64,000 nucleotides of DNA from a virus. Under the pieces are notes generated by a model. That model was not told where the DNA came from. It saw only the letters and a program-made list of their open reading frames with translations, and made no database searches. This document shows positions 1 to 64,000 of the stretch, in pieces. The translations under genes and the position numbers were made by a program. How positions within the stretch are numbered: the first letter of the stretch is position 1; the number at the start of each line of letters is the position of its first letter. The stretch is taken from IMG/VR virus record IMGVR_UViG_3300046370_000202; one strand, written 5' to 3'.

Positions 1-1831
1 CAAACGCCGCCACAACTTCTTGAATTGTGTCTAGTGTTTCTGGAGATGTTCCAACGATTGCGTCTAGTTGTGATTGAATGCTTGATAAATCGCTACCAGT
101 TACAGTATTCAACTGTGATTGTAGATCAGAGACCGCAGCTGCACGTGTTTGTGCTTCTGATAGGTCAGCAGCAATACGTGCTGCTTGTTCTGCGTCTACT
201 GCAGCTTGTACTGTTGCATCGCCAGCAACACGAGCGGCCGCTTCTGCAGTTACTGCGTCTTCACGAGCAGTCTTTTCTGTTTCTATTGCCGCAGCGTTTG
301 CTTGTTCTGCAGATGTTGCACGAGCAATTTCTGCATCAATTGCAGCACCACGTGCCGTTGCTTCCGCAGCGACTGCATCAGCGATATCCTGAGATACTGC
401 CTCACGTGCGCGTACGACTGTGAAGAATAACTTATTGTCACCTTCAGCAATAGCGTCTGTGCTTGTTACTGCGATTGGAGTTGCTGTAACGCCGTCGTAT
501 ACTTCCCAACGATCGTCTAGTTCGTTCCAACGTAGTTGAACTGCAGGTTCGTCACCACGCATGATACGAATACCTGCGTTAAGTACCGGAGCACCTGTAG
601 AAACATTGCTGTTTAGATCGATGATGTTGTCAGCTACTTTTAAGGTCTGGCTGTCTAGAGTTGTTGTAGTACCCTCGACGGTCAAATTGCCTTCGATGGT
701 TACATTATCTTCAAAGACTTTATCGCCAGTGATTGTACCGTCTGCATTTAAACTGTCAACATATTCTTTTGTTGCAGCGTCTGAAGCATCTACTGGAACA
801 CCGACATTTGTAACTTTGTGTGTTCCCATATCAACAGCACCACCAAACTTAGTTGGTTCGCCGCCGACTGTAGAAATTGTTTCTCCAACGGACATTACTA
901 GATCTGACTTCAACTGGACACTTTCGTCGCCAGCGTTTAGATCAATGTTACCACCACCTGTTGCGCCGAACGACAGGTTCTGACCTGCGTCTGCGTACAT
1001 AGTGATTGTACCGCTGTTGTCTTCTAGAATCTTAGTACCGTTAATGTACAGAGAGCCTGGACCGATGTATAGATCTTTCCATACGCGATCTGGAGAACCT
1101 AGTGTGTACTCGTTATCCAATGATGGAATTAGGTTTCCTGCCCAACCGTCACTGTCGTTATACGTGAACTGTGATGCTTGCAAACTTGCAACGTCTGCTT
1201 GACGTGCAACTGCTTCAGCAGTAATTGCGGCCGCGTTTAGATCGTCTGCCGTTATCGCACGTGCGATCTCAGCATTCAAACTATTTTGCAGTGCGTTATC
1301 GCCGGCAATACGGCGAGTTGTTTCAACTGCAAGATCATTCGCAACAGAAGTTATCTGTGTTGAATTGGCTGTTAGTTGAGATGAGTTTGCAGCTAGAAGT
1401 GATTGAATGTCACTATCTGCACCTTCAAAAGCGGAAACGATCTCGACAAGAGTATCAAGTGTTTCTGGTGAAGCGCCTAAGATGGAGTCAATTTGAGTTT
1501 GTAGTGAATCTACTGCTGCTTGAGTGTCGGAGTTAACTCCTAGTGAGTCAATCTGAGTTTGTAGGGATGCAATATCTGAAATACGTGTTGCTGTTTCAGA
1601 TGCGATTGCAACTGTGTTACTGTTTACATCTATGAAAATTTGTGAATCTGAGTCGACGATAGAACTGCCTGAACCAGTGAGTGCACCTTCATCTACTAGA
1701 GATGAGACTGCGTCTGCGATGGCCCCTGCAACTATAGTACCATCAGCTCGGATTATAACGACATCATTGACGGTTAATTCACCTTTTACGTCAACGCCGT
1801 TCTGAATCCTAAACTTTTTGTTAGTATTCAT
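1..1831 (-). CDS. Coiled-coil tail-fibre-like virion protein, 5' part (runs off the left edge; absent from ORF track)
   Basis: Manual translation from ATG at 1831: MNTNKKFRIQNGVDVKGELTVN...ILGASPETLDTLVEIVSAFEGADSD... and near the edge IVGTSPETLDTIQEVVAAF; same motif as 1914-6539. Confidence 0.8.
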   Translation of the reverse strand, partial: MNTNKKFRIQNGVDVKGELTVNDVVIIRADGTIVAGAIADAVSSLVDEGALTGSGSSIVDSDSQIFIDVNSNTVAIASETATRISDIASLQTQIDSLGVNSDTQAAVDSLQTQIDSILGASPETLDTLVEIVSAFEGADSDIQSLLAANSSQLTANSTQITSVANDLAVETTRRIAGDNALQNSLNAEIARAITADDLNAAAITAEAVARQADVASLQASQFTYNDSDGWAGNLIPSLDNEYTLGSPDRVWKDLYIGPGSLYINGTKILEDNSGTITMYADAGQNLSFGATGGGNIDLNAGDESVQLKSDLVMSVGETISTVGGEPTKFGGAVDMGTHKVTNVGVPVDASDAATKEYVDSLNADGTITGDKVFEDNVTIEGNLTVEGTTTTLDSQTLKVADNIIDLNSNVSTGAPVLNAGIRIMRGDEPAVQLRWNELDDRWEVYDGVTATPIAVTSTDAIAEGDNKLFFTVVRAREAVSQDIADAVAAEATARGAAIDAEIARATSAEQANAAAIETEKTAREDAVTAEAAARVAGDATVQAAVDAEQAARIAADLSEAQTRAAAVSDLQSQLNTVTGSDLSSIQSQLDAIVGTSPETLDTIQEVVAAF

Positions 1832-1862
1832 TGCTTATACCTTTTTTGGCTATGTGGGAAAT

Positions 1863-1885
1863 GGGGGTGGACTGATTCCACCCCC
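1863..1885 (-). terminator. Intergenic GC-rich hairpin (possible terminator or RNA stabiliser)
   Basis: GGGGGTGGA-ctgat-TCCACCCCC perfect 9-bp inverted repeat between two fibre genes; weak U-tract. Confidence 0.5.
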
Positions 1886-1913
1886 GAAGTTATGATTTAG
1901 AAATTATAATATA

Positions 1914-4900
1914 TTATACGTCAACGTGAGTGGCAGTGACCTTAACGGTTGCACCAGCACTTACAGCTGTGTATGTTAGTTCTACTGAACCATTTGTCAT
2001 TTGAACGTCGGTATCACCTAGCAGACCTGCGCCTGTATAAACGATTCCGTACTCTGTTATATATGCATTGGTTCCGTCGTGGATTACCATGCACTCACGT
2101 ACTTCGTGTTGACCGCCTAGATCTACAGTTACGATGAACTTAGCAGAACGATGGACAGTTGAATCAAACGAAGATACGACAACAGCAGATGTACCTACAG
2201 CAACATCTTCACCCTGAATGAATGCCTTGATTTCGTCAGCTAGTGTTTCAGCACCAACAGACTTAGGATCTAGGACACCAACCGAGTTAGTAGACTGAGC
2301 GATAACAACCGCCTGTGTACCGACTGGGATAGCAGAAGTGAATGTGATTGTCTGATTAGGACCATCAATTGTGTAGTGAGTTGTTGGATCCTGAATAACA
2401 CCACCAACAAACACGAACGAGTTCTGGTTAGTAGTTGCGAAATCTAGTGCAAATACTGTTTGTGAACCGTCACCGCTTAGTGTCTGACGTTGTGCGTCAT
2501 TGAACTGAAGTTGAGTTGGATCAACAAGCTCGATACCAGTACCGTCTGTACGTACGCGAGCAACATATCCTGCCTTTGCAGTACCTAGAGATGAATCAGT
2601 AACGTCTTCCAACTCAACGAATGCCTTACCAGTTGATACTGATAGAACACCTGTTGAACTGTTGTAAGATACGTCGCCTTCACCATCTACGTCTGTGACA
2701 GAGATTGAAGCACGAGCACGTGCTGGAGTAAAGTATTCGTTATCGCCTTCACTTAGATCAGTAGTTGAGAATACAGAGATATGCTGTGCAGCAAGTCCTG
2801 CATCCATCTGACCTTTGTTGACTGCGTCTGTTGCGTCAGTACCGTTTGCAACCGCAACAACCTTGTTTGAACCCATGTTCAAAACACCAGTCATTGTGTC
2901 GCCAGACTTTGATACCTTAGTATCTACTGCAGCTTGTAGAATTACGTCAGCAGCAGCAAACTCTGCACGGATCGCAGCGTCTTCTGAAACACGTGTTGAA
3001 GTTTCAGTAGCAATTGCAGTCGCGTTAGCAGCGATGTCTGTTTGGTTCTGTGATACTAGACCTGTTAGAGTACCGTCTGCAGCTTGGAAAGCAGCAACGA
3101 TTTCTGTTAGTGAGTCTAGTGCAGCAGAGTCAGTGTTTGACTTAATGAAGTCAACTTGTGACTGTAGAGATGTTTCAACACCCTGTGCACGAGTTGATTC
3201 AGCAGCGATTGCTGCAGCGTTAGTTGCGATGTCGCCTGCGTTTGCAACTTCAGCAGCCGTTGCACGGGCAACTTCTGCCGCTAGAGATGCAGTTAGATCT
3301 GAATCGCCAGCAATACGTGCAGCTTCTTCTGCATCAATCTGTGCCTGAAGTGAAGACTCTTTTGATAAACGACCAGTATCTACTGCTTTGATCGCTGCGT
3401 CCAACTTCTGGTCTGCATCTGCAAGAGATGTAGATAGATTGATGTAGTTAGTGCCGGATGGAGTTGCATAAGTGCCGTCAGCATTAACGCCAGCAGCTGT
3501 TTGTGTTGCAGTCATTTCACCTTCAACGACTGTTAGACGTGAGTCTAGAGCGTTGTCAGCAACTTGACGTGCGTTTGTTTCTGTAGTGATCTTACCGTCT
3601 AGGACGTTATCCGCATTCTCACGTAGAGTAGCTTCGTTTGCAACGATGCCGTCTGCGTAAGTCTTAGCATTTGCTTCTGCAGTGTCAGCCTTAGTAGTAG
3701 CGTCTGTTGCCGCTTCTGACTTGACTACAGCGTCTGCCGCGATGTATGCGTTAGTTACTACCACATCTGCCGCAGCGAACTCAGAACGGATTGCAGAGTC
3801 TTCTAGGACACGTGTTGCAATTTCAGAAACAAGAGCATCTGAATCTGCGTCTGCGCGAGCAACAGCAGCTGCAAGACCTGCAGTGTTAACGTCTGTCTCG
3901 CCGTGTACTTCGTTGATTGCACCAGTTAGAGTCTGTGCAGTTGTGTCTAGAGTTTCTTCTGCAGAACCGATCTTCGCTTCTAGAGCGTCGATGTCTGCTT
4001 CGTTAACTGTTAGACGACCTGCTTGTAGACCCTGTTCTGTTTCTAGAGCAGTCGCACGACCTTCTAGTGAAGTAGAACGAGATTCTAGATCAGTTGCACG
4101 TAGTTCAAGAGCATCGATGTCTGCTTCGTTGACTGTTAGACGACCAGAGTTTGCAGAAATAACATTCTGTAGGTCTGAGTCTGCGTCTTCAAATGCAGCT
4201 ACGATTTCTTGTAGTGTGTCTAGAGTTTCTGGTGAAGTACCAACAATCGCATCAACACGACCAGTTACTGCGTCAACGTCAGTACGTAGACCACCTTCAA
4301 CGCCAGTAGCGCGAGTAGTTTCGTCTGCGATTGCAGTAGCGTTGGCTTGTTCTGCAGCCTGTGCACGTGTAACTTCAATTGTTAGATCAGCTGCGTTCTG
4401 TGCGATTGCAGCAGTGTTTGTGTTAACGTCTGAACGTAGACCACCTTCAATACCAGTAGCACGAGCAACTTCTGCTGCAAGTGATGCTGTTAGATCGGAG
4501 TCTGCGCTAGCACGTGTAACGGCTTCTGCATCAATGTTGTTCTGCAATGCAGTGTCTGCGTTTGCACGAGCAACTGCTTCTGCGTCGATGTTAGACTGTA
4601 GAGTCGCATCACCAGCAGCACGAGCAACTTCTTCTGCACGTAGATCAGTTTCGTTTTGATCAGCAAGTGCTTCTACTGCATCCATCTCACCTTCTAGCGC
4701 AGTAGTGCGTAGAGAAAGTGCGTCGTCTGCAGCTGAACGAGTTGCAGCTTCTGCAGTAACTTGTGCAGTAGTGAAGTCGTTTGCTTCTTGCTTAGCAGTT
4801 AGGATACGTGCAGTAACAGTGTTACCGACAGTTCCGTCTACTGTTGCGTCACCGATTAGGGCAGCGTCTTGTGCATCAGCGTGTGCAATTGCAGCCGCTT

Positions 4901-6539
4901 GATGTAGATCTGCTTCTTGATCAGTGTATGCTTTTGCAGCGAATAGTACGTCTGAGTCGCGATCGATGTAATCTAGAGTGATGTTATCAATCTGTGTCTG
5001 TAGACCAGCATCTGCAGTACCACGAGTCGCCGCTTCTGCGTCAATCGCGTTCTGTAGTGCAGTGTCTGCAGAAGCACGTACAGACGCTTCCGTTGAAATA
5101 GCAGTAGTGTTAGATGATACTAGTGCAGAGATGTCTGAGTCCGCATCTACAAATGCAGAGACGATCTCTTCTAGTGTATCTAGAGTTTCTGGTGAAGCAC
5201 CAAGGATTGTTGTAACTTGTGATTGAACAGCGTCAACGTCAGTACGTAGACCAGATTCAACACCAGTTGCACGAACAACTTCTGCCGCTAGGTCAGATGT
5301 TAGTACGCCTTCCGCAGCAGTCGCACGAGCGATTTCAGCGTCAAGACCTGCTTGTAGGTCAGAGTCGCCTGCAATACGTGCAGCTTCTTCTGCAGCAACA
5401 CCTGAATCAGCGTGTGACTTAGATGCAGCTTCTGCAGATGCGATACGGTCAGTTACAGTGTTTCCTGTAGTACCATCTACAGTCGCATCGCCGATCAATA
5501 GATCATCGTGTGCTTTTGCAGATACTAGAGTTGCAGCGTCACCAGAGTTGATCAATGCAGTCATGTCAGTGCGGACTTGTGTGTCAGCAGTTGCACGTGC
5601 AGAGATTTCGTCTTGGATAGATTGTGCGTTTGCAGCTTCTGCCGCTGTTGCACGAGTTTCTTCGTCTGCGATATCCTGAGCGTTAACCGCTTCAGCCGCA
5701 GTTGCACGAACGATCTCAGCAGCAAGGTCAGATTGTAGAGTGTCTACATTACCTTCTTCTGTGGTTAGTCGAACGTTTAGTGCGTTGTCAGCAGCGATAC
5801 GAGCAGCTTCTTCTGCAGTAAGTGCAGTCTGAAGTGCAGTGTCGCCAGCAGTACGTGCAGATACTTCTGCAGTGATCTGACCTTGTAGATCAGCTTCTGC
5901 AGTTGTTGCACGTGTAACCTCGTTAGAGATTGCAGTTGAGTTTGCAATAGTAGATGCAGTCAATACGCTATCTGCGTTTTGGAATGCAACGACGATTTCT
6001 GCAAGTGAGTCAAGTGCAGCTGGGTCAGTATTGCTAACAATGTTGTCAATACGAGTGGTTAGAGCTGAATCTGCAGTTTGGTATGCAAGTTCAATTGCAT
6101 CTTCACGTGCTACTGCACGAGTAACTTCTGCAGCAAGATCAGCAGTGAGTGTTGCGTCAGCAGCGATACGAGCAGCTTCTTCCGCGTCAATGTTTTGTTG
6201 TAGTAGAGTTTCAGCCGCTGATGCGCGTGAAGATTCAGTTGCTACCGCGTCTGCGATATCTTGTGCGACTGCTTCTTTAGCACGTGCGTCAGTGAAGTAC
6301 TTAGATGAATTTTCGGTAGTGCCTTCAGAGATGTCGTCCGTAGAGAACGATGCGATGAAGTCATCTGCGCCAATTTTCTTAAGTGAGTCTGAACCTACAT
6401 CGTACAATAGGGTAAAACAATCTGCAGGGTTAACCATTCCCTGTAGTTCGGCTTGCCCCTGTACCGCGCTCTCATCAAGTTTTGTATTGATGACGGCCTT
6501 GTCGGCCAGAGCAGGTGATTTAATTTGCCTAAATGCCAT
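1914..6539 (-). CDS. 1541-aa Ala-rich coiled-coil fibre/virion structural protein
   Basis: Recurrent AE..RA.AAE heptad-like repeats, four LD(T/S)L.EIV.AF..AD motifs, K.GDTMTG.LNMG..K and DAVNKGQ fibre motifs, C-terminal beta domains. Confidence 0.8.
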   Translation of the reverse strand: MAFRQIKSPALADKAVINTKLDESAVQGQAELQGMVNPADCFTLLYDVGSDSLKKIGADDFIASFSTDDISEGTTENSSKYFTDARAKEAVAQDIADAVATESSRASAAETLLQQNIDAEEAARIAADATLTADLAAEVTRAVAREDAIELAYQTADSALTTRIDNIVSNTDPAALDSLAEIVVAFQNADSVLTASTIANSTAISNEVTRATTAEADLQGQITAEVSARTAGDTALQTALTAEEAARIAADNALNVRLTTEEGNVDTLQSDLAAEIVRATAAEAVNAQDIADEETRATAAEAANAQSIQDEISARATADTQVRTDMTALINSGDAATLVSAKAHDDLLIGDATVDGTTGNTVTDRIASAEAASKSHADSGVAAEEAARIAGDSDLQAGLDAEIARATAAEGVLTSDLAAEVVRATGVESGLRTDVDAVQSQVTTILGASPETLDTLEEIVSAFVDADSDISALVSSNTTAISTEASVRASADTALQNAIDAEAATRGTADAGLQTQIDNITLDYIDRDSDVLFAAKAYTDQEADLHQAAAIAHADAQDAALIGDATVDGTVGNTVTARILTAKQEANDFTTAQVTAEAATRSAADDALSLRTTALEGEMDAVEALADQNETDLRAEEVARAAGDATLQSNIDAEAVARANADTALQNNIDAEAVTRASADSDLTASLAAEVARATGIEGGLRSDVNTNTAAIAQNAADLTIEVTRAQAAEQANATAIADETTRATGVEGGLRTDVDAVTGRVDAIVGTSPETLDTLQEIVAAFEDADSDLQNVISANSGRLTVNEADIDALELRATDLESRSTSLEGRATALETEQGLQAGRLTVNEADIDALEAKIGSAEETLDTTAQTLTGAINEVHGETDVNTAGLAAAVARADADSDALVSEIATRVLEDSAIRSEFAAADVVVTNAYIAADAVVKSEAATDATTKADTAEANAKTYADGIVANEATLRENADNVLDGKITTETNARQVADNALDSRLTVVEGEMTATQTAAGVNADGTYATPSGTNYINLSTSLADADQKLDAAIKAVDTGRLSKESSLQAQIDAEEAARIAGDSDLTASLAAEVARATAAEVANAGDIATNAAAIAAESTRAQGVETSLQSQVDFIKSNTDSAALDSLTEIVAAFQAADGTLTGLVSQNQTDIAANATAIATETSTRVSEDAAIRAEFAAADVILQAAVDTKVSKSGDTMTGVLNMGSNKVVAVANGTDATDAVNKGQMDAGLAAQHISVFSTTDLSEGDNEYFTPARARASISVTDVDGEGDVSYNSSTGVLSVSTGKAFVELEDVTDSSLGTAKAGYVARVRTDGTGIELVDPTQLQFNDAQRQTLSGDGSQTVFALDFATTNQNSFVFVGGVIQDPTTHYTIDGPNQTITFTSAIPVGTQAVVIAQSTNSVGVLDPKSVGAETLADEIKAFIQGEDVAVGTSAVVVSSFDSTVHRSAKFIVTVDLGGQHEVRECMVIHDGTNAYITEYGIVYTGAGLLGDTDVQMTNGSVELTYTAVSAGATVKVTATHVDV

Positions 6540-6589
6540 TAGGTAATCTCCTAGGTTAGTGGTTTTGGAATTAAACGTTTAATAATATA

Positions 6590-6949
6590 CTAACGAAATT
6601 TAATGTAGATGTCCGTCCCTACTGGGGGGATCTCAAAAAACTGAATAGTATTCTCAATTGTTTCATAGATTTCTTCAGGATGCTGAAGAACATCGTTAAC
6701 CCAGACATCAATTAGATCATCACGAGATGGGATACCATTCAAAGTAAATACTGCAGTGTCGCCTGGAGCAATGATAGACTGTGCTTCAGGAATGACAGTG
6801 CGTTCATTGGTTGATGAAGAGGTACCTTCGATATAATCGAATAATGCGGTTTCTTGGCCGGGTGTCGCAGAAACTTCTTCTTGTTTTTGTTTAGCTAAGT
6901 TGAAAAGACTTTCGGCAAGTACCCTGTTGAAGGATTTATTATTGATCAT
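6590..6949 (-). CDS. Small virion protein with C-terminal beta-sandwich module
   Basis: VWVNDVLQHP..Y....IQFFEIPPVG resembles modules in the 1541-aa and 293-aa neighbours; late promoter upstream. Confidence 0.65.
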   Translation of the reverse strand: MINNKSFNRVLAESLFNLAKQKQEEVSATPGQETALFDYIEGTSSSTNERTVIPEAQSIIAPGDTAVFTLNGIPSRDDLIDVWVNDVLQHPEEIYETIENTIQFFEIPPVGTDIYIKFR

Positions 6950-6986
6950 ATCTTTGGAATACTACGTCTGATTAATATACTGTCTT

Positions 6987-6994
6987 TATTTATA
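6987..6994 (-). promoter_or_regulatory. T4-type late promoter TATAAATA
   Basis: Exact consensus, intergenic, upstream of 6949 start. Confidence 0.75.
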
Positions 6995-7026
6995 TTAAAA
7001 ACGAGTTCAAAGCGTATTTTTATTTT

Positions 7027-7908
7027 TTATGACTGCCTGAACTGTAGTAATTCTTGTAATAACTCTGTGACATCTTGTAGATCACTGTCCAGATTATTAA
7101 TTCTGGCGTGTAATACGTCTACTTCAGTTTGTGTAGTGACACTCTGGCCATTCAATGTATAGTTACCAAGAAGTTGAACTCCAGTATCGTCCAGAACAAG
7201 TCTATCATCATTTTGGTGTTGTATCTTGAACTGACTATCGTTAAACCCTAAGTGTTTAATAATAGTGTCAGTACCATTATGATAAAAACGAGTTTCTTCG
7301 TTGGTGCCTACAATAAAGGCAAAGTGGTCATCTATGATGAGGTCGTTTCCAAAAGAAACGCCAGTAGAATTGTAGGCTGCTACCTGAACTACCTGTTCAT
7401 CGCCTACAATGTGTGTAAGGGAGATCGTGTCTCCGTCATTCGCAACGTAGTCTATTCCTTGATGGAGTAAGACACCGTTCAAATATACTTGAATTCTTGA
7501 TGGACTGTTTGGGTCTGGGTCATACTGTAGTACGTTCCCAGCGTCATCTGCACCCGTTATAACTTCTAATGTTCCGTCAGAGGTATAAATGTATGCGTTG
7601 AATGTAGTTGTCGCAGAGAGACTATCGTCCCCTACAGCGCCAATCTCTACAATCGTTTGAACTCCACCATCATACTCTCGTTTGATGTAGAGCTTTCCGT
7701 CTTGAGTATTTATACCGATCTCGCCCAGTTTTAACTCTTCAATACTGGGAATATCACCAAGACCGTCAAACGTCTTGATGTTCGCACCGATGTTCTGTAC
7801 GACATTACTGATAGGTCGGCCGACCGTGACTCTCTTAACCTTGGTTCCAGAACCAAACCCACTGATAGACGATACGCCTGTGACTCCACCGATTCTACGT
7901 ATAGGCAT
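7027..7908 (-). CDS. Tail-fibre-associated protein (Mtd/hyaluronidase N-terminal-like motif)
   Basis: PSIEELKLGEIGINTQDGKLYIK motif; VYLNGVLL..GIDY beta module; C-terminal coiled coil. Confidence 0.6.
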   Translation of the reverse strand: MPIRRIGGVTGVSSISGFGSGTKVKRVTVGRPISNVVQNIGANIKTFDGLGDIPSIEELKLGEIGINTQDGKLYIKREYDGGVQTIVEIGAVGDDSLSATTTFNAYIYTSDGTLEVITGADDAGNVLQYDPDPNSPSRIQVYLNGVLLHQGIDYVANDGDTISLTHIVGDEQVVQVAAYNSTGVSFGNDLIIDDHFAFIVGTNEETRFYHNGTDTIIKHLGFNDSQFKIQHQNDDRLVLDDTGVQLLGNYTLNGQSVTTQTEVDVLHARINNLDSDLQDVTELLQELLQFRQS

Positions 7909-7912
7909 GTCG

Positions 7913-8263
7913 TTACCTCGTTACAGAAGGGTTGACTTTTATCTTACCTTCTAGTATTCTTTCTATGATAGTATGTCCGTCTTCATCAACGAAACTGATC
8001 TCAACATCATAGACGTATCTACCACGAGTGGATAGGGCATCGGTTTGCAAGTTAGTTAAGGATATTGTAACGATGCCCTCTAAAGGAGGAGTGGGTATTA
8101 CAGCCGTGAAGTCAATTGACTCTGTACTTCTGTAAGTTTTTTTCAGTTTGGCGGCCGCTGAATAACCAGTAAGATCTTTCTTAGATCCGTCCGGATTCAC
8201 TAACTCTATCTGTAGAGCTAGGTCCGCACCTTGATCAATTGTAAAATCTTCGTAAGTCGCCAT
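7913..8263 (-). CDS. Conserved small virion protein (BppU-N-like beta domain) of T4-like phages
   Basis: IDQGAD...DLTGY.A.A..K..Y...G...ISLT..QT..L..GRYVYDVEI...RILEG.I.V.P.VTR pattern. Confidence 0.7.
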   Translation of the reverse strand: MATYEDFTIDQGADLALQIELVNPDGSKKDLTGYSAAAKLKKTYRSTESIDFTAVIPTPPLEGIVTISLTNLQTDALSTRGRYVYDVEISFVDEDGHTIIERILEGKIKVNPSVTR

Positions 8264-8299
8264 TATGGTTAAACCCTAAGTGTTATAAACTTCTGTTTC

Positions 8300-8307
8300 T
8301 ATTTATA
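8300..8307 (-). promoter_or_regulatory. T4-type late promoter TATAAATA
   Basis: Exact consensus upstream of 8263 start. Confidence 0.75.
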
Positions 8308-8311
8308 ACAC

Positions 8312-9016
8312 TTAAACTGCAGAAATGTCGTCAAGAACCATCTCACGAAATTCTTCAGAAGTCTCTGACCAGTCAAATACATAAGAAACGGTAACACGCC
8401 AGTCATCTGTAGATGCGGCATGATACATTAACTTTTCTGGTTCGTCATAGTGTCCGAAGTATGCAGCCTTACAAGTCCATACTCCTGGCGCGTCTTGACA
8501 ACGAACAACTTCTTTCGTTTCTGGATGAATGTAGTCAAAGTAACCAGAACCATCTTCTGAGTAAGAGAAGATAAGATTAAAACCTGGCGCATTTGCATTG
8601 TTATGCCATGAGATATACCCGCCCGGTGGATAGACTGCTGCAAGTGCATTGTGTTTAACAGACAAGAAGTTCATCATCTTGTCGTTTAGATCACGTAGGT
8701 GATGAGTCATGTCACGTTTAAAGATTGGGTCTGCATCTTTTTCAAACATCTTATGTGCGCGGTCAGATAGTTTGAAGTTATATCCAACCATCTCTTCGGG
8801 AAATCCATCATGTCCCTTGCCCATTGCAACGATGTCATTCATGTATCCTTCACCAACGTAGTATGAACGTTGACGAATATGTTCTGCTGCAGTCAAGTGA
8901 CAGTTCTTTTCAAAACCCTGCATAGTATGCAATTTGGCATACTGGTCTAAAACCTCTAGCAACTCTGGGTTATTTACCTCTACGTGCTTTAGATATTGGT
9001 CGTTTACCTGTGTCAT
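8312..9016 (-). CDS. Putative 2OG-Fe(II)/cupin-fold oxygenase (hydroxylase)
   Basis: YPPGGYISWHNN ... YHAA ... WRVTVSY: DSBH-type H-x-(N)...H...R pattern, with Asn in place of the usual Asp. Confidence 0.55.
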   Translation of the reverse strand: MTQVNDQYLKHVEVNNPELLEVLDQYAKLHTMQGFEKNCHLTAAEHIRQRSYYVGEGYMNDIVAMGKGHDGFPEEMVGYNFKLSDRAHKMFEKDADPIFKRDMTHHLRDLNDKMMNFLSVKHNALAAVYPPGGYISWHNNANAPGFNLIFSYSEDGSGYFDYIHPETKEVVRCQDAPGVWTCKAAYFGHYDEPEKLMYHAASTDDWRVTVSYVFDWSETSEEFREMVLDDISAV

Positions 9017-9741
9017 ACGATTGGAGTATCCTTGTTCAACCCAGCCGAGAAGTGTCTTAAAATTACGGGTCCCGTCTCAGGTCGTGTTCTTGCCCAATTG
9101 AGGGCATTGTAATAATTCCACCTCAAGTCATCATCAAAGATACCAACCTTGAGGTCCTTATACTTTTCTTCCTTCTCAGTTAACCACCAGAGCGAGAACT
9201 GATCCCAAGACTTGAGACTGTCTGCATACCCTTCCGGCCACCAAGAGTCGTTCATCTGTCTGAATGTCAAGTCCCACCAATCGTCCATGAATTCACGTAC
9301 AATCGGTTTACTCATATCATACAAACAAACGCCACCGCATAATGTAAACTTCGCCATACCCTCTGGTGTAGAGAAGTCGCGTTCTGCGTAGATGTAATCT
9401 CTATCATCTGTTAACGCAGAAAACACCACATCGTGGTCTTTCATCTCATCCCAAACTTTTACAATGTCTTCGTGCTCACATTCCATATCAGCATCAATGT
9501 ACATTGTCAAGTCATACGGAGACTTTGCCATCCCCCACAACTTCGCACGGTAGTGATCATCACAAAAGATGATATCATCCGCGACTTCGCGACCACGATC
9601 ATCAATAAACCGTTCTTCGGTCACTAAACAAATCTTGCAATCCTCATAGTAATCTCTAATGGATTCGGCAAGATTCAATGCGTACAAATAAAAGTTGCGT
9701 TTCTTAGACGCAACTAATAAAAATCCTTTACTCTTCTCCAC
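9013..9741 (-). CDS. GT-A fold glycosyltransferase (GT8-like)
   Basis: K.WGMAKSPYDLTMYIDAD (DxD), GGV, WDQFSL, RWNYY and late RH motifs. Confidence 0.75.
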   Translation of the reverse strand: MEKSKGFLLVASKKRNFYLYALNLAESIRDYYEDCKICLVTEERFIDDRGREVADDIIFCDDHYRAKLWGMAKSPYDLTMYIDADMECEHEDIVKVWDEMKDHDVVFSALTDDRDYIYAERDFSTPEGMAKFTLCGGVCLYDMSKPIVREFMDDWWDLTFRQMNDSWWPEGYADSLKSWDQFSLWWLTEKEEKYKDLKVGIFDDDLRWNYYNALNWARTRPETGPVILRHFSAGLNKDTPIV

Positions 9742-10189
9742 TGTCTTCGGCCTCTAGTTGTTCTTGCAGAATCATAATTGAGTACATATCTACTTCAATC
9801 TTTGACTTCGCCCGACGCAGTTTTGCCTTTAACTTGCGGTTCTTAGAGTTTTTAATCTCCTCAACCTCAAACGCTTCTAGTTTGTAGTTGAACAGTTTTT
9901 CAAGCTTACGTGCCTTTTGATGTTCTTCTTCACGTATCTTTTCTTCTTCAGCTTCTGCCTTCTTGCGAACAACACGATCAGATGTTTCCTTATCAATCGC
10001 ATCTTCACCTAGGGCATCAACAACTTCATTAAACAGTTCGTTCTCACTACCATCCTTATCATGACGATGTAAAAACATTTGTTGGCGCGTCACTCTACCA
10101 ACGTCATCTTCAAGTTCTAGAATACAGTTTATTTCTTTCTTTTCGTCTGTTTCCCAGAACGCATTATCCATCCAACGCTTATAACTCAT
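9728..10189 (-). CDS. Hypothetical charged helical protein, first gene of the GT/oxygenase operon
   Basis: 153-aa ORF with GGAG RBS; overlaps the GT start. Confidence 0.75.
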   Translation of the reverse strand: MSYKRWMDNAFWETDEKKEINCILELEDDVGRVTRQQMFLHRHDKDGSENELFNEVVDALGEDAIDKETSDRVVRKKAEAEEEKIREEEHQKARKLEKLFNYKLEAFEVEEIKNSKNRKLKAKLRRAKSKIEVDMYSIMILQEQLEAEDSGEE

Positions 10190-10237
10190 TAAGTATCTCC
10201 AAAGAGTTCAATTCAATTCAAATGTATATAGTGTAGA

Positions 10238-10264
10238 AATAAAACGGGTCAAGTGAATGACCCG
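10238..10264 (-). terminator. Intrinsic terminator after the 1800-aa gene
   Basis: CGGGTCA-loop-TGACCCG followed by TTTTATTT on the minus strand. Confidence 0.65.
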
Positions 10265-10295
10265 CATTTCCTATATTATAACACAGTACGGTTGA

Positions 10296-13200
10296 TTATG
10301 CAACACGTACGTATAATGTATATGTTTCAGTAACCTCTGTAAGCGTATCTGAAATCGTTGCACCCACGTAGTTACCCAAGAAAGATCTTGCATAGTTACC
10401 AACGTAATCTCGAGCATAATTACCACCAAATGTACGTGAGTAATTACCTGTGAAGTCTCCAACATAGGCAGAGTCACGATTACGTGAGTATGCACCAGAG
10501 TATGCAGAAGTACGGACACGAGCATATGCAGAGACACGGACACGAGAGTAATTACCTACGAAGTCGCGTGAGTAAGTGCCAGTATATTCACCAGTAAATG
10601 TGCGTGAATAATCACCGACATAGTTACCACCGAAGTCGCGAGTATATGTGCCAGTGTATTCACCAGCAAAGTCACGGGAGTAGTTACCTACATATTCCCC
10701 AGCGAAGCCGCGTGAGTAGTTGCCCGCATACTGACCAGAGAAGTCTCGAGTATATGTGCCAGTGTATTCACCCGCGAATCCACGAGCATAGTTACCTACG
10801 AAGTCGCCGACAAAGTCACTTGCATAAGCCCCAGTGTATTCACCAGCAAATGTTCTTGCATAGTTACCAGTAAAGTCTCCAGCAAAATCACGTGCATAAT
10901 TACCAGCAAATGTTCTTGCATAGTTACCAGTAAATGTGGCATTATATGTTCCCGCATACTCACCAACAAATCCACGTGAGTAAGCACCAGTATATTCACC
11001 AACGAAGTTGTTGTTGTAAGTACCAGTGTATGCGCCTGTGTATTCACCTACGAATGTTCGGTTATAAGTTCCTGCGTATTCGCCAACAAATCCACGTGAA
11101 TAGTTACCCGCAAAGTTTCCACCAAAGTCACGTGCGTAGTTTCCTACGTAGTTTCCTCCGAAGTCTCCAACAAAATCACCGATAAAGTTACCAGCGAAGT
11201 TACGAGAGTAGTTACCAGTGAATGTGCGTGAGTAGTTGCCTGCAAAATCTCCAGCGAAGTCACGCGAGTAGTTACCAGTGAATGTACGTGAATAGTTACC
11301 AGCAAAGTTTCCTGCAAAGTTAGTCACACGATCACGAGCATATGTTGATGCACGGTTGCGGATGTATGCAGAAACACGAGTCACGACATATGCAGAGTAA
11401 CGAGTACGAGTAGATGTACGAGTATACTCACCAGTAAAGTTACCGGCATATTCACCAGCAAATCCACGTGAGTAGTTACCTACAAAGTCACCTGCATAGT
11501 TACGGGCGTAGTTACCGATAAAGTTACCAGCGAAGTTTGTTACTCTATCACGAGTGAAGTTACCTGTGTAATCAGTAATTCGTGTACGTGCATACGAAGA
11601 GTTGCGATTACGCGTAGATGTACGTGTTGATGTACGAGTAAAGTTACCTGTGTAATCAGTAATTCGTGTACGTGCATAAGCTGAGTAACGTGTGCGTGTT
11701 GAAGTAATTGTCGATACACGTGTGAAGTTGCCTACGTAGTTTGTTACGCGATCACGAGCGTAAGCTGAGTTACGTGTACGAGTATAGTTTGTTGCACGAG
11801 TTCTTGCATAAGCACTGTAACGAGTACGAGTAGATGTGCGCGTAGATGTACGAGTAAAGTCACCAACATAGTTAGTAATACGAGTACGTGAGTAGGCACT
11901 GTAACGAGTACGTGTTGAAGTACGTGTTGACGTACGAGCATATTCACCTACGAAGTCACCAGCATAGTATCCAGTACGTGTGTAGTTACCTGTATTGGTA
12001 AAGGTCTGAACACGATTACGAGTGAACGCACGAGCGTAGTTACCTGTGTAGTACAATGTACGAGTGTAGTAACCAGTACCTGTACCCGTACGTGTTGACG
12101 TACGGCTGTAATTGCCTTCATATGAGAACGGACGACTACGAGTATAGTTTCCTACAAAATCACCAGTAAAGTTGGTTACACGATCACGTGAGTAGTTTCC
12201 AGCGTATGAGAACGCACGACTTCGATTATACGTAGAAGTACGGGTGCGCGTATAGTCGCGAGAGTAGTTTCCAGCGTAAGAGAATGCACGACTGCGAGTA
12301 TAATCCTCTGCGGATACACGAGTTCGGGCATAGTCCCCAACAAAGTTGCCGGTAAAAGAACCAGCCGTGCCTTGAGTAACCAACCCATAGTAATAATTTT
12401 GAAAAAGTTGCATTTGGAGAGTGCCTCTTGAATAGGTCACTCCATTGTGCGTAATTGAAGTTGCGTTGGCGTTAGTGCTGGTCGCAATAGTCGTAGCGTT
12501 AATAACAACAGAAGCTCCCGCAGTACTCTTTAACCAATATGTGACATATTGGGCGTACTGAGTAGTACTTCCCGAATTAACAGAAGTTCGGGTTGATGTG
12601 CGTGCGTAGTTGCCTACATACGAAGTACCGCCCGTAACTCCAGTATAGTTTCCTACAAAGTTTCCTGTAAAAGAACCGCCAGAACCACTGTAAGTAACGC
12701 CGTAACGAGTTTCCAGCCCAAAGTTCTCTCGGAAAGTGCCTCGATTATACGTGACACCACCATTGGTTATTGATGTCATGGTGGTTCCTTGCGCTATAGC
12801 GACAGAAGAACCGCCCACATAAACAATTACAGTACTGGATTCATTATCAATAACCCAACCATCTGTCACTGTGTTGAAAGGACTCTCCGAATAATCGTCA
12901 GTAGCACCACCAGAACCCGTAGAAACGCGAGTAGAAGTTCGGGTGAAATCTGTACTAGTTGGAGTTCCAGTGTAGTTACCTAAATAAGATCCCGTTCGGT
13001 TTCGAGTAAAGTTTCTTGAATAGTTTCCGCCGAAGTTACGCGAATAATTACCCAAATAAGATCCAGTACGAGTACGGCCATAGTTGCCTACAAAGTTGCC
13101 TGCGTAGTTGACATCTGGTTCGCGAGTATAGTTACCCAAATAAGATCCGGTTCGTGTACGCGCATAGTTACCTACAAAGTTGCCTGCGTAGTATAGTGTA

Positions 13201-15698
13201 CGAGTATAAGCTGGGGTACGTGCATAGTCTGCAGCATAGTTACGTGCATAGTTGCCAGTGAAGTCGCCGACATAGTACAGTGTACGTTGATAGTTCAAAG
13301 TACGTGTTGAAGTACGTGTTGATGTGCGTGAATAGTTTCCTACAAAATCACCAGCATAGTTACCAGCAAAACCACGAGAATAGTTGCCTACAAAGTCGCC
13401 AGTAAATGTAGTCGCGTAATTACCTACGAAATCACCACCGTAGTTGCCTGCGAATCCTCGAGCATAGTTGCCTACAAAGTCGCCTACATAGTCTCCGACA
13501 TAATTTCGGGCGTAGTTACCAACAAAGTTACCTGCGAATGTCGTTGTATAGTTGCCTGTGTAGTTACCTGCAAAGTCACCAGCGTATCCACGAGCATAGT
13601 TTCCTACGAAATCTCCGGTGAATACTGTGGTATAATTACCTACGAAATCGCCACCGTAGTTGCCCACAAATGTACGTGCATAGTTTCCTACGAAATCTCC
13701 GGTGAATACTGTAGTGTAGTTACCCACGAAGTTACCAGCGTAATTAGTAACACGGTCACGTGTGTATGCAGATGCACGAGTACGGGTAGATGTACGCGCA
13801 TAAGCTGAGTAACGTGTTCTCGCAGAAGTACGAGTAGAAACACGAGCATAGTTGCCTACGTAGTTTCCTGCAAATCCGCGTGAGTAGTTACCTACGAAGT
13901 TACGTGAATAGTTGCCTTGGAAAGAACGTGAGTAGTTTCCAATAAAGTTGCCAGCAAAATCGGTCACACGATCGCGAACATATGAAGAAACACGGCCACG
14001 AGTAAACTCACCCGTGAAGTTAGTCACACGATTGCGTGTGTAAGTAGAAACACGGGCACGAGCATAAGCATTTGCAAAGTTAGTGACACGGTCGCGAGTG
14101 TAGTTAGTGATGCGGGTTCGTGTGTAATCTGCAGAGTATGCTGATGTGCGTGTACGAGTTGAAGTTCTTGTATAAGCTGAGTTACGAGTACGTGAGTATG
14201 TTCCGGCATAAGCTGATACACGGTTTCGTGAATATGTACCAGAGTATGTACCTGTGTATGAAGAAACACGAGTACGAGCGTAAGTGCCTGAATAGGCAGA
14301 GTTACGAGTACGTGCATATGTACCTGCATAAGCAGAAACACGACCACGAGTGTATGCAGAAGAACGAGAACGCGTGAACGTACCAGTAAAGTTCTGTACG
14401 CGATTACGTGTGTAAGTAGAAACACGTGCGCGTGAGTAAGTTCCCGCAAAGTAACCAGTAAATGCAGTTAGTCTATTACGAGAATATGTAGAGATACGGT
14501 TACGAGCATACGCGCCAGAGTACGCAGATGTGCGTGTGCGCGAATATGTTCCAACGTATGTTGAGACACGGGTTCTCGCATAAGTGTCTGAATACGCGGA
14601 TGTACGAGTTCGTGAGTAGGTTCCTGTATAAGAGGAAACACGTGTACGAGTGTAATCAGCCGAGTAAGTAGAAACACGATTGCGAATATAAGTCCCTTCA
14701 TATGAAGATGGTCGCGTACGAGTGTACTCTCCGACGAAATCTCGAGAATAGTTACCTACGAAATCTCTATTATATGTTCCTGTGTAGTCTCCAACAAAGG
14801 TGCGGGAGAATGTATCTACACTATTACGTGTGTATGTTGAAACTCTATCGCGAGTGTAAGCCGAAATACGCGTACGTGCGTATGATGAGTTACGTGTGCG
14901 AGAGTATGAACTATTTACAATAGTACGTCGGGTGTTAGTTGCATCACCAACAACAGACCATGTTCCAGGCAGTGTTGGTACACCTTGCGCAGCTGAACGG
15001 AACTGATAAGATCCGATCGCACCGGCCGTCGCACGGAGGGATTTGACACGTTGACCAATAGTATATTTGATCTGATCATCCGACATTTCTTTGAATCCGT
15101 CAAAGTTGGATGACCCATCGTAACAAATAGCAACGGGACGCACTGCGTTAACCACAGGCATCGTTACACGTTGATAGATGTTGTAATTTGTTACTGTACC
15201 ATCACCGTGTGTGTCTGAGAAGACATTTGCGAGGAAGACCGTATAGTCTGCGCCAGGTGATGTACTAGAAAGTTTGAATGTACCGACATAGTCATTCTGG
15301 ACCATGTTACTGAGTACACGACTTGCAAGATTATCCAAATCTGGATCTACCATTTCGTAGAAGCCTGGATTTGGGCCTGAGTCATAATAACCCACAGGAC
15401 GAACAAAATCGGCACCAGTTTCATCTGCAACACCGCCCACCTGACGTAGAGGTGTGGTTACAGTTGTAGATGTGATATTAGTAATTGGGTGAGTACCCGC
15501 AGATTCATTAAAATACGCGTCCGTAAATGAACCAATATTAACATCACCAGTTAAACTGATATCTCCGACTTCACCAGCAGATGCATCTGCTAATGCTTGT
15601 CCCACCGCATAAGAAAGATAGTTCTCTTCTAGCGGTGTAAATTCCTGTAGGTCACCATTAGTATTTTTAATTTTTAGTGGGATACTAGATGCTGACAC
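10296..15698 (-). CDS. 1800-aa tetrapeptide-repeat protein; predicted giant antiparallel beta-hairpin filament with two tip domains
   Basis: GTG start, own late promoter and terminator; 264-aa N-domain then ~1515 aa mostly of Y/F/R/S-initiated tetrapeptides with mirror-complementary arms. Confidence 0.9.
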   Translation of the reverse strand: MSASSIPLKIKNTNGDLQEFTPLEENYLSYAVGQALADASAGEVGDISLTGDVNIGSFTDAYFNESAGTHPITNITSTTVTTPLRQVGGVADETGADFVRPVGYYDSGPNPGFYEMVDPDLDNLASRVLSNMVQNDYVGTFKLSSTSPGADYTVFLANVFSDTHGDGTVTNYNIYQRVTMPVVNAVRPVAICYDGSSNFDGFKEMSDDQIKYTIGQRVKSLRATAGAIGSYQFRSAAQGVPTLPGTWSVVGDATNTRRTIVNSSYSRTRNSSYARTRISAYTRDRVSTYTRNSVDTFSRTFVGDYTGTYNRDFVGNYSRDFVGEYTRTRPSSYEGTYIRNRVSTYSADYTRTRVSSYTGTYSRTRTSAYSDTYARTRVSTYVGTYSRTRTSAYSGAYARNRISTYSRNRLTAFTGYFAGTYSRARVSTYTRNRVQNFTGTFTRSRSSAYTRGRVSAYAGTYARTRNSAYSGTYARTRVSSYTGTYSGTYSRNRVSAYAGTYSRTRNSAYTRTSTRTRTSAYSADYTRTRITNYTRDRVTNFANAYARARVSTYTRNRVTNFTGEFTRGRVSSYVRDRVTDFAGNFIGNYSRSFQGNYSRNFVGNYSRGFAGNYVGNYARVSTRTSARTRYSAYARTSTRTRASAYTRDRVTNYAGNFVGNYTTVFTGDFVGNYARTFVGNYGGDFVGNYTTVFTGDFVGNYARGYAGDFAGNYTGNYTTTFAGNFVGNYARNYVGDYVGDFVGNYARGFAGNYGGDFVGNYATTFTGDFVGNYSRGFAGNYAGDFVGNYSRTSTRTSTRTLNYQRTLYYVGDFTGNYARNYAADYARTPAYTRTLYYAGNFVGNYARTRTGSYLGNYTREPDVNYAGNFVGNYGRTRTGSYLGNYSRNFGGNYSRNFTRNRTGSYLGNYTGTPTSTDFTRTSTRVSTGSGGATDDYSESPFNTVTDGWVIDNESSTVIVYVGGSSVAIAQGTTMTSITNGGVTYNRGTFRENFGLETRYGVTYSGSGGSFTGNFVGNYTGVTGGTSYVGNYARTSTRTSVNSGSTTQYAQYVTYWLKSTAGASVVINATTIATSTNANATSITHNGVTYSRGTLQMQLFQNYYYGLVTQGTAGSFTGNFVGDYARTRVSAEDYTRSRAFSYAGNYSRDYTRTRTSTYNRSRAFSYAGNYSRDRVTNFTGDFVGNYTRSRPFSYEGNYSRTSTRTGTGTGYYTRTLYYTGNYARAFTRNRVQTFTNTGNYTRTGYYAGDFVGEYARTSTRTSTRTRYSAYSRTRITNYVGDFTRTSTRTSTRTRYSAYARTRATNYTRTRNSAYARDRVTNYVGNFTRVSTITSTRTRYSAYARTRITDYTGNFTRTSTRTSTRNRNSSYARTRITDYTGNFTRDRVTNFAGNFIGNYARNYAGDFVGNYSRGFAGEYAGNFTGEYTRTSTRTRYSAYVVTRVSAYIRNRASTYARDRVTNFAGNFAGNYSRTFTGNYSRDFAGDFAGNYSRTFTGNYSRNFAGNFIGDFVGDFGGNYVGNYARDFGGNFAGNYSRGFVGEYAGTYNRTFVGEYTGAYTGTYNNNFVGEYTGAYSRGFVGEYAGTYNATFTGNYARTFAGNYARDFAGDFTGNYARTFAGEYTGAYASDFVGDFVGNYARGFAGEYTGTYTRDFSGQYAGNYSRGFAGEYVGNYSRDFAGEYTGTYTRDFGGNYVGDYSRTFTGEYTGTYSRDFVGNYSRVRVSAYARVRTSAYSGAYSRNRDSAYVGDFTGNYSRTFGGNYARDYVGNYARSFLGNYVGATISDTLTEVTETYTLYVRVA
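10371..11942 (-). repeat. C-terminal arm: 131 in-register tetrapeptide units (524 aa), mirror of the N arm
   Basis: Blocks R34-F9-R9-F64-R7-F8; 1572 nt, same length as the N arm. Confidence 0.9.
13335..14906 (-). repeat. N-terminal arm: 131 in-register tetrapeptide units (524 aa)
   Basis: Blocks R8-F7-R64-F9-R9-F34 counted by hand; endpoints checked against DNA coordinates. Confidence 0.9.
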
Positions 15699-15747
15699 AA
15701 TAATTGCTCTCTTGTAAAAGTTGAAATTAACGGTTAATAACGTACTT

Positions 15748-15755
15748 TATTTATA
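15748..15755 (-). promoter_or_regulatory. T4-type late promoter TATAAATA for the 1800-aa gene
   Basis: Exact consensus ~50 nt upstream of the start. Confidence 0.8.
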
Positions 15756-15794
15756 ATAAAAAAAATGTGCGGAAACCAAAGTCTGCGCACATTT
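15756..15794 (-). terminator. Intrinsic terminator after the tail-fibre chaperone gene
   Basis: AATGTGCG...CGCACATT stem followed by a T8 tract on the minus strand. Confidence 0.7.
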
Positions 15795-15818
15795 CGTAAA
15801 AATATTTATGACAATTAG

Positions 15819-16268
15819 TTATGCTGGGGCGTCAGGCCATGGAACATCGTCCAAACTTTCAATTCCGTCTAGAACGTCTGTGATATCACGTAGTTCTTGA
15901 CGATAACCCGCCCACGCATTCTTCATATCTTCTGACAGTGGAGCATCTGGAATTTGTGTCCAATCTGTTCCCGCAAGAAGACCATTTCTTCGTGTACGAA
16001 TATCTTTTATTAGATCCTCAAGATCCCATACCCAGTTTCGTGATTCTGTATCCCATCGACAGTATTGATTTGGTGCGTCCTCACGAGGGTGAAACCTTCC
16101 ATCATCAAAATAATTTCTTTTTATAAACTCAAACCCATTCTCAATAGGAAAGTCTAAATGAAGGATTAAAGATCCATCTTCCTGAAATCCTTGTTCAGGC
16201 AATCTTCCATATGCAGTTTGAAGGTTTATTATTTGTTGATCTTTAATGTATGCAATATGATTTACCAT
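15819..16268 (-). CDS. Tail fibre assembly chaperone (Tfa/phage tail assembly chaperone-like)
   Basis: IRTRRNGLLAGTDWTQIPDAPL...WAGYRQELRDIT...VPWPDAP signature. Confidence 0.85.
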   Translation of the reverse strand: MVNHIAYIKDQQIINLQTAYGRLPEQGFQEDGSLILHLDFPIENGFEFIKRNYFDDGRFHPREDAPNQYCRWDTESRNWVWDLEDLIKDIRTRRNGLLAGTDWTQIPDAPLSEDMKNAWAGYRQELRDITDVLDGIESLDDVPWPDAPA

Positions 16269-17011
16269 TATAATAATTCTCCTATTAAAATTTGATTTCT
16301 GATTCTTCCATATGATGTAAAGTATTCATCTCCAAATGGATTAGAACCAGACCTATCGTCTTCTTCGTTCCCCGATTGTCCTGTTGAGTTTATAACTGTT
16401 ACCTCATTAGCTTGTACCGTGAGAGAAGAAGTGTATGTGAAACATTGTTCCTGTGATGCTAAATCAGTAGGACTTGGGTTATAGTAAGTCCAAACCCAAG
16501 GCAGAGAAGATTCTAAATCACTTACTGAAATATATTTAGATCTATGCCCTAAATCATACCCATAAGTTATATCTGGATATGAATGTGAATCTGTGATTTG
16601 GAAATGATTAGAACCAACTGCCCTAGAGTCAAACTGAACACTTTCGTTTTCATTATAAATGATAAGTCCATAGTCATCGGTGGAACTAATTTGACCAGCC
16701 TTTTTTATAACGAAGTAATCTAAAGATACCGGATATTTATTGTCATTGTTTGAAACGTATCTATAAAAACTAAAAGAGTTTGTGCTGGATGTAGGAAAAG
16801 ATTGACCGTTCGTTGGTTCTACAAAAAAATTATAAATTGAACTTCCCGAGGTGTGCAGAGAAGGATCTGCTCGGACAAATAATATTTCACCCGAAGTCAG
16901 TGTAATGGATGAAGCAACACCAGCCTGAGTAACTATATAACTACTCAGCGGGTTTGATGAATCGAACATCAAACCGTTTGCATCATTAAATACTTGTAAT
17001 CCGTATGACAT
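16268..17011 (-). CDS. Tail-tip accessory protein
   Basis: Two YGL.(V/I)(F/Y)N......FDS repeats typical of genes following gpJ-like tail tips. Confidence 0.6.
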   Translation of the reverse strand: MSYGLQVFNDANGLMFDSSNPLSSYIVTQAGVASSITLTSGEILFVRADPSLHTSGSSIYNFFVEPTNGQSFPTSSTNSFSFYRYVSNNDNKYPVSLDYFVIKKAGQISSTDDYGLIIYNENESVQFDSRAVGSNHFQITDSHSYPDITYGYDLGHRSKYISVSDLESSLPWVWTYYNPSPTDLASQEQCFTYTSSLTVQANEVTVINSTGQSGNEEDDRSGSNPFGDEYFTSYGRIRNQILIGELL

Positions 17012-17961
17012 TATGACAACCTAAAAATTTCAATATTGAAGGCAACATCGGTTGAACTTTGATTAGTAATACTTATAGTATTACCAGAAAAAGATGATGA
17101 TATCCCATTCGGGTCGGCACTAGGAAATAATCCTACAGCATATTGAGAGGTGTTAGTGACGTTTGGTATTGTTATTTGAGTAGTTCCGCCCGCAGTAGCT
17201 GTCGCAGCAAAACTTAATTCTTGTTTGTTTAACACAACATCAACTTTAGAAGATATTATTAACGTTTGATTTTCATTAAAAATCTCCAATCCATACCCTG
17301 TGCCCGAACCTATAGGTGTTGGTCTTTCGTCCGCATCACTATTCGTTGTTGTTCCACCACCACCATCAACAACATTAACGATGTTCATAGTACCAGACTG
17401 TTTGGTTAAAGATGTACCAGACACTGTCCCAGAAACAGTAACTTTAAATGATTCATTCGACTCACTCAATGAATCAGTCGATAATACAACTGAAAAGGTA
17501 CCAGTATTATTAGATATGTTTACTGTTCCTGTCACTGAAGAAAAGTCAGAGTTAGAGGTCGTTACATTATTAATCGCCCAGTTAAGTTGAGTTGTTCCCG
17601 AAGGGAAATTGGCAGTATTGACATCAAAACTTATTGTATCACCTTCAGAATGCCAAGCTGATCCATTACTAGGAGAAATTGTAGTGATAGAAGGTGTGGA
17701 ACCGCTACCACCGCCCCCACCACTACTAGCACTATTGCTTATAGAGTAGTAAGTCGAAGTGGAAGTTCCAACAAATGGACTGGTGGTTGTTACTGTTTCT
17801 TCAACATCACCTCTTGTGTAAGTGGTACCTTCGAATACAAAAGAAGATGCGTCTGACGGAGTAACTGTGGCACTAACACCATCATATGCAATGAAAGCAC
17901 CAAATTGACTAGAAACCCAATAGTAATATGGAGCAGTTGTCCTTGAATATTGAAACGACAT
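17011..17961 (-). CDS. Modular tail-tip/adhesin protein (small N-domain, Gly linker, Calx-beta/Ig-like domain, YGLEIFN domain)
   Basis: SEGDTISFDV...DFSSVTGTVNI....TFSV....D.L.E.NESFKVTV Calx-beta-like pattern. Confidence 0.65.
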   Translation of the reverse strand: MSFQYSRTTAPYYYWVSSQFGAFIAYDGVSATVTPSDASSFVFEGTTYTRGDVEETVTTTSPFVGTSTSTYYSISNSASSGGGGGSGSTPSITTISPSNGSAWHSEGDTISFDVNTANFPSGTTQLNWAINNVTTSNSDFSSVTGTVNISNNTGTFSVVLSTDSLSESNESFKVTVSGTVSGTSLTKQSGTMNIVNVVDGGGGTTTNSDADERPTPIGSGTGYGLEIFNENQTLIISSKVDVVLNKQELSFAATATAGGTTQITIPNVTNTSQYAVGLFPSADPNGISSSFSGNTISITNQSSTDVAFNIEIFRLS

Positions 17962-17962
17962 A

Positions 17963-19471
17963 TTATGTTAACTTCCCTAACTTAATTCTTGTGGCTCCAT
18001 TCGCGTCACTAATAGTGATCAAGTTTCCTTTGATGTTCATAGAACCGTCGTCATCTGAAGTAGTAACGTCGATTTCGCCTGTCACTTTCGCATTAGAAAG
18101 TTCTACACCTTCAGCAGTAACACTAAACGGAGCAGTACCATTACCAGTTCCATCTGTAGGTAGAATCTTGAATGTATCTGCGGTAATTTCAAAGTCTGCC
18201 GTGGTACCGTTGTTACCGAACTTAATACCTGCAACCTTTGGATTGCTCTCGGTTCCTGCAACAAGATCGATACCCCACGTTGCTGTAGTATTACCTTCCG
18301 AGTCAATCAACGCAGTAAGCGTTTGCGTTGCTTGTGAGATGTCACTATCAATTTTAGCAATTAAGTCGGTCTGCATTTGGGTGGTGACGGAAGTGATTTT
18401 TCCATCGACTGTAGTAATCTGACTTTCTAAAGCACTCTTTGCTTCGGCAACCGCTGTCGTTACATTACCATTCTCATCTGTCACGAATACATTGTTATTA
18501 AGAGTTGTTATATCCGACGCCAGTGCAGTGACTCTATTTTCAGAGGAATCGTACTCTGTACGAGAAATTAATTCTGATTGTGCTTCAGATAAAGCTTCAA
18601 CTCTTGTGTTTAGATCTGAATCAACAACCGCTAGTCCCGTCTCTAATTCTACAATCTTTGCCGCTTCAATTACCAGTTTGTCACTATCCGCGTTCATGCG
18701 AATTGTTAACGTGTCTCCTGCCCCTGCCATTGCAGAGTCGATCATCTCTGGAGTAATGTTGATGCCGTCTTGAATAAACTGATCTAAAGTAAGTCCTAGA
18801 GAGTCGACCGATTCTAGAATTACACTCAGACCATCTGAGTTCACATTAATCCTAGAAGTCAACGAGGAGACTGCGCTAGTGTTGATATCAATTCTTTCGT
18901 TGGTGTCCGAATTAAATAGTAATAGGTTGTTCTCAACGCTGTCGATGATGCCAGCGAAAGAAACAATCTGATCGCTGTTTGCTTCGATGCGTGAGATGAT
19001 TGAAGTATTAGCACTAGCGATGGCTGATGCGAGAAGGTCAGAGTCTATCCCACCAAGGACCATATTATCTAAAGAAGCTTGGGTTTGGATCAAGGCTTGT
19101 GATAAAACAAGAATTCCAGAATCGGTGTTATCGATACGGGACTCTAATGTAAAGATAGCAGAGGCGTTCGCTTGAATATCAGAATCATTTACGTTTGTAT
19201 TGATCGTGAACTGTTGAAGGTAATCTTCGTTGATCACTGTTAGGAAATAGTTCGAATCAAGGAACGTCGCCATGAAGTCGTTGAAGACCGAAGAATCCAA
19301 ATAATTATTGATTAAATTATTCGTCTCTCCAGTATCTACACCACCAGACTCGGTCGGTGTCGGTAAAGGAATATCTCCCGTTACAATACCATCGAAGTTC
19401 TGATTTATTTTTAGAACAGCGGCGTTAATATTGTCTGCAAGATTGACTACTTGTATGTTACTCATTTGCAT
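17963..19471 (-). CDS. Coiled-coil fibre with lambda gpJ C-terminal-like (DUF1983-type) domain
   Basis: C-terminal VAGIKFG...DFEITADTFKI...APFSV...RIKLGKL. Confidence 0.65.
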   Translation of the reverse strand: MQMSNIQVVNLADNINAAVLKINQNFDGIVTGDIPLPTPTESGGVDTGETNNLINNYLDSSVFNDFMATFLDSNYFLTVINEDYLQQFTINTNVNDSDIQANASAIFTLESRIDNTDSGILVLSQALIQTQASLDNMVLGGIDSDLLASAIASANTSIISRIEANSDQIVSFAGIIDSVENNLLLFNSDTNERIDINTSAVSSLTSRINVNSDGLSVILESVDSLGLTLDQFIQDGINITPEMIDSAMAGAGDTLTIRMNADSDKLVIEAAKIVELETGLAVVDSDLNTRVEALSEAQSELISRTEYDSSENRVTALASDITTLNNNVFVTDENGNVTTAVAEAKSALESQITTVDGKITSVTTQMQTDLIAKIDSDISQATQTLTALIDSEGNTTATWGIDLVAGTESNPKVAGIKFGNNGTTADFEITADTFKILPTDGTGNGTAPFSVTAEGVELSNAKVTGEIDVTTSDDDGSMNIKGNLITISDANGATRIKLGKLT

Positions 19472-19691
19472 TACCTGCTAATTTTAAGAGCAAGTCTTTT
19501 ATTTGACTCATATCTTCTTTTAATCCTCTGACATCTTTCGTGAGAGATTCTATTTGATTTTGTCGTTCGTGATATATTCTATCACGTTTTCTCGCGTTAT
19601 CTATCTCGGACCTGTTTGTATTTAGTATAGCTCCAGTACGACTGTCTCGTACTAAATTACTATGTCCCTCTACTTTTAAGTGTTTATTCAT
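19458..19691 (-). CDS. Conserved small protein following VrlC-like genes in T4-like phages
   Basis: KVEGHSNLVRDSRTGAILNTN plus C-terminal coiled coil. Confidence 0.7.
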   Translation of the reverse strand: MNKHLKVEGHSNLVRDSRTGAILNTNRSEIDNARKRDRIYHERQNQIESLTKDVRGLKEDMSQIKDLLLKLAGNANE

Positions 19692-19696
19692 AAGAC

Positions 19697-22600
19697 TTAG
19701 TGATGCGCAACGTCAGTTCCATCTTCGGAATCTGACCCTGTACTGTCACCACTGCCTCCTGCACCCGAAGTGCCAGAACTTTGTGCTGGGGTTAACTCTC
19801 TAGAGATGCGGTGATAGAATATTGAGATGCCGGGATTACTCTGGTCTAATTCTTCTAGATCACCCTTGAAGTAAGTGTACCCATCATTAGCGTCAATAGA
19901 TACAATTTGTGTATCATCAAGACCTTGTGTTTGAGAAAGGTCATATGTTATACTAGATCCATTCCAATAAATGCTAGCTATATTAAATTCGTCACCGCCG
20001 CTTATTATTTGAGAGATAGAGAAATAATACTGAGGTGCTGTTCTAGAATAGAAATCGAGTTCCGGTTCAGGTTCTGGTTCGGGCTCTGGTTCTGGTTCAG
20101 GACCTGGCTCAGGTTCGGGCTCTGGTTCTGGTTCAGGACCTGGCTCAGGTTCCGGTTCTGGTTCGGGTTCTGGTTCAGGTTGTGGTTCGGGTTCTGGACT
20201 TGGAGCAGGAGTATCTACTGGGTTCAAGTCTAGGTCAAACAACTCTCCAAACTTCTGCAGTCCGCTAGCAGTGATCAAAGAGATTGCACGAAGGTCTGTA
20301 ATCATCGGAGACTTAGATGAATTGTCAGACTTCATTACAATCATGACTTGGAACACAGTAAATGGTTCTGCGTCTAGTGTGTACTCATAGTCACGGAAAA
20401 TGTCCGGATTCTCATCTGTAGGCATTGGTGTGTCAATTTCAATTTTCGCCCACAACGCATCAGCAAATGCGTTCTCATCTAGAGATGTACGTGCGTACAC
20501 TTCAAACTCTGCACCACGTGCTCGGTTCGCTGCGAAGATAATTTTGAGACCTTCTGACAACTCATCAATGATCACAGGTGTTGTAATGTGTTGAGTTGCG
20601 TTTCCATTATCGATGACATTTTCTAGAGTAACTACAGAAACTCTTTGTAGATCAATCACAGGGGAAACTTTAGGGTCGCCCGTTGACATATCTAATTTGA
20701 ATTTTAATGTTTTTACGGGAGAGTTGTCTGAGGTAGCGACAACATTCGGATTCGTATTTACATTTAGGTCATTGAGCGACACGCTTTGTATTTTACTTAC
20801 AGGAGGATCCTGTGTATATGAGTGTTGTTGAAATGTACGACTAGACCCATACGAATCCGCCAGAGCTTTAGTTACGGTAGGTTGAATACTTGTAGACCTA
20901 GGTGAGAAAGACTGCACTTGTGGAATATATTGATCATAAACCACCTGTTGAGTTGCCGTGACGTTATTACCACCACCTTGCGCAGAACTTGTTGCTGCAG
21001 CCGGTGCGGTAATGGTATACCCTTCCCACGTCGGAGATTCTACAACAAATGATCCTGTAAGTTTGTCGGGAGTAAGTCCGCCCACATTACTTGATACGTC
21101 TGATAAGACGACAACATCACCACTACTAAATCCATGCCCTTGGTGTTGCACTTTAACTTTATTTGATCCTGCTTCAATAGTTTCAAACGGACTCTGAATC
21201 AAAGTCACTTTAGGTAACTCTGCATTCTCTAAGTGTAGTACACCAGAAGGAGCAAATTCTGCGCGATCCAGTTTAAACATCAAATCCTTAGTTTGATCTG
21301 GAGTCCACGTTGATCCGTTCTGCGACAAGAACAGAGAACCTAGTGTTGGTTGACGTGATACTCTGGCTTCACGAGAAGGTCCTACAACAAACTCATAAGT
21401 CTGTGCGGTATATACATTATAATCTACAGACTCAGCAAGTAGTACTATAGCATATTCTTCGCCAGGAGTCAAGTAAATTGGTTCATCAAATACAACTTCT
21501 GTTCCTCTTTCAGACAGGTAATCTATACCCTGTTCTTGTGCGTCTGCTAAAGGTGTCACCATGATATCTTCTGAATTGACAAACTTTACTGCGCCTGGTA
21601 CAATACGATTTGTAGGTACGCCATTCTCTACTGCTCGGATTTGAACTTGCATAGGAATGACAGAGTCTTTACTCTCAACATAAACATGTGCTTTGGTGAT
21701 AAAGATGCCGTTTGGATTTTCTACTTGATCAACAAAGAATGTCTGCGCAAGTGGATCTCGCCAATAAGTTGTTTCAACAATACGCGTTGTACGCATAGTA
21801 CGTTGTATTGTCTCGATAGTACCCACCGAAGTGTATCCTGCGCGACTGACCGCAGTAGAATCTTCTTCATTGTTTTTGCTGATGTCAAGTAGTTTAAATT
21901 CTTGCCGACCAGTTCTAAAGCTAATATCTGGAGTGTTGGGTAAGAAGAAAGAACCTATCAGTTCTCCTTTATCGTCAGTTACTAGGTCGCCTTTGCCGCC
22001 TAATTCGGTAGGATATTCGGTTGCATTAGAATATTGATTGCCGTATTCGGTTGGGTCGTCAGAGAAGTTGACATAAGTAGACTCTGGTCTTACCCAATCA
22101 TTCACATCTTTGTTGCCAAAGAAAGCCCACATAGGACTATTAGGCCTCAATCCCTGTACCCTAAATGATATTTTGCGAGAACGCATGAAAGGAATAATCT
22201 CCACATCCAGAATGCGTTCTCCTATAAATTCTTGAATTGTTTTTGACGTTACTTTAGATCTAATTTTATTATTAGGTCTTGAGAAGAAAGTAGGCAAATA
22301 AGTCGTAATACGACGTACAACATTCTGCATTATATCGGGCAGTCTTTTAGTCTCTACCCATTCGTCAGATGACGGAGACAATGTCATATGTCCGTTAGAA
22401 GTGATAACCGCAAAAGGGTTAATGTTGTCTGTACCAGTCGCTAATAGTTGAGATATTATTGTAACGTTTGTATGAGGTAGAGTAACAAGGTCTCCTTTCT
22501 TAGAGGCGGTATTTTGTATGTTGGTTGCATCATACATTAAACGTACAGAATTTTCCACGAATGATGGACGCAATAAACCATCCGGATCTACCGATGCTCT

Positions 22601-25276
22601 ATAAGCAGGATTATGCACGTCAGAAAAGTTCAGTGTGCTAAAGTTATCCGCAATGAATCCCGCTTTGGTACGAGGGTTGCCGTTCGCATCTAATACTTGT
22701 AAGACGTTGGTATTAGTCTCAAGGAAACTCAATGCAGTCAACTCGTACAATGTCTCTACGCGATCAGACAACTTAGAGATGTCTTTCATTGTGAACCGGC
22801 GATTAGGTATGTATGTGCTGATCACATCCGAACGGTCGAATGTGTATGCGTTCAACGTGAACTTGTATAACGCTAATGATCCTGCGGGCGTCTCTGGTTC
22901 GCGTGGATCAATAGATGGTTGACCCTGAATAACTTGTAATTCCCCAAAACCTATATCTCCACGACTGTCTGTAGAGTTCACTACAAGAATATCCGTACGC
23001 GGTAAGTAGTAATCAACTTGATTAATTATAATCGATGAGGCGTTCTGTGGCAACTCGATGATATCAAAAGAGTCTTGTGGCTGAACAACATCTCTATCTG
23101 GTCTGAAATCTAGTACATCGCGTAAAGAGATTGTCTCTCCAGTGCTAATTGTGGTGTGTGAAGGGATATCTTCATATGCTAGTCCAGTGTATGAACTCGC
23201 AGCAAAGAATTTGCCACCATCTATACGTTCGAAGTACTCAAAGGAAATTTCTATTGATACGTTAGGTCCGTGTGGGATAGTGTATCCTTCTTTTACGAAA
23301 GCTTTTGCGATATCATAATAGTTGTCTCGTTGACCGCCATCTAAATCAAACTGGAATGTGATGTCTGTAGTTGTACTACCGTTAGTTAGTTGGACAGATG
23401 TTATTGAAATCGCGTCGACAACCGACAAAGAAATATGCGTTGTTTCTTGAGTCACATTTATTGTTTTCGACCCCGTAGTGACTGTTTTTGTTTTAGGGGA
23501 GATAGACTCTTGCTTAAAGTATGCGATCGCATATGTCTTATTGTCATCTAATCCGGAATACGTTGATGAATTATCAGAATTGGGTGTAGGGGCAATTTTA
23601 AGAATTGGTCCGTTTACTTCTGAAATTATCCAACTAGAAGATTCAACACCCGCAATAGTAATTACCCCGCCAGATGGCTGGTCTGTTCTAAATTTTTGTG
23701 ATGTGTAAGAAGCGCCTTGAATGCTGTTTTGTTCCGGAGATTTATATGGCAACGCGAATAACAGATCGTTATTAGATGTTCCATATAGTGTGGTATCAAA
23801 TGTAAGCGGTGTTTGGTCTGAATCTGTATCGAAAGATAAAGGTCTTAGTGGGATATCATTTCCAAATTCATCCTGTAAATATCTTACACCTGAGAATGGG
23901 TAACGAGCACTAGTTACGACAGTCTGGCCGTCGCTGTCAGTATACTCAATTTTATCCATTTTAATGTCAAAGACATACAAGCGATAACCTACACCATCTC
24001 TTTGAATTCCTCTAATGTGTGCGGTTCCTAACAATTGTGTGACTTCTTGATAAACTCCAAATAAGTTTACTTTGCCAAATGTGCCTAGTTGACCGAACCC
24101 TTCAGTACGATCTGGATCAATGTATACCCAGTTTCCATATACAGCAGGTACCGCCTCTTGTGTCTGTGTTCGCGTCTCACGGGCTTTAGGTACAGTTATG
24201 TCAGTAGTACCTACTTCTAAACGATAACCGTCTACGTACGCGACACCCTCTGTAACGTCTAAGTTTAGACTTGTGCCATCTTCTTCTAGGTCTTCAAAGA
24301 TAGCTCTAAACTCTTCGACAACATAGTCGCCAGATTCTTCTTTCGTGCGAAGTGCCAGTAGATCATTGACACGATTATATGCGTCAAATGTACTAATCTC
24401 TCGTGTAATCACGCCGTTAACGATACGAGCAACGAATACAAAGTTATCTTCTCCGGCCTCTTTACGTGTAGACGGAATTAGTTTAATCTGATAACGATCT
24501 GCGCCTGGGGCGGTTCTATCAGGAACTTCGCCTTGATTGTCGTATAACTTTGGATCTTCGTTTGATGACGGTCCACCCGCTTTGACTATATTCTGTTCTA
24601 TCTTAAATCCAAAGTCTACTGTGGGAGTGCCACTATACTTGTCAACGAATGTGCTGCCGCCACTTAGATATACAAAATGTCCTTGTACAAAAAAGTCCCC
24701 CGACGAAAAATATGCTTTAGTCGATTTACCCGAAGCTGGAATAACAAGATCTAGTCCATCATCTCCAGTGACTATCGTATCTGGACCTACGACCATGTTA
24801 ACTCCACCAGTGCCATCTGCAAAAGATAGAACATTGGTGGCGTCTACACGAGGAGAAATGGTTGTATCAGTAACACCTAATGTGCTTGTATATTGTACGT
24901 ATAGTGTAGCTGGATCGCCTGTAGGATTTGATGGATTGGGAACAACCGCATCATGCAACTCTATAATCTTAAACTCGACTTCACCATTCGTCAACACATC
25001 CCCAACGGAAGCACTTGTAATATCACTGCCGGACGTTAATCTAATATACTCCAATCCATTATCTACAGTCGCACCGCCTGGATTGACCATCGCACCTTCT
25101 TTAAAGATGTTCTGACCGAATCGTGCGATTTCTTCTTGAATGATTGTTTGTTGTTCGATTAGTTCACGAGCTTGAAGCGCACGACCGGAATTGTATAGGA
25201 CACGATAGTAACCGTCATTCGCGTCATAGAAATCGCGATATGTTTCTCTGAACGTTTTGTTTGTAAAATCTACCAT
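19697..25276 (-). CDS. VrlC-like (DUF4815-type) large virion structural protein with PE-repeat linker and appended C-terminal domain
   Basis: [67 protein letters not shown] motifs. Confidence 0.85.
20061..20210 (-). repeat. (PE)n Pro-Glu linker repeat
   Basis: [40 protein letters not shown]... Confidence 0.9.
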
Positions 25277-25284
25277 GATTAATC

Positions 25285-26676
25285 CTATACAGTAATTACT
25301 ATTTTAATGTCTTCTTGTTGCTCTTCATCACGTCGAATGCGCGCTCGATTCTCAATATATAGCACGTCACCACTGGAACGATCAATGACATTTTTTAAAT
25401 TAATGCTATCAATTTCTCCAACTAAAACGACCCCTGTTTGAGTAACAGCTTCGCCAGATACAAATTGTTCAAATCCTGTCGATAGGTTTTGATGATAAAA
25501 AACTTCATTTCCTAAACTATCATCAACATATGCACGTGCACCAGACTGTGCGCCTACGATTTCTTTGCCTTTATCAAATGGAGAATCATTGACCAGTACA
25601 AGTGAAGATAACACTTTTGCAGAAGTGTTGGTATAAGGAATTGGATTACCTTCGGTATCTAAATCTAAAGACAATGGATTTTTAATAAGTCCCATTTGAC
25701 GAAATGAATTCTGTACAATAAATGTATCTGCTACGGTGCCGTCTGGTTTGATATTGACCATTACAGAACTTGTTTTTAAATCGTCTATAGGATCATAGCC
25801 CAAACCTTTCATGGTCGTAACGACCGCTTCTACTACAGAAGGCGATGATCCGTCCACAATTTCAAAGGATGCATACGTATAACCAGATCCATAGTTTGTC
25901 ATGTTTACCCCGACAAGGTTTCCCTCTTCGTCAATGACTGATACTGCGGCCGCGGTTCCATCACCATCACCATGAATATAAACTGTTGGGGGATTAGATT
26001 GTGAATATCCGGTACCTGCTGTTACGATCCGGGCTCGAATAATTTGTCCCCCTACTGCAGATGATTTTACCTGATACTGTAAATCTTCGATCGGGTCACC
26101 CACAGCTAAAGAATCTTCAGATTCCTGTATAGGCATATGGTTAGAAGATAAAAATTGGTAGATGTTTTCTGGTGTTAGAGAATATAGAAACTTCCAAACG
26201 TACCCGTCAGAAGTAGTAAAAGGTTTCCAATACTCTGCTTCATTATCCGCATTTCTGTCTGCATCTAACCCATAATTAGGTTCGATAATCGATGGTACTG
26301 GGTCACCTGTTGCATTAAAGGATGGAGATAGACACACATAAACTTCTTTCGCGTCCGTCAGTACGTAGAAGGGCGTCCAGTTCTCATCAATATCTGATTT
26401 AACACTATCGTCCCATCCAGAGTAGACTGAACCATATGACCAGTTTACACGTTTAACAACCAGAGTAGATCCTTCGACCTTTTTGATCGACTGTAGGTTG
26501 TTTCTGAATTCACGTTCTTCCCGTAAACAATCGACAGGGTCAATCACAGAGTCGGCTTGATTAAAGGTATCGCATTTACCGATACCGATATAATACTCAT
26601 TGCTAGAATTCTGAACATCTGTCAGAAGATCACGCGCCAGAGTCCTGCTCATTGTTTGTCTTACTATAGCTGGCAT
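25285..26676 (-). CDS. gp8: Baseplate wedge protein gp8-like
   Basis: [46 protein letters not shown]. Confidence 0.85.
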
Positions 26677-26732
26677 TTTCTTTTCCTGTAAAAAACCTTA
26701 TCTTATATATAGGGGGTTTGTTAAAATTTATA

Positions 26733-29700
26733 TTATAATAAACCGATTTTGACACGAAGACCAGATCCATCATAGATCTTAATACCGTCATCGGTAATTT
26801 CTGTACGCGCACCTGACTGTCCGACACCGACGTTTAGGTTTCCTTTTACCTGAGTGTCTTGTAGTTCTACCACTCCGTCAGTGACCTTGAATGGTGCGGT
26901 ACCATTACCACTACCTGTTCTTACTTGGAAGTCACGTGCGGTGATTATAAACTCAGAAACACTGTCAGTTGATGCTCCATCGGTAGAGTTTCTCAACTCA
27001 AACCCAGTGAACTCTCCGTTAGCGTTTAGCCCAACTGTGTATCTTTGATCGATATTGATTAATCCGTTTTCATTTGCTGTGACGCGGTTTTCAAGAGATT
27101 GTGTAGCCGTCGCGACGACACCTTCCACGTCAGCGTCTAGAACATAACCCGCACTCTGAATGGTAGCGATATTACCTTCCGTGGCGTCGATTCTTCCGGA
27201 TAATGTGCTGGTCGTTCCTACTGTAGCATAAGTTCCGTTTAAGTCTAATTCAGATTCAAAAGATGTTATCTCAGCGTTAACGATTGAAGTTATTGCTTCG
27301 GAAGAAAGTATCTGAGATTCTAGTTCTTGTTTCGCAGTATTAACGGCACTTGTTAGTTCTCCGCCTGTCACCCGATCAAGAGACTGGTCAAAGGTTGTGA
27401 TCTTAGTATCGATTAAACTATTGACCTCAGCGTCTGTTCGAATTTCTGACCGAAGTTCATCTTTTGCATTGCTAACTAAAGTTGCAGCGACTCCAGCGGT
27501 CTCATAGTTGAGTGTTCCAGAAAACTCAGTAATCTTAGTATTAACGATTGCTGTCGCTTCAGCATTGTCTAATAACTCAGATCTTAGTTCATCCTTGGCG
27601 CTGTTAACGGCGGAAGTCAATTCACCGTCAGTGACTCGGTCAAGAGACTGGTCAAAGGTTGTGATCTTGGTATCGATTAAAGAATTAATCTCGCCGTTGG
27701 TTCGAATTTCTGACCGAAGTTCATCCTTAGCGGCGCTAACTAGAGATGAAGCAACACCTGCTGTTTCGTAATTCAGGGTACCAGAAAACTCCGTGATCTT
27801 AGTATTGACAATAGCGGTTGCTTCAGCATTGTCTAATAACTCAGATCTTAGTTCATCCTTGGCGCTGTTGACAGCATTGGTTAGTTCTCCATCCGTGACT
27901 CGGTCTAAGCTTTGGTCGAATGTTGTGATCTTGGTATCGATTAAAGAATTAATCTCGCCGTTGGTTCGGATTTCAGATCTTAGTTCATCTTTGGCGTCAC
28001 TGACCAATGAAGCTGCGACACCTGCTGTTTCATAATTTAAAGTTCCAGAAAACTCTGTGATCTTAGTATTAACGATTGCTGTTGCTTCAGCATTGTCTAA
28101 TAGTTCTGACCTAAGTTCATCCTTGGCGCTGTTGACGGCACTCGTTAGTTCTCCGTCTGTAACCCGATCAAGTGACTGATCGAATGTCGTGATCTTAGTA
28201 TCGATTAGAGTATTAATCTCACCGTCGGTGCGTATCTCAGACCTCAGTTCATCTTTTGCATTGCTAACTAAAGTTGCAGCGACTCCAGCGGTCTCGTAAT
28301 TCAGGGTACCAGAAAACTCTGTGATCTTAGTATTAACGATTGCTGTCGCTTCAGCATTGTCCAATAGTTCTGCCCTAAGTTCATCTTTAACTGAATTTGT
28401 CGCAGAGGTCAATTCACCATCTGTTACCCGATCAAGTGACTGATCGAATGTCGTGATCTTAGTATCGATTAGAGTATTAATTTCTCCATCTGTTCGTATT
28501 TCAGATCTCAACTCGTCCTTAGCGTCGCTGACTAATGTAGCGGCCACTCCAGCAGTTTCATAATTGAGTGTGCCTGAGAACTCTGTGATCTTAGTATTGA
28601 CAATAGCGGTTGCTTCAGCATTGTCTAATAGTTCTGCTCTAAGCTCATCTTTAACCGTGTTCGTTGCGGAAGTCAATTCACCATCTGTTACCCGATCAAG
28701 AGACTGATCAAACTCAGTAATTTTAGTGTTGATTAAATTATTGATTTCCCCATCAGTACGTATTTCACTACGTAGCTGATCAGTCGCATCATTGACTAAT
28801 ACAGTTACTTCAGAATCAGTAGCATAAGAAACACCCTGATTTATTTCTGTGATCTTAGTATCAATTAAAGAATTGATTTCGCCATCAGTACGTATCTCAG
28901 ACCGCAATTCATCCTTGGCATCACTGACTAAAGTTGCAGCGACACCTGCTTGTTCGTATGTTAGTGAACTACTAAACTCTGTAATCTTACTGTTGACAAT
29001 TGATGTGATTTCGGAGTCCGATCTTATCTCAGACCTTAATGCATCTTCGACAGAAGTAGTCGCTGTAACGACAAAATCGGAATCTATCGCATTAAGTAAT
29101 TCTTGTTCTACTGAAGTTACCCTACCGCCTAACGCAAACAGTTCATCTGAGTTTTGTCCAACAAGAGCATAGAGATCATCAGTAGTGCTCGATAAAATAG
29201 CAACCACCAAATCAGAATCTATACCTTCTTGCAAAGCCGCGTCTAATTGCAGGACCCTTTGAGAGATAACAACTAAGTCACTATCTGTCTGTATGATTTG
29301 AGTTGCCATACTATCAAGGGCAAGTCCATTCGCTTGAATTCCTGCACGTAAGTCGCTCTCATCAATAGCATCCAAAGAAACTTCTAGTTGAGTGACGCTT
29401 TGTGATAATATCGATATACCACTATCGTTTTGTTGAACTAACGTTTCAAGTGACTGTCTGGCTCCGGCTTCTGCGTCGATGCGCACACCTAGATCTGAAT
29501 CTATCGATGCGATCTGTGAACCTAGATTAGTAATTTGAGAAGACTGAGAGACTATATTGCCTTCTGTCTGTTCAACACGTGTTTCTAATAAATTTGTCGC
29601 CGTCGAGTTCGCAGAAATGGACGTACCTAAGTTTGAGTCGAGTTGATTTAATTCGCTACTCAACGATGTGATTCTTTGAGACTCTACAGATATGCTGTTT

Positions 29701-30608
29701 GTGTTTTGTACGATCTGAGAAGATAACGCATCTCGGGAAGTTGCTGCCGCATCTAATCGTTGATTTAAATCCGAATCATTTTGGGACAACGTTGCGGACA
29801 GTGAAGTCACGTCCTCAGACAATATTTGTAAGTCAGAATCTGTTTGTTGAATTAGTGCGGTCAAAGAGTTCGTAGCGGACGCGACAGCAGAATCTGTGTT
29901 ATTAGATAAGGAAGACTCTAAGTTAGTGATCTGTTGCGACAGTATCGTTAACTCAGAATCATTCGCATTAATCATTGCGGTGAGGCTGTCAGTAGCAGTG
30001 GCGACCGCTGAGTTTGTATTGTTTGTTAATGAAACTTCTAAATCTGTTACTTGCTGTGCCAATACCGTGACGTCGGAGTCGGTTTCTTGTATCAATGATG
30101 TAAGACTTGTGGTCGCCGTTGATACTGCTTCGCCGATATCCGTTGTTAATGATGTATTTAATTCGGTGATCTGCTGTTGAAGTTGAATAAAGTCACTATC
30201 AACTATGCTTAAAATCGTCGCAGTATCTAAATTCGCATTAGATAATGCAATAATATCTGCAGAATCTAGACCTTCAGGAATCAATGCGAGAACTTGTGAT
30301 GAATCTAGTCCGGCGCTATCGATAGCAGACTGCATCCCGATAAGGATCGCGTCGTGATTATCAACCCTAGCGCTCAGCAAAGTAATTGAACTTTGGTTTG
30401 CGATGATTCCGGATAGATCAACACCGTCCATGGCATCATCTACAGCATTCGTCACGTAGTTAGATAAAAACTCAACGGTCACATCACCTAATGTAGTGAT
30501 CTCATAGAGTTCTTGGAAGTTAAGATTGATCTTTTCGCTGGCTTCGCGGAGTGTATCTCCCGTACCGTCGTTTGCTGATCCACCAGTGTTTAGAATTCTT
30601 CTTGTCAT
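26733..30608 (-). CDS. Baseplate-attached fibre: gp9/gp10-like N-terminus, long coiled coil, 88-aa tandem repeats, gpJ-C-like tip
   Basis: ILNTGGSANDGTGDTLREASEKINLNFQELY N-terminus; SEFIITARDFQV...APFKV...RVKIGLL C-terminus. Confidence 0.8.
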   Translation of the reverse strand: MTRRILNTGGSANDGTGDTLREASEKINLNFQELYEITTLGDVTVEFLSNYVTNAVDDAMDGVDLSGIIANQSSITLLSARVDNHDAILIGMQSAIDSAGLDSSQVLALIPEGLDSADIIALSNANLDTATILSIVDSDFIQLQQQITELNTSLTTDIGEAVSTATTSLTSLIQETDSDVTVLAQQVTDLEVSLTNNTNSAVATATDSLTAMINANDSELTILSQQITNLESSLSNNTDSAVASATNSLTALIQQTDSDLQILSEDVTSLSATLSQNDSDLNQRLDAAATSRDALSSQIVQNTNSISVESQRITSLSSELNQLDSNLGTSISANSTATNLLETRVEQTEGNIVSQSSQITNLGSQIASIDSDLGVRIDAEAGARQSLETLVQQNDSGISILSQSVTQLEVSLDAIDESDLRAGIQANGLALDSMATQIIQTDSDLVVISQRVLQLDAALQEGIDSDLVVAILSSTTDDLYALVGQNSDELFALGGRVTSVEQELLNAIDSDFVVTATTSVEDALRSEIRSDSEITSIVNSKITEFSSSLTYEQAGVAATLVSDAKDELRSEIRTDGEINSLIDTKITEINQGVSYATDSEVTVLVNDATDQLRSEIRTDGEINNLINTKITEFDQSLDRVTDGELTSATNTVKDELRAELLDNAEATAIVNTKITEFSGTLNYETAGVAATLVSDAKDELRSEIRTDGEINTLIDTKITTFDQSLDRVTDGELTSATNSVKDELRAELLDNAEATAIVNTKITEFSGTLNYETAGVAATLVSNAKDELRSEIRTDGEINTLIDTKITTFDQSLDRVTDGELTSAVNSAKDELRSELLDNAEATAIVNTKITEFSGTLNYETAGVAASLVSDAKDELRSEIRTNGEINSLIDTKITTFDQSLDRVTDGELTNAVNSAKDELRSELLDNAEATAIVNTKITEFSGTLNYETAGVASSLVSAAKDELRSEIRTNGEINSLIDTKITTFDQSLDRVTDGELTSAVNSAKDELRSELLDNAEATAIVNTKITEFSGTLNYETAGVAATLVSNAKDELRSEIRTDAEVNSLIDTKITTFDQSLDRVTGGELTSAVNTAKQELESQILSSEAITSIVNAEITSFESELDLNGTYATVGTTSTLSGRIDATEGNIATIQSAGYVLDADVEGVVATATQSLENRVTANENGLINIDQRYTVGLNANGEFTGFELRNSTDGASTDSVSEFIITARDFQVRTGSGNGTAPFKVTDGVVELQDTQVKGNLNVGVGQSGARTEITDDGIKIYDGSGLRVKIGLL
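27250..29050 (-). repeat. 264-bp (88-aa = 2 x 44-aa) tandem repeat, ~5 near-identical copies plus degenerate flanks
   Basis: LNYETAGVA coding sequence recurs at ~27501, 27765, 28029, 28293, 28557. Confidence 0.9.
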
Positions 30609-30609
30609 T

Positions 30610-31560
30610 TTACCCGCCGTGTTCTTCTGCGTCTAGATTTTCGTAGGTTTGTGATAAATCAAGTGTACCATCATCTAGTGTAGGTGGTTTCACGCCAGCC
30701 CATTCTCCGACCGTACCGAAGTCGTCGGATAGTTGTTGCAGTGTAATTGTATCGTACTTATCAAGAGTCTCAAGCGAACTAATGATAATACCTGTACCAT
30801 CGTCCTTCTGCGCCTGCGTACGTGCGTCGACCGGATCGTTCTCTTCCATAACGAGTAGAGAGTAGGTCGGAGCGAGGCTGCCTGACTGAGTTGTTTCAAG
30901 AACGACTGGGTAGTTAGGGATTTCTAATGGATCGGTCGTCTGACCTGCCATTACATTTAGGTCACTAAACCCTTGAGTCTCTGTCTCGCCCGCCAGATAG
31001 AACCCCGCAGGGTGTACCATCTTCTTGTACATTGCTTCGTAATCAGAGAACGATAGAGGTGTTTTTAAAAGAACTGAAAAGATCTGATATCGTCTGTCGT
31101 CTTGAATGTACTTCAATGAACTTGGTCCAATCAGAGACCCGTTTGGTTTATCGTTTAGCTTAAAAATGTTCTTCTTTGGATATGTAACTTCAATGTCCAC
31201 ACCATAGAAGGCTTTGAAAAATTGTTCTGCAGATAGTTGTGTGCCTTTGGATCTATAGAACCTTGATAGAAGGCGCGTCATAAATCTTGGGTCTGCATTT
31301 ACATTCTGATCAAACGAATCGGTATCTAAACCATCGCTGATTTCTCCTAACAACAAATCCAAATATTCTAAATCGGTAGTTGAGATATTACGTATATCAA
31401 TCAAGTTTTTGATTATATGATCTACGGATTCCTCTTTCTCAAAATCATAATATGTTTCTAGAAAAGAAACAAACAACGGATACTCTTCCTGAAAAAACGG
31501 AGGCAGTACTTGAGATACTTTTGATTGGTGAAATTTAGGATCTATTCTTAAATCTGACAT
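30610..31560 (-). CDS. Baseplate wedge initiator gp7-like (short form)
   Basis: LPPFFQEEYPLFVSFLETYYDF, FYRSKGT, IQDDRRYQIFS, VHPAGF; follows gp6. Confidence 0.7.
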   Translation of the reverse strand: MSDLRIDPKFHQSKVSQVLPPFFQEEYPLFVSFLETYYDFEKEESVDHIIKNLIDIRNISTTDLEYLDLLLGEISDGLDTDSFDQNVNADPRFMTRLLSRFYRSKGTQLSAEQFFKAFYGVDIEVTYPKKNIFKLNDKPNGSLIGPSSLKYIQDDRRYQIFSVLLKTPLSFSDYEAMYKKMVHPAGFYLAGETETQGFSDLNVMAGQTTDPLEIPNYPVVLETTQSGSLAPTYSLLVMEENDPVDARTQAQKDDGTGIIISSLETLDKYDTITLQQLSDDFGTVGEWAGVKPPTLDDGTLDLSQTYENLDAEEHGG

Positions 31561-33401
31561 TACAAATCAACCTTTACTACACCCGTATCTACGTTGGAAT
31601 AAGTTGTCGATAAGTCCTCATCGATCGTCAGAATATAATTTCTCAAAGGCGATATTGTACTTTGATTCGCTGGAGTGCCACTTATCTTGATAACCCCATC
31701 GACGTAACTATTTTCATCTACAGTGAGTGCAGATAAAAACACCGTCCCCTTTGCGGGTTCGTAATATCCGATATTATCTACTCTAACCACATTATCCATA
31801 TCCAACAACTGCAGCTTAGTAGAACCAAGTTTGTTCTTGATGATAACGTTATGTCCGTTTGATTTAAAAACAGACGAAGTGATAACATGGTCATCTTTGT
31901 CTGGATTCGATAAGAAAACAGGGAATTTCACTTTAAAGTCCTGTTCTATTTTATCGACGATCTCCAACTGTTCGTTTTGTCTCTTCTCGTTCAGTTCGGT
32001 TAACATTTCTGCGACAGGAATTCTTTGTTGTACTCGTACATCCATGCGCGAGTTTAGAATCGCAGGTGATAGGTTATCAATCTCTGTTAGTAGATTTGAA
32101 CGACGGAAGATAGCGTTAAAAGTTGACATCTCCGATCGCACATAAGTATTAATTAATGCCTTAACATCTGTCTCTAAACTTTGTGATTTAGTTACCTTTA
32201 GGGCATCTAAATTGAATGTTGTGTTTATTTCTAGATAGGTTTTTTGTGGTTTTATAAATTCCAAATCAATCGACATGATTGATAAGTTAGAAGTCAGTTC
32301 TTGTCGTATTTTTGTTTGTTCATTTTCAATAACATTTTCATCTACATCATCAATAAAATTAAGACTAACGAAAACTTTACCATACTCTGGGGGAGTGTTA
32401 TCATTACCGCCCCAAGCAACAACATCACGAATGTAGGAAGAATACTTTGCTTGAATAAGAGCTTGATAGTCATCAGCAGTAACAAGACGATTTTGTGCAG
32501 TATATGCACGAGGAGCATTCATCTTAATAGAAGAAATGCTTTCTTTACCAGAACCTCCTGCAGAAAAACTTACGGTATCAACCTTAACCGTATATCCAAG
32601 TTCACCAAAGTCATTTAAAGTAAATGTCTTCGCACCATTTCCGGCCGCACCTTTAGTGGATACATACGAAACATCAATCATATTACCCTGAATAGGTCTT
32701 TTGCCTAAGATATTACCATCACTGAATAATATATCATAATATCCATTAGGCGTTTCATTCACCATATAGACTTTAGAATCATCATTAATAGTGACGACAG
32801 TCTGTAAATCTTGATATGCGGACGAAGTGGTTGAGGTTGAGTTATCGCGTACATTTACAGATAAAGTGGACGTATCTATTTTTTCGTCCATTATAACATA
32901 ACTCACATCTACTGAATTATTTGCCGCGAAAGTACGCGTGTTCATTTTTCCTTCAGCAATGTGTAAATCTTCAAATGTAAACTTGCCGTCTTTAATACTA
33001 GCTGTTCTAGATTCTAATGTATAGAAGGTATATCCAACATCATCAATAAATGTTAGGAATTCAGTTCCTCTCAATAAACTAAAAGTTGATGGTGAGTTTG
33101 GAATTGTTATCTCAACATTTATTGTTGCTCGGGCAGAGGTGCGTGACTTTACAGAATATCCTAATGCCTCGGCATGAGAAATAACAGACTGTCTTATTTG
33201 AGAAGTGGTTAAAAAAGATTCGTTGATTGCAAGGTTAGCTGTAATTGCATTAATGTGTGTATTATAAGCAAGTACATCTAAAATATTAGACAGTCCACTC
33301 GCATTAAAATCATAATCCTCAAACTCAGAATTTGATCTCAAATGAGTTTTTAGTTTAGACTTAATATCATTAAAATCTAGTTTAGATGTATTGATTGTCA
33401 T
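31560..33401 (-). CDS. gp6: Baseplate wedge protein gp6
   Basis: LDFNDIK..L, DYDFNASGLSNILDVLAYNTH, AQNRLVTADDY, WGGNDNTPPEYGKVF. Confidence 0.92.
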   Translation of the reverse strand: MTINTSKLDFNDIKSKLKTHLRSNSEFEDYDFNASGLSNILDVLAYNTHINAITANLAINESFLTTSQIRQSVISHAEALGYSVKSRTSARATINVEITIPNSPSTFSLLRGTEFLTFIDDVGYTFYTLESRTASIKDGKFTFEDLHIAEGKMNTRTFAANNSVDVSYVIMDEKIDTSTLSVNVRDNSTSTTSSAYQDLQTVVTINDDSKVYMVNETPNGYYDILFSDGNILGKRPIQGNMIDVSYVSTKGAAGNGAKTFTLNDFGELGYTVKVDTVSFSAGGSGKESISSIKMNAPRAYTAQNRLVTADDYQALIQAKYSSYIRDVVAWGGNDNTPPEYGKVFVSLNFIDDVDENVIENEQTKIRQELTSNLSIMSIDLEFIKPQKTYLEINTTFNLDALKVTKSQSLETDVKALINTYVRSEMSTFNAIFRRSNLLTEIDNLSPAILNSRMDVRVQQRIPVAEMLTELNEKRQNEQLEIVDKIEQDFKVKFPVFLSNPDKDDHVITSSVFKSNGHNVIIKNKLGSTKLQLLDMDNVVRVDNIGYYEPAKGTVFLSALTVDENSYVDGVIKISGTPANQSTISPLRNYILTIDEDLSTTYSNVDTGVVKVDL

Positions 33402-33844
33402 TATCTTGACCTTGAAATAGTTAAATTCATAGTGACGACTTTTGGAGTATTAACGACCGCAAATATCAACTGTATGCTTAAAGTGTAATTGTTCTCGTTA
33501 AATGTTGCATTGACTTCACGAACTTTTGCACGAGGTTCATAATTATTAATAGTTCTTCTTATAGTATCTTCAAGTTCTTCTTCTGAAAATTCGGTAGACA
33601 ATGAAAACAACAAACTTTCTAAACCACCGCCAAATTCTGGTCTAAATGGAACAGACCCGCGTTCAGTCAAAAGAAGATTTTTAACAGACTGACGTACTGC
33701 TGATGCACTTGTTTTTTTATAGATGTCTTTGGTTGTAGGCTTAACCACGAAAGTGCAATCAATATCCGAATACTCACGGTCAATAGATACCGTGATCGGT
33801 TTATTCTGCAGATTTCCATCTTGTACTGAAAATACGTTTGGCAT
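33401..33844 (-). CDS. gp25: Baseplate wedge protein gp25
   Basis: AVRQSVKNLLLTERGSVPFRPEFG...INNYEPRA. Confidence 0.9.
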   Translation of the reverse strand: MPNVFSVQDGNLQNKPITVSIDREYSDIDCTFVVKPTTKDIYKKTSASAVRQSVKNLLLTERGSVPFRPEFGGGLESLLFSLSTEFSEEELEDTIRRTINNYEPRAKVREVNATFNENNYTLSIQLIFAVVNTPKVVTMNLTISRSR

Positions 33845-33865
33845 TACATTAAACTCTTTTCTTTG

Positions 33866-33873
33866 TATTTATA
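33866..33873 (-). promoter_or_regulatory. T4-type late promoter TATAAATA
   Basis: Exact consensus upstream of gp25, overlapping the upstream stop codon. Confidence 0.7.
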
Positions 33874-35710
33874 CAGGAAGTTCTACATCAAATGAAGTTG
33901 GTATGCCAATCAACGGTAAAACATCACAAAGTGTCAAAGTGAGTAAGTCCATTAACTTTCCTAAACCAATTGCATCAAGGAACTTCTTAATCTTCTTCAA
34001 CCATATGTTGAACAGTTCCTTCTCCCAGTTCGCAGCAAAGTCACGTGCAGCCTTGATCAAGTTGTCAATGTCTTTCTCTGCTGTCTTTACTGTCTCTTCT
34101 ATTTCGCCACCTATAATATCAAGCAAAGACATGCCAAATAATGACACACCTTCAAGGTGATCAATGATCATACTGTATGCCTCTGCCTGCAAATCAAAGT
34201 TCTTTATTCTATCCTCGGCGTTTTTAAGTTCCTGTTCAAACTCCTTCTTTAAGTTGTCTACGTCAGCTTCTAGGTCGTCAATCTCTTGTTGAATCAGTTG
34301 GTCCATATTCTCTATGTCCGACTGCACCTGTTCTACTTCAGCGATAGCGTCCGTCTTAAACTGTTCTGCTTTCTGTTTAGCGATCTCAATTTGTGCCTTG
34401 ATAAATGACTCAACGTCAAAGTTCAATAAATCAATTAACGAAGGTAGACCTAACGCATCCCATATCTCTTTGAACTTGCCAATTAGTGCACCGAAGGCTC
34501 CGTGTAAAGCATTGGTGCAGAACTTGACAATTTCGGTCTTGATGTATTGCCATGTAAGTTTAGCTTTCCATTCGTTGCAGACAACACCAAACTCGCCATT
34601 GAACTGTTGGTACTCCGGCGGCAATAAGGAGAAGAACTGATCAATGATCGCATTCTTCTCTTCGTCTAGTTGATTCAACACAGAATCATATGCGTCTTGT
34701 TCCAGTTTACCACTTTCAAAGTCCGCTTTTAGTTGATCTATCTTTGCAGTGTATTCTCCGGTCATACCTGAGATTTGAGAGACAATGCGATTCTGTTCTT
34801 CTTCTTCAAGTATCTTTAATACGTTAATTGATATACCAAGGACAGGTACACTGAAGTTAATAGGAATGACTTTTGAGATCATCTCTAACATCTTGGCAGG
34901 AATAAAGATATGGAACTCTTGTATCAACTCATTCCATGCGTCGTCAGCTTCCTTCTGCCAGTTTCGGACCTGACCCTTCTTCCAATACGGTGATAGAATG
35001 TCGGCGATCAAATCCATGATCTCTTCTACCTGATCAATGATGCCTTGTAACTGTTCTGTTATCTGCGCAATCTCGCCTTCAATCTGAGATTCTATTTCTG
35101 CTTGTATGTCAAAGTTCCGTACGTCAGAGTCTAAGTCTTCTACCTTCGCTCGCGCCTCTGCTTCTAGTCGCGTCTTCTCGGCCTTTACCTCTGCCTTGAT
35201 GTCCGGCAATGAATCAATGTAGACCTGTAGTTTACTTGGTATCTGCGCAAGTTTATTGAACTCGTTAACGATATCGGCGCGGGTAGGTAGAGTGTTACCA
35301 TCACACGGTATTTGTATGCCACCGATCGCAGGCAATGCGAGAGCGGGTAATGCAATACCAGCCAAAGACAAACCACCCGAAGCGAGTTTGCTAAGGAAGT
35401 CTGCGTCCTCTTTCTTAAGAGCGGGAAGGGTAGAATTAGGAACAGGTCTGATATTGAGTGTAGGGAGTTCTACCTCTACTATCGGTTCAGGTTCCGGTTG
35501 TGGTTCCGGTTCAGGTTCTGGCTCCGGTTGTGGTTCTGGCGTCTGCGCGGACCATAAGAGTTGATCACCCAACCGAATTTCAATGATTGGTTCATCACCT
35601 AAAAACGCAACATAAGTTGACCATACCAGTTCATCACCCAGGCGGACTTCGACGATCGGTTGATCGCCAAGTAGAACGTTGTGATTGTCCGACCCGTTAA
35701 TGACTGGCAT
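33869..35710 (-). CDS. Hypothetical 613-aa helical protein between gp5 and gp25
   Basis: Duplicated LGD.PI.E.RLGD.L.WS N-terminal unit, PE linker, coiled-coil core. Confidence 0.75.
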   Translation of the reverse strand: MPVINGSDNHNVLLGDQPIVEVRLGDELVWSTYVAFLGDEPIIEIRLGDQLLWSAQTPEPQPEPEPEPEPQPEPEPIVEVELPTLNIRPVPNSTLPALKKEDADFLSKLASGGLSLAGIALPALALPAIGGIQIPCDGNTLPTRADIVNEFNKLAQIPSKLQVYIDSLPDIKAEVKAEKTRLEAEARAKVEDLDSDVRNFDIQAEIESQIEGEIAQITEQLQGIIDQVEEIMDLIADILSPYWKKGQVRNWQKEADDAWNELIQEFHIFIPAKMLEMISKVIPINFSVPVLGISINVLKILEEEEQNRIVSQISGMTGEYTAKIDQLKADFESGKLEQDAYDSVLNQLDEEKNAIIDQFFSLLPPEYQQFNGEFGVVCNEWKAKLTWQYIKTEIVKFCTNALHGAFGALIGKFKEIWDALGLPSLIDLLNFDVESFIKAQIEIAKQKAEQFKTDAIAEVEQVQSDIENMDQLIQQEIDDLEADVDNLKKEFEQELKNAEDRIKNFDLQAEAYSMIIDHLEGVSLFGMSLLDIIGGEIEETVKTAEKDIDNLIKAARDFAANWEKELFNIWLKKIKKFLDAIGLGKLMDLLTLTLCDVLPLIGIPTSFDVELPV

Positions 35711-35722
35711 AGGTGATGCCTA

Positions 35723-37024
35723 TTACCCTGTGATAAAGTACAGTGTATCTGGATCTGGTGTCAATGCAGAATATTGGCTTTGGGTACCCGTCCATAGTTT
35801 AACAGGATTCCCCGAACTGTTTTGATTGTCTAACACTCCACTTGATGCAGCCAGTTCTGAAAGTATGGTTGTCTCTTGAGCTGTCGCACGATTAACCTCT
35901 GACGTGATTTGTGTCTGTAGATCGCTAACAACAGTGTCGTGTCCATCTATGCGAGAAACCGACGCATCTAACTCTCCGTGAAGTTCATTAACAGCATCAA
36001 CATTGTTCTGTGCAGTGGTGTTAAAAGAACCTGTACCAACCTTGGATTGGTTTTGGGTTACGGCAGTCTCTAGGTCTGTAGTGCGAACTTCTACCGCAAC
36101 GATATCAGTCTCTGCAGTCGTCAACCGGCCGGAGTTGTTGGTGATGACCTGTTGTAGATCACTGTCAGCATTTTCAAATGCGGAAACTATTTCCTGAATC
36201 GTATCCAGAGTCTCTGGAGATGATCCAATGATTGTATCAACTCGACCTGTTACGACATCAACGTCAGTACGTAGACCGGACTCGATACCTTCTGCACGAT
36301 TCTTTTCAGTAACAACAGCAGCGGCGTTAACACCTTCTGCGGCAGTTGCACGAGAGATCTCTGCAGTCAACTGTGACTGTAAATCACTTACGTCGTTGTT
36401 CACTAAGTTCTGTAGAGCAAGGATGTCCGAATCCGCATCAAAAATATCAAATGCGTTTTGATCTATATCTGTACGTAGACCCGCCTCGATAGCCGTTGCA
36501 CGAGTGTTTTCTGCGACGATTGCGTCTGCGTTAATGCCTTCATTAGTGGTTGCACGAAAAATCTCTGCGTCTAACTGAGACTGTAGGTCACTTACATCTG
36601 TACCCACGGAGTTCTGTAGAGAGAGAATGTCAGAGTCGTTTGCGGTGACTTGTGATTGTACACTATCTACATCCGTACGTAACCCAGACTCTATCGCCGT
36701 GGCGCGAGCAATCTCTGCATCTATGTTACTCTGCAGAACAGTATCTGCAGCATCACGATCGGATGTTTCGGTCGCGAGAATGCCATCAGCATAAGTCTTG
36801 GCCGCCAACTCTGCAGCGTCTGCCTTAGTGGTTGCGTCTGCACTCGCATCTGCAAGCACCGCATCATCAGCTGTAGAGAACTCATTACGAATTGCAGCAT
36901 CTACGGTTTCAAAATTAGAGTTAATTTTGTCAAATGCCGGTAGCATGGGTTCAATCACGGTACCGTCAATCTGTACTACATTTAATCCATCATCGGAATC
37001 TAGTTGTTGTATATTGTCTGTCAT
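35723..37024 (-). CDS. Coiled-coil fibre paralogue of the 1541-aa protein
   Basis: GLRTDVD, SPETLDTIQEIVSAFENADSDL; C-terminal KLWTGTQSQYSALTPDPDTLYFITG fibre motif. Confidence 0.75.
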   Translation of the reverse strand: MTDNIQQLDSDDGLNVVQIDGTVIEPMLPAFDKINSNFETVDAAIRNEFSTADDAVLADASADATTKADAAELAAKTYADGILATETSDRDAADTVLQSNIDAEIARATAIESGLRTDVDSVQSQVTANDSDILSLQNSVGTDVSDLQSQLDAEIFRATTNEGINADAIVAENTRATAIEAGLRTDIDQNAFDIFDADSDILALQNLVNNDVSDLQSQLTAEISRATAAEGVNAAAVVTEKNRAEGIESGLRTDVDVVTGRVDTIIGSSPETLDTIQEIVSAFENADSDLQQVITNNSGRLTTAETDIVAVEVRTTDLETAVTQNQSKVGTGSFNTTAQNNVDAVNELHGELDASVSRIDGHDTVVSDLQTQITSEVNRATAQETTILSELAASSGVLDNQNSSGNPVKLWTGTQSQYSALTPDPDTLYFITG

Positions 37025-37031
37025 AATCTAC

Positions 37032-37721
37032 CTATGAATTAAGTTTAATTGTGTCGCCTCTAAGAGTTACACTGGGGGCGGATACGTCAATAGAAACTGC
37101 AGATGTGACCTTAACATCTTCTTTTACAGAGATCAGCGCATTACCAGTGACGTTGATCTTAACGTTACCAGTCACATTCACTTCGTCATGACCAGCGACT
37201 ACAGTGTACTTGTCGCCCAAAACAACGAGGCGTTCATCTTTTACTACTAAAGTTGTTCTATCACCTTCTTTAAATATTTCGTAGTTAGTGCCCGACCTAT
37301 GTTGTTCGCGGATACGTTCTTTACCTTCGGTGTCGTCATACTCTTTGAAGTGGCCACGTTCAGTCTCATACACTTTATTGAGGGGATAGTTCTCTTTCGC
37401 CTTCTCGTTTGTGTCACCTTCTTTTGGTACTGCACCAATCACCATCGGTAACTGAGAGTTCTGTCCATCCAAGAAGATACCGAAAACCTGAGTACCCACT
37501 AACATGCCTAGGTTCTGTCCTTTACCTTCGTGGATACCTGTAGTAACGGGCACAACTATCTGGGCCCAAGGTAGGTCTTCGTCTTTGATATTGTCATACA
37601 CGCCAAACGCACGTACCTGTGCGCGACCCAACTGCAAAGGATCGTCAGCTACGTTAATGACCTCTCCAATAAACCAGCGGGTCTGGTCACCATAATAATC
37701 TATAAAGGTCTGAGGTATCAT
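37032..37721 (-). CDS. gp5: Baseplate central spike gp5 (OB-fold + short beta-helix, no lysozyme domain)
   Basis: WFIGEV....DPLQLGRAQVR, LPWA, VFGIFLDG.NSQLP, YPLNKVYETERGH..EYDDT.G.ERI...HRSGT. Confidence 0.88.
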   Translation of the reverse strand: MIPQTFIDYYGDQTRWFIGEVINVADDPLQLGRAQVRAFGVYDNIKDEDLPWAQIVVPVTTGIHEGKGQNLGMLVGTQVFGIFLDGQNSQLPMVIGAVPKEGDTNEKAKENYPLNKVYETERGHFKEYDDTEGKERIREQHRSGTNYEIFKEGDRTTLVVKDERLVVLGDKYTVVAGHDEVNVTGNVKINVTGNALISVKEDVKVTSAVSIDVSAPSVTLRGDTIKLNS

Positions 37722-39157
37722 GTGATATCACCATTTGATAATTTAACACCAGAAAATGTTAGTGTATATTCACGTGGAGTGAATGAATGTTTACAGGCAA
37801 ATATAAGATAGTCGCCAGATTTCTTTTTATCAAACCGATCTGTAGGATCTCCGACCTTGGTATTACGTAAAACTTTTACTCTTAACTTATTTCCTATGGT
37901 TACATTATAATCACCGTATAAGAAATCTACCCCATGAACGATGAAGGCGACAGGGTCTGTCGTCAACAATCTAGAAAATGTACGTGAACGTTCATTCAAT
38001 CTATAGTCGCCAGTTTCTGTTTCTTCGGATATAGATTTCTTATCATCGAAAACCTTTGAACTGCCTACTCGTGTAATTTTTCTTGAGTTGATAGTTGAAG
38101 TTGACCAATCATATCGATACTTATCATATATTGGCAATCTTCCCTTTTCAACAATGCCGTCTTCTTCGAGTGTCTCGATTACGTCAGTCTCAATATCAAA
38201 AAGAAACCTATTAAATTTCTTCTTGTACTTTTGTTCTAAAGAAGTACCCTCTCCTAGAGCTTCTAAAGAAGTAACCTCTTCTAGAGCTTCTAAAGAAGTA
38301 ACCTCTTCTAGAGAAGTATCTTCTTCTTCTTTTATTTTTTTTATCGTATCAATATACTGATATTCCGATCCTAAAAGTCCCTTGTCAATTAAATTATACA
38401 TGTCATAACTATCTTTAGACTGCATAGCCATAATCACTCTACGTCTATCGCCCGCTGATGGAGACCCTATCTGAGATTCATAATACGTATATTCTCTTCC
38501 CTTTTTTGGGTTCATCACGGGAGCCGTCAAAAGACTCTGTAAATCAACGAAGTTTAAATTCTCATCTATTAAAGTAGAATAGAGATAGAAAGGATATCCC
38601 TTTACTGTAGTGGTTCTATTTTTAATCCAACACATTGCATCAATGGGCGTTAGGTTGGGGACGATGACTTTTATACTCTGTTGATCTTTGTCTATTGGTC
38701 TATTTACTTCCATATCAAAAAACTCAGAAGATATATCCTCAATAATAGAGGAAGGCTTACCGCTATAACACCTGTTCAAGTTGATCAAATTAGATAAAAA
38801 TCCGATGTCTTCTATTAGGTGTATAGCAAAAAATTCTTCGTTGTCAGAAACTTTGTTTGATGATGAAATTTTATCAATATAGAAAACCTTTTCGACAGGA
38901 ACAGCATTCTCCATATTTGACTGTAGTACAATTGTTATTTTCTCGCCGCCGCTTATATTCAAAACACCAACAACGTCCTGAATATCTACAAAACCAAGCA
39001 GAGCTGTAACATACGGTTTATCTAGATGTTCAAATACATCTAGGTCAGTGACAACACCAGATATGTCCACCTTTTCAGAATGTTGACTATGAATAAAAAC
39101 AGATTTTATTGACACCGAATCAACAGATTCGGGCGGTGACGGATTTACCTCGCTCAT
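37718..39157 (-). CDS. Baseplate hub gp27-like protein
   Basis: Position between gp53 and gp5; VFEHLDKPYVTA, PFYLY, DKKKSGDYLI..CKHSF motifs. Confidence 0.65.
   Translation of the reverse strand: MSEVNPSPPESVDSVSIKSVFIHSQHSEKVDISGVVTDLDVFEHLDKPYVTALLGFVDIQDVVGVLNISGGEKITIVLQSNMENAVPVEKVFYIDKISSSNKVSDNEEFFAIHLIEDIGFLSNLINLNRCYSGKPSSIIEDISSEFFDMEVNRPIDKDQQSIKVIVPNLTPIDAMCWIKNRTTTVKGYPFYLYSTLIDENLNFVDLQSLLTAPVMNPKKGREYTYYESQIGSPSAGDRRRVIMAMQSKDSYDMYNLIDKGLLGSEYQYIDTIKKIKEEEDTSLEEVTSLEALEEVTSLEALGEGTSLEQKYKKKFNRFLFDIETDVIETLEEDGIVEKGRLPIYDKYRYDWSTSTINSRKITRVGSSKVFDDKKSISEETETGDYRLNERSRTFSRLLTTDPVAFIVHGVDFLYGDYNVTIGNKLRVKVLRNTKVGDPTDRFDKKKSGDYLIFACKHSFTPREYTLTFSGVKLSNGDIT
38235..38320 (-). repeat. 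27-bp in-frame tandem repeat (EEVTSLEAL)
   Basis: tctaaagaagtaacctcttctagagct-type unit repeated ~3 times. Confidence 0.85.
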
Positions 39158-39891
39158 TGTGTACTAATAGCCTCTCTGAATAATTGAACAACCCTGTTCA
39201 TTGCAGTTGGTTTTATTACAACGATTTGTCGTAAGTCCTCATTTTTTTGATTATAAAAATCTAAATTGGTAACCTCAACATAAGTTAGTTGGTCTGGTAA
39301 GTCAGACTTGTTTCTGTACAACTCATCCTCATGTAAATAGTGGTGAGCTGATAGGTATTGAAGTTCTACCGATGTTAATTGAACGGAATCAACAAACCCT
39401 TGAACGTTGACAATGTCGGTTGACTTAAAAGAAGTTACACTAGTTGTTTCTATAACAAGTTGTTTTAAATCTAGGTCATATGATATGAGTTTTCCCGTAG
39501 CACCAGAGGGATTTCCGTCGGCCGACTGTGAAGCGACAACCGTCGATCCAACGACAAATGTTGAAGGTATAATATCCTCAGTAGACAATGTTATGTACGG
39601 GAAATCCTTTTTTGCTTTATTTACGATTTCAATATGATCAAGTGGCCATCCCTTTTCGCGAAGATGGTCGTTCATCATAAAAAATGTCCAGTGTAACAAC
39701 GGGTTGTCATATAATTCATATGAAACATTATCCGATCTATCGCCGTTACGAATGTAGTAGTTTTTATAAAAAGAACTGTTTGTTTTTATTTCATCTAATA
39801 TTTCAGCATATACCGAGATATTTTGTATGGCCGCTCTTTCTCCATTCGCGAATGTATATACAGATGAAGGAAACCTTTGAAAGTATGACAT
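39154..39891 (-). CDS. gp53: Baseplate wedge protein gp53
   Basis: MSYFQRFP, Y.IRNGDRSDNVSYELYDNPLLHWTFFMMN...WPL, NEDLRQI.VIKP. Confidence 0.85.
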   Translation of the reverse strand: MSYFQRFPSSVYTFANGERAAIQNISVYAEILDEIKTNSSFYKNYYIRNGDRSDNVSYELYDNPLLHWTFFMMNDHLREKGWPLDHIEIVNKAKKDFPYITLSTEDIIPSTFVVGSTVVASQSADGNPSGATGKLISYDLDLKQLVIETTSVTSFKSTDIVNVQGFVDSVQLTSVELQYLSAHHYLHEDELYRNKSDLPDQLTYVEVTNLDFYNQKNEDLRQIVVIKPTAMNRVVQLFREAISTQ

Positions 39892-41111
39892 TAATAATTA
39901 TTCCTTATATCCGTGCGAGATAATGTGACCTCTTCTACAAAGTTAAGTGTCAAATCAATTTCGACTGGTTGACCATCTGTATGAAAAGACATTGATGTTG
40001 GATTATAATTTGTGGATATTGATCGTAAAAAACAATCTTTTATTTTAGATCCAATTCTTTTATTTGAAGGTTCATGTTTCACTTCAATTCCAAACATGTC
40101 GGGATACTTGTATCCAGCACTTATCCCACCAGCTTGTATTACTTCTGGGTAGGAAAATTCTCTGAAATTACGAATAATCTTCTCAACGGTTTTAGATTCT
40201 TTTTGAGATCTGGCAATAAATTTAAAAGTAAAAGAAAATTCTCGCAAAGCAACCCCACGGAAGGCACTTCTAATATTAGGGTTGACAGTAACAGCTCCGG
40301 AGATCTGTGCAGCTGCACCCAACTCAGTCCCTAAGACCGGAACCTTACCTGCGAGTTGCGACACACCCAACCTAGCAGCATCTCCTGCAAGTTGTCCAGT
40401 AACTAAATCAACAAAAGTTGATGCTCCTTTCGAGAGAGCATCTATCACCTGACCACCGTTACTCATAACGGCCGCTGATGCTGCACCAATCTGTCCAAGT
40501 TCTGGCGTAGCAATATTAAATGAATCGTTCTGTTGAAACGAAATCGGCAGATACAATTTAATTTTAGGAACACCCTTTCTTGGTTCTATAAGTTTTTCTG
40601 TATAAACAGCGCCTGTGTCGGGCTCGCCGGCGCCGGTCGAATTGTCTGAACTATTGACTGTAGCCCTTGCGTTTTCTTCCGCTTCAGTTATAGCTTGTTC
40701 TTGTGACTTCCCATCATTTTCAGATGGGTCATAGTCTGCGCTATTAGCTGACTGAAGTTTCTTATTAGCCTCTCTATAGTCAATAGACGGTAAGTATTTT
40801 TCTATAACATCACTAAATTTGTCCACGAGACCAAACCCACTTAAACTAGCTCCCTTTACTTCCATCAAAGTAAAGGTTACACTAGCTCCATAGTAACGAG
40901 TTTCTTCTTCTAAAGGATACTTAAGATTTTCAGGTTCTTTAGGAGTTTCGTCATCCTTTTCTACTTCCTCTGTAGATTCTTCTTTTATTCTACTCGAGAG
41001 GGTAGACTCTTCTAATTCGCTGGTATCCGTAATCGTTAAAGGAGGCTCGGTAGTTTCTGTGGGCGATATTACTCTACCCGAACTAACTACAACATTTGGA
41101 TCATCTGCCAT
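39891..41111 (-). CDS. gp48: Baseplate tail-tube cap gp48 (start revised to ATG 41111)
   Basis: LYLP, VNPN..F.GV.LREFSFTFKF...S.KES..V..II..F, YPDMF, C.L.SISTNYNP...DGQPVEIDLTLNFVE; late promoter at 41146-41153. Confidence 0.85.
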   Translation of the reverse strand: MADDPNVVVSSGRVISPTETTEPPLTITDTSELEESTLSSRIKEESTEEVEKDDETPKEPENLKYPLEEETRYYGASVTFTLMEVKGASLSGFGLVDKFSDVIEKYLPSIDYREANKKLQSANSADYDPSENDGKSQEQAITEAEENARATVNSSDNSTGAGEPDTGAVYTEKLIEPRKGVPKIKLYLPISFQQNDSFNIATPELGQIGAASAAVMSNGGQVIDALSKGASTFVDLVTGQLAGDAARLGVSQLAGKVPVLGTELGAAAQISGAVTVNPNIRSAFRGVALREFSFTFKFIARSQKESKTVEKIIRNFREFSYPEVIQAGGISAGYKYPDMFGIEVKHEPSNKRIGSKIKDCFLRSISTNYNPTSMSFHTDGQPVEIDLTLNFVEEVTLSRTDIRNNY

Positions 41112-41128
41112 GATGTGTAACCTATGTC

Positions 41129-41153
41129 TATAAATATGATTTAAGTATTTATA
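41129..41153. promoter_or_regulatory. Pair of face-to-face late promoters (TATAAATA + strand 41129-41136; - strand 41146-41153)
   Basis: Two exact consensus sites in the 55-bp gap between divergent gp48 and gp4. Confidence 0.8.
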
Positions 41154-41165
41154 CACGATTTTCAA

Positions 41166-41675
41166 ATGAAGACCTACAAAGGAAGATACAAACCAAAGAA
41201 CGCATCCAAGTATGTGGGTGACGCGAACAATGTCGTGTATCGTTCTATGTGGGAACGACACGTCATGAAATGGTGTGATGATAGTTCTGACGTTGAACAG
41301 TGGATGTCCGAAGAGTTGGTCATCCCCTACATCTGCGAGACCGACAATAAGCCTCACCGATATTATATGGACTTCGTCATTCAGTACAAGTCTGGTCGTG
41401 TTGTACTAGTCGAGGTTAAACCCCACAAACAAACAATGCGTCCCGAACGTAAGCAAGGGAAATCCAGAAACACCTTACTAAACGAGGGGATGACTTACAT
41501 AAAGAACCAATCCAAGTGGAAGGCCGCAAAGCAATATGCAGACGACCGTGGGTACCACTTTGAGATTTGGACAGAGAACGAACTCACCGCTATGGGTATT
41601 ATGCCTAAGCCATTACGATCCAAGAAACCAATCAAGAAATTGCCTCCGTTCAGAAAAAAGAAAAAACGCGTATAA
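41166..41675 (+). CDS. gp4: Head completion nuclease gp4 (TnsA-like)
   Basis: YKGRYKPKN..KY.GD...VVYRS.WE, W.SEE..IPY, HRYY.DF, EVKP..QT, NQSKW.AA. Confidence 0.92.
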   Translation: MKTYKGRYKPKNASKYVGDANNVVYRSMWERHVMKWCDDSSDVEQWMSEELVIPYICETDNKPHRYYMDFVIQYKSGRVVLVEVKPHKQTMRPERKQGKSRNTLLNEGMTYIKNQSKWKAAKQYADDRGYHFEIWTENELTAMGIMPKPLRSKKPIKKLPPFRKKKKRV

Positions 41676-41678
41676 ATA
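41671..41678 (+). promoter_or_regulatory. T4-type late promoter TATAAATA
   Basis: Exact consensus upstream of gp2. Confidence 0.75.
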
Positions 41679-41705
41679 CAGTTAAGAATTTTTACGGAAG
41701 CGCAC

Positions 41706-42296
41706 ATGTCTAACATATTTCAGAACCTAGAACTGCAGGCGTTTCGTGCTGGGATCACTCCGCGTACCAAGGAGTCCCGTGAGTGGTTCAGAAAGAAGAT
41801 CAAAAGTCTTAAAAGTATTAATCGCGAATCCTTGATGAAAGAGGATCCGCTGAAGCAAACAGGCAGAGAGATCATAGGTAGCATGTATATGTTCTTCTAC
41901 GACCCGAAGCACAAAGAGACTTTGCCGTTCTACGACACGTTTCCATTAGTTGTCGTTGTTGGTCCAGCTGAAGGTGGGTTCTATGGTTTGAACCTACACT
42001 ACCTTCCACCCATCTTACGTGCGAAGATGTTGGATGCGTTGATGGACATCACAACAAATAATAAGTTTAACGACTCAACTCGATTCAAGATGTCGTATGA
42101 ACTGTTGGCGAAGACGGCAAAATTAAAGTATTTCAAACCGTGTTTCAAACACTACTTGAACGAACATGTACAGAGTAAGTTCGCGATGGTACCCGCACCA
42201 GAGTGGGAGATCGCAACATTCTTACCGACAGCTAAGTTCGAGAAGGCAAGTATAAACGCAGTCTATAAAGACTCCAGACAGAAGATAACAGACTAA
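41706..42296 (+). CDS. gp2: DNA end protector protein gp2
   Basis: MYMFFYDPKHKETLPFYDTFPLV...GLNLHYLPP..RA...KPCFKHYL. Confidence 0.92.
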   Translation: MSNIFQNLELQAFRAGITPRTKESREWFRKKIKSLKSINRESLMKEDPLKQTGREIIGSMYMFFYDPKHKETLPFYDTFPLVVVVGPAEGGFYGLNLHYLPPILRAKMLDALMDITTNNKFNDSTRFKMSYELLAKTAKLKYFKPCFKHYLNEHVQSKFAMVPAPEWEIATFLPTAKFEKASINAVYKDSRQKITD

Positions 42297-42919
42297 TGGC
42301 AGGCATAGAAGAATTAAAAAGTAAACTGATCTCCAAAGGTGGTCTGGCTATGAACAACCAGTTTCTGGTTAATCTTCCATCAATGGGCGGAGTAGATAGT
42401 CGTACAATGAATGTTCTCTGTAAAGAAGTGTCTTTGCCGGGAAGACAGATACTTACTCTTGACAGACCCATCGCAATGGTCCAAGAAAAAGTTGCTAATG
42501 GATTCTCAACAGAGGATGTGTCTATGACATTTTATGTTACGAATGACTATGCTCCCAAGAAGTATTTTGATAAATGGAAGTCTGAAATAATCGTAAAAAA
42601 AGACGACCATTTACATGTTGGATACAGAGACAATTATTCAAGAGATATTTTTATACGTCAACTAAAAAAACCTATCGCCAGATTTGGTTTTGATTTAGGA
42701 CCATTAGATTTTAATCTAGATGTTTTGGGAAAATCTATATACAGTGTAAAACTGATAAACGCATTTCCAACGTCAATGAGTTCTATTCAGTTGAATAGTG
42801 ATCAGGATCAAATTGTTGAATTTTCTGTACAGTTTTCCTACACTGATTGGGAAGTTATAAAGAACGAAAAGGATGGGTTGAGTCCAAGCATAGGGCTCAA
42901 TCTTGGTGGTTTAATTTAA
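42296..42919 (+). CDS. Tail tube initiator gp54 / gp19-like protein
   Basis: GGLA..NQF.V, LCKEVSLPGR, YF.KW, KLINAFPTS...IQL......F.VQFSY. Confidence 0.75.
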   Translation: MAGIEELKSKLISKGGLAMNNQFLVNLPSMGGVDSRTMNVLCKEVSLPGRQILTLDRPIAMVQEKVANGFSTEDVSMTFYVTNDYAPKKYFDKWKSEIIVKKDDHLHVGYRDNYSRDIFIRQLKKPIARFGFDLGPLDFNLDVLGKSIYSVKLINAFPTSMSSIQLNSDQDQIVEFSVQFSYTDWEVIKNEKDGLSPSIGLNLGGLI

Positions 42920-42934
42920 ATTATAGGATATATC

Positions 42935-43648
42935 ATGGCATTACCAAAACTTAACTCGTCGCCGTCGTATGGGATGACAGTTCCATCTAGCAAACAAAGT
43001 GTCACATACAGACCATTTCTAGTTAAAGAGCAAAAATCTTTATTGATTGCACTTGAATCTCAAAACCGCAGAGACATCGTTAGATCGATAATTCGCACTA
43101 TTGAGTCTTGTGTTGAAGAAAAATTAGATCATGGACTAACAACATTTGATGTTGACTATATGTTCACAAAAATTCGTTCTAAGTCGGTGGGAGAAACATC
43201 TAAAATAAACGTTTCTTGTAGCGAGTGTAACGAAGAAAATGAGATTTCTATATCATTAGACGATATAGAAGTCACAACCGGAAGTGAAAAGTCCGGCACT
43301 ATCATACCTATTACCGATGATGTGTCTGTCAAAATGAAATATCCAACGTATGATGAGTTTCTCTTAAATGAAAACTTATCTGAAAGTTCTACGGTAACCG
43401 AAGCTCTCATGCAACTAATCATTACTTGTATGGACTCCATTATGACCGAAGAAGAAAATATTTCTGTTAAAGACGAAACAAATGAAGATATAATGTCTTT
43501 TTTAGAGTCTATGACATCAAGTCAATTTGAAAAGATTTCTGACTTCGCCAACAACATACCCAGTCTCACAAAAAACATAGAGTTTAAGTGTCACTCATGT
43601 GGAACTGAAAACGATCACATATTAAGAGGACTCGACGATTTTTTTTAG
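42935..43648 (+). CDS. gp26: Baseplate hub assembly protein gp26-like
   Basis: MALPKL..P.Y...VPSS...V.YRPFLVKEQK.LLIA, FDVDY.F.KIRSKSVGE, two CxxC, GLDDFF end. Confidence 0.88.
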   Translation: MALPKLNSSPSYGMTVPSSKQSVTYRPFLVKEQKSLLIALESQNRRDIVRSIIRTIESCVEEKLDHGLTTFDVDYMFTKIRSKSVGETSKINVSCSECNEENEISISLDDIEVTTGSEKSGTIIPITDDVSVKMKYPTYDEFLLNENLSESSTVTEALMQLIITCMDSIMTEEENISVKDETNEDIMSFLESMTSSQFEKISDFANNIPSLTKNIEFKCHSCGTENDHILRGLDDFF

Positions 43649-43830
43649 TAAACCTCTCCCATGAAACGTTGACAAACTATTATCAAGTCAACTTCCAACT
43701 AATGAACAATTTCAATTACTCATTGGACGACGTTGAACATATGATTCCTTGGGAGAGAGAAATCTACTTAACACTGTTAGTGGATGATGTAAAAGAAAAA
43801 AATGAGAGGGCAAAACGGAAAGGTTTATAA
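43639..43830 (+). CDS. gp51: gp51-like small hub-assembly ORF (absent from ORF track), in the -1 frame relative to gp26
   Basis: FFLVNLSHETLTNYYQVNFQLMNNFNYSLDDVEHMIPWEREIYLTLL...; stop abuts the next ATG. Confidence 0.75.
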   Translation, partial: FFLVNLSHETLTNYYQVNFQLMNNFNYSLDDVEHMIPWEREIYLTLLVDDVKEKNERAKRKGL

Positions 43831-45504
43831 ATGTCTTTAGCTGATCTATCAGAACAATTAAAAGAATTAAATAAAGATCAAAGGGATTCTCACAATGATG
43901 TATATGACTACATCAGGGCGGTAGTTCACGAAACACCTAGTCTGAAACAATACAGACTGGAGTTGATGGACACTGCTGAAAAAATAAGGAACATCACGCC
44001 CGAGCCCGGAGATTTGTCCGAAGAAAAGAGTGAAAAGAAAGCATTTGATAAAAAAATGCTGGACACTCTAATGGAAATTTCGGCCAACACCAAAGATAAA
44101 GATACAAAAGGATCCGGAAAAAAACAAGGCGTGTTCTCAAATGCATTAGCGGGCGGTCTGGGTTTTATGGCTAAAGGCCTAGGCGCTGGTGCCGCTCTTG
44201 CGGGACTAGGTATTGGACTGGGTGCATTCTTTTCAGGGATTGCTTTGGCAGATGCTGCAGGAAATTACTTAAAAATAGATGGACAATCTCTTAAAAAACA
44301 AATAATCACTTTGAGTGAAGCATTCTCAGAGGCGCCAAAGGACGGGTTACTTATACTTGGGGGTCTTATTGCAGGTTCTGGTGCATTAGGAGCTCTGTTC
44401 GGTGCAGGGTCATCCTTTAGAGCAGGCGGCGGTATGGCCGCGCTTGGTCTTGGACTAGCCGGATTTTTCGGAGCTCTCGCTGTTGGCGACAAAGCAATGT
44501 CTTGGATGAATGTTGATGGTTCTAAACTCAAATCAATGATGATCAACCTCTCCGAGGGTTTGAGTGCATTCAGTGGTGGTCAACTAGTAGGTCTGGCTGC
44601 GCTTTTAACCGGAGCTGGTATATTTGCACAATTTAAAGGTGGAATAAAGGGGTTAGGATATGCTGCAGTCGGCATGACTGCAATTGGACTGGGTATTGGT
44701 GGATTCTTCGGTGGTCTTGCTGTTGGCGACAAAGCAATGGACTGGATGAACGTTGACGGTTCCAACATACGAAATATGATGATTAACTTGGGCGAGGGTT
44801 TAACGGGACTGACAAAACCAGACTATACAAAACTTCTTGGGTTTGCTCCGGTGGCTGCTATAGTTGCAACCGGCATTGCTATGTTAACAGGAGCAAAAGC
44901 AATTGATGGGGTTGGTAATTTAATTGATGGTTTTGCAAGTTTTTTGACCGGAGACACTTCAACCGTTTATGAAAGAGTTAGCGAAGGTCTTAAGCAACTT
45001 GAACAAGTTGACCTTTCTAAACTAGAAAAGTTTGACCCAGCCGCAAATGCAGTTGCAAAAATGACGATGGCTTTATCAAATCTTTCGGACACAAGCCTTA
45101 ACTTCAGTCGGTCTAAAAAAGAATTAAGTGAACTTGGAGAATTGATGGCGTTAACACTTCCGATGTTCGATGCAATGTATGAAGGTGGAAAGGCGAATAC
45201 TCCAAAGGGGAAAGAATTAACATTTAAACCGGGCTTAAAAAACATACCTAATGATACGTTCAGTAAAATAGATTCTGTCTTATCGGTAAGTGAATCATCA
45301 CGACAGTCTACACCGACATCTTCTAGTAACGTGTCTTCTTTAGTAAAAGAAAGTAACGAGATGAAAAATACGCCTCCTGTTGTAGCTATCGACAACAGCA
45401 CATTAAACAATGTTTCTAACGGCGGTGGTGGCGGGGCATCCATCGTGACCGGAAACATATCTACGACAGATCCTCAAGATCCATACGTAGGAACACGCAA
45501 ATAA
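43831..45504 (+). CDS. Tape measure / baseplate hub gp29-like protein
   Basis: Position after gp26/gp51; Gly/Ala-rich hydrophobic ~80-aa repeats (AVGDKAM.WMNVDGS). Confidence 0.65.
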   Translation: MSLADLSEQLKELNKDQRDSHNDVYDYIRAVVHETPSLKQYRLELMDTAEKIRNITPEPGDLSEEKSEKKAFDKKMLDTLMEISANTKDKDTKGSGKKQGVFSNALAGGLGFMAKGLGAGAALAGLGIGLGAFFSGIALADAAGNYLKIDGQSLKKQIITLSEAFSEAPKDGLLILGGLIAGSGALGALFGAGSSFRAGGGMAALGLGLAGFFGALAVGDKAMSWMNVDGSKLKSMMINLSEGLSAFSGGQLVGLAALLTGAGIFAQFKGGIKGLGYAAVGMTAIGLGIGGFFGGLAVGDKAMDWMNVDGSNIRNMMINLGEGLTGLTKPDYTKLLGFAPVAAIVATGIAMLTGAKAIDGVGNLIDGFASFLTGDTSTVYERVSEGLKQLEQVDLSKLEKFDPAANAVAKMTMALSNLSDTSLNFSRSKKELSELGELMALTLPMFDAMYEGGKANTPKGKELTFKPGLKNIPNDTFSKIDSVLSVSESSRQSTPTSSSNVSSLVKESNEMKNTPPVVAIDNSTLNNVSNGGGGGASIVTGNISTTDPQDPYVGTRK

Positions 45505-45505
45505 G

Positions 45506-45535
45506 AAAAAGGGGACTTGATGTCCCCTTACTTTT
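45506..45535. terminator. Bidirectional intrinsic terminator between convergent genes
   Basis: AAAAA-GGGGAC-ttgat-GTCCCC-TTACTTTT. Confidence 0.8.
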
Positions 45536-45818
45536 AGTTGGTAGAGTTTCTATCGAGTGACTCAATCAAGATCATTTTTACGATCCTTGATTTAGTATAA
45601 GACTTCGGTACCATCAACCCCAATTCTTCGGCCATCACAACTAATTGTGCCCTAGTTAATGACATTAAATCAGCCTGATCAGGTTGAGTAGGAGTAGTAG
45701 GAGTGGTAGGAGAAGAGCCTCCACCCGTAGTCTTTTCCGGTTTGCGTGATACTGATCGGTAGATCAGACCAAGTGCGACTAGTCCCGCTAGGACCAGAAT
45801 AATCATATTGTTATCCAT
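45534..45818 (-). CDS. Small membrane-anchored protein with Rho-N/HeH-like C-terminus
   Basis: N-terminal TM helix, PTT linker, DLMSLTRAQL..MAEELGL.VP....KS.IV. Confidence 0.6.
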   Translation of the reverse strand: MDNNMIILVLAGLVALGLIYRSVSRKPEKTTGGGSSPTTPTTPTQPDQADLMSLTRAQLVVMAEELGLMVPKSYTKSRIVKMILIESLDRNSTN

Positions 45819-45821
45819 TTT

Positions 45822-46769
45822 TTAATCCTCCGCTGCCATCTGTGCGAAGTACGACAGGGTGTCGTCTTCTTCGGTCGCAACCGCTGCAGGGGCAGGAGCA
45901 GGAGCAGCTACGATTGTTGGTTCAGAAGATTCTTTCCAAGGAGCAGATTCTGCAGTCTGGGCGAGAGCCTCATTCTTAACAGTTGCGCCAGAACCTGTTG
46001 CAAGTCCCAACACAGTCTCCAACTTGTTCTTCAACTCATCATAAGTCTTAAACCAGTTGGCATCGTGTGCGTTAGGGTAGTTAGGTACTACAAACTCATT
46101 TAGATCGTACAACGCATTGTACACGGCTTCAAGTTGCGTCTCATCTGAACCTAAGTGTGCAGAAGGGGACTTGAAGTCCGACTTATCATAGTTACGATAC
46201 CCAGCGACATTGCGGATCTTTAGTTCAAAGTCTGCGCCGCCCCAGAAGTCAAACGGATTGACTGGAGTCTCGCCTGGGAATTCTGGTTGCATCTGGTCCA
46301 TGATCTTATCAAAGATCTTCTTACCGAACTCATAGAGGAACGTCTTGCCGTTATTGGCAGGGTTCGCAGGATCGTTGATCACTTGGATATTAGTGACGTA
46401 GTGTAGACGACGCTTCTGGCGACGTGCGGTCTCTTTGTCCTCTTCGATACCTGAGTTCCACAGACGTGAGTTCAACTCACCGACTGGGTCGTTCTGACCA
46501 AGGGTAGTGAGTGATCGTTCGATGTACCATTGTCCGGTTGGACCCTTGAATGCGTGGTCCCAATAACGGACCCACGGTAGGTCTTGACCCTCAGTAGCAG
46601 GAAGAAAACGAATAACAGCGTAGCCGTTGCCCTGTTCATCAACAGTAGGCTTCCACTTGCGATCGTCTTGGTATTTGTTGGTGTTGGTTGTCTGACCTGA
46701 CGCTTCGGTTGCGGCAGTGACAAGTTTGGAGATGTCCATAGATCTGGACTTTAGATTTGCAAAAGACAT
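45822..46769 (-). CDS. gp32: Single-stranded DNA-binding protein gp32
   Basis: DDRKWKP..D..GNGYAVIRFLP, WYIE.SLTTLG..DPV, FGKKIFDKI, NPFDFW.GADF.LKI, acidic tail. Confidence 0.96.
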   Translation of the reverse strand: MSFANLKSRSMDISKLVTAATEASGQTTNTNKYQDDRKWKPTVDEQGNGYAVIRFLPATEGQDLPWVRYWDHAFKGPTGQWYIERSLTTLGQNDPVGELNSRLWNSGIEEDKETARRQKRRLHYVTNIQVINDPANPANNGKTFLYEFGKKIFDKIMDQMQPEFPGETPVNPFDFWGGADFELKIRNVAGYRNYDKSDFKSPSAHLGSDETQLEAVYNALYDLNEFVVPNYPNAHDANWFKTYDELKNKLETVLGLATGSGATVKNEALAQTAESAPWKESSEPTIVAAPAPAPAAVATEEDDTLSYFAQMAAED

Positions 46770-46830
46770 AATATGTACCTTGTATAAACTTAAATATAAA
46801 CTAAAATATGAATTGCCTCTAGGGCACTTC

Positions 46831-46838
46831 TATTTATA
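46831..46838 (-). promoter_or_regulatory. T4-type late promoter upstream of gp32
   Basis: Exact TATAAATA. Confidence 0.7.
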
Positions 46839-47070
46839 CGTCTAGTGTGTTCTGCTGAGGGAGAAAATGTAACTGTCTCGCTTCAGCCTCGAGATGTTCA
46901 ACTATAGTCGGAGACAAGTATTTCTTAATGTCTTCTAACTCTAGTCCATTCTCTTCACATAGATGTACAATAGCGTCCATATAGGACTGTTTGTTTCGAA
47001 ACACGAAACTCTCAACCATAGTTGAGAAAGATTTTTTGGTTAGGAACTTCTCTTCAGTTTGTTCATCCAT
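46834..47070 (-). CDS. gp33: Late transcription co-activator gp33 (start revised to 47070)
   Basis: F...VE......SYMDAIVHLCEENGLE......LS..I...LEAEA..L.FL; T4-like synteny with gp32. Confidence 0.85.
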   Translation of the reverse strand: MDEQTEEKFLTKKSFSTMVESFVFRNKQSYMDAIVHLCEENGLELEDIKKYLSPTIVEHLEAEARQLHFLPQQNTLDV

Positions 47071-47314
47071 CGAGTACCTCAACTTGCGTGACGTTTTCCA
47101 CACGGAAAGACCGCCAAGCTTGCTTATCGATAGCGAACGCACGTACAACTGAGTTGTTCACAGCCAATGCAGCCGCAGTCTCACCCTGTTCACGTTTCGG
47201 TAACAACTCAGGTAAAAGGGTACAGGGCATAACACGCTCTTCTCCATCTACCTTTGTGAACGTGACCTGTAAGATGTTAGACTTTAACTGTTCAACAATG
47301 TTTTCATATGACAT
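47063..47314 (-). CDS. SH3/WYL-like small protein conserved in T4-like phages
   Basis: VTFTKVDGEERVMPCTL...FAIDKQAWRSFR; GGAGG RBS before ATG 47314. Confidence 0.75.
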   Translation of the reverse strand: MSYENIVEQLKSNILQVTFTKVDGEERVMPCTLLPELLPKREQGETAAALAVNNSVVRAFAIDKQAWRSFRVENVTQVEVLDG

Positions 47315-47324
47315 TGACGCCTCC

Positions 47325-47612
47325 TTAGAATCGTTCGTATTCATCGTCCTCGGCGCCTTCTTCACCAGTATCTGCATGAACGGCTTCGAGAAACTCTTCA
47401 CTCTGATCAAGAACTGCAATCGTGTGCTCAAACGCTTCGAGCGTAGAGATTACATTCATACGTTTCTCATCGTCTTCAGGAAGTTCTGCGAACTCCTTAA
47501 CGAAGGTATCCAGAGTGTCTAGATATGCAATGCGCATGTACTCACGTGCGATGAGTTCTACATCATTGCGAGGGTATTGACCTAAGTCAATAAGGTTTTC
47601 AGGTAGGGACAT
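47325..47612 (-). CDS. Hypothetical acidic protein
   Basis: ORF coupled to neighbours, GAGGAG RBS. Confidence 0.7.
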   Translation of the reverse strand: MSLPENLIDLGQYPRNDVELIAREYMRIAYLDTLDTFVKEFAELPEDDEKRMNVISTLEAFEHTIAVLDQSEEFLEAVHADTGEEGAEDDEYERF

Positions 47613-47836
47613 TAATTCCACTCCTCGTTTTGGTTAGCTTCATATACGTCTGAGAAATGAGTATTCACAAATTTAACCTCATCTCCCCAACGCACATCCG
47701 ACTTATAGTCTTGACGATCAAGACGTTCTACTTCATCAGCGAGACGTTTATTTGCCGCACTGATTTTGCCACGCTTCTGAATCTTAAGTGCAGCTGCACG
47801 AATCATTGCGTAACGTTCTTCTTTCGAAATTGACAT
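47612..47836 (-). CDS. Hypothetical protein
   Basis: 74-aa ORF with GGAG RBS. Confidence 0.7.
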   Translation of the reverse strand: MSISKEERYAMIRAAALKIQKRGKISAANKRLADEVERLDRQDYKSDVRWGDEVKFVNTHFSDVYEANQNEEWN

Positions 47837-47838
47837 AT

Positions 47839-47867
47839 ATTATACTCCAAAAAACTCTTCTTGTCAA
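47839..47867 (-). promoter_or_regulatory. Sigma70-consensus promoter TTGACA-17-TATAAT
   Basis: Perfect consensus, overlapping the RBS of the 47836 ORF. Confidence 0.6.
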
Positions 47868-48013
47868 GAGTGATCATTATTAGGATAGAGGCTATCTTCA
47901 GGATAGCCCCGTTTCTTGACCTCTTTCTTACGGTCAACGTGGGTGGATGGCCGATTGAACTTCGGTGAGTGTTTCGCCACCGGATTCGACCGATTGATAG
48001 ATTTCTTCTTCAT
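47864..48013 (-). CDS. Small basic phage protein
   Basis: MKKKSINRSNPVAKHSPKFNRPSTHVDRKK; overlaps 3' end of 47934-48407. Confidence 0.5.
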   Translation of the reverse strand: MKKKSINRSNPVAKHSPKFNRPSTHVDRKKEVKKRGYPEDSLYPNNDHS

Positions 48014-48407
48014 ACCTATACGCCTCTTCTTCCCAAGGATGATCTTCATAGGCAAGGTTTGTGTACTCAACTCCATCAAAGATATGTTTGTATGACAAAC
48101 CATCCTCATCAAGAGTTAGACCCACATGAATGAGTCGTCCCGTTAAAATCTGCACAGCATGAACAAACTCGTGTGCGATATTAATCTTGAGCGATTCATC
48201 ATCTTGGTCATGAGTTGAAAACCGAATATCTACTCGATCTTCATCACCATCTGTTTCACCAGAAAAATTGCCGATCATCTCTTCTTCAAACAAAACTTTA
48301 ACATACCCGCCTAGACGGGTAATTCCAATTGACTCTGCGCAACGAAACACATAGTCGGAGATGCCCTCATTGGGCGAGTTTTCTATAATAACATTTTCGG
48401 CAATCAT
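47934..48407 (-). CDS. HExxH zinc-metallopeptidase-like protein
   Basis: IAHEFVHAVQ...Y.DHPWEEEAY. Confidence 0.75.
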   Translation of the reverse strand: MIAENVIIENSPNEGISDYVFRCAESIGITRLGGYVKVLFEEEMIGNFSGETDGDEDRVDIRFSTHDQDDESLKINIAHEFVHAVQILTGRLIHVGLTLDEDGLSYKHIFDGVEYTNLAYEDHPWEEEAYRYEEEIYQSVESGGETLTEVQSAIHPR

Positions 48408-48416
48408 ACCTAGTCC

Positions 48417-48626
48417 TTAATGAATTGTTATTTCGGGCATGACTTCATCGAACGCTTCGAGTAGATCAATCTCATCTTGGATTGCCTCACGAATCTCGAC
48501 TTCACTCATACCAATAGCTTCCATACTAGAAACTGCCATCTCAGGTGAGAGCATATCATCAATCACCGAATCAAAAAGATCTCGAAGATACTCTCCCACT
48601 TCACCACGTGCATACCATGCTGTCAT
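48417..48626 (-). CDS. Hypothetical protein
   Basis: 69-aa ORF, GGAG RBS, coupled to upstream ORF. Confidence 0.65.
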   Translation of the reverse strand: MTAWYARGEVGEYLRDLFDSVIDDMLSPEMAVSSMEAIGMSEVEIREAIQDEIDLLEAFDEVMPEITIH

Positions 48627-48856
48627 TGCTTTGACTCCACTAACCTATTGTCTCTAAACTCGAACCCCTCGGGGGCACTTAACTTACCTAACAACCACCA
48701 ATCTTCAGCCTTCATAGTAGGCACAAACTGGCCGTGTTCATCTTGAAACTTCTTACCCATCTTGTTGTACTCGTTCAAGTAATCAACCGCGTCTAGGACG
48801 ACTTCAAACTCTTGCACATCAAGGTTGTTGTTTAACTTAGGCTTTGCTGTATACAT
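48623..48856 (-). CDS. Hypothetical protein (start revised to MYTAKPK)
   Basis: AGGAG RBS upstream of ATG 48856. Confidence 0.65.
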   Translation of the reverse strand: MYTAKPKLNNNLDVQEFEVVLDAVDYLNEYNKMGKKFQDEHGQFVPTMKAEDWWLLGKLSAPEGFEFRDNRLVESKQ

Positions 48857-49017
48857 TACTTCTCTCCTTTCATTTCGTGACGGTACTCTCTCTTCAACCA
48901 CCACTTATACATTCTAAAATATTCTGCTGAATCGTAGAGGGGACTGCGACCCGTGAACTGTGCCACTTCGTCGCAATGCTCATACCACTTTTGGTTACAC
49001 CAGTGACGAAAGTTCAT
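48856..49017 (-). CDS. Small hypothetical protein (absent from ORF track)
   Basis: MNFRHWCNQKWYEHCDEV...YFRMYKWWLKREYRHEMKGEK; TAATG overlaps at both ends. Confidence 0.65.
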   Translation of the reverse strand: MNFRHWCNQKWYEHCDEVAQFTGRSPLYDSAEYFRMYKWWLKREYRHEMKGEK

Positions 49018-49565
49018 TACGCGTACCAACTTCGGTAGAAAGACTTACCTTCTTCGGCGAGACCAGCGTGACGCACATCGTCAATGTTGATGTACTTACC
49101 AGTGATTCGCTTCTTGAACTCACCACCGATGAACTCGTTCTTGACTGGAATGACACGGTCACTCATGAAACTCTCACTACCTTCAACAGAAGCGACAGCG
49201 ATCTCACGCAGAGTGACAGTCGCACCTTTCTTGGCGACAACTTGGTAAGCGTCGATGTTGGTCTGTTCCCAACCCCAAGACGCGACATAGATGTCACCCT
49301 CTTTGACAGACTCAAGAGCGGCAGCCTTGGCGGCAGCACGAGCGATCTTGCGTTCCTGCTTCCACTGATCAGCGCGTTCAAGGTCAACAAGGAACTGCTC
49401 AACGTGTTCAATCATACGAGCGACAGTGCCGTAACGGTAAGCGAACTCGGTCTTGTAACCCAGACGGGCACGTTTAGTAGGACGCTTACAAACCGCAGTG
49501 ATCTTCGCCTCATCAATCTCCAACTCAAGACCACGCGCTTCGTACTTCTCAATCAACTTCAACAT
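49017..49565 (-). CDS. Hypothetical early protein
   Basis: GDIYVASWGWEQTNIDAYQVV motif; directly behind an early promoter. Confidence 0.8.
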   Translation of the reverse strand: MLKLIEKYEARGLELEIDEAKITAVCKRPTKRARLGYKTEFAYRYGTVARMIEHVEQFLVDLERADQWKQERKIARAAAKAAALESVKEGDIYVASWGWEQTNIDAYQVVAKKGATVTLREIAVASVEGSESFMSDRVIPVKNEFIGGEFKKRITGKYINIDDVRHAGLAEEGKSFYRSWYA

Positions 49566-49596
49566 AATTAACTCTCTCTCATCAATTTATGTAACC

Positions 49597-49645
49597 ATTA
49601 TACCAAATCTGGCGGGATTGTCAACACTTTTTTAAAACTTTTTTA
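49597..49645 (-). promoter_or_regulatory. Early promoter (A-tract UP element, TTGACA-16-TATAAT, extended -10)
   Basis: Near-identical copy at 52764-52812. Confidence 0.8.
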
Positions 49646-49879
49646 TGTTAATTTTTCACAATAAATGGGTTGTATTTTTCGTTCAACAATTCGCATTGCA
49701 CAGGGATCGTTTGCGAAAACACTCCAAGTGCCGTCGTACTGACTGGCGATAGTGATCTCAAATTCTTCTCCGTAGATGTCGTACGCTTCAAACTTAAATT
49801 CGTAGAAGATGTTAGGCTCTCCCAACACTTCGGTCAACCTTTCATAGGACACGTCAATGTATCCTTGTAAACAACTCAT
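49643..49879 (-). CDS. Hypothetical protein
   Basis: SCLQGYIDVSYERLTEVLGEP; GAGG RBS. Confidence 0.7.
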   Translation of the reverse strand: MSCLQGYIDVSYERLTEVLGEPNIFYEFKFEAYDIYGEEFEITIASQYDGTWSVFANDPCAMRIVERKIQPIYCEKLT

Positions 49880-49899
49880 GATAACCTCTTAGCAAAGGA

Positions 49900-50011
49900 G
49901 TGAGAAGGGAAGAAGCAGTGAACCGTAGTTCCTATTCTGACACCAGATGTCTCGGAGAGACAAACAGTGGGCCGAAGCCCCTAGTCGAGAGACCAGATCT
50001 CCCCAACTCAC
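49900..50011 (-). ncRNA. Candidate structured RNA / 5' leader
   Basis: Basal helix plus three hairpins (two with UNCG tetraloops) immediately downstream of a sigma70 promoter. Confidence 0.5.
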
Positions 50012-50018
50012 AATACAC

Positions 50019-50046
50019 ATTATACTCTTTTTTCAAATAAAGTCAA
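50019..50046 (-). promoter_or_regulatory. Early promoter TTGACT-16-TATAAT
   Basis: Consensus-like hexamers with A-rich upstream sequence. Confidence 0.7.
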
Positions 50047-50059
50047 GACCTTTTTTAGA

Positions 50060-50647
50060 TTATTTTGGAATAAAGGGTGCGTTTTTTACTGCTTTTAACC
50101 ACGACTCAGGATCTTTCGGTTTCGACGGGGTCACTCGCAGACCCTGTTCCTTGAAGTTCGCCTTCAGGATCGTGGCGGTCTCACGACCAAGGAACCTCGA
50201 CACCAGTTTCAGTAGGGTCTGTCGAAAGGTCACATGGTGGTGGCTGTGTCCTGCACTATGCGCGAGTTCGTGTAGGACGATGTACTTGTTGAAGTCGAAC
50301 GCGGGCGAGATCTCGATCCACGACCCATGCGACCTACCCATGTATGCCGCTCGACTTCCCATATTGCGTGACTGGACGACTCTCACCTTACCGTGGTAAC
50401 GGGACACCTTCTCCCAAGTCTTGGAAGCGGTCACTTGTTTTACAAACTTCTCCACGTCTTTGAACTCATTGAGTGGACCGATCAACTCAGGGTGTTCGTT
50501 TTCGAGTTTCCACTCTGCGTTATAGGTCTTGGTCTTCTCACTGTCGCGTTTTGGCAGGACAGTCTTGCGACGGTAGTAGTCAGAATACTTTTGGGCCTGA
50601 GAGGTAGTCAGTCCCGCGTTCAATGCTCTGCGATATGCAGTTCGCAT
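50060..50647 (-). CDS. HExxH metallopeptidase-like protein (start revised to MRTAYRR)
   Basis: IVLHELAH.AG..HH...FR; TAATG coupling. Confidence 0.7.
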   Translation of the reverse strand: MRTAYRRALNAGLTTSQAQKYSDYYRRKTVLPKRDSEKTKTYNAEWKLENEHPELIGPLNEFKDVEKFVKQVTASKTWEKVSRYHGKVRVVQSRNMGSRAAYMGRSHGSWIEISPAFDFNKYIVLHELAHSAGHSHHHVTFRQTLLKLVSRFLGRETATILKANFKEQGLRVTPSKPKDPESWLKAVKNAPFIPK

Positions 50648-50910
50648 TACTTCTTTTTCCTTACCCGCTTCTTGGCAGGAGCCTTCTTCTTGGGTGCTGT
50701 CCATTTCTTTGCGAGGAACTCCTCAACTGATAACCCACACTCACGAAGGGTCTTGTGGAATCTTTTCACATCGGTCATTTCCCATGTATTATCAATAAAC
50801 GATCCGAAGTGGTTTAAAACTTTTTCTCCAAGTTGTGCGTTCTCTTCAGTCTCTTTGTCGAAGATATAACGCACCTTCTTGGTGAAATTTAACTTAATGA
50901 TCTTAGACAT
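50647..50910 (-). CDS. Hypothetical protein with basic tail
   Basis: AGGAG RBS; KKKAPAKKRVRKKK C-terminus. Confidence 0.7.
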   Translation of the reverse strand: MSKIIKLNFTKKVRYIFDKETEENAQLGEKVLNHFGSFIDNTWEMTDVKRFHKTLRECGLSVEEFLAKKWTAPKKKAPAKKRVRKKK

Positions 50911-50918
50911 AGAACTCC

Positions 50919-51140
50919 TTATGCAACTCCAAACAATTCATCAAAGGTCATTGGAACAACCAGTTCCAACTCGGTCTGTTCCTCGATCTGGGGGACAGGT
51001 TTGGGAGACAAGATGTTCTTGATCTCCGCGATGCGGCACCCGATCTCGCGGGCAAAGGGATGGTCAGTACCCACATCTTTTTGTAGGGCTTCCAATTCAA
51101 CTTCTAACATGAATTTGTTTAACGATGAATAGGTATTCAT
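50919..51140 (-). CDS. Hypothetical protein
   Basis: ORF coupled to upstream gene. Confidence 0.6.
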   Translation of the reverse strand: MNTYSSLNKFMLEVELEALQKDVGTDHPFAREIGCRIAEIKNILSPKPVPQIEEQTELELVVPMTFDELFGVA

Positions 51141-51391
51141 TACGCACACTCCTCAACAAATGGTTTCGCAATCAAGTAAATGCCAGGGCAAGCGGGAACA
51201 TCACAGAAGGCATACTCACTCACAAGCAATCGGAACTTCGCAATGTACCGCAGTTCAGATTGATCAGCACTGCTGATAGGTGGGAAGTAGACCACAACCT
51301 GTTCACCACGATCTTCGACGACCTCACCCATACGCTCTGGGTACATCGCACCAGAGTTGATCTGAACTACACGACCTTTCAAATTTTCCAT
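51140..51391 (-). CDS. Hypothetical early protein
   Basis: GAGGAGAGG RBS behind an early promoter. Confidence 0.7.
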   Translation of the reverse strand: MENLKGRVVQINSGAMYPERMGEVVEDRGEQVVVYFPPISSADQSELRYIAKFRLLVSEYAFCDVPACPGIYLIAKPFVEECA

Positions 51392-51418
51392 AACAACCTC
51401 TCCTCATTTGATGTAACC

Positions 51419-51447
51419 ATTATAGTACATGTTTCAGAAATATGCAA
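51419..51447 (-). promoter_or_regulatory. Early promoter TTGCAT-17-TATAAT
   Basis: Shares the TATAATGG.TACATCAAATGAGGAGAG leader with the 52764 promoter. Confidence 0.7.
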
Positions 51448-51473
51448 GAGTTATTTGTGGTAATTTGTCACAA

Positions 51474-51641
51474 CTAGAAGAAATATCGGGCCAAGAGTGA
51501 TGATACAACGATAGAACCCACAACAACAAAAGGCATCATGATTAGTTTTCGTTCTACCCTGTCGGCCGCGGCATCCCATCGATCAAACGCCGCTTCTACT
51601 TTATCAAACGACTCGTTCAACTTTCTTTCACTTTCTCTCAT
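51474..51641 (-). CDS. Small protein with C-terminal TM helix (absent from ORF track)
   Basis: AGGAG RBS; MRESERKLNESFDKVEAAFDRW...IMMPFVVVGSIVVSSLLARYFF. Confidence 0.55.
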   Translation of the reverse strand: MRESERKLNESFDKVEAAFDRWDAAADRVERKLIMMPFVVVGSIVVSSLLARYFF

Positions 51642-51659
51642 ATTGATCTCCTGTAAATA

Positions 51660-51722
51660 AAAAAAATAGGGGAGCAGTCCACATACCTGTCAGTCGGAAT
51701 CTTCGCAAGACCGACTCCCCTC
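51660..51722 (-). terminator. Terminator-like stem enclosing an internal hairpin
   Basis: AGGGGAG...CTCCCCT followed by ATTTTTTT; internal GTCGG...CCGAC hairpin. Confidence 0.55.
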
Positions 51723-51726
51723 TTAA

Positions 51727-52191
51727 CTATTGACTAACGAATCCGGTACCGTCACACATGTAACAGTCTTCATCGCCATAGTCATCGTACCCATAACCTG
51801 AACACTCTTGACACGTCTCATCAAGATCTTCATCCGAATAGTCGAGCATGTCTTCGGTGTTCTCCATCGTCATCAACTGAGGGTTGAAGGTCACCATCTT
51901 GGTGGTCATCTCAACGATGCGGTCGATGGCAACATGGAAAAAGTCGTCCTCATACTTACCTTCATAGAGTCGACCCGTCGTGTAGGGTAGGACGTAATCG
52001 AATAACTCCTTGTCGATCGCACCCTTCTCACGTAGGAACTTCAGGGCACCGGAAGTGTTGTTACCCATCCCGTTGTTGTAGAAGTCATAACGCAGACGAC
52101 CGGCGGCACGAACCATCTCACCAGCGACAGTAGCGGCGTTACCTTCACGAGGAACCAACTCCTCCCAGATTCGTTCAAATGTAGCACTCAT
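51727..52191 (-). CDS. Hypothetical protein with C-terminal DnaJ-type CxxCxGxG zinc finger
   Basis: LVP..G.A.TV.GE.VRA..RL.YD.YNNG; CQECSGYG...CYMCDGTG. Confidence 0.75.
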   Translation of the reverse strand: MSATFERIWEELVPREGNAATVAGEMVRAAGRLRYDFYNNGMGNNTSGALKFLREKGAIDKELFDYVLPYTTGRLYEGKYEDDFFHVAIDRIVEMTTKMVTFNPQLMTMENTEDMLDYSDEDLDETCQECSGYGYDDYGDEDCYMCDGTGFVSQ

Positions 52192-52295
52192 CGTGTTCTC
52201 CCTCTCAAAAGTGCATGTATCGCCTTCGCCTCTTTAGCCTTGATACGACGATCTTTGTTTATCTCTTTCTGTACCGCTTCCTTGTTGTACTTCAT
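52188..52295 (-). CDS. Small basic protein
   Basis: AGGAG RBS; MKYNKEAVQKEI...IHALLRGR. Confidence 0.6.
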   Translation of the reverse strand: MKYNKEAVQKEINKDRRIKAKEAKAIHALLRGRTR

Positions 52296-52438
52296 AGACG
52301 ACTCCTTAGTAGACATAGGGTTCAACAGGATGACCGGCAGCGAGTTGCATCGCAGCGTAGACGAACATCCAAAGAGTTGCATTAGCGAAAAGAACTTCAA
52401 CAATTCGTTGGGGACTTGCGGGCTTCAATTTAATCATC

Positions 52439-52738
52439 TTAGATCACCTCCACACGGTTATCAAAATCACGACCAGCCATCTCAAAGGGGACATACATGA
52501 TGCGACCCACACGTTGTATGTCGTGTTCTACAGACCCAGTCACAGAGTCCTTGACGAAGATGGTGTAACCATCACACATATAGACCTTGCGAGGAGCAGT
52601 GTAGTGGGGTTTCGCCCAAATCGCACCTTTCTCAAGTACCTCACCTACGAGGTAAGAATCCGGACGATCAGACATCGGTTCAAAATCGTATGCACGAATA
52701 ATGTCTCCGACGTTCGCAGTGTTTTCAAATTTCATCAT
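52439..52738 (-). CDS. Hypothetical early protein
   Basis: GAGGAG RBS; VGDIIRAYDF motif. Confidence 0.7.
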   Translation of the reverse strand: MMKFENTANVGDIIRAYDFEPMSDRPDSYLVGEVLEKGAIWAKPHYTAPRKVYMCDGYTIFVKDSVTGSVEHDIQRVGRIMYVPFEMAGRDFDNRVEVI

Positions 52739-52763
52739 ATGTCTCTCCTCATTTGATGTAGCC

Positions 52764-52812
52764 ATTATATCAAATCTGGCGAAAGAGTCAACACTTTTTT
52801 AAAACTTTTTTG
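52764..52812 (-). promoter_or_regulatory. Early promoter (UP element, TTGACT-16-TATAAT)
   Basis: Repeat of the 49597-49645 element. Confidence 0.8.
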
Positions 52813-52828
52813 TGTGAATATTACACAT

Positions 52829-53164
52829 TTATCTACGCATTGACGCAAGGTCTTTCATCTGTTGTTCGTCAATTACGGGAATCGCATTCGACTTGTGCAT
52901 AGTACCGATACCCTTTACGAGAGTGCCAGTGTACTCTTTTCGTTCGGGCTTAGAACATGACTCCGGTGTTGCGAAGTCTGACCGACTGGGGTACTGATTT
53001 GACTCCGCGCATCTTTGCTCTGCATATGAAAGGATGCGCGTTGGTTTCGTTGTCTTGATTGCACGGAACGCTGGCGGTTGGTATTTCCCATAAACTTCTC
53101 CTTTAGGTTTCACTTTTTTAATCTTACGACCACTAGGGGTATGTCTCATCGATCCATGTATCAC
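52829..53164 (-). CDS. Conserved hypothetical protein of T4-like phages
   Basis: YTGTLVKGIGTMHKSNAIPV......DLASMRR C-terminus. Confidence 0.75.
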   Translation of the reverse strand: MIHGSMRHTPSGRKIKKVKPKGEVYGKYQPPAFRAIKTTKPTRILSYAEQRCAESNQYPSRSDFATPESCSKPERKEYTGTLVKGIGTMHKSNAIPVIDEQQMKDLASMRR

Positions 53165-53308
53165 AACTCTTTCTCCATTCGACGTAGTATCTGTTGCATC
53201 GCACCCAGCTCTGCTGTTAAGAAATGCAACTTGGTGTTGGGTGATGTGTTGTCAACGGGAAGATTTCGTATCTGGTCCATCTTCTCAGAGATTTCTTCTT
53301 TGACGATC

Positions 53309-53875
53309 TTAAGCACTTTCTCTTTCATTCTTTACCTCAAACCATGATGGGACGGGACGACTAGTCCACGTCATACTAAACCGATCTTGCTTGGTCTGGT
53401 AGAATGCACGGTATGACTCTACAGGGTCAGACATCATACACTCAGGGTTGGAACCCATAGCAAGCTTGAACGGTGTCCGCTCGACGTGTGGTATACGCGC
53501 CGGTGGAGTGAGTAATATATCACGTAGAAGGGTGTCTGTCAAGTGTCGTTTACCATAACGATACATATATTCATCACAGAGTGCGATGAAGTGCTTGTAG
53601 TGCCAGATGTAGTTGCAGATAGATTCCATCGTCCAGATGGTGCAGGGGTGTCCGTGATGGACTGCTTTGTAGAGTTGGTCGTCTAGGGTAGGATGATCGT
53701 AGTACTTGATCATGGTCTTACCAGACTTGGAAGGTTGTCGAGATACTTGACCGTCAAGCATACGATGTGCCGTTGACAACATCTGTGCAGACTCGACGAT
53801 CATTTTGACAACGTGTTTGTCACACTGCTCTTGGGCAGCTATGACTGGATTGTTACTGAGTACAAAAATATTCAT
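53309..53875 (-). CDS. Pyrimidine-dimer DNA glycosylase (DenV/endonuclease V)-family protein
   Basis: MNIFVL...P..AA...CDKHVVKMIVESAQMLSTAH...HPCTIW...NY.W...EY.YRYGK.H. Confidence 0.75.
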   Translation of the reverse strand: MNIFVLSNNPVIAAQEQCDKHVVKMIVESAQMLSTAHRMLDGQVSRQPSKSGKTMIKYYDHPTLDDQLYKAVHHGHPCTIWTMESICNYIWHYKHFIALCDEYMYRYGKRHLTDTLLRDILLTPPARIPHVERTPFKLAMGSNPECMMSDPVESYRAFYQTKQDRFSMTWTSRPVPSWFEVKNERESA

Positions 53876-53902
53876 ATACTATATCCCCCATTTGGTTAGG
53901 AT

Positions 53903-53931
53903 ATTGTACAGGATAAATTGAGTTCTGTCAA
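53903..53931 (-). promoter_or_regulatory. Early promoter TTGACA-17-TACAAT
   Basis: Consensus-like hexamers upstream of 53875. Confidence 0.7.
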
Positions 53932-53976
53932 GCCCGTCGAGGATTTTTATTTTTTTTACGTATAATTTTATTTAGG

Positions 53977-53984
53977 TATAAATA
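53977..53984 (+). promoter_or_regulatory. T4-type late promoter TATAAATA
   Basis: Exact consensus 5 nt before ATG 53990. Confidence 0.65.
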
Positions 53985-53989
53985 ACTCT

Positions 53990-54241
53990 ATGAACGATTT
54001 ATTTGATTTTGGTTTTACTGCAGTAGATGAGTCCGAGCTCGAGGCATTTCAACAACTCGAGAACGTCTCGGAGGCTGTAGATGAAACTCAAACACGTCTT
54101 GATAATCTATACAATGCGATTCAACCGCTACTGACCAATCTCAAGATGAATCCTGAGAAAGAGTACATTTTGTGGCCAAATCGATTGGATAAGATTGAAC
54201 AATTCGAAACACATATTCAAAACATCTATAAGGGACCCTAA
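53990..54241 (+). CDS. Conserved hypothetical protein
   Basis: FDFGFTAVDE...LYNAIQPLL.NL..NPEKEYI.WPNR. Confidence 0.75.
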   Translation: MNDLFDFGFTAVDESELEAFQQLENVSEAVDETQTRLDNLYNAIQPLLTNLKMNPEKEYILWPNRLDKIEQFETHIQNIYKGP

Positions 54242-54244
54242 CCA

Positions 54245-55096
54245 ATGTTTTATAGTACCAAAGACGAATTTATTTTAAGAGATGGTGAAGTACAATCTAT
54301 TATCACTGGATCAGATAAACACCAGATGGTAAAGAGCATCAACTCACTTATGAAGTTCTTGACTGTTCACCAAGGCAAATATTTACGTTACAAAAATTCA
54401 GAAGTCAACGTCATAGAAGAAGCTTTCTCTCGTGGAACTATGATGTGTAATGCAATCATGTCTCGTAGATATAAGAACATTTTATTTGTTGGTCACTACA
54501 ACGACCACCAGACGCACTGGATGTTGGATAAGTTCTCAGGAAGAATGGTAGACGTTTTTCCACCGGAACGTGATCACATGCAGACATTCCCAGATTTAAA
54601 CATCGTTGCACAGTTCGTACCGTATGTTTTCAAAACAATGGAGTATGATGCATCCTTTACCGTCGTTAGACCACCAGAGTCAAAACATAAGGGCGTAATG
54701 CATACCATATACGAAGCTGTGGGAATGGTTCAAGACTCTCTTCCATGTTCTCACCAATATAAACACGGACAAACTTCATGGTCACTGGAAGGTGAACACG
54801 AAAAGTTTGATGCTGTTGTGTTCTTGGGAGTTCCTATGATGGAACAAGGTGTAGGATTTGAAGAGGATCAGGTGCGAGAGATTTTTGCACCAATGTGTAC
54901 AGAAGATTTTGAGATGGTAGACATCTATTATGGATTACCATCCTCTGTGAAGTGGTTTAATGGAGAAGAAAAAGACAACACGACTATGGTTGAAGTTGCT
55001 TTCTCTATTCGTTCGGGATGGGATGATGATGTTAAGACCGGCGGTGGCCGACCAGAAGAATACGACATTATGAGTAAGATGATTTCCGTATTCTAG
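54245..55096 (+). CDS. Hypothetical 283-aa protein
   Basis: Long ORF followed by a terminator; no motif recognised. Confidence 0.75.
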   Translation: MFYSTKDEFILRDGEVQSIITGSDKHQMVKSINSLMKFLTVHQGKYLRYKNSEVNVIEEAFSRGTMMCNAIMSRRYKNILFVGHYNDHQTHWMLDKFSGRMVDVFPPERDHMQTFPDLNIVAQFVPYVFKTMEYDASFTVVRPPESKHKGVMHTIYEAVGMVQDSLPCSHQYKHGQTSWSLEGEHEKFDAVVFLGVPMMEQGVGFEEDQVREIFAPMCTEDFEMVDIYYGLPSSVKWFNGEEKDNTTMVEVAFSIRSGWDDDVKTGGGRPEEYDIMSKMISVF

Positions 55097-55122
55097 GAAC
55101 TTACCCGACAGTAAGACACGCG

Positions 55123-55146
55123 AGGGGACTACGGTCCCCTTTTTTT
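55123..55146 (+). terminator. Intrinsic terminator
   Basis: AGGGGAC-TACG-GTCCCCT followed by a T tract. Confidence 0.85.
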
Positions 55147-55251
55147 ATGCCCAGTATAAGAACATGCCTGCGATGGCACACCAAATCAGAACGTTGGGTG
55201 CATTATCCCAAACCCACTGAAAGTCTTTGATCGTATACTTGATAAATTTTA

Positions 55252-55908
55252 TTACTTGCTCGATTCTTCCTTCCATGACCGTGTCCCCACTTCGACCCTA
55301 GCATTCTCTGGCAATTTTAGTTTTATGTCAGAATGCGTGTGATGTATTACAAACTGCGTGTTTTTGAACTCTTTGAAGAACGACCCCCAGATAGGACGCC
55401 AGTTGCTCGACATACGGTGTACATTCAATGGACTGCGATCGCTCTTGAGGAATTCGTCAGTGTAGCTGTCTAGATTCATGTCGAACATTGCATCGAACCC
55501 ATACATATGAACTTCGTCTGCCTTCATGACACGACACGCATAGTCGGTTGCCATATGACCACAAGAGTAGTTGGTCGCAGCATCTGATAGAGAGTGGCCC
55601 GGTAGTTGTGCGTATGGCGGTATAAAGACGTGAAACCCTTTGATGTTCACAGAGTACTTGAGATAGAACGCAGGCGTCTGTTCCATCCACTTACGTGGAC
55701 GTGTGCCTAGAACCCAGTCATATTGACCAAGATCAACTTGTCCTTCGTGCAACGCCTTCATCATCTTGAAGTCTACCATACAAGAAGCGAACACTTCTTC
55801 TGGCGGCAACTTGATCGGTGGCATATTACATACCAATAAAAGGCCTTCAGTGCCCCTTGTAAAAATACGTGACCCAGGCCCGTTACCTAATATATTTACT
55901 CTTTTCAT
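55252..55908 (-). CDS. Sialyltransferase/Maf (DUF115)-like glycosyltransferase-fold protein
   Basis: VNILGNGP, VCN, SCGHMA..YA......VHMYGFD motifs. Confidence 0.55.
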   Translation of the reverse strand: MKRVNILGNGPGSRIFTRGTEGLLLVCNMPPIKLPPEEVFASCMVDFKMMKALHEGQVDLGQYDWVLGTRPRKWMEQTPAFYLKYSVNIKGFHVFIPPYAQLPGHSLSDAATNYSCGHMATDYACRVMKADEVHMYGFDAMFDMNLDSYTDEFLKSDRSPLNVHRMSSNWRPIWGSFFKEFKNTQFVIHHTHSDIKLKLPENARVEVGTRSWKEESSK

Positions 55909-56264
55909 TTTGGTTCTCTGTGATAAGTTCCATACACACAGTGTGCAAGTTCGTGACCCCAAGTGGTCATGTGATTGTCGGCTACGCCTTCAGGTACAAT
56001 GACATAGATCTCACAACGAGACATCTCTCCAGTTGTTTTAGAAAGAAACCAACGCGAGTATCCGATTGCGGATTCGTCGTGGGTCTTGATGTCTTTCATT
56101 GCTTTATCAAACTCTCTTTGATTCTGAAACGTATAGACCGTAATAGGAAATTGAATTCCACTGTAGTCCTGTGTACCAGAAATCTTTTCTCTGTCCTTAG
56201 ATGGTTCGCAAGAAACTAACAGGAATGTGAATAAAGCGATTAATACTGTTATTTTAGATTTCAT
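55905..56264 (-). CDS. Putative lipoprotein with HExxH motif
   Basis: Signal peptide ending LLVSC; WGHELAHC. Confidence 0.6.
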   Translation of the reverse strand: MKSKITVLIALFTFLLVSCEPSKDREKISGTQDYSGIQFPITVYTFQNQREFDKAMKDIKTHDESAIGYSRWFLSKTTGEMSRCEIYVIVPEGVADNHMTTWGHELAHCVYGTYHREPK

Positions 56265-56592
56265 ATCTTTCAGCATGGCCTACTTCTGTGAGTAAACTAT
56301 TTAGGTTTGTTCGGTCTTCCAAAAAAACCTCGGCAAGTATACGACCATACTTACCTTCTTTGTATGTGACAATAGTTACCTTTGATCCCACAGGAGCAAC
56401 TTCGTTTACGTACGCGGTTGCAGCAAGGCCTTTTTCCTTTTCGTCAAGGTCTCGTGTACGCTGCTCAGGAGCATCAATACCGTAAAGACGAAGGCGCTGA
56501 TTAGCATAAATGAGGCCAAAACCAAGATCAATATCAACGTCGACGGTATCGCCATCAACCCATCTACGAACTGTCGCTTCATACTCGTACAT
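56254..56592 (-). CDS. Thermonuclease (SNase)-family protein
   Basis: VDGDTVDV.IDLGF....RLRLYGIDAPE...KYGRILA. Confidence 0.88.
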   Translation of the reverse strand: MYEYEATVRRWVDGDTVDVDIDLGFGLIYANQRLRLYGIDAPEQRTRDLDEKEKGLAATAYVNEVAPVGSKVTIVTYKEGKYGRILAEVFLEDRTNLNSLLTEVGHAERYEI

Positions 56593-56807
56593 TAGTCTGA
56601 CGGAATTTGAAACGCCACCTCAAGCATATCTTGATACTCGGCGATCTGTTTAAGTTCATGTTCAAACGACTCCATAATATCGGAGTGTTCTCCAATACCC
56701 GCAGGGTTCTGCAGATATACTTCCAAGTTCGCTTTATGATATGCGATCTTGCCTTGTAGATGCGAAACTGTAGCTTCGATCATTCGTGTACGTAAAGGTG
56801 TGCTCAT
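56592..56807 (-). CDS. Conserved hypothetical protein
   Basis: HKANLEVYL.NPAGIGEHSDI. Confidence 0.75.
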   Translation of the reverse strand: MSTPLRTRMIEATVSHLQGKIAYHKANLEVYLQNPAGIGEHSDIMESFEHELKQIAEYQDMLEVAFQIPSD

Positions 56808-57268
56808 TATCTATCCCTTGCTTTCTCTATTGCACGAGAACCAAACCAGAACGAAATGATGGCGGCGAAGATTGCCTTGGTGTCGTCGTCCCATAGAATG
56901 TTTAACGCCTCTGTTAGTGACATTCCGTTGTTGATTGCTTCTCGCAGTAATGTAATTTCAATTGCAGCGAACAGTATGAAAAATGCATACGTGATCACTG
57001 GCCGTACTGATTTCTGCAGTGCGGACATAAGACCCGTCCCCTGAGAAATCGCTGTGTCGTGTGCTAGAAGCGCCTTCTGCTCTTCGTGCAGACCCATCTC
57101 GGCAAATCGCTTGATCTCATGCTCGTAACCTTTGGCAGTGAGTTCAGCCATCTTCTCCATCTTCTTGAGTTCAAACTCCATACTCTTTTTAGTCTTGTAG
57201 TGTTCTGTGATCGCAGGTACGACCGAACTACCAAAACCAAGTATAGACCCTATAAGACCGCTCAACAT
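56807..57268 (-). CDS. 3TM holin-like membrane protein
   Basis: SVRPVITYAFF...IISFWFGSRA motif. Confidence 0.7.
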   Translation of the reverse strand: MLSGLIGSILGFGSSVVPAITEHYKTKKSMEFELKKMEKMAELTAKGYEHEIKRFAEMGLHEEQKALLAHDTAISQGTGLMSALQKSVRPVITYAFFILFAAIEITLLREAINNGMSLTEALNILWDDDTKAIFAAIISFWFGSRAIEKARDR

Positions 57269-57277
57269 ATGACCTCC

Positions 57278-57937
57278 TTATTTATTCATTAGTCCACGTA
57301 TCGTATCGTTGCCCTTTCTACCTGTATGGTGGATGACGATAGGATCTTTTACCGCTACATTATCTATGTAGTCAATACGTAACGTATTATATGTGTGTGG
57401 TAGGGGATATATTTTACTTAACTTTTCTATCGGCGAATACATATTATGCAGAACTTCTTGATCCCCCTGTTCTGGTGCGGACTCTGTACGTAACATCCAC
57501 GACTCTAGTACGTGGTTACGGTCTGTCATTACAACACCGGAATTGTACCAGTCTCCGTTCTGAGGCCGTCGTGTAGTCCAAGGGCGGTCAATTACCATAC
57601 CCAGCTTGCCGTGTTCAAAGTGTTCCCAAATAGAGTCAATGTCACCGTCTATCTGACAGTCTGTGTCTAACCAACACACTCTAAATCCATCTAGTGTCGC
57701 GTTGTAGATCGCACGAGGTTTTTTGAACCAGCCGTCCACTGGTGATTCTGTATGAACAACATAGAAACGATTCTCATACATCGGATGTTCTTTGAGATTG
57801 GCCAACATATCACTTGACATTCCAAAGTCCGCGACCATGAGTGGTACTTCTGACCACTTAAGAAAGTTCTGCAGAAACCAAGGCAACTGCCACTCGGTGT
57901 TACTGTCACATCCCGTTAAAAAATTTCTTCTATACAT
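57278..57937 (-). CDS. GT-A glycosyltransferase (GT8/GT77-like)
   Basis: WFKKP, WLDTD, YNSGVV, GDQEVL, YN, HHTG.K. Confidence 0.75.
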   Translation of the reverse strand: MYRRNFLTGCDSNTEWQLPWFLQNFLKWSEVPLMVADFGMSSDMLANLKEHPMYENRFYVVHTESPVDGWFKKPRAIYNATLDGFRVCWLDTDCQIDGDIDSIWEHFEHGKLGMVIDRPWTTRRPQNGDWYNSGVVMTDRNHVLESWMLRTESAPEQGDQEVLHNMYSPIEKLSKIYPLPHTYNTLRIDYIDNVAVKDPIVIHHTGRKGNDTIRGLMNK

Positions 57938-58586
57938 CTATCAACTCATACTCATTACTGTAGTTGTGTTTTGCGACGGTACCTTTATGGTTTTGCACTG
58001 TAGAAAAACTGTCGTCTGCATACGCACAATACGGATAGTATTCTTGTAACCACCCAAATCTACTTATATGTAGGAATACGTCAGTTGGTCCGGCCTCGCG
58101 CCTCGCACGTTTTATTAATAACTTCGCGCCCATAGGCGTAACGATGTATGCATGACAGCCAGGAAAGTAAGGTTTAGACTGCAATGGACCCCACCCAATC
58201 GTCGCTGGCGTGTTAAACTTTCCAAACGAGGGTTGACCAATGTTACCGACAAAGTTTGGTGGCGTTGACGGTAAGGGTCCAGTGACGATGGCATCGTGTT
58301 CAAAAATTACGATGGGTTCGTTCAAGCTTATGCACGTTTTCCACAACGTGTAGTGCGAGAGAAAACAAGCAATACAGTTGTCTCGTTTTGAATACTTGTC
58401 ATCAAACTTTTCTGTATTAACTATTCCGACATTAACGCACAACTTATCAACATCATCTTTTGGTGTGATCGCAGCCATTGTCTCAATATTCAGTCCATAC
58501 TTTTTACCCGACGCAATACATCTCTCTGCGGATAGTCGCGACTGTACATTACTGTTGATCGTGATAACAAATGCTCTCATACGCAC
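57930..58586 (-). CDS. Glycosyltransferase family 25-like
   Basis: FVITI, ACFLSHY.LW..C......IFEHDA, HAY.VTP.GAK.L. Confidence 0.8.
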   Translation of the reverse strand: MRMRAFVITINSNVQSRLSAERCIASGKKYGLNIETMAAITPKDDVDKLCVNVGIVNTEKFDDKYSKRDNCIACFLSHYTLWKTCISLNEPIVIFEHDAIVTGPLPSTPPNFVGNIGQPSFGKFNTPATIGWGPLQSKPYFPGCHAYIVTPMGAKLLIKRARREAGPTDVFLHISRFGWLQEYYPYCAYADDSFSTVQNHKGTVAKHNYSNEYELIDV

Positions 58587-58595
58587 CTCATAGAC

Positions 58596-58628
58596 AAAAA
58601 AAAGACAGGTCGGTTTCCCTTCCTGTCT
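58596..58628 (-). terminator. Possible intrinsic terminator
   Basis: AGACAGG...CCTGTCT followed by a T8 tract on the minus strand. Confidence 0.55.
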
Positions 58629-58651
58629 CTTATATAGTTTGACGTTAAGTC

Positions 58652-59350
58652 TTAGAGAGAATCAACAAATTCGTCAATCTCTTCTGCTTGTTCTTTTGAT
58701 AAGAACTCTTTGTGAATACCCACGCGATCCAAAAGACCTGGCGATTTGACTTCACTGCGCAGCTCGCGAACATTGCACTCCTGTACAACTAAGTCTACAA
58801 TGTCAAAAGACACTTCGCGTTTTGCTTGACCAAAAGTTTCTAGTTGTGGATTGTCTTGACGTGGAACTAAAAAGTTGACCAACTTAGTCAAAAACACTTG
58901 TGGTTCTTCAACTAACTGTTCATATGAGAATTCAAACTCATAGACTAGTTCGGACGCTTCCTTTTCAAAAGCGGCTACTAAATCAAATCCCAAAGAACTA
59001 TCACGAAAATCTTCCCACATCATATCTGGGGCAAAGGTCTTCCATGTATGAACCATTGCGTCTTTGTAATCGCGAGTCATTCTGAAAAGACAAGTTGTCG
59101 CAGACTTAGATAACCTCTCCAGAGTAAGACTATCTTCAACAGGTGTATGGCCCATACTAGTTGCAAAAAGAGGCTTCCACATCCATTGGTGAGCAATAGC
59201 TGACACTTCTAGGTTAGTTAGGTCTTTAGGTAGGCTCTGATTAAAACGGACATACATCCCATACATATTCTGTGCAAAGTCTGCACCTGAACAGACACCG
59301 CCTACCATGTAGTGATCATCCAGAGATACTATTGAGTATACTTCTTCCAT
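58652..59350 (-). CDS. Sulfotransferase-fold protein (divergent)
   Basis: RD.KDAMV, SYEQLVEEP...L.KL..FL and RVG.HKE.LS.EQ..I; canonical N-terminal PAPS loop not evident. Confidence 0.55.
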   Translation of the reverse strand: MEEVYSIVSLDDHYMVGGVCSGADFAQNMYGMYVRFNQSLPKDLTNLEVSAIAHQWMWKPLFATSMGHTPVEDSLTLERLSKSATTCLFRMTRDYKDAMVHTWKTFAPDMMWEDFRDSSLGFDLVAAFEKEASELVYEFEFSYEQLVEEPQVFLTKLVNFLVPRQDNPQLETFGQAKREVSFDIVDLVVQECNVRELRSEVKSPGLLDRVGIHKEFLSKEQAEEIDEFVDSL

Positions 59351-59403
59351 TTTGGTTTTATTCCTCTTTTTTGGACTGCGTGATTAACACAATTAGATGA
59401 ATG

Positions 59404-59411
59404 TATTTATA
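59404..59411 (-). promoter_or_regulatory. T4-type late promoter TATAAATA
   Basis: Exact consensus upstream of 59350. Confidence 0.7.
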
Positions 59412-59615
59412 CTAATTCTGTTCCTTATACATCGTCCAAAGTCCATAAAGTACACCGCCATATGCGCCAAGTGTAAGAATAGACTCAAAAAGAATGTAAC
59501 TACCGCACAATGCGACGATAACAACACCATCATATGTGGTGCGTTCCCCTAGACGTGACATCACCCATTGTTTTGCAAGTGATGCATATACTGATACCGC
59601 TGAAAGATTAAACAT
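59412..59615 (-). CDS. Small membrane protein
   Basis: RL.ERTTYDG followed by two hydrophobic segments. Confidence 0.65.
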   Translation of the reverse strand: MFNLSAVSVYASLAKQWVMSRLGERTTYDGVVIVALCGSYILFESILTLGAYGGVLYGLWTMYKEQN

Positions 59616-59617
59616 AG

Positions 59618-60604
59618 TTAGTCCCTATAATCGTTTAAAGTAAAGTTTGTTCCGTGCATCTTCATCAAATCTCTCTCGTGATTGGTGTAGACCAATACTT
59701 CTGGATCATCAATGAGGAAGTCACAGTTTTTACAGAAGTCTGGATAGTCCCCTGTACGATGTTGTTCACGAAGTTTTTCGTACTCTTCACCAAAGAAGAT
59801 ATCTAAGATGTTATCTTCTGAACAGTGACCAAGTACGGCCTCTTCATCGCGACCTAGAACCTGACAACACGGGTGAACCGCACCCGTCTCGCCTTCTAGA
59901 CCACCGGCACGAATTACTACATCGGGCGAGAACGGACGACCACAAGTCTTTACTTGTCCCTGTCGTGCGTTGTCTCCGATATCCCATGCGCCAGACCAGT
60001 TGTGCATCTTCCAGATCTCTGTCTTGACGCCCAACTCATCGACCAGCGACTTGTACTTCTCTAGTTCTTGGTCGATGCTGTCGTTGTCTGTGATTAAGTG
60101 ATAGGTAGACACTACGCAATCTGCGCCTGTCTCATTTACATAGGAAACCATTTCCTGAATGTTGCGCTTGATCTGCGCGTAGTGCCCACCCACAGCATTG
60201 TACATCCACTTGGTGTAGTCTTGTTCGTCCGCACCAATGAATGAAAACCGATAGAAGTCCAGTCCCGCGTCTACACAGTCGCGCATGTACTGACCTTCCA
60301 TTTTAAATCCGTTAGAGAAAATGAACGCCTTTGCGCCATACTTCTTACATATCTTAATATACTCAGGCAAGTTCTTAGCCATCGTCGCCTCGCCTGACCC
60401 ATCTAAGTTGACTACGTTCAGGCCATACTGTGCGCAGTCAGCGACGTACTTCTCAAACTCATCCACTTTCATGATGCGCCGAAACCCTTTGTGGCGGCCG
60501 CCCTCACGTAGATCTTGTGGACACATAGAACACGAGTAGTTACATCCCCCCGCTACCTCAATCACGGCACGGTCAATTTGAAATGTTTCTCTAGTCATTT
60601 CCAT
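59618..60604 (-). CDS. Radical SAM / SPASM-twitch domain protein
   Basis: CNYSCSMCP (CxxxCxxC), GSGE, SNG, C-terminal C..P...G.V.PCC...C..C. Confidence 0.9.
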   Translation of the reverse strand: MEMTRETFQIDRAVIEVAGGCNYSCSMCPQDLREGGRHKGFRRIMKVDEFEKYVADCAQYGLNVVNLDGSGEATMAKNLPEYIKICKKYGAKAFIFSNGFKMEGQYMRDCVDAGLDFYRFSFIGADEQDYTKWMYNAVGGHYAQIKRNIQEMVSYVNETGADCVVSTYHLITDNDSIDQELEKYKSLVDELGVKTEIWKMHNWSGAWDIGDNARQGQVKTCGRPFSPDVVIRAGGLEGETGAVHPCCQVLGRDEEAVLGHCSEDNILDIFFGEEYEKLREQHRTGDYPDFCKNCDFLIDDPEVLVYTNHERDLMKMHGTNFTLNDYRD

Positions 60605-61475
60605 AGTATTGATTCATCCTATTCTCATAGTCAACTGCTTTATTCTTTGCGTGACCTAATAGATCACCTGTATGTTCTAACCACCACCAAACGTTACGAT
60701 CGTCATAGTGCGTCTCAGGGTTCAACCTAAGCGCATTAGGTGTATGGTATTTAGTCACGCCTTCACCACTGATTACGGCGAGAGGTCTTGCAAAGTTCTT
60801 CGCGACATAGTGCCAAATCCCGTCGTAACAAATCACCATCCGTGCAGTAGAGATAAGGTGCATTGCTTCAGATGCTGGTGTACGATACGATAGTTCGTGT
60901 AACTCGAACCCCATCGCCTTGAAGTGTATAATCAACTGTTCCCAGTCTTCGTTATCGAACAACCGTTTCCATGTGCGAGGTTTCTCTGCGTTCCATGTCG
61001 GCCGCCAGAACACGATACGTTTGGGGGCGTACTCTTGAAACGCATCTTGCCGAAAGATCCAATCGTTGTTCGGCGCAGGGGATCCCCGATCGTCTTTGTA
61101 GTATCCTGATTGAAACCAGAACCTATTCTTGGGCCCGTGAGAGTTTATAGCTGCTATTCTACGTTCACCATTCGACTCCAAAACAACATCATCGTCAAAC
61201 TTCCAATCACGGTATCGGCCGTTCGCGTTAAAGATGTGATGTATCTCTACGCGATCTTGTTGGTGGTAGAAGTTGTGGATGTAGTCACATCGTTCGATGA
61301 TCGTCTCAGGATCTTCGAAGTGATGAAGATAGTCTGGTCCGTGTTCCCAATGAAGTTCTAGATTGATCTTTCGGACATTATGATCAGCCGCGTAACGATG
61401 GCAGGCATTGAGTGCCCACATAAAATCACCGACGCCTGGGGTACCGCGCCAGGTAACGAGCTCGGACGGTTTCAT
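60591..61475 (-). CDS. GT-B (GT9/heptosyltransferase-like) protein
   Basis: G.GDFM.ALN N-terminus; LISTARMVICYDGIWHYVA C-terminus. Confidence 0.5.
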   Translation of the reverse strand: MKPSELVTWRGTPGVGDFMWALNACHRYAADHNVRKINLELHWEHGPDYLHHFEDPETIIERCDYIHNFYHQQDRVEIHHIFNANGRYRDWKFDDDVVLESNGERRIAAINSHGPKNRFWFQSGYYKDDRGSPAPNNDWIFRQDAFQEYAPKRIVFWRPTWNAEKPRTWKRLFDNEDWEQLIIHFKAMGFELHELSYRTPASEAMHLISTARMVICYDGIWHYVAKNFARPLAVISGEGVTKYHTPNALRLNPETHYDDRNVWWWLEHTGDLLGHAKNKAVDYENRMNQYYGND

Positions 61476-61810
61476 TAATTCGTCTTAATACTCTTGACTT
61501 TACGTGCTGAACCTGTAGACGTGTACAGACCAAACCATGCAGCCCCCGCACCGACTACGACAGAGATAAGACCTGCCTGTGACGCGTTAGGCTCTGGTAG
61601 AGACATAAACCACTGAGTTGTCTGTATGAGCAGGTACAGATAAGTACCAATGAATGCACGAGGGAATAATCTGTATGCATCAATTACGTCTGCGAATTGT
61701 AGTAGGGACTCGAATTTATTATATTCCGGCGCCTTCTGAGTTGTATCTAACTCAATCTCTACTTGCAGTTTCTTTTTCTCTACTACTGGTACTGCTGATT
61801 CTTCTGTCAT
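61475..61810 (-). CDS. Membrane protein (holin-like)
   Basis: D.YRLFPR....Y......WFM.LPEP...QAGL.SVVVGA..AWFGLY. Confidence 0.65.
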   Translation of the reverse strand: MTEESAVPVVEKKKLQVEIELDTTQKAPEYNKFESLLQFADVIDAYRLFPRAFIGTYLYLLIQTTQWFMSLPEPNASQAGLISVVVGAGAAWFGLYTSTGSARKVKSIKTN

Positions 61811-62080
61811 TTAGCTAAACCTTTTTTGTATCCATTTATATATGGCATATATTGAAAGACCATAAAACGCAAGTACACTCATCGGCAGACCGATGTAGAT
61901 CAACTCCCACGGGTGAAGAAACAACAACTCCCACGAAAGATCTACGATTGCCTGTACGTCACTTGTTCTAGAAACATCTGACATATCCATGGCAAGATCA
62001 TATTCTTCTACGATACCGTTCCATGTGTCGATGTCCATACAGACCAGATCGTCTGGACAGATAAATTCTTCTTCCATCAC
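61811..62080 (-). CDS. Small membrane protein
   Basis: C-terminal TM helix. Confidence 0.6.
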   Translation of the reverse strand: MMEEEFICPDDLVCMDIDTWNGIVEEYDLAMDMSDVSRTSDVQAIVDLSWELLFLHPWELIYIGLPMSVLAFYGLSIYAIYKWIQKRFS

Positions 62081-62238
62081 TTAACCTTAAAATCTTTCGG
62101 GTCGCCGTTGATCAGTTCTTTTGCTTTTGTTTCCCAGACCCAAGGACACAGTCCATGTACAAACGAAACAAAAGAGATTGTCCAAGCCCTTCGTAGATGT
62201 TCAAAGTAACCCAGTTCAATCTCTTTCAGATGTTTCAT
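62077..62238 (-). CDS. Small conserved protein
   Basis: MKHLKE...GYFEHL.RAW......VHG..PW; TAATG coupling. Confidence 0.65.
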   Translation of the reverse strand: MKHLKEIELGYFEHLRRAWTISFVSFVHGLCPWVWETKAKELINGDPKDFKVK

Positions 62239-63743
62239 TAGAAGACCTTTACGTCGTATTTTTGTTGCCATAGTTCTGCATCGTGTTCGTCGTTGACCAT
62301 TGGTCGACCACGTATGTTTAAACTAGTATTTAGTAACATTGGCACGCCGGTACGATCATAATATTCTTCAATAACCTTACGGAACACCGATTCGCAATCC
62401 TTACGCACAATCTGTACTCGTGCAGTACCGTCCACGTGTGTGACGGGTGCATAGTCATGCTTTGCCCACGAAGTAAATTGCATGTGTTCGTTCATTGGGC
62501 CGTCGAAGTATTCTTCTGCATACTCTTCCAGAATGGCAGGGGCAAACGGACGATACTTCTGCCGCCGTTTGATTGTATTGACCGTGTCCTGTACGTCGAA
62601 TCTTACATCAGCGATAAGAGATCGGTTGCCAAGAGCTCTAGGGCCAAACTCAGCCCTTCCATTAGCAATGCCACAATACTTATGTTCAAGTAGATGGTCA
62701 ACGACAGCACTGGGATCAATAGGATTGGTAATATCATATCCCGCATATGGACTCCAAATAAGTTTATCTTTACCTGTTGCTTTTGCCCATGAACGTGCGG
62801 CAGTACCTAGACCTGAACCAGCGTCCGTTGGTGATACTGCAATGTGCACTTCGTCAAACAACTCAAACAAACGCGAGTTGATTACGACGTTCTGTGCGCA
62901 CCCCCCAGAGTAACACAACTTCTTACCATATTTAGACGCCTCGCGCATTATACTCATGATCGCGTAGTCCGCGAAATCTTGAACCGCACGTGCCGCAACT
63001 TTATCTTCTACCGAAAGAACGCGTCTCTGGTATTCTTTACGAAACTGCAGTCTATCTTGTTCACGTTTAGATTTTGGATCGCCGACTGCAACACCCATTG
63101 CAACTTCTGGTGCGATGTCTTCTAGGTTGTCGTACCAATCGATCAACCACTGCGTCAGTTCCATAGACTGTTCGTCAGTCTCATGATACGCAGACAGACC
63201 CATAACCACGTACTCATCTTCAAGTGGACGCAATCCCAAGAACTTAGTCACGAGTGTGTACACTAGACCGACTGACTTCGGGTAGTGCCACTCTTTGATT
63301 AAATTGAACTTGTGGTCCATGATGCAAGCCGTCTGCAATTCACCGACCCCATCGATAGAGACTAGGACAGTATCTTCAGATGAATCCCACGGCCGCGTAT
63401 AGAACGCAGAGGCGCAGTGTGACTCGTGATGTAGATGGTGCGCATCATACACAGACGCTTCTGGATATGGAAATTTTTCGAACGCTTCAGAAAATCTAAT
63501 ACTTCCTAGGTTTCTAGCTGTACCTTCTGCTCCGCCACGTATATCAAACTTGATACCGTGATCTTCATAGAAAGACACATGGTCATCATCATTTATCATA
63601 TCCCATAATACATCGGGTATGTTAGCGTCGTTTTTCTTTTTGGAGTATCGTTCTCCGTGCGTAGCAAATTCTACTGTACCATCTTCATTGATGATCGCTA
63701 AGCCTGCGTCGTGATAGAATTCGCTGTAACCTACGTATCTCAT
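62238..63743 (-). CDS. Carbamoyltransferase (NodU/CmcH family)
   Basis: HDAG, ERYS.KK.D, HHESH.ASAF, IDGVGE, GGCAQN, DAG..LG, EFGPRALGNRS, RPFAP, HVDGTARVQ, LLNTSLN. Confidence 0.95.
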   Translation of the reverse strand: MRYVGYSEFYHDAGLAIINEDGTVEFATHGERYSKKKNDANIPDVLWDMINDDDHVSFYEDHGIKFDIRGGAEGTARNLGSIRFSEAFEKFPYPEASVYDAHHLHHESHCASAFYTRPWDSSEDTVLVSIDGVGELQTACIMDHKFNLIKEWHYPKSVGLVYTLVTKFLGLRPLEDEYVVMGLSAYHETDEQSMELTQWLIDWYDNLEDIAPEVAMGVAVGDPKSKREQDRLQFRKEYQRRVLSVEDKVAARAVQDFADYAIMSIMREASKYGKKLCYSGGCAQNVVINSRLFELFDEVHIAVSPTDAGSGLGTAARSWAKATGKDKLIWSPYAGYDITNPIDPSAVVDHLLEHKYCGIANGRAEFGPRALGNRSLIADVRFDVQDTVNTIKRRQKYRPFAPAILEEYAEEYFDGPMNEHMQFTSWAKHDYAPVTHVDGTARVQIVRKDCESVFRKVIEEYYDRTGVPMLLNTSLNIRGRPMVNDEHDAELWQQKYDVKVF

Positions 63744-63754
63744 TTTTCACCTAT

Positions 63755-63778
63755 AAAAAAGGGGGACCGAAGTCCCCC
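63755..63778 (-). terminator. Intrinsic terminator
   Basis: GGGGGAC-TTCG-GTCCCCC-TTTTTT on the minus strand. Confidence 0.9.
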
Positions 63779-63798
63779 AACATGCTACCTTGAGCGGG

Positions 63799-64000
63799 TT
63801 ATTCTCCAATTACGTAGTTATATATGTCTTTCCAATTACGCATCAATGGGAACTCGCTGTCCTGATTGTACCCGTGCGACATAACTATAGACTCCAGACC
63901 TACCTTCGCACCAGCGACGGCATTCTCTACCTTGTCTTCTACCCACAGACATCCTGTGTCTCGGTAGAATTCTAGCTCTTCATCTTTGTCCGCGCCGGTA
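63799..64000 (-). CDS. HAD-family phosphatase/5'-nucleotidase (T4 30.2-like), 3' end only
   Basis: TGADKDEEL..Y...LWVEDKVENA..G.KVGL.SIVM.HGYN...NWKDIY. Confidence 0.75.
   Translation of the reverse strand, partial: TGADKDEELEFYRDTGCLWVEDKVENAVAGAKVGLESIVMSHGYNQDSEFPLMRNWKDIYNYVIGE

Follow-up and report, generated by a model that had tools for sequence, protein, structure and literature searches.

We found that the two halves of the repeat region of an 1800-residue protein, encoded on the minus strand of a 64,000-nucleotide viral DNA (IMG/VR record IMGVR_UViG_3300046370_000202, the whole of which we call the window), match each other in mirror order through complementary types of four-residue units, and we could confirm that this mirror complementarity is real and a property of the protein. 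The protein probably forms a fibre on the virion of an uncultured marine phage of the T4-like type, and its whole design would be a single giant fold-back. In such a fibre, residues 1-264 and the last ~20 residues would together form an anchor from which two tetrapeptide-repeat strands emerge. The N stem (residues 265-892) would run outward to an apex that carries two small homologous domains, and the C stem (residues 1149-1780) would return antiparallel alongside it, each unit facing a unit of complementary type on the opposite stem. The irregular order of unit types would allow one register only, much like the order of bases in the stem of a nucleic acid. With the anchor attached to the baseplate or to another fibre, the apex domains would be at the far end, and the fibre would have an adhesive or receptor-reaching role. 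The parts of the gene are listed below; R and F denote the two types of unit distinguished in the original prediction (R: YxRx, RxSx, STRT or RxTN; F: FxG[NDE] or YxRx), followed by the number of units in each block.

10296..15698, minus strand: whole gene, 1800 aa, GTG start, stop codon at 10296-10298
14907..15698, minus strand: N-terminal anchor domain, residues 1-264, with an internal repeat of a strand-helix-strand module
13335..14906, minus strand: N arm, residues 265-788, 131 tetrapeptides, blocks R8-F7-R64-F9-R9-F34
13023..13334, minus strand: inner continuation of the N stem, residues 789-892, from the gapped mirror alignment and the class strings
12255..13022, minus strand: apex, residues 893-1148, short repeat stretches and two homologous small domains
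11943..12254, minus strand: inner continuation of the C stem, residues 1149-1252, from the gapped mirror alignment
10371..11942, minus strand: C arm, residues 1253-1776, 131 tetrapeptides, blocks read in reverse F8-R7-F64-R9-F9-R34
10359..10370, minus strand: extra unit Y-V-G-A, residues 1777-1780; counting it gives equal unit numbers and a cleaner code
10299..10358, minus strand: conserved C-terminal tail, residues 1781-1800, predicted strand docking on residues 226-261

The gene is part of a tailed-phage module for tail fibres and baseplate, a location expected of a generic tail or baseplate fibre. The same strand carries, upstream, baseplate wedge genes of T4 type, a gene for a tail-tip fibre protein and one for a protein with a tail-assembly-chaperone domain (PF16778), while three small unassigned genes and then a tail-fibre-assembly homologue are found downstream. 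The neighbouring genes match the PHROGs for L-shaped tail fibre assembly and tail fibre as well as baseplate wedge subunits. As for the 1800-aa protein, neither the full sequence nor its parts matched a Pfam family at E <= 1, its sole PHROG match was weak and to an unannotated family, and a feature search of the ESM Atlas returned only unnamed viral clusters, all below 0.9. A word-index protein search with the anchor domain gave one truncated relative. In GenBank, the only phage with similar DNA is C48C1 (Kyanoviridae, 156 kb), in which the counterpart gene is syntenic and encodes a 3347-aa homologue annotated as hypothetical.

The original prediction had parsed the protein after residue 264 into two arms of in-register tetrapeptides, and both the parsing and its coordinates held: in-register units start at residue 265, and residues 265-788 and 1253-1776 correspond to nt 13335-14906 and 10371-11942. 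We assigned every unit to one of six classes by its positions 1, 3 and 4 only (YxRx, RxSx, Rx(T/Q)x, SxRx, [YF]xG[NDEQ] and [YF]xG-other), and compared the N arm with the C arm read backwards, from the termini inward, each unit itself being kept forward. Pairs were counted as complementary when they were YxRx:FxG[NDE], RxSx:YxRx, RxTN or STRT with FxG[ND], or YxGT:YxGT. Under this rule, which was derived from this same 1800-aa protein, 117 of 133 unit pairs were complementary in a gapless comparison of the N arm with the reversed C arm. Other mirror offsets reached at most 70 and the forward orientation at most 72, and shuffling the units gave 50.9 ± 5.0 complementary pairs (maximum 69 in 5000 shuffles, z = 13.2); the mirror match, predicted to exceed that of shuffled units, was thus well above it (117/133 versus 51 ± 5). 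The mutual information between the arms was 1.37 bits versus 0.25 in shuffles.

The sizes and the irregular details of the pattern agreed as well. A two-state HMM applied to each arm alone segmented the N arm as R9-F6-R64-F9-R9-F34 and the reversed C arm as F8-R7-F64-R9-F12-R31, which recovers the block sizes given earlier within 1-3 units at the borders, where YxRx is ambiguous. Compared unit by unit, YxGT faces YxGT at units 18, 24, 33, 49, 52, 55, 56 and 59, so that the irregular features, including the doubled YxGT pair, do face each other as had been claimed. When gaps were allowed, the mirror alignment reached residues 265-892 and 1149-1776, that is 628 residues on each side, with 141 of 159 columns complementary and a single gap, close to the previously proposed figure of about 650 residues per strand. 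In the inner N stem (residues 789-892), frame shifts of 2 residues near YxRT motifs interrupt the tetrapeptide register. Gly makes up 11-13% of the stems, from which Cys, His, Lys, Met and Trp are absent altogether. Both arms contain 84-nt tandem modules.

At the nucleotide level, we found no inverted DNA repeats, and the identity between the N arm and the reverse complement of the C arm was 31% in the mirror register and up to 34% at other offsets. Given the lack of inverted repeats and an identity that is not raised in the mirror register, a DNA or RNA hairpin or an antisense duplication was rejected as the cause of the pattern. Since nothing comparable exists in the nucleotides, the mirror match is a property of the protein.

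If the arms pair, insertions or deletions in one arm should be compensated in the other, as the original prediction had held, and this is what we observed in the homologues. Scans with the N-terminal domain gave 8 IMG/VR loci and 75 metagenome loci, and these yielded a homologue set of 37 complete proteins (663-1911 aa), among which 31 are distinct. Across these 31 distinct proteins, the lengths of the N stem and the C stem defined by gapped mirror alignment were correlated with r = 0.999; stem lengths ranged seven-fold, from 104 to 744 residues, and the two stems of a protein never differed by more than 16. The variable third block, sized by segmenting each arm independently, was equal on both arms in every case, across nine length classes (13, 15, 30, 41, 44, 46, 49, 64 and a composite of 90 units). 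Individual insertions were matched too. Compared to the relatives L003 and L004, L005 and L006 have an N arm lengthened by a module of 11 units in four copies, and at the mirror position of their C arm a complementary module, also of 11 units, occurs four times; the inserts of the two arms match in number and are complementary in unit type, although their sequences are unrelated. L003 and L005 each have two additional units in the F block of the N arm and two in the R block facing it in the C arm. A beta-solenoid or triple beta-helix shaft, whose repeats touch only their neighbours, would carry no long-range constraint, whereas we found exact length compensation between arms more than 800 residues apart.

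The complementarity itself was also found in the relatives. In those of 1163-1911 aa, 78-90% of the units were complementary without gaps from the termini inward. The first unbroken runs of the N and C arms of these proteins spanned 76-169 units and were mostly one unit apart (82/81, 84/83, 96/95, 76/75, 93/92, 103/102, 119/118, 125/124, 134/133 and 169/168). The difference was ~6 units in a few relatives and ~10 in the group of L019 and L073, whose N run is cut short by an early break in the frame. Under the gapless rule, only 38-61% of the units were complementary in the shortest relatives (663-879 aa). The apex varies in length from 5 to 341 residues among the relatives; the two apex domains of the 1800-aa protein (residues ~917-1018 and ~1030-1123) are 35% identical to each other (E = 5e-17). 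Ten relatives of equal arm length were too conserved to be informative about substitutions, with only one of 81 positions changed on both sides, and the co-variation therefore rests on insertions and deletions rather than on substitutions.

The homologue from phage C48C1 further illustrates how the stem may accommodate one-sided additions. Six globular domains without repeats bulge out of its C arm and break it up; when these domains were treated as bulges in a gapped alignment, 219 of 267 columns were complementary. The homologue also contains a duplicated 7-unit piece that has no partner. A gapless alignment made after plain deletion of the inserts lost the register, whereas the gapped version held it.

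By pooling 14 proteins, we obtained 1403 unit pairs, counts that are not independent across relatives because ancestry is shared, the independent events being the length changes. The most frequent combinations were YxRx:FxG[NDE] (527), RxSx:YxRx (317), RxTN:FxG[ND] (168) and STRT:FxG[ND] (113). Among the same pooled pairs, YxGT:YxGT occurred 79 times versus 9 expected, YxRx:YxRx twice versus 142 expected, and FxGN:FxGN never versus 141 expected. Positions 1 and 3 of the units hold Tyr/Phe, Arg, Gly or Ser/Thr; small or polar residues occupy positions 2 and 4, and the face that these form is rich in Val/Ala/Thr/Ser and Asn/Asp/Thr. Such an alternation would fit a beta strand with two different faces, as expected for the proposed ribbon.

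The unit-type pairs put forward in the original prediction were confirmed, but the residue contacts proposed with them are less certain. In that register, the contacts between positions 1 and 3 include many aromatic-Gly and aromatic-Arg pairs, and also 321 Arg-Arg pairs. An alternative register, shifted outward by one unit, counts the Y-x-G-A unit that follows the C arm and makes the arms equal (134/134, 125/125 and 169/169). It yields Arg-Tyr (907), Gly-Arg (514), Gly-Tyr (313), Phe-Ser (297), Phe-Thr (191), Phe-Gly (185), Gly-Ser (142) and Phe-Arg (117) pairs, and among its 5570 residue pairs there is no Arg-Arg, aromatic-aromatic or Gly-Gly. We regard this shifted register as physically cleaner, while the sequence alone leaves an ambiguity of one unit. 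It seems somewhat more plausible than not that a side-chain pairing code zips the two halves of the chain, in the manner of a nucleic-acid stem, into a beta ribbon that extends over hundreds of residues. In this code, Tyr would go with Arg or Gly, Phe with Ser, Thr or Gly, and Arg with an aromatic residue or Gly, never like with like; the sequence would set the register, paired insertions would set the length, and one-sided bulges would carry domains.

Both ends of the protein are conserved, and their predicted structure bears on how the arms might be joined. The anchor (residues 1-264) is 60-94% identical across 31 relatives and contains two repeated modules, at residues ~99-150 (module 2) and ~186-240 (module 3), as well as a weaker copy at 7-49; hhalign aligned module 2 with module 3 at E = 1.7e-5. 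An AF2 model of the anchor built from 31 sequences had low to moderate confidence (pLDDT 54.6), and a Foldseek search of the PDB with this model gave nothing at E <= 0.001. In the same low-to-moderate-confidence model, the place where module 3 carries the arms is taken in module 2 by a short beta hairpin of the ordinary kind. The C-terminal tail is conserved across the homologues and shows a weak similarity to the closing strand of module 2 (E = 0.02).

We then modelled with ESMFold2 a complex of two chains, the anchor with the first 40 units and the last 40 units with the tail, using a five-sequence alignment for each. The complex of tail and anchor scored 0.64, and the best of three controls 0.00; the mark passed by the complex was reached by 58 of 80 solved complexes and by 2 of 110 mismatched pairs. 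The runs agreed in at least 27% of the contacts, and the pLDDT of the partner was at least 29. All confident contacts were between the last 15 residues and anchor residues 226-261 plus a few others, with an expected error of 1.7-2.4 Å. The arms also lay side by side in the complex, at a partner pLDDT of 29-44 and without confident contacts, and this placement was not counted as support. The C-terminal tail is thus predicted to dock onto the N-terminal domain. Together, the tail docking, the internal repeat of the anchor, the hairpin of module 2 and the resemblance of the tail to its closing strand suggest that a single beta hairpin of the anchor domain, hugely expanded, makes up the repeat region of ~1500 residues. 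Such an origin favours pairing within one chain without proving it.

For the arms themselves, neither AF2 nor ESMFold2 gave a confident three-dimensional model. A single-sequence AF2 run on the central 704 residues (669-1372) had a mean pLDDT of 41, too low to count, and contained only strands of ~27 residues with short breaks between them, a pattern compatible with a local meander. The best-predicted part of this model, together with the 84-nt tandem modules present in both arms, is what speaks for arms that never touch each other, each folding locally as a solenoid or meander while the mirror pattern arises from a mutational process or from a common symmetric partner. We consider this very improbable. 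A model at pLDDT 41 is no evidence, and we can name no mutational process that reverses the order of units, keeps each unit forward and switches its type; moreover, there is no complementarity in the DNA, nine length classes are exactly matched, and the inserted modules, unrelated in sequence, are complementary in type and equal in number. The original prediction read the protein as an antiparallel fold-back whose register is set by its blocks. The length test in the homologues went in its favour, so that the fold-back is, at the level of sequence co-variation, strongly supported, and the reading as a whole partly so. The mirror match and the compensated lengths would, however, fit a hairpin and an antiparallel dimer equally well, and the docking of the tail was computed with separate chains and so does not distinguish a swap. 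If the arms paired between two antiparallel chains, the N arm of one with the C arm of the other, much as a palindromic nucleic acid may give a duplex in place of a hairpin, the product would be a rod of double length with an anchor at each end and the apex domains in its middle, whereas a fibre should need one attached and one free end. The repeat in the anchor also points to the arms having taken the place of a normal intrachain beta hairpin in module 3, and we find pairing between chains improbable.

A fold-back within one chain leaves the number of chains to be considered. We know of no solved two-stranded ribbon of such length, and its stability without further oligomerisation is doubtful. 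Three chains, each folded into the same hairpin, could instead assemble about a threefold axis into a six-stranded antiparallel needle, a giant counterpart of that of T4 gp37, with the small residues of positions 2 and 4 in its core, which would refine the fold-back explanation rather than exclude it. Phage fibres are typically trimers, and the needle of T4 gp37 is made of six antiparallel beta strands (PMC9659904, PMC6957217). The position 2/4 face, with its Val/Ala/Thr/Ser and Asn/Asp/Thr, could pack in a narrow core, and a lone two-stranded ribbon with 630 residues per strand would seem too unstable. On the other hand, the anchor is a three-fold internal repeat in one chain, a feature met more often where a monomer mimics or caps a trimer, and one that hints at a monomer here. 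Neither stem contains His, no His-x-His metal site occurs anywhere in the 1800-aa protein, and the Pfam and PHROG searches detected no sequence relationship to gp37. Taken together, a trimeric needle is possible but on the unlikely side. The reading we prefer is the single chain folded back on itself, in which the N and C stems would adopt a beta conformation and touch along their length; its ribbon may measure ~200 nm, a value that holds only if it is fully extended.

We found no description of a mirror-coded fold-back fibre in the literature, and the design appears to be new. If the arms pair, a long-range fold could be read from the sequence by a simple complementarity rule, which has so far been possible only in nucleic acids and, more loosely, in coiled coils. 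It would provide a natural set of rules for register-specific beta ribbons of chosen length, and hence a template for programmable beta-sheet nanofibres, as well as a case in which protein contacts are revealed by compensatory insertions and not by substitutions. For phage biology, it would mean a new principle of fibre construction that is widespread in marine T4-like phages, and a new class of very long, thin appendage in these abundant marine myoviruses, whose variable apex and side domains would probably have a role in finding the host. Since the structure predictors AF2 and ESMFold2 fail on the arms, these also make a useful hard target.

Several known systems share parts of this layout, the needle of T4 gp37 being the closest structural precedent. 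As far as the needle of T4 gp37 (Bartual et al. 2010) is described in the papers citing it, it is a six-stranded antiparallel beta trimer with ~50 residues per strand that binds seven iron ions on His-x-His motifs (PMC9659904, PMC6957217). Both proteins belong to T4-like myoviruses, and in the phage fibre proposed here, as in gp37, the chain would run out to the distal tip and back with antiparallel strands along the axis, the receptor-binding part being at the turn, a place that the apex would take in our protein. Unlike in gp37, the strands would be more than ten times longer and follow a strict tetrapeptide with a pairing code. The gp38 adhesin of phage S16 is a monomeric fibre tip built as a polyglycine-II sandwich, from segments with more than 50% Gly and a three-residue period; its ten short antiparallel segments, joined by tight turns, loop out along the fibre axis and back, form a lattice and have variable tips (PMC6851490). 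The out-and-back layout at the tip of a fibre would be common to both, whereas the stems described here have 11-13% Gly, a period of four and two very long segments, and do not show the glycine motifs of S16 gp38.

In architecture only, since function and family are unrelated, the proposed fold-back also resembles SMC, MukB and Rad50. In these proteins, the two halves of the chain provide antiparallel coiled-coil arms with a joined terminal domain at one end and an apex domain at the other, and the lengths of the arms must stay matched in evolution; their arms are alpha-helical heptad repeats. In contrast to SMC and Rad50, our stems show no heptads, and have a two-residue alternation within a four-residue unit that is predicted, with low confidence, to form a strand. 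A further analogy is the stem of a nucleic-acid hairpin. The letters here would be tetrapeptides and side-chain pairs rather than bases, the code is degenerate, and the co-variation is mostly in insertions and deletions. As in a nucleic-acid stem, however, the two halves are complementary when one is reversed, an irregular order would fix the register, changes on one side are compensated on the other, and one-sided bulges are tolerated, as seen in C48C1.

The region around the mirror centre of the window fibre protein is occupied by two small domains, which we refer to as the apex domains and which are homologous to each other (35% identity, E = 5e-17):

12330-12950, minus strand, the two apex domains of the fibre protein

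One of them lies on each side of the mirror centre, and they would therefore be placed side by side if the chain forms a hairpin. The shortest relatives of the fibre protein (L039, L050, L052 and L059, 663-879 aa) share a conserved, aromatic-rich apex domain of a different kind. Their arms are more degenerate, with a complementarity of 38-61% under the unit-class pairing rule, and the start of the arms, where blocks R8/F8 and F7/R7 face each other, is retained in all four.

In another relative, P0002, a metagenomic protein of 1798 aa that ends at a contig edge, module 3 of the anchor, the module that holds the arms, is interrupted by about 750 additional residues. This insertion, located between a conserved R-P-x-A-x-C-Y-D-D stretch and the F-D-G-F-K-E-M motif, has precomputed Pfam matches to PF13385 and PF14312. 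Thus, the anchor accommodates large insertions at a second site. In the homologue from phage C48C1 (L001), residues about 2010-2170 form a tandem duplication of ~75 residues, spanning the end of a globular insert and seven repeat units to which no partner corresponds in the N arm. Either this duplication happened recently and is still uncompensated, or it is an artefact of the assembly.

Within the repeat region of the window itself, a second reading frame is open:

14024-14449, minus strand, 141-aa ORF in another frame than the fibre gene

Most likely, this ORF merely reflects the scarcity of stop codons in the repeats.

We also considered the genes around the fibre gene:

19697-25276, minus strand, 1859-aa protein
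8312-10189, minus strand, three small overlapping genes (153, 242 and 234 aa) directly downstream of the fibre gene

The first, with the baseplate wedge genes on one side and the fibre block on the other, matches the large, unannotated PHROG 358 (E = 7e-292). Pfam and PHROG searches with the three small products returned no match; phage C48C1 keeps all three genes, at 80.7% nucleotide identity.

Follow-up and report, generated by a model that had tools for sequence, protein, structure and literature searches.

A probable doubled, possibly forked, host-binding tip on the fold-back fibre of an uncultured T4-like marine phage

Introduction

How might domains that sit in the middle of a polypeptide come to lie at the far end of a fibre, and can a single chain carry two of them there? 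The question is raised by an open reading frame of 1800 codons (positions 10296 to 15698, minus strand) in the window analysed here, a 64,000-nucleotide stretch of viral DNA. A first-pass annotation, made from the sequence alone, read residues 789-1252 of its product as the Y-shaped tip of a long protein hairpin, with two small receptor-binding domains that are each closed by a mini-stem of their own. All of the sequence features that it described are present in those residues. Taken together, the evidence suggests that this phage probably bears a doubled, possibly forked, host-binding tip. Literature searches on fold-back fibres returned T4/S16-type tips only, and searches on the repeat motifs and on phage C48C1, which encodes a related protein, returned nothing relevant.

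Results

The phage is an uncultured, T4-like marine one, and the gene belongs to its tail-fibre block. Beside it lie a tail tip fibre gene and, at 15819-16268, a tail assembly chaperone gene; these neighbours match Phage_tail_APC and Phage_Tail_Tip as well as tail PHROGs. The same gene order is found in phage C48C1 and at the locus of a more distant relative (P0002). By genomic setting the 1800-residue protein would be a phage tail fibre, being encoded in the tail-fibre/baseplate block of a tailed phage. The gene psbA, looked for in the genome on account of a cyanophage label, was not found. The whole protein matches no Pfam family at E<=1 and a single PHROGs family, of unassigned function; neither the N-terminal domain nor the tip has a credible match in PHROGs, and the N-terminal domain has none among PDB sequences. 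The protein comprises an N-terminal globular domain (residues 1-250), two arms (residues 261-909 and 1133-1781) and a conserved C-terminal strand, and I read it as a fold-back fibre protein on the basis of its tail-fibre neighbours and of the mirror register of its arms.

From about 261:1781 to 909:1133, residue i stands opposite residue 2042-i without a gap. The pairing rule of the arms is simple: Arg lies opposite Gly or Phe, and Tyr opposite Tyr. At i+j=2042 I counted 78 R:G, 62 Y:Y and 46 F:R pairs, with 11 G:G and 2 R:R, versus about 46 R:G, 34 Y:Y, 19 F:R, 20 G:G and 21 R:R at in-phase slid registers, among which the register 2042 is unique. Arm lengths remain equal to each other across the 44 distinct complete proteins compared (663-3347 aa), apart from a few inserts confined to one arm (L054 and L080 in the C arm, L081 and L037 in the N arm), and the best register of complete homologues of 663-1911 aa equals their length plus 242-247 and is essentially gap-free. 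In the largest protein, the 3347-residue one of C48C1, the entire N arm is paired without gaps and the C arm carries six inserts. For the distant relative P0002, mirror-order pairing gives a score of 91.9, parallel-order pairing 21.4 and shuffles 33 +/- 8. The mirror register and the compensated indels in these 44 homologues support a chain that folds back on itself and, because it would do so, a segment from mid-sequence would form the distal end, just as the first-pass annotation had proposed. The stalk would have the geometry of a beta-ribbon, its arms presumably paired within one chain, and by analogy with other fibres the whole would probably be a trimer.

The stem continues inward of the outer arms, as had been claimed, although by a different rule. 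Register and unit mirroring define an inner main stem whose N strand is formed by residues 789-909 (12972..13334, minus strand) and whose C strand is formed by residues 1133-1253 (11940..12302, minus strand), lying opposite 909-789. The N strand comprises a conserved STRTSTRT-LNY-LYY region and three RTRTGSYLGNY units (847-857, 875-885 and 899-909); the C strand comprises three RSR(A/P)FSY units together with GYY and LYY motifs. The three N units oppose three YxRSR(A/P)FSY(A/E)G units in the gap-free register 2042, so that Gly 851, 879 and 903 face Phe 1191, 1163 and 1139, respectively, and the spacing of the units in the DNA is 72 + 84 nt on one arm and 84 + 72 nt, its mirror image, on the other. 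Phe:Gly opposition is found at 14/14 sites in this protein and two relatives (L002 and L007), in either orientation, since L007 has the Phe motif on its N arm. A pair matrix trained on the outer arms fails on the inner stem and provides no validation of it, since pairs of other kinds, G:F among them, are used there, and a single-hairpin alignment of the 1800-residue protein gives a misleading alternative path for the same reason.

LYY and GYY motifs do occur on both sides of the inner stem, at 807-809 and 835-837 on the N side and at 1209-1211, 1215-1217 and 1243-1245 on the C side. Their extra Tyr occupies the second face, where Thr or Ala stands across from it. I reject the suggestion that they are bulges, because the register stays at 2042 before, through and after them and because one arm has two and the other three.

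At the centre are the two non-repetitive domains of about 70 residues that the first reading had picked out, here called D1 (about 929-1007) and D2 (about 1043-1110). With their Gly/Ser linkers they span residues 927-1009 (12672..12920, minus strand; supported by AlphaFold2 and a profile) and 1040-1114 (12357..12581, minus strand; supported by BLASTP and the profile). What that reading did not contain is that the two are homologous, with about 30% identity. The profile matches D1 at 2.4e-34 (2e-34 when rounded) and D2 at 1.5e-27, but both sequences were included in building it and therefore the independent support for homology is a BLASTP match at E 1e-7. Both fit a D1-type domain of about 70-85 residues with a conserved W, a G-(V)-T-Y-x-R-(G) motif and a Y-(G).

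Structure prediction gave a divided answer. For D1, AlphaFold2 returned an all-beta model with pLDDT of 85-94 (about 90) over its core, residues 935-1007, which supports an independent all-beta domain. The 461-residue tip as a whole (residues 790-1250, five-sequence alignment) reached a mean pLDDT of 30, so no structural reading is possible from that model, and with the flanks of the domains below 50 as well, none of the models shows pairing in the proposed mini-stems. The D1 model has no PDB match in Foldseek at E<=0.001, a best Z of 2.8 against 48,161 chains in VIA-align, and no usable match in a search of the ESM Atlas by features. Its top match in BFVD is a phage protein with a Gp38 domain (probability 0.91, TMq 0.38), as is its top structural match in the ESM Atlas (TM 0.49 over 69 residues), and both matches are weak. 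When six tip-domain sequences were searched against Pfam by hmmscan at E<=10, PF05268 was not among the matches and nothing credible was found. The tip profile found no match in IMG/VR and one credible relative, P0003, among 1.8 billion representatives.

Gly/Ser linkers join each domain to an STRx run before it and to an FTGNFVG(N/D)Y run after it, and I refer to such a unit as a cassette. On the minus strand, code-compatible pairing and the flanks of homologues place mini-stem 1 at residues 918-926 (FTRTSTRVS, 12921..12947) and 1010-1018 (FTGNFVGNY, 12645..12671), with i+j=1936, and mini-stem 2 at residues 1027-1039 (YVGNYARTSTRTS, 12582..12620) and 1115-1127 (FTGNFVGDYARTR, 12318..12356), with i+j=2154. 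Three linkers, also on the minus strand, separate these elements. J1 (residues 910-917, TGTPTSTD, containing Pro; 12948..12971) shows no code pairing in any register, J3 comprises residues 1128-1132 (VSAED; 12303..12317), and J2 (residues 1019-1026, TGVTGGTS; 12621..12644), which lies between the cassettes, contains the centre of the mirror register, residue 1021.

The mini-stems score 14.5 and 14.8. Best stems from block-shuffled sequence average 12.9 +/- 1.5 and reach a maximum of 16.9; the mini-stems stand only about one standard deviation above that mean and are not above the shuffles. Their support comes from position and from homologues, not from the code score. The number of in-phase Arg units equals that of G[ND] units in 14/15 cassettes, from 1:1 to 4:4 (rho 0.92), with 2:2 in each of the D1 and D2 cassettes. 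Moreover, the innermost Arg and Gly that flank a D1-type domain lie at most one residue off the register of the adjoining stem in 12/13 homologues with a single tip domain, and four residues off in the remaining one (L077). These comparisons support a co-variation in length of the two flanks of a cassette.

That each domain has flanks able to pair by the code is upheld; that each is closed by a mini-stem of its own, giving a Y, is a proposal, and tandem duplication automatically puts a swapped pairing in register too. The same fibre with the same duplicated cassettes would then end in a T or trident: the outer flanks (918-926:1115-1123, i+j=2041) would extend the main stem, 1010-1018:1031-1039 would form a small apical hairpin, and D1 and D2 would be looped out from opposite strands. 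The swapped pairs score 14.8 + 12.6 (27.4 in all, versus 29.3 for the fork), which is equally good, and the face-B pairs T919:D1122 and N1017:A1032 fit slightly better. Domains looped out of a single strand with the register kept are, moreover, common in this fibre family, as in C48C1 (six on the C arm), L054 and L080 (C side) and L081 (N side). However, the fork explains the in-code pairs G1029:R1125 and Y1027:R1127, whose members would face Thr and Pro under the swap, and in 12/13 single-tip homologues a domain has its two flanks paired to one another, which makes local pairing the ancestral state. I therefore consider the T or trident unlikely, though still a serious candidate.

Among the relatives, the tip is where the differences concentrate, in line with the variability in sequence and in tip number that the first-pass annotation had led one to expect. 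Compared with L002, identity is 90-93% in the arms, 73-78% in the inner arms and 41% in D1, and D2 is absent. Tips with no, one or two D1-type domains occur, as do at least four unrelated domain types, and many homologues turn back through a domain-free loop of just 31-38 residues. The other 43 distinct relatives have no D1-type domain, one (never two) or unrelated domains, and so, on these sequences, two tip domains appear only in this phage among the 44 distinct homologues examined. The doubled tip is a new feature. The comparison supports a tip far more divergent than the arms, as would be expected of a host-recognition tip; such variability and exchange of modules usually mark the host-range determinants of phage fibres.

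D1 and D2 might nevertheless serve otherwise, as structural caps, as folding nuclei that set the register or as docking sites for a virion or chaperone protein, with host recognition left to another part of the fibre cluster. Against known adhesin folds, D1 yields nothing that rises above noise. D1-type domains are found in sixteen other complete homologues, P0002 and P0003. Occurrences at the N terminus of the neighbouring 316-residue protein (17.6 bits) and on a small membrane-anchored phage protein mark the domain as a general module. Setting the register, on the other hand, cannot require the domain, since many homologues fold back through their short loops without one, and a purely structural role sits poorly with a tip that varies far more than any other part of the protein and has been exchanged among unrelated domain types. 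A non-binding role thus seems rather improbable, and the position of D1 and D2, their variability and the two weak Gp38-related fold matches suggest that they may act as receptor-binding adhesins.

Finally, the constant i+j would be satisfied equally well if the N arm of one chain paired with the C arm of another, in two or more antiparallel chains that form a rod of about twice the length with its domains in the middle, but this is very improbable, because the cassette registers 1936 and 2154 require local hairpins, loops of 31-38 residues close the stem in homologues, fold-back would unite the N-terminal domain with the invariant C-terminal strand in one chain, in line with T4 gp37, and the rod would have two identical ends, which is unusual for a tail fibre.

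Discussion

What kind of fibre would account for these features? I propose a fold-back fibre end with a tandem-duplicated cassette, whose copies most likely keep their own closing stems as a fork and whose domains most likely bind the host, and I put the chances of this whole picture at about even. The chain would run out from the N-terminal anchor domain for about 650 residues, turn and run back, forming an antiparallel two-stranded beta ribbon that puts residues i and 2042-i side by side. One face of the ribbon would alternate aromatic sites (Tyr:Tyr, Phe:Arg and Phe:Ser) with Gly:Arg sites, and near its end a rule of Phe:Gly and Tyr:Arg would take over. The relatives would have a cassette at the turn: a short closing stem (STRx versus xGNF), Gly/Ser linkers and an all-beta domain of about 75 residues. 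In this phage the entire cassette appears to have been duplicated in tandem, long ago to judge from the divergence of the copies, and therefore each chain would end in two paralogous domains. The main stem, which ends at 909:1133, would split at a three-way junction made of linkers 910-917, 1019-1026 and 1128-1132, beyond which one domain would be borne on a stalk of 9 pairs and the other on a stalk of 13, with stalk lengths of roughly 3 to 4.5 nm. If D1 and D2 are indeed the host-binding parts, the diverged copies might provide two specificities or higher avidity.

A further idea, to which I give somewhat less than even chances, is that the strict pairing code lets the fibre evolve like an RNA secondary structure. 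Stems would grow by matched insertions, bulges would arise where a domain loops out of a single strand, and a duplicated stem-loop cassette would become a true three-way junction, giving a single-chain branched fibre with two diverged binding domains. The branched phage adhesion devices known so far are assemblies of several proteins. If the fork is real, this fibre branches within one polypeptide, and a simple residue-pairing code can specify protein stems, bulges and junctions, which would matter to fibre design and to the understanding of how phages alter or widen their host range. Even without the fork, the hairpin turn is mapped as a site where putative host-recognition modules are exchanged, and this phage offers a naturally occurring fibre on which two such modules have diverged. 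The stalks are also a useful test case, since current structure predictors fail on them.

The closest parallel among known systems is the needle of T4 gp37 (domain D11), in which residues 882-931 and 960-1009 make up the stem on either side of the tip and which is itself an insertion into the collar domain D10 (PMC6957217). Both proteins belong to a tail-fibre gene block of a T4-like phage, and in both the chain would run out to a tip and back, so that the distal tip lies mid-sequence, and the stalk is inserted between parts that meet at the base. Judged by its register, the tip here likewise appears to lie mid-sequence between paired stems. The differences are nonetheless considerable. Arm length is about 650 residues here and reaches about 1040 in a relative, versus about 50 in the T4 needle, sequence and Pfam similarity to gp37 is absent, and so are the HxH iron sites, the 1800 residues including only 3 His and none in the repeats. 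Instead, the present protein has a four-residue code of Arg, Gly, Tyr and Phe with strict co-variation, and its tip is a duplicated cassette of independent domains. The Gp38-type adhesins of T-even-like phages (PF05268) offer a second parallel, since they too occupy the distal end of the fibre, and the top matches of D1 in BFVD and the ESM Atlas are to whole proteins that carry a Gp38 domain, albeit at TM 0.38-0.49. The present protein differs from them in having no PF05268 sequence match and in its arrangement: Gp38 caps gp37 as a protein of its own, whereas here the domain lies within the fibre chain itself.

Gene and genomic setting

Window positions 11943-13334 encode residues 789-1252 of P0001, a probable fold-back tail-fibre protein of 1800 aa (ORF 10296-15698, minus strand) that is rich in Thr (15%), Gly (12%), Tyr (11%) and Arg (11%), contains three His and one Cys, and matched no family in a Pfam search of its whole length. 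Tail genes surround this ORF; its neighbours include a Phage_tail_APC chaperone gene (15819-16268), a Phage_Tail_Tip protein gene (17963-19471) and a weak LtfC-like match (7913-8263). The source virus record is 160 kb long and 93% complete, and its sole close relative among GenBank phages is C48C1 (OQ984149), which has an identical gene order and is filed under Kyanoviridae. Despite that filing, psbA (PF00124) was not found in the whole genome (160,050 bases), so a cyanobacterium is not necessarily the host.

Immediately downstream of the fibre gene are three overlapping genes (8312-10189, minus strand; 153, 242 and 234 aa), and same-sized genes likewise follow the fibre gene of C48C1. Only the 242-aa protein gave a family hint (Glycos_transf_2, E 0.011, below the cut-off), and no oxygenase family was seen among the three, which may help to assemble or modify the fibre. 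An ORF cut by the start of the window (2-1831, minus strand) belongs to a 5166-aa open frame (G000:C1:100157-115654) from which the fibre repeat code is absent.

Mirror register of the stalk

When the N half of P0001 is read forwards against the C half read backwards, the two follow a single gap-free register, i+j=2042, from about 261:1781 to 909:1133. This register brings together 78 R:G, 62 Y:Y and 46 F:R pairs, compared with about 46, 34 and 19 in in-phase slid registers, whereas G:G and R:R pairs number 11 and 2 against about 20 and 21. Relatives gathered from IMG/VR and metagenomes with the N-terminal domain of P0001 as query include 49 complete proteins (44 distinct) of 663-3347 aa. Among those of 663-1911 aa, the best register equals the length plus 242-247 and is essentially gap-free apart from a few one-arm inserts (C arm in L054 and L080, N arm in L081 and L037); arm length ranges from ~120 to ~760 pairs, yet both arms stay equal.

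In the 3347-aa orthologue of C48C1 (L001:11012-21055, OQ984149.1), the arms reach ~1040 pairs and the N arm (256-1292) pairs without any gap. Its six inserts of 50-265 aa are all in the C arm (residues 1788-2052, 2074-2123, 2406-2558, 2643-2800, 2885-3058 and 3129-3255) and would form side domains that loop from a single strand of the stalk. P0002, a distant relative with different ends, gives 91.9 in mirror order; its parallel-order score is 21.4, and block shuffles give 33 +/- 8. Between P0001 and its relative L002, double changes at paired positions (n=15, odds ratio 5.5, p 1e-5; slid controls 7-12) are only moderately above background. The pair counts, the equal arms of the relatives, C48C1, P0002 and the paired substitutions together show that selection holds both arms in register, and the simplest physical reading would be an antiparallel two-stranded ribbon.

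In a related protein, P0008 (1798 aa, cut by a contig end), an ~800-residue insertion with FG-GAP-like and LamG-like Pfam domains (PF14312, PF13385) separates two conserved motifs of the N-terminal anchor domain, CYD and FDGFKEM.

Inner stem units

The first-pass annotation had matched three units on the N side to three on the C side, with Gly opposite Phe. This match holds in register 2042, where N-side RTRTGSYLGNY units (847-857, 875-885 and 899-909) lie opposite C-side units with RSR(A/P)FSY, pairing Gly 851, 879 and 903 with Phe 1191, 1163 and 1139 and Tyr with Arg. Across P0001, L002 and a further relative, L007, all 14 unit sites pair Phe with Gly, in one order or the other, and the site is Ala:Ala elsewhere. 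Because L007 has the motifs on opposite arms (Phe on the N arm, Gly on the C arm), the co-variation at these sites goes beyond shared ancestry. The spacing of the units' DNA copies is itself mirrored: 72 then 84 nt in one arm, 84 then 72 nt in its partner.

The LYY/GYY motifs, previously described as bulges on both sides, do occur, twice on the N arm and three times on the C arm, but are not bulges: the code marks run in unchanged register through them and on either side, so that the second Tyr would be on the reverse face, where it meets Thr or Ala. That word excepted, the original observation is confirmed.

Two tip domains in tandem cassettes

The two small domains at the tip, D1 (~929-1007) and D2 (~1043-1110), are 29% identical over 59 residues (BLASTP E 1e-7), and on this similarity are homologous to each other. 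Both match a tip-domain profile (2e-34 and 1.5e-27), which they themselves helped to build. The expectation that a tip segment folds independently is borne out by the AlphaFold2 model of D1 (six-sequence alignment), a confidently predicted eight-strand all-beta domain with pLDDT 85-94 over residues 935-1007; flanking stem residues fall below 50. Compared with solved structures, the model returned nothing at E<=0.001 in Foldseek and a best VIA Z of 2.8. Its best rows in two predicted-structure libraries were phage proteins carrying a Gp38 adhesin domain (TM 0.38 and 0.49), a resemblance that is a lead and not a result; Pfam did not detect Gp38 in the tip-domain sequence.

The D1-type domain occurs singly, always at the mirror-register centre, in 17 other complete homologues and once in P0002; within this set only P0001 has two. 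STRx units lead into each of these domains across a Gly/Ser linker, and a second such linker connects it to the xG[ND][FY] units that come next. By an objective count, 14 of 15 cassettes have as many in-phase Arg units ahead of the domain as G[ND] units behind it (1:1 in five, 2:2 in seven, 3:3, 4:4 and 1:2 in one each; Spearman rho 0.92, with a p value overstated by relatedness among cassettes). The innermost Arg and Gly of single-tip homologues lie no more than one residue off the adjoining stem register in 12 of 13 (L077 is four off), so the flanks read as the last pairs of the hairpin. Both P0001 cassettes are complete (2:2; possible pairings 918-926:1010-1018 and 1027-1039:1115-1127), and the linker that joins them contains the mirror centre, 1021; the doubled tip thus represents a tandem duplication of the whole stem-loop cassette.

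The D1-type domain looks like a module common to several virion proteins. N-terminal residues 9-76 of a 316-aa neighbour in the tail cluster (17011-17961, minus strand) match its profile in a targeted search (17.6 bits, E 2e-7), although hhalign gives a probability of only 23%. A 1859-aa protein (19697-25276) matches weakly at its C terminus (5.3 bits), and its L077 orthologue matches there at 5e-6. In some related phages (L030:4574-8077 and L028:1-1836) a second, shorter fold-back fibre (~1170 aa, like P0002) lies just upstream of the main one and also bears a D1-type cassette at its turn. P0003 (168 aa; L012:6001-6507, L013, L014) joins an N-terminal hydrophobic segment to a D1-type domain (hhalign probability 97%), and other T4-like marine phages encode it beside gp32 and baseplate genes; that it is a membrane-anchored tip-domain copy acting in superinfection exclusion is speculation.

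Fork or swapped pairing

The annotation had also proposed that each domain is closed by its own mini-stem, forming a Y-shaped tip. The two domains exist and their flanks can pair in this way under the code, and a three-way junction is plausible. However, short-stem code scores are only ~1 SD above the best stems of block-shuffled sequence, and the flanks could instead pair outer with outer (918-926 with 1115-1123) and inner with inner (1010-1018 with 1031-1039). This swapped pairing scores 27.4 versus 29.3 for the fork, and its outer pair would be automatically in register after tandem duplication. I favour the fork, by a small margin: in 12 of 13 single-tip relatives the ancestral arrangement is for the flanks of a domain to pair locally, and the fork accounts for two additional pairs that obey the code, G1029:R1125 and Y1027:R1127. 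AlphaFold2 over residues 790-1250 modelled no part of the stalk (pLDDT 30), which says nothing for or against the fork since the strongly supported main stem fails equally.

Tip variability and comparison with T4 gp37

Identity between P0001 and L002 drops steadily towards the tip, from 93% in the N-terminal domain to 90-91% in the outer arms, 73-78% in the inner arms and 41% in D1, while D2 is absent from L002. Across the fibre family, the turn is occupied by a domain of the D1 type or of one of at least three unrelated types, or by a loop of 31-144 residues without a recognisable domain. The central loops of L020:10001-14701, L005:5840-11575 and L024 (116-144 residues) are irregular and rich in Tyr, and their turns are Gly-rich or contain Pro; they have no recognisable domain, and local stem scores, which would point to several short hairpins, are not above shuffles in them. 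In tail fibres, a free-end module that varies strongly and is exchangeable usually marks the part that recognises the host. Of the proposal that adhesin domains sit at the distal end though mid-sequence, the doubled, hypervariable distal tip is well supported, and an adhesin role is plausible.

A literature search found no paper on this fibre family or on a branched single-chain fibre tip. Among known designs, the needle of T4 gp37 comes closest: it is inserted into the collar domain, and its stem, which comprises residues 882-931 and 960-1009, carries a tip that lies mid-sequence (PMC6957217). P0001 likewise carries a mid-sequence tip on a paired stem, but it lacks HxH sites and any sequence similarity to gp37, has arms that are longer by a factor of thirteen, and follows a pairing code of its own. 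P0001 works like the gp37 needle design but is not a member of it.
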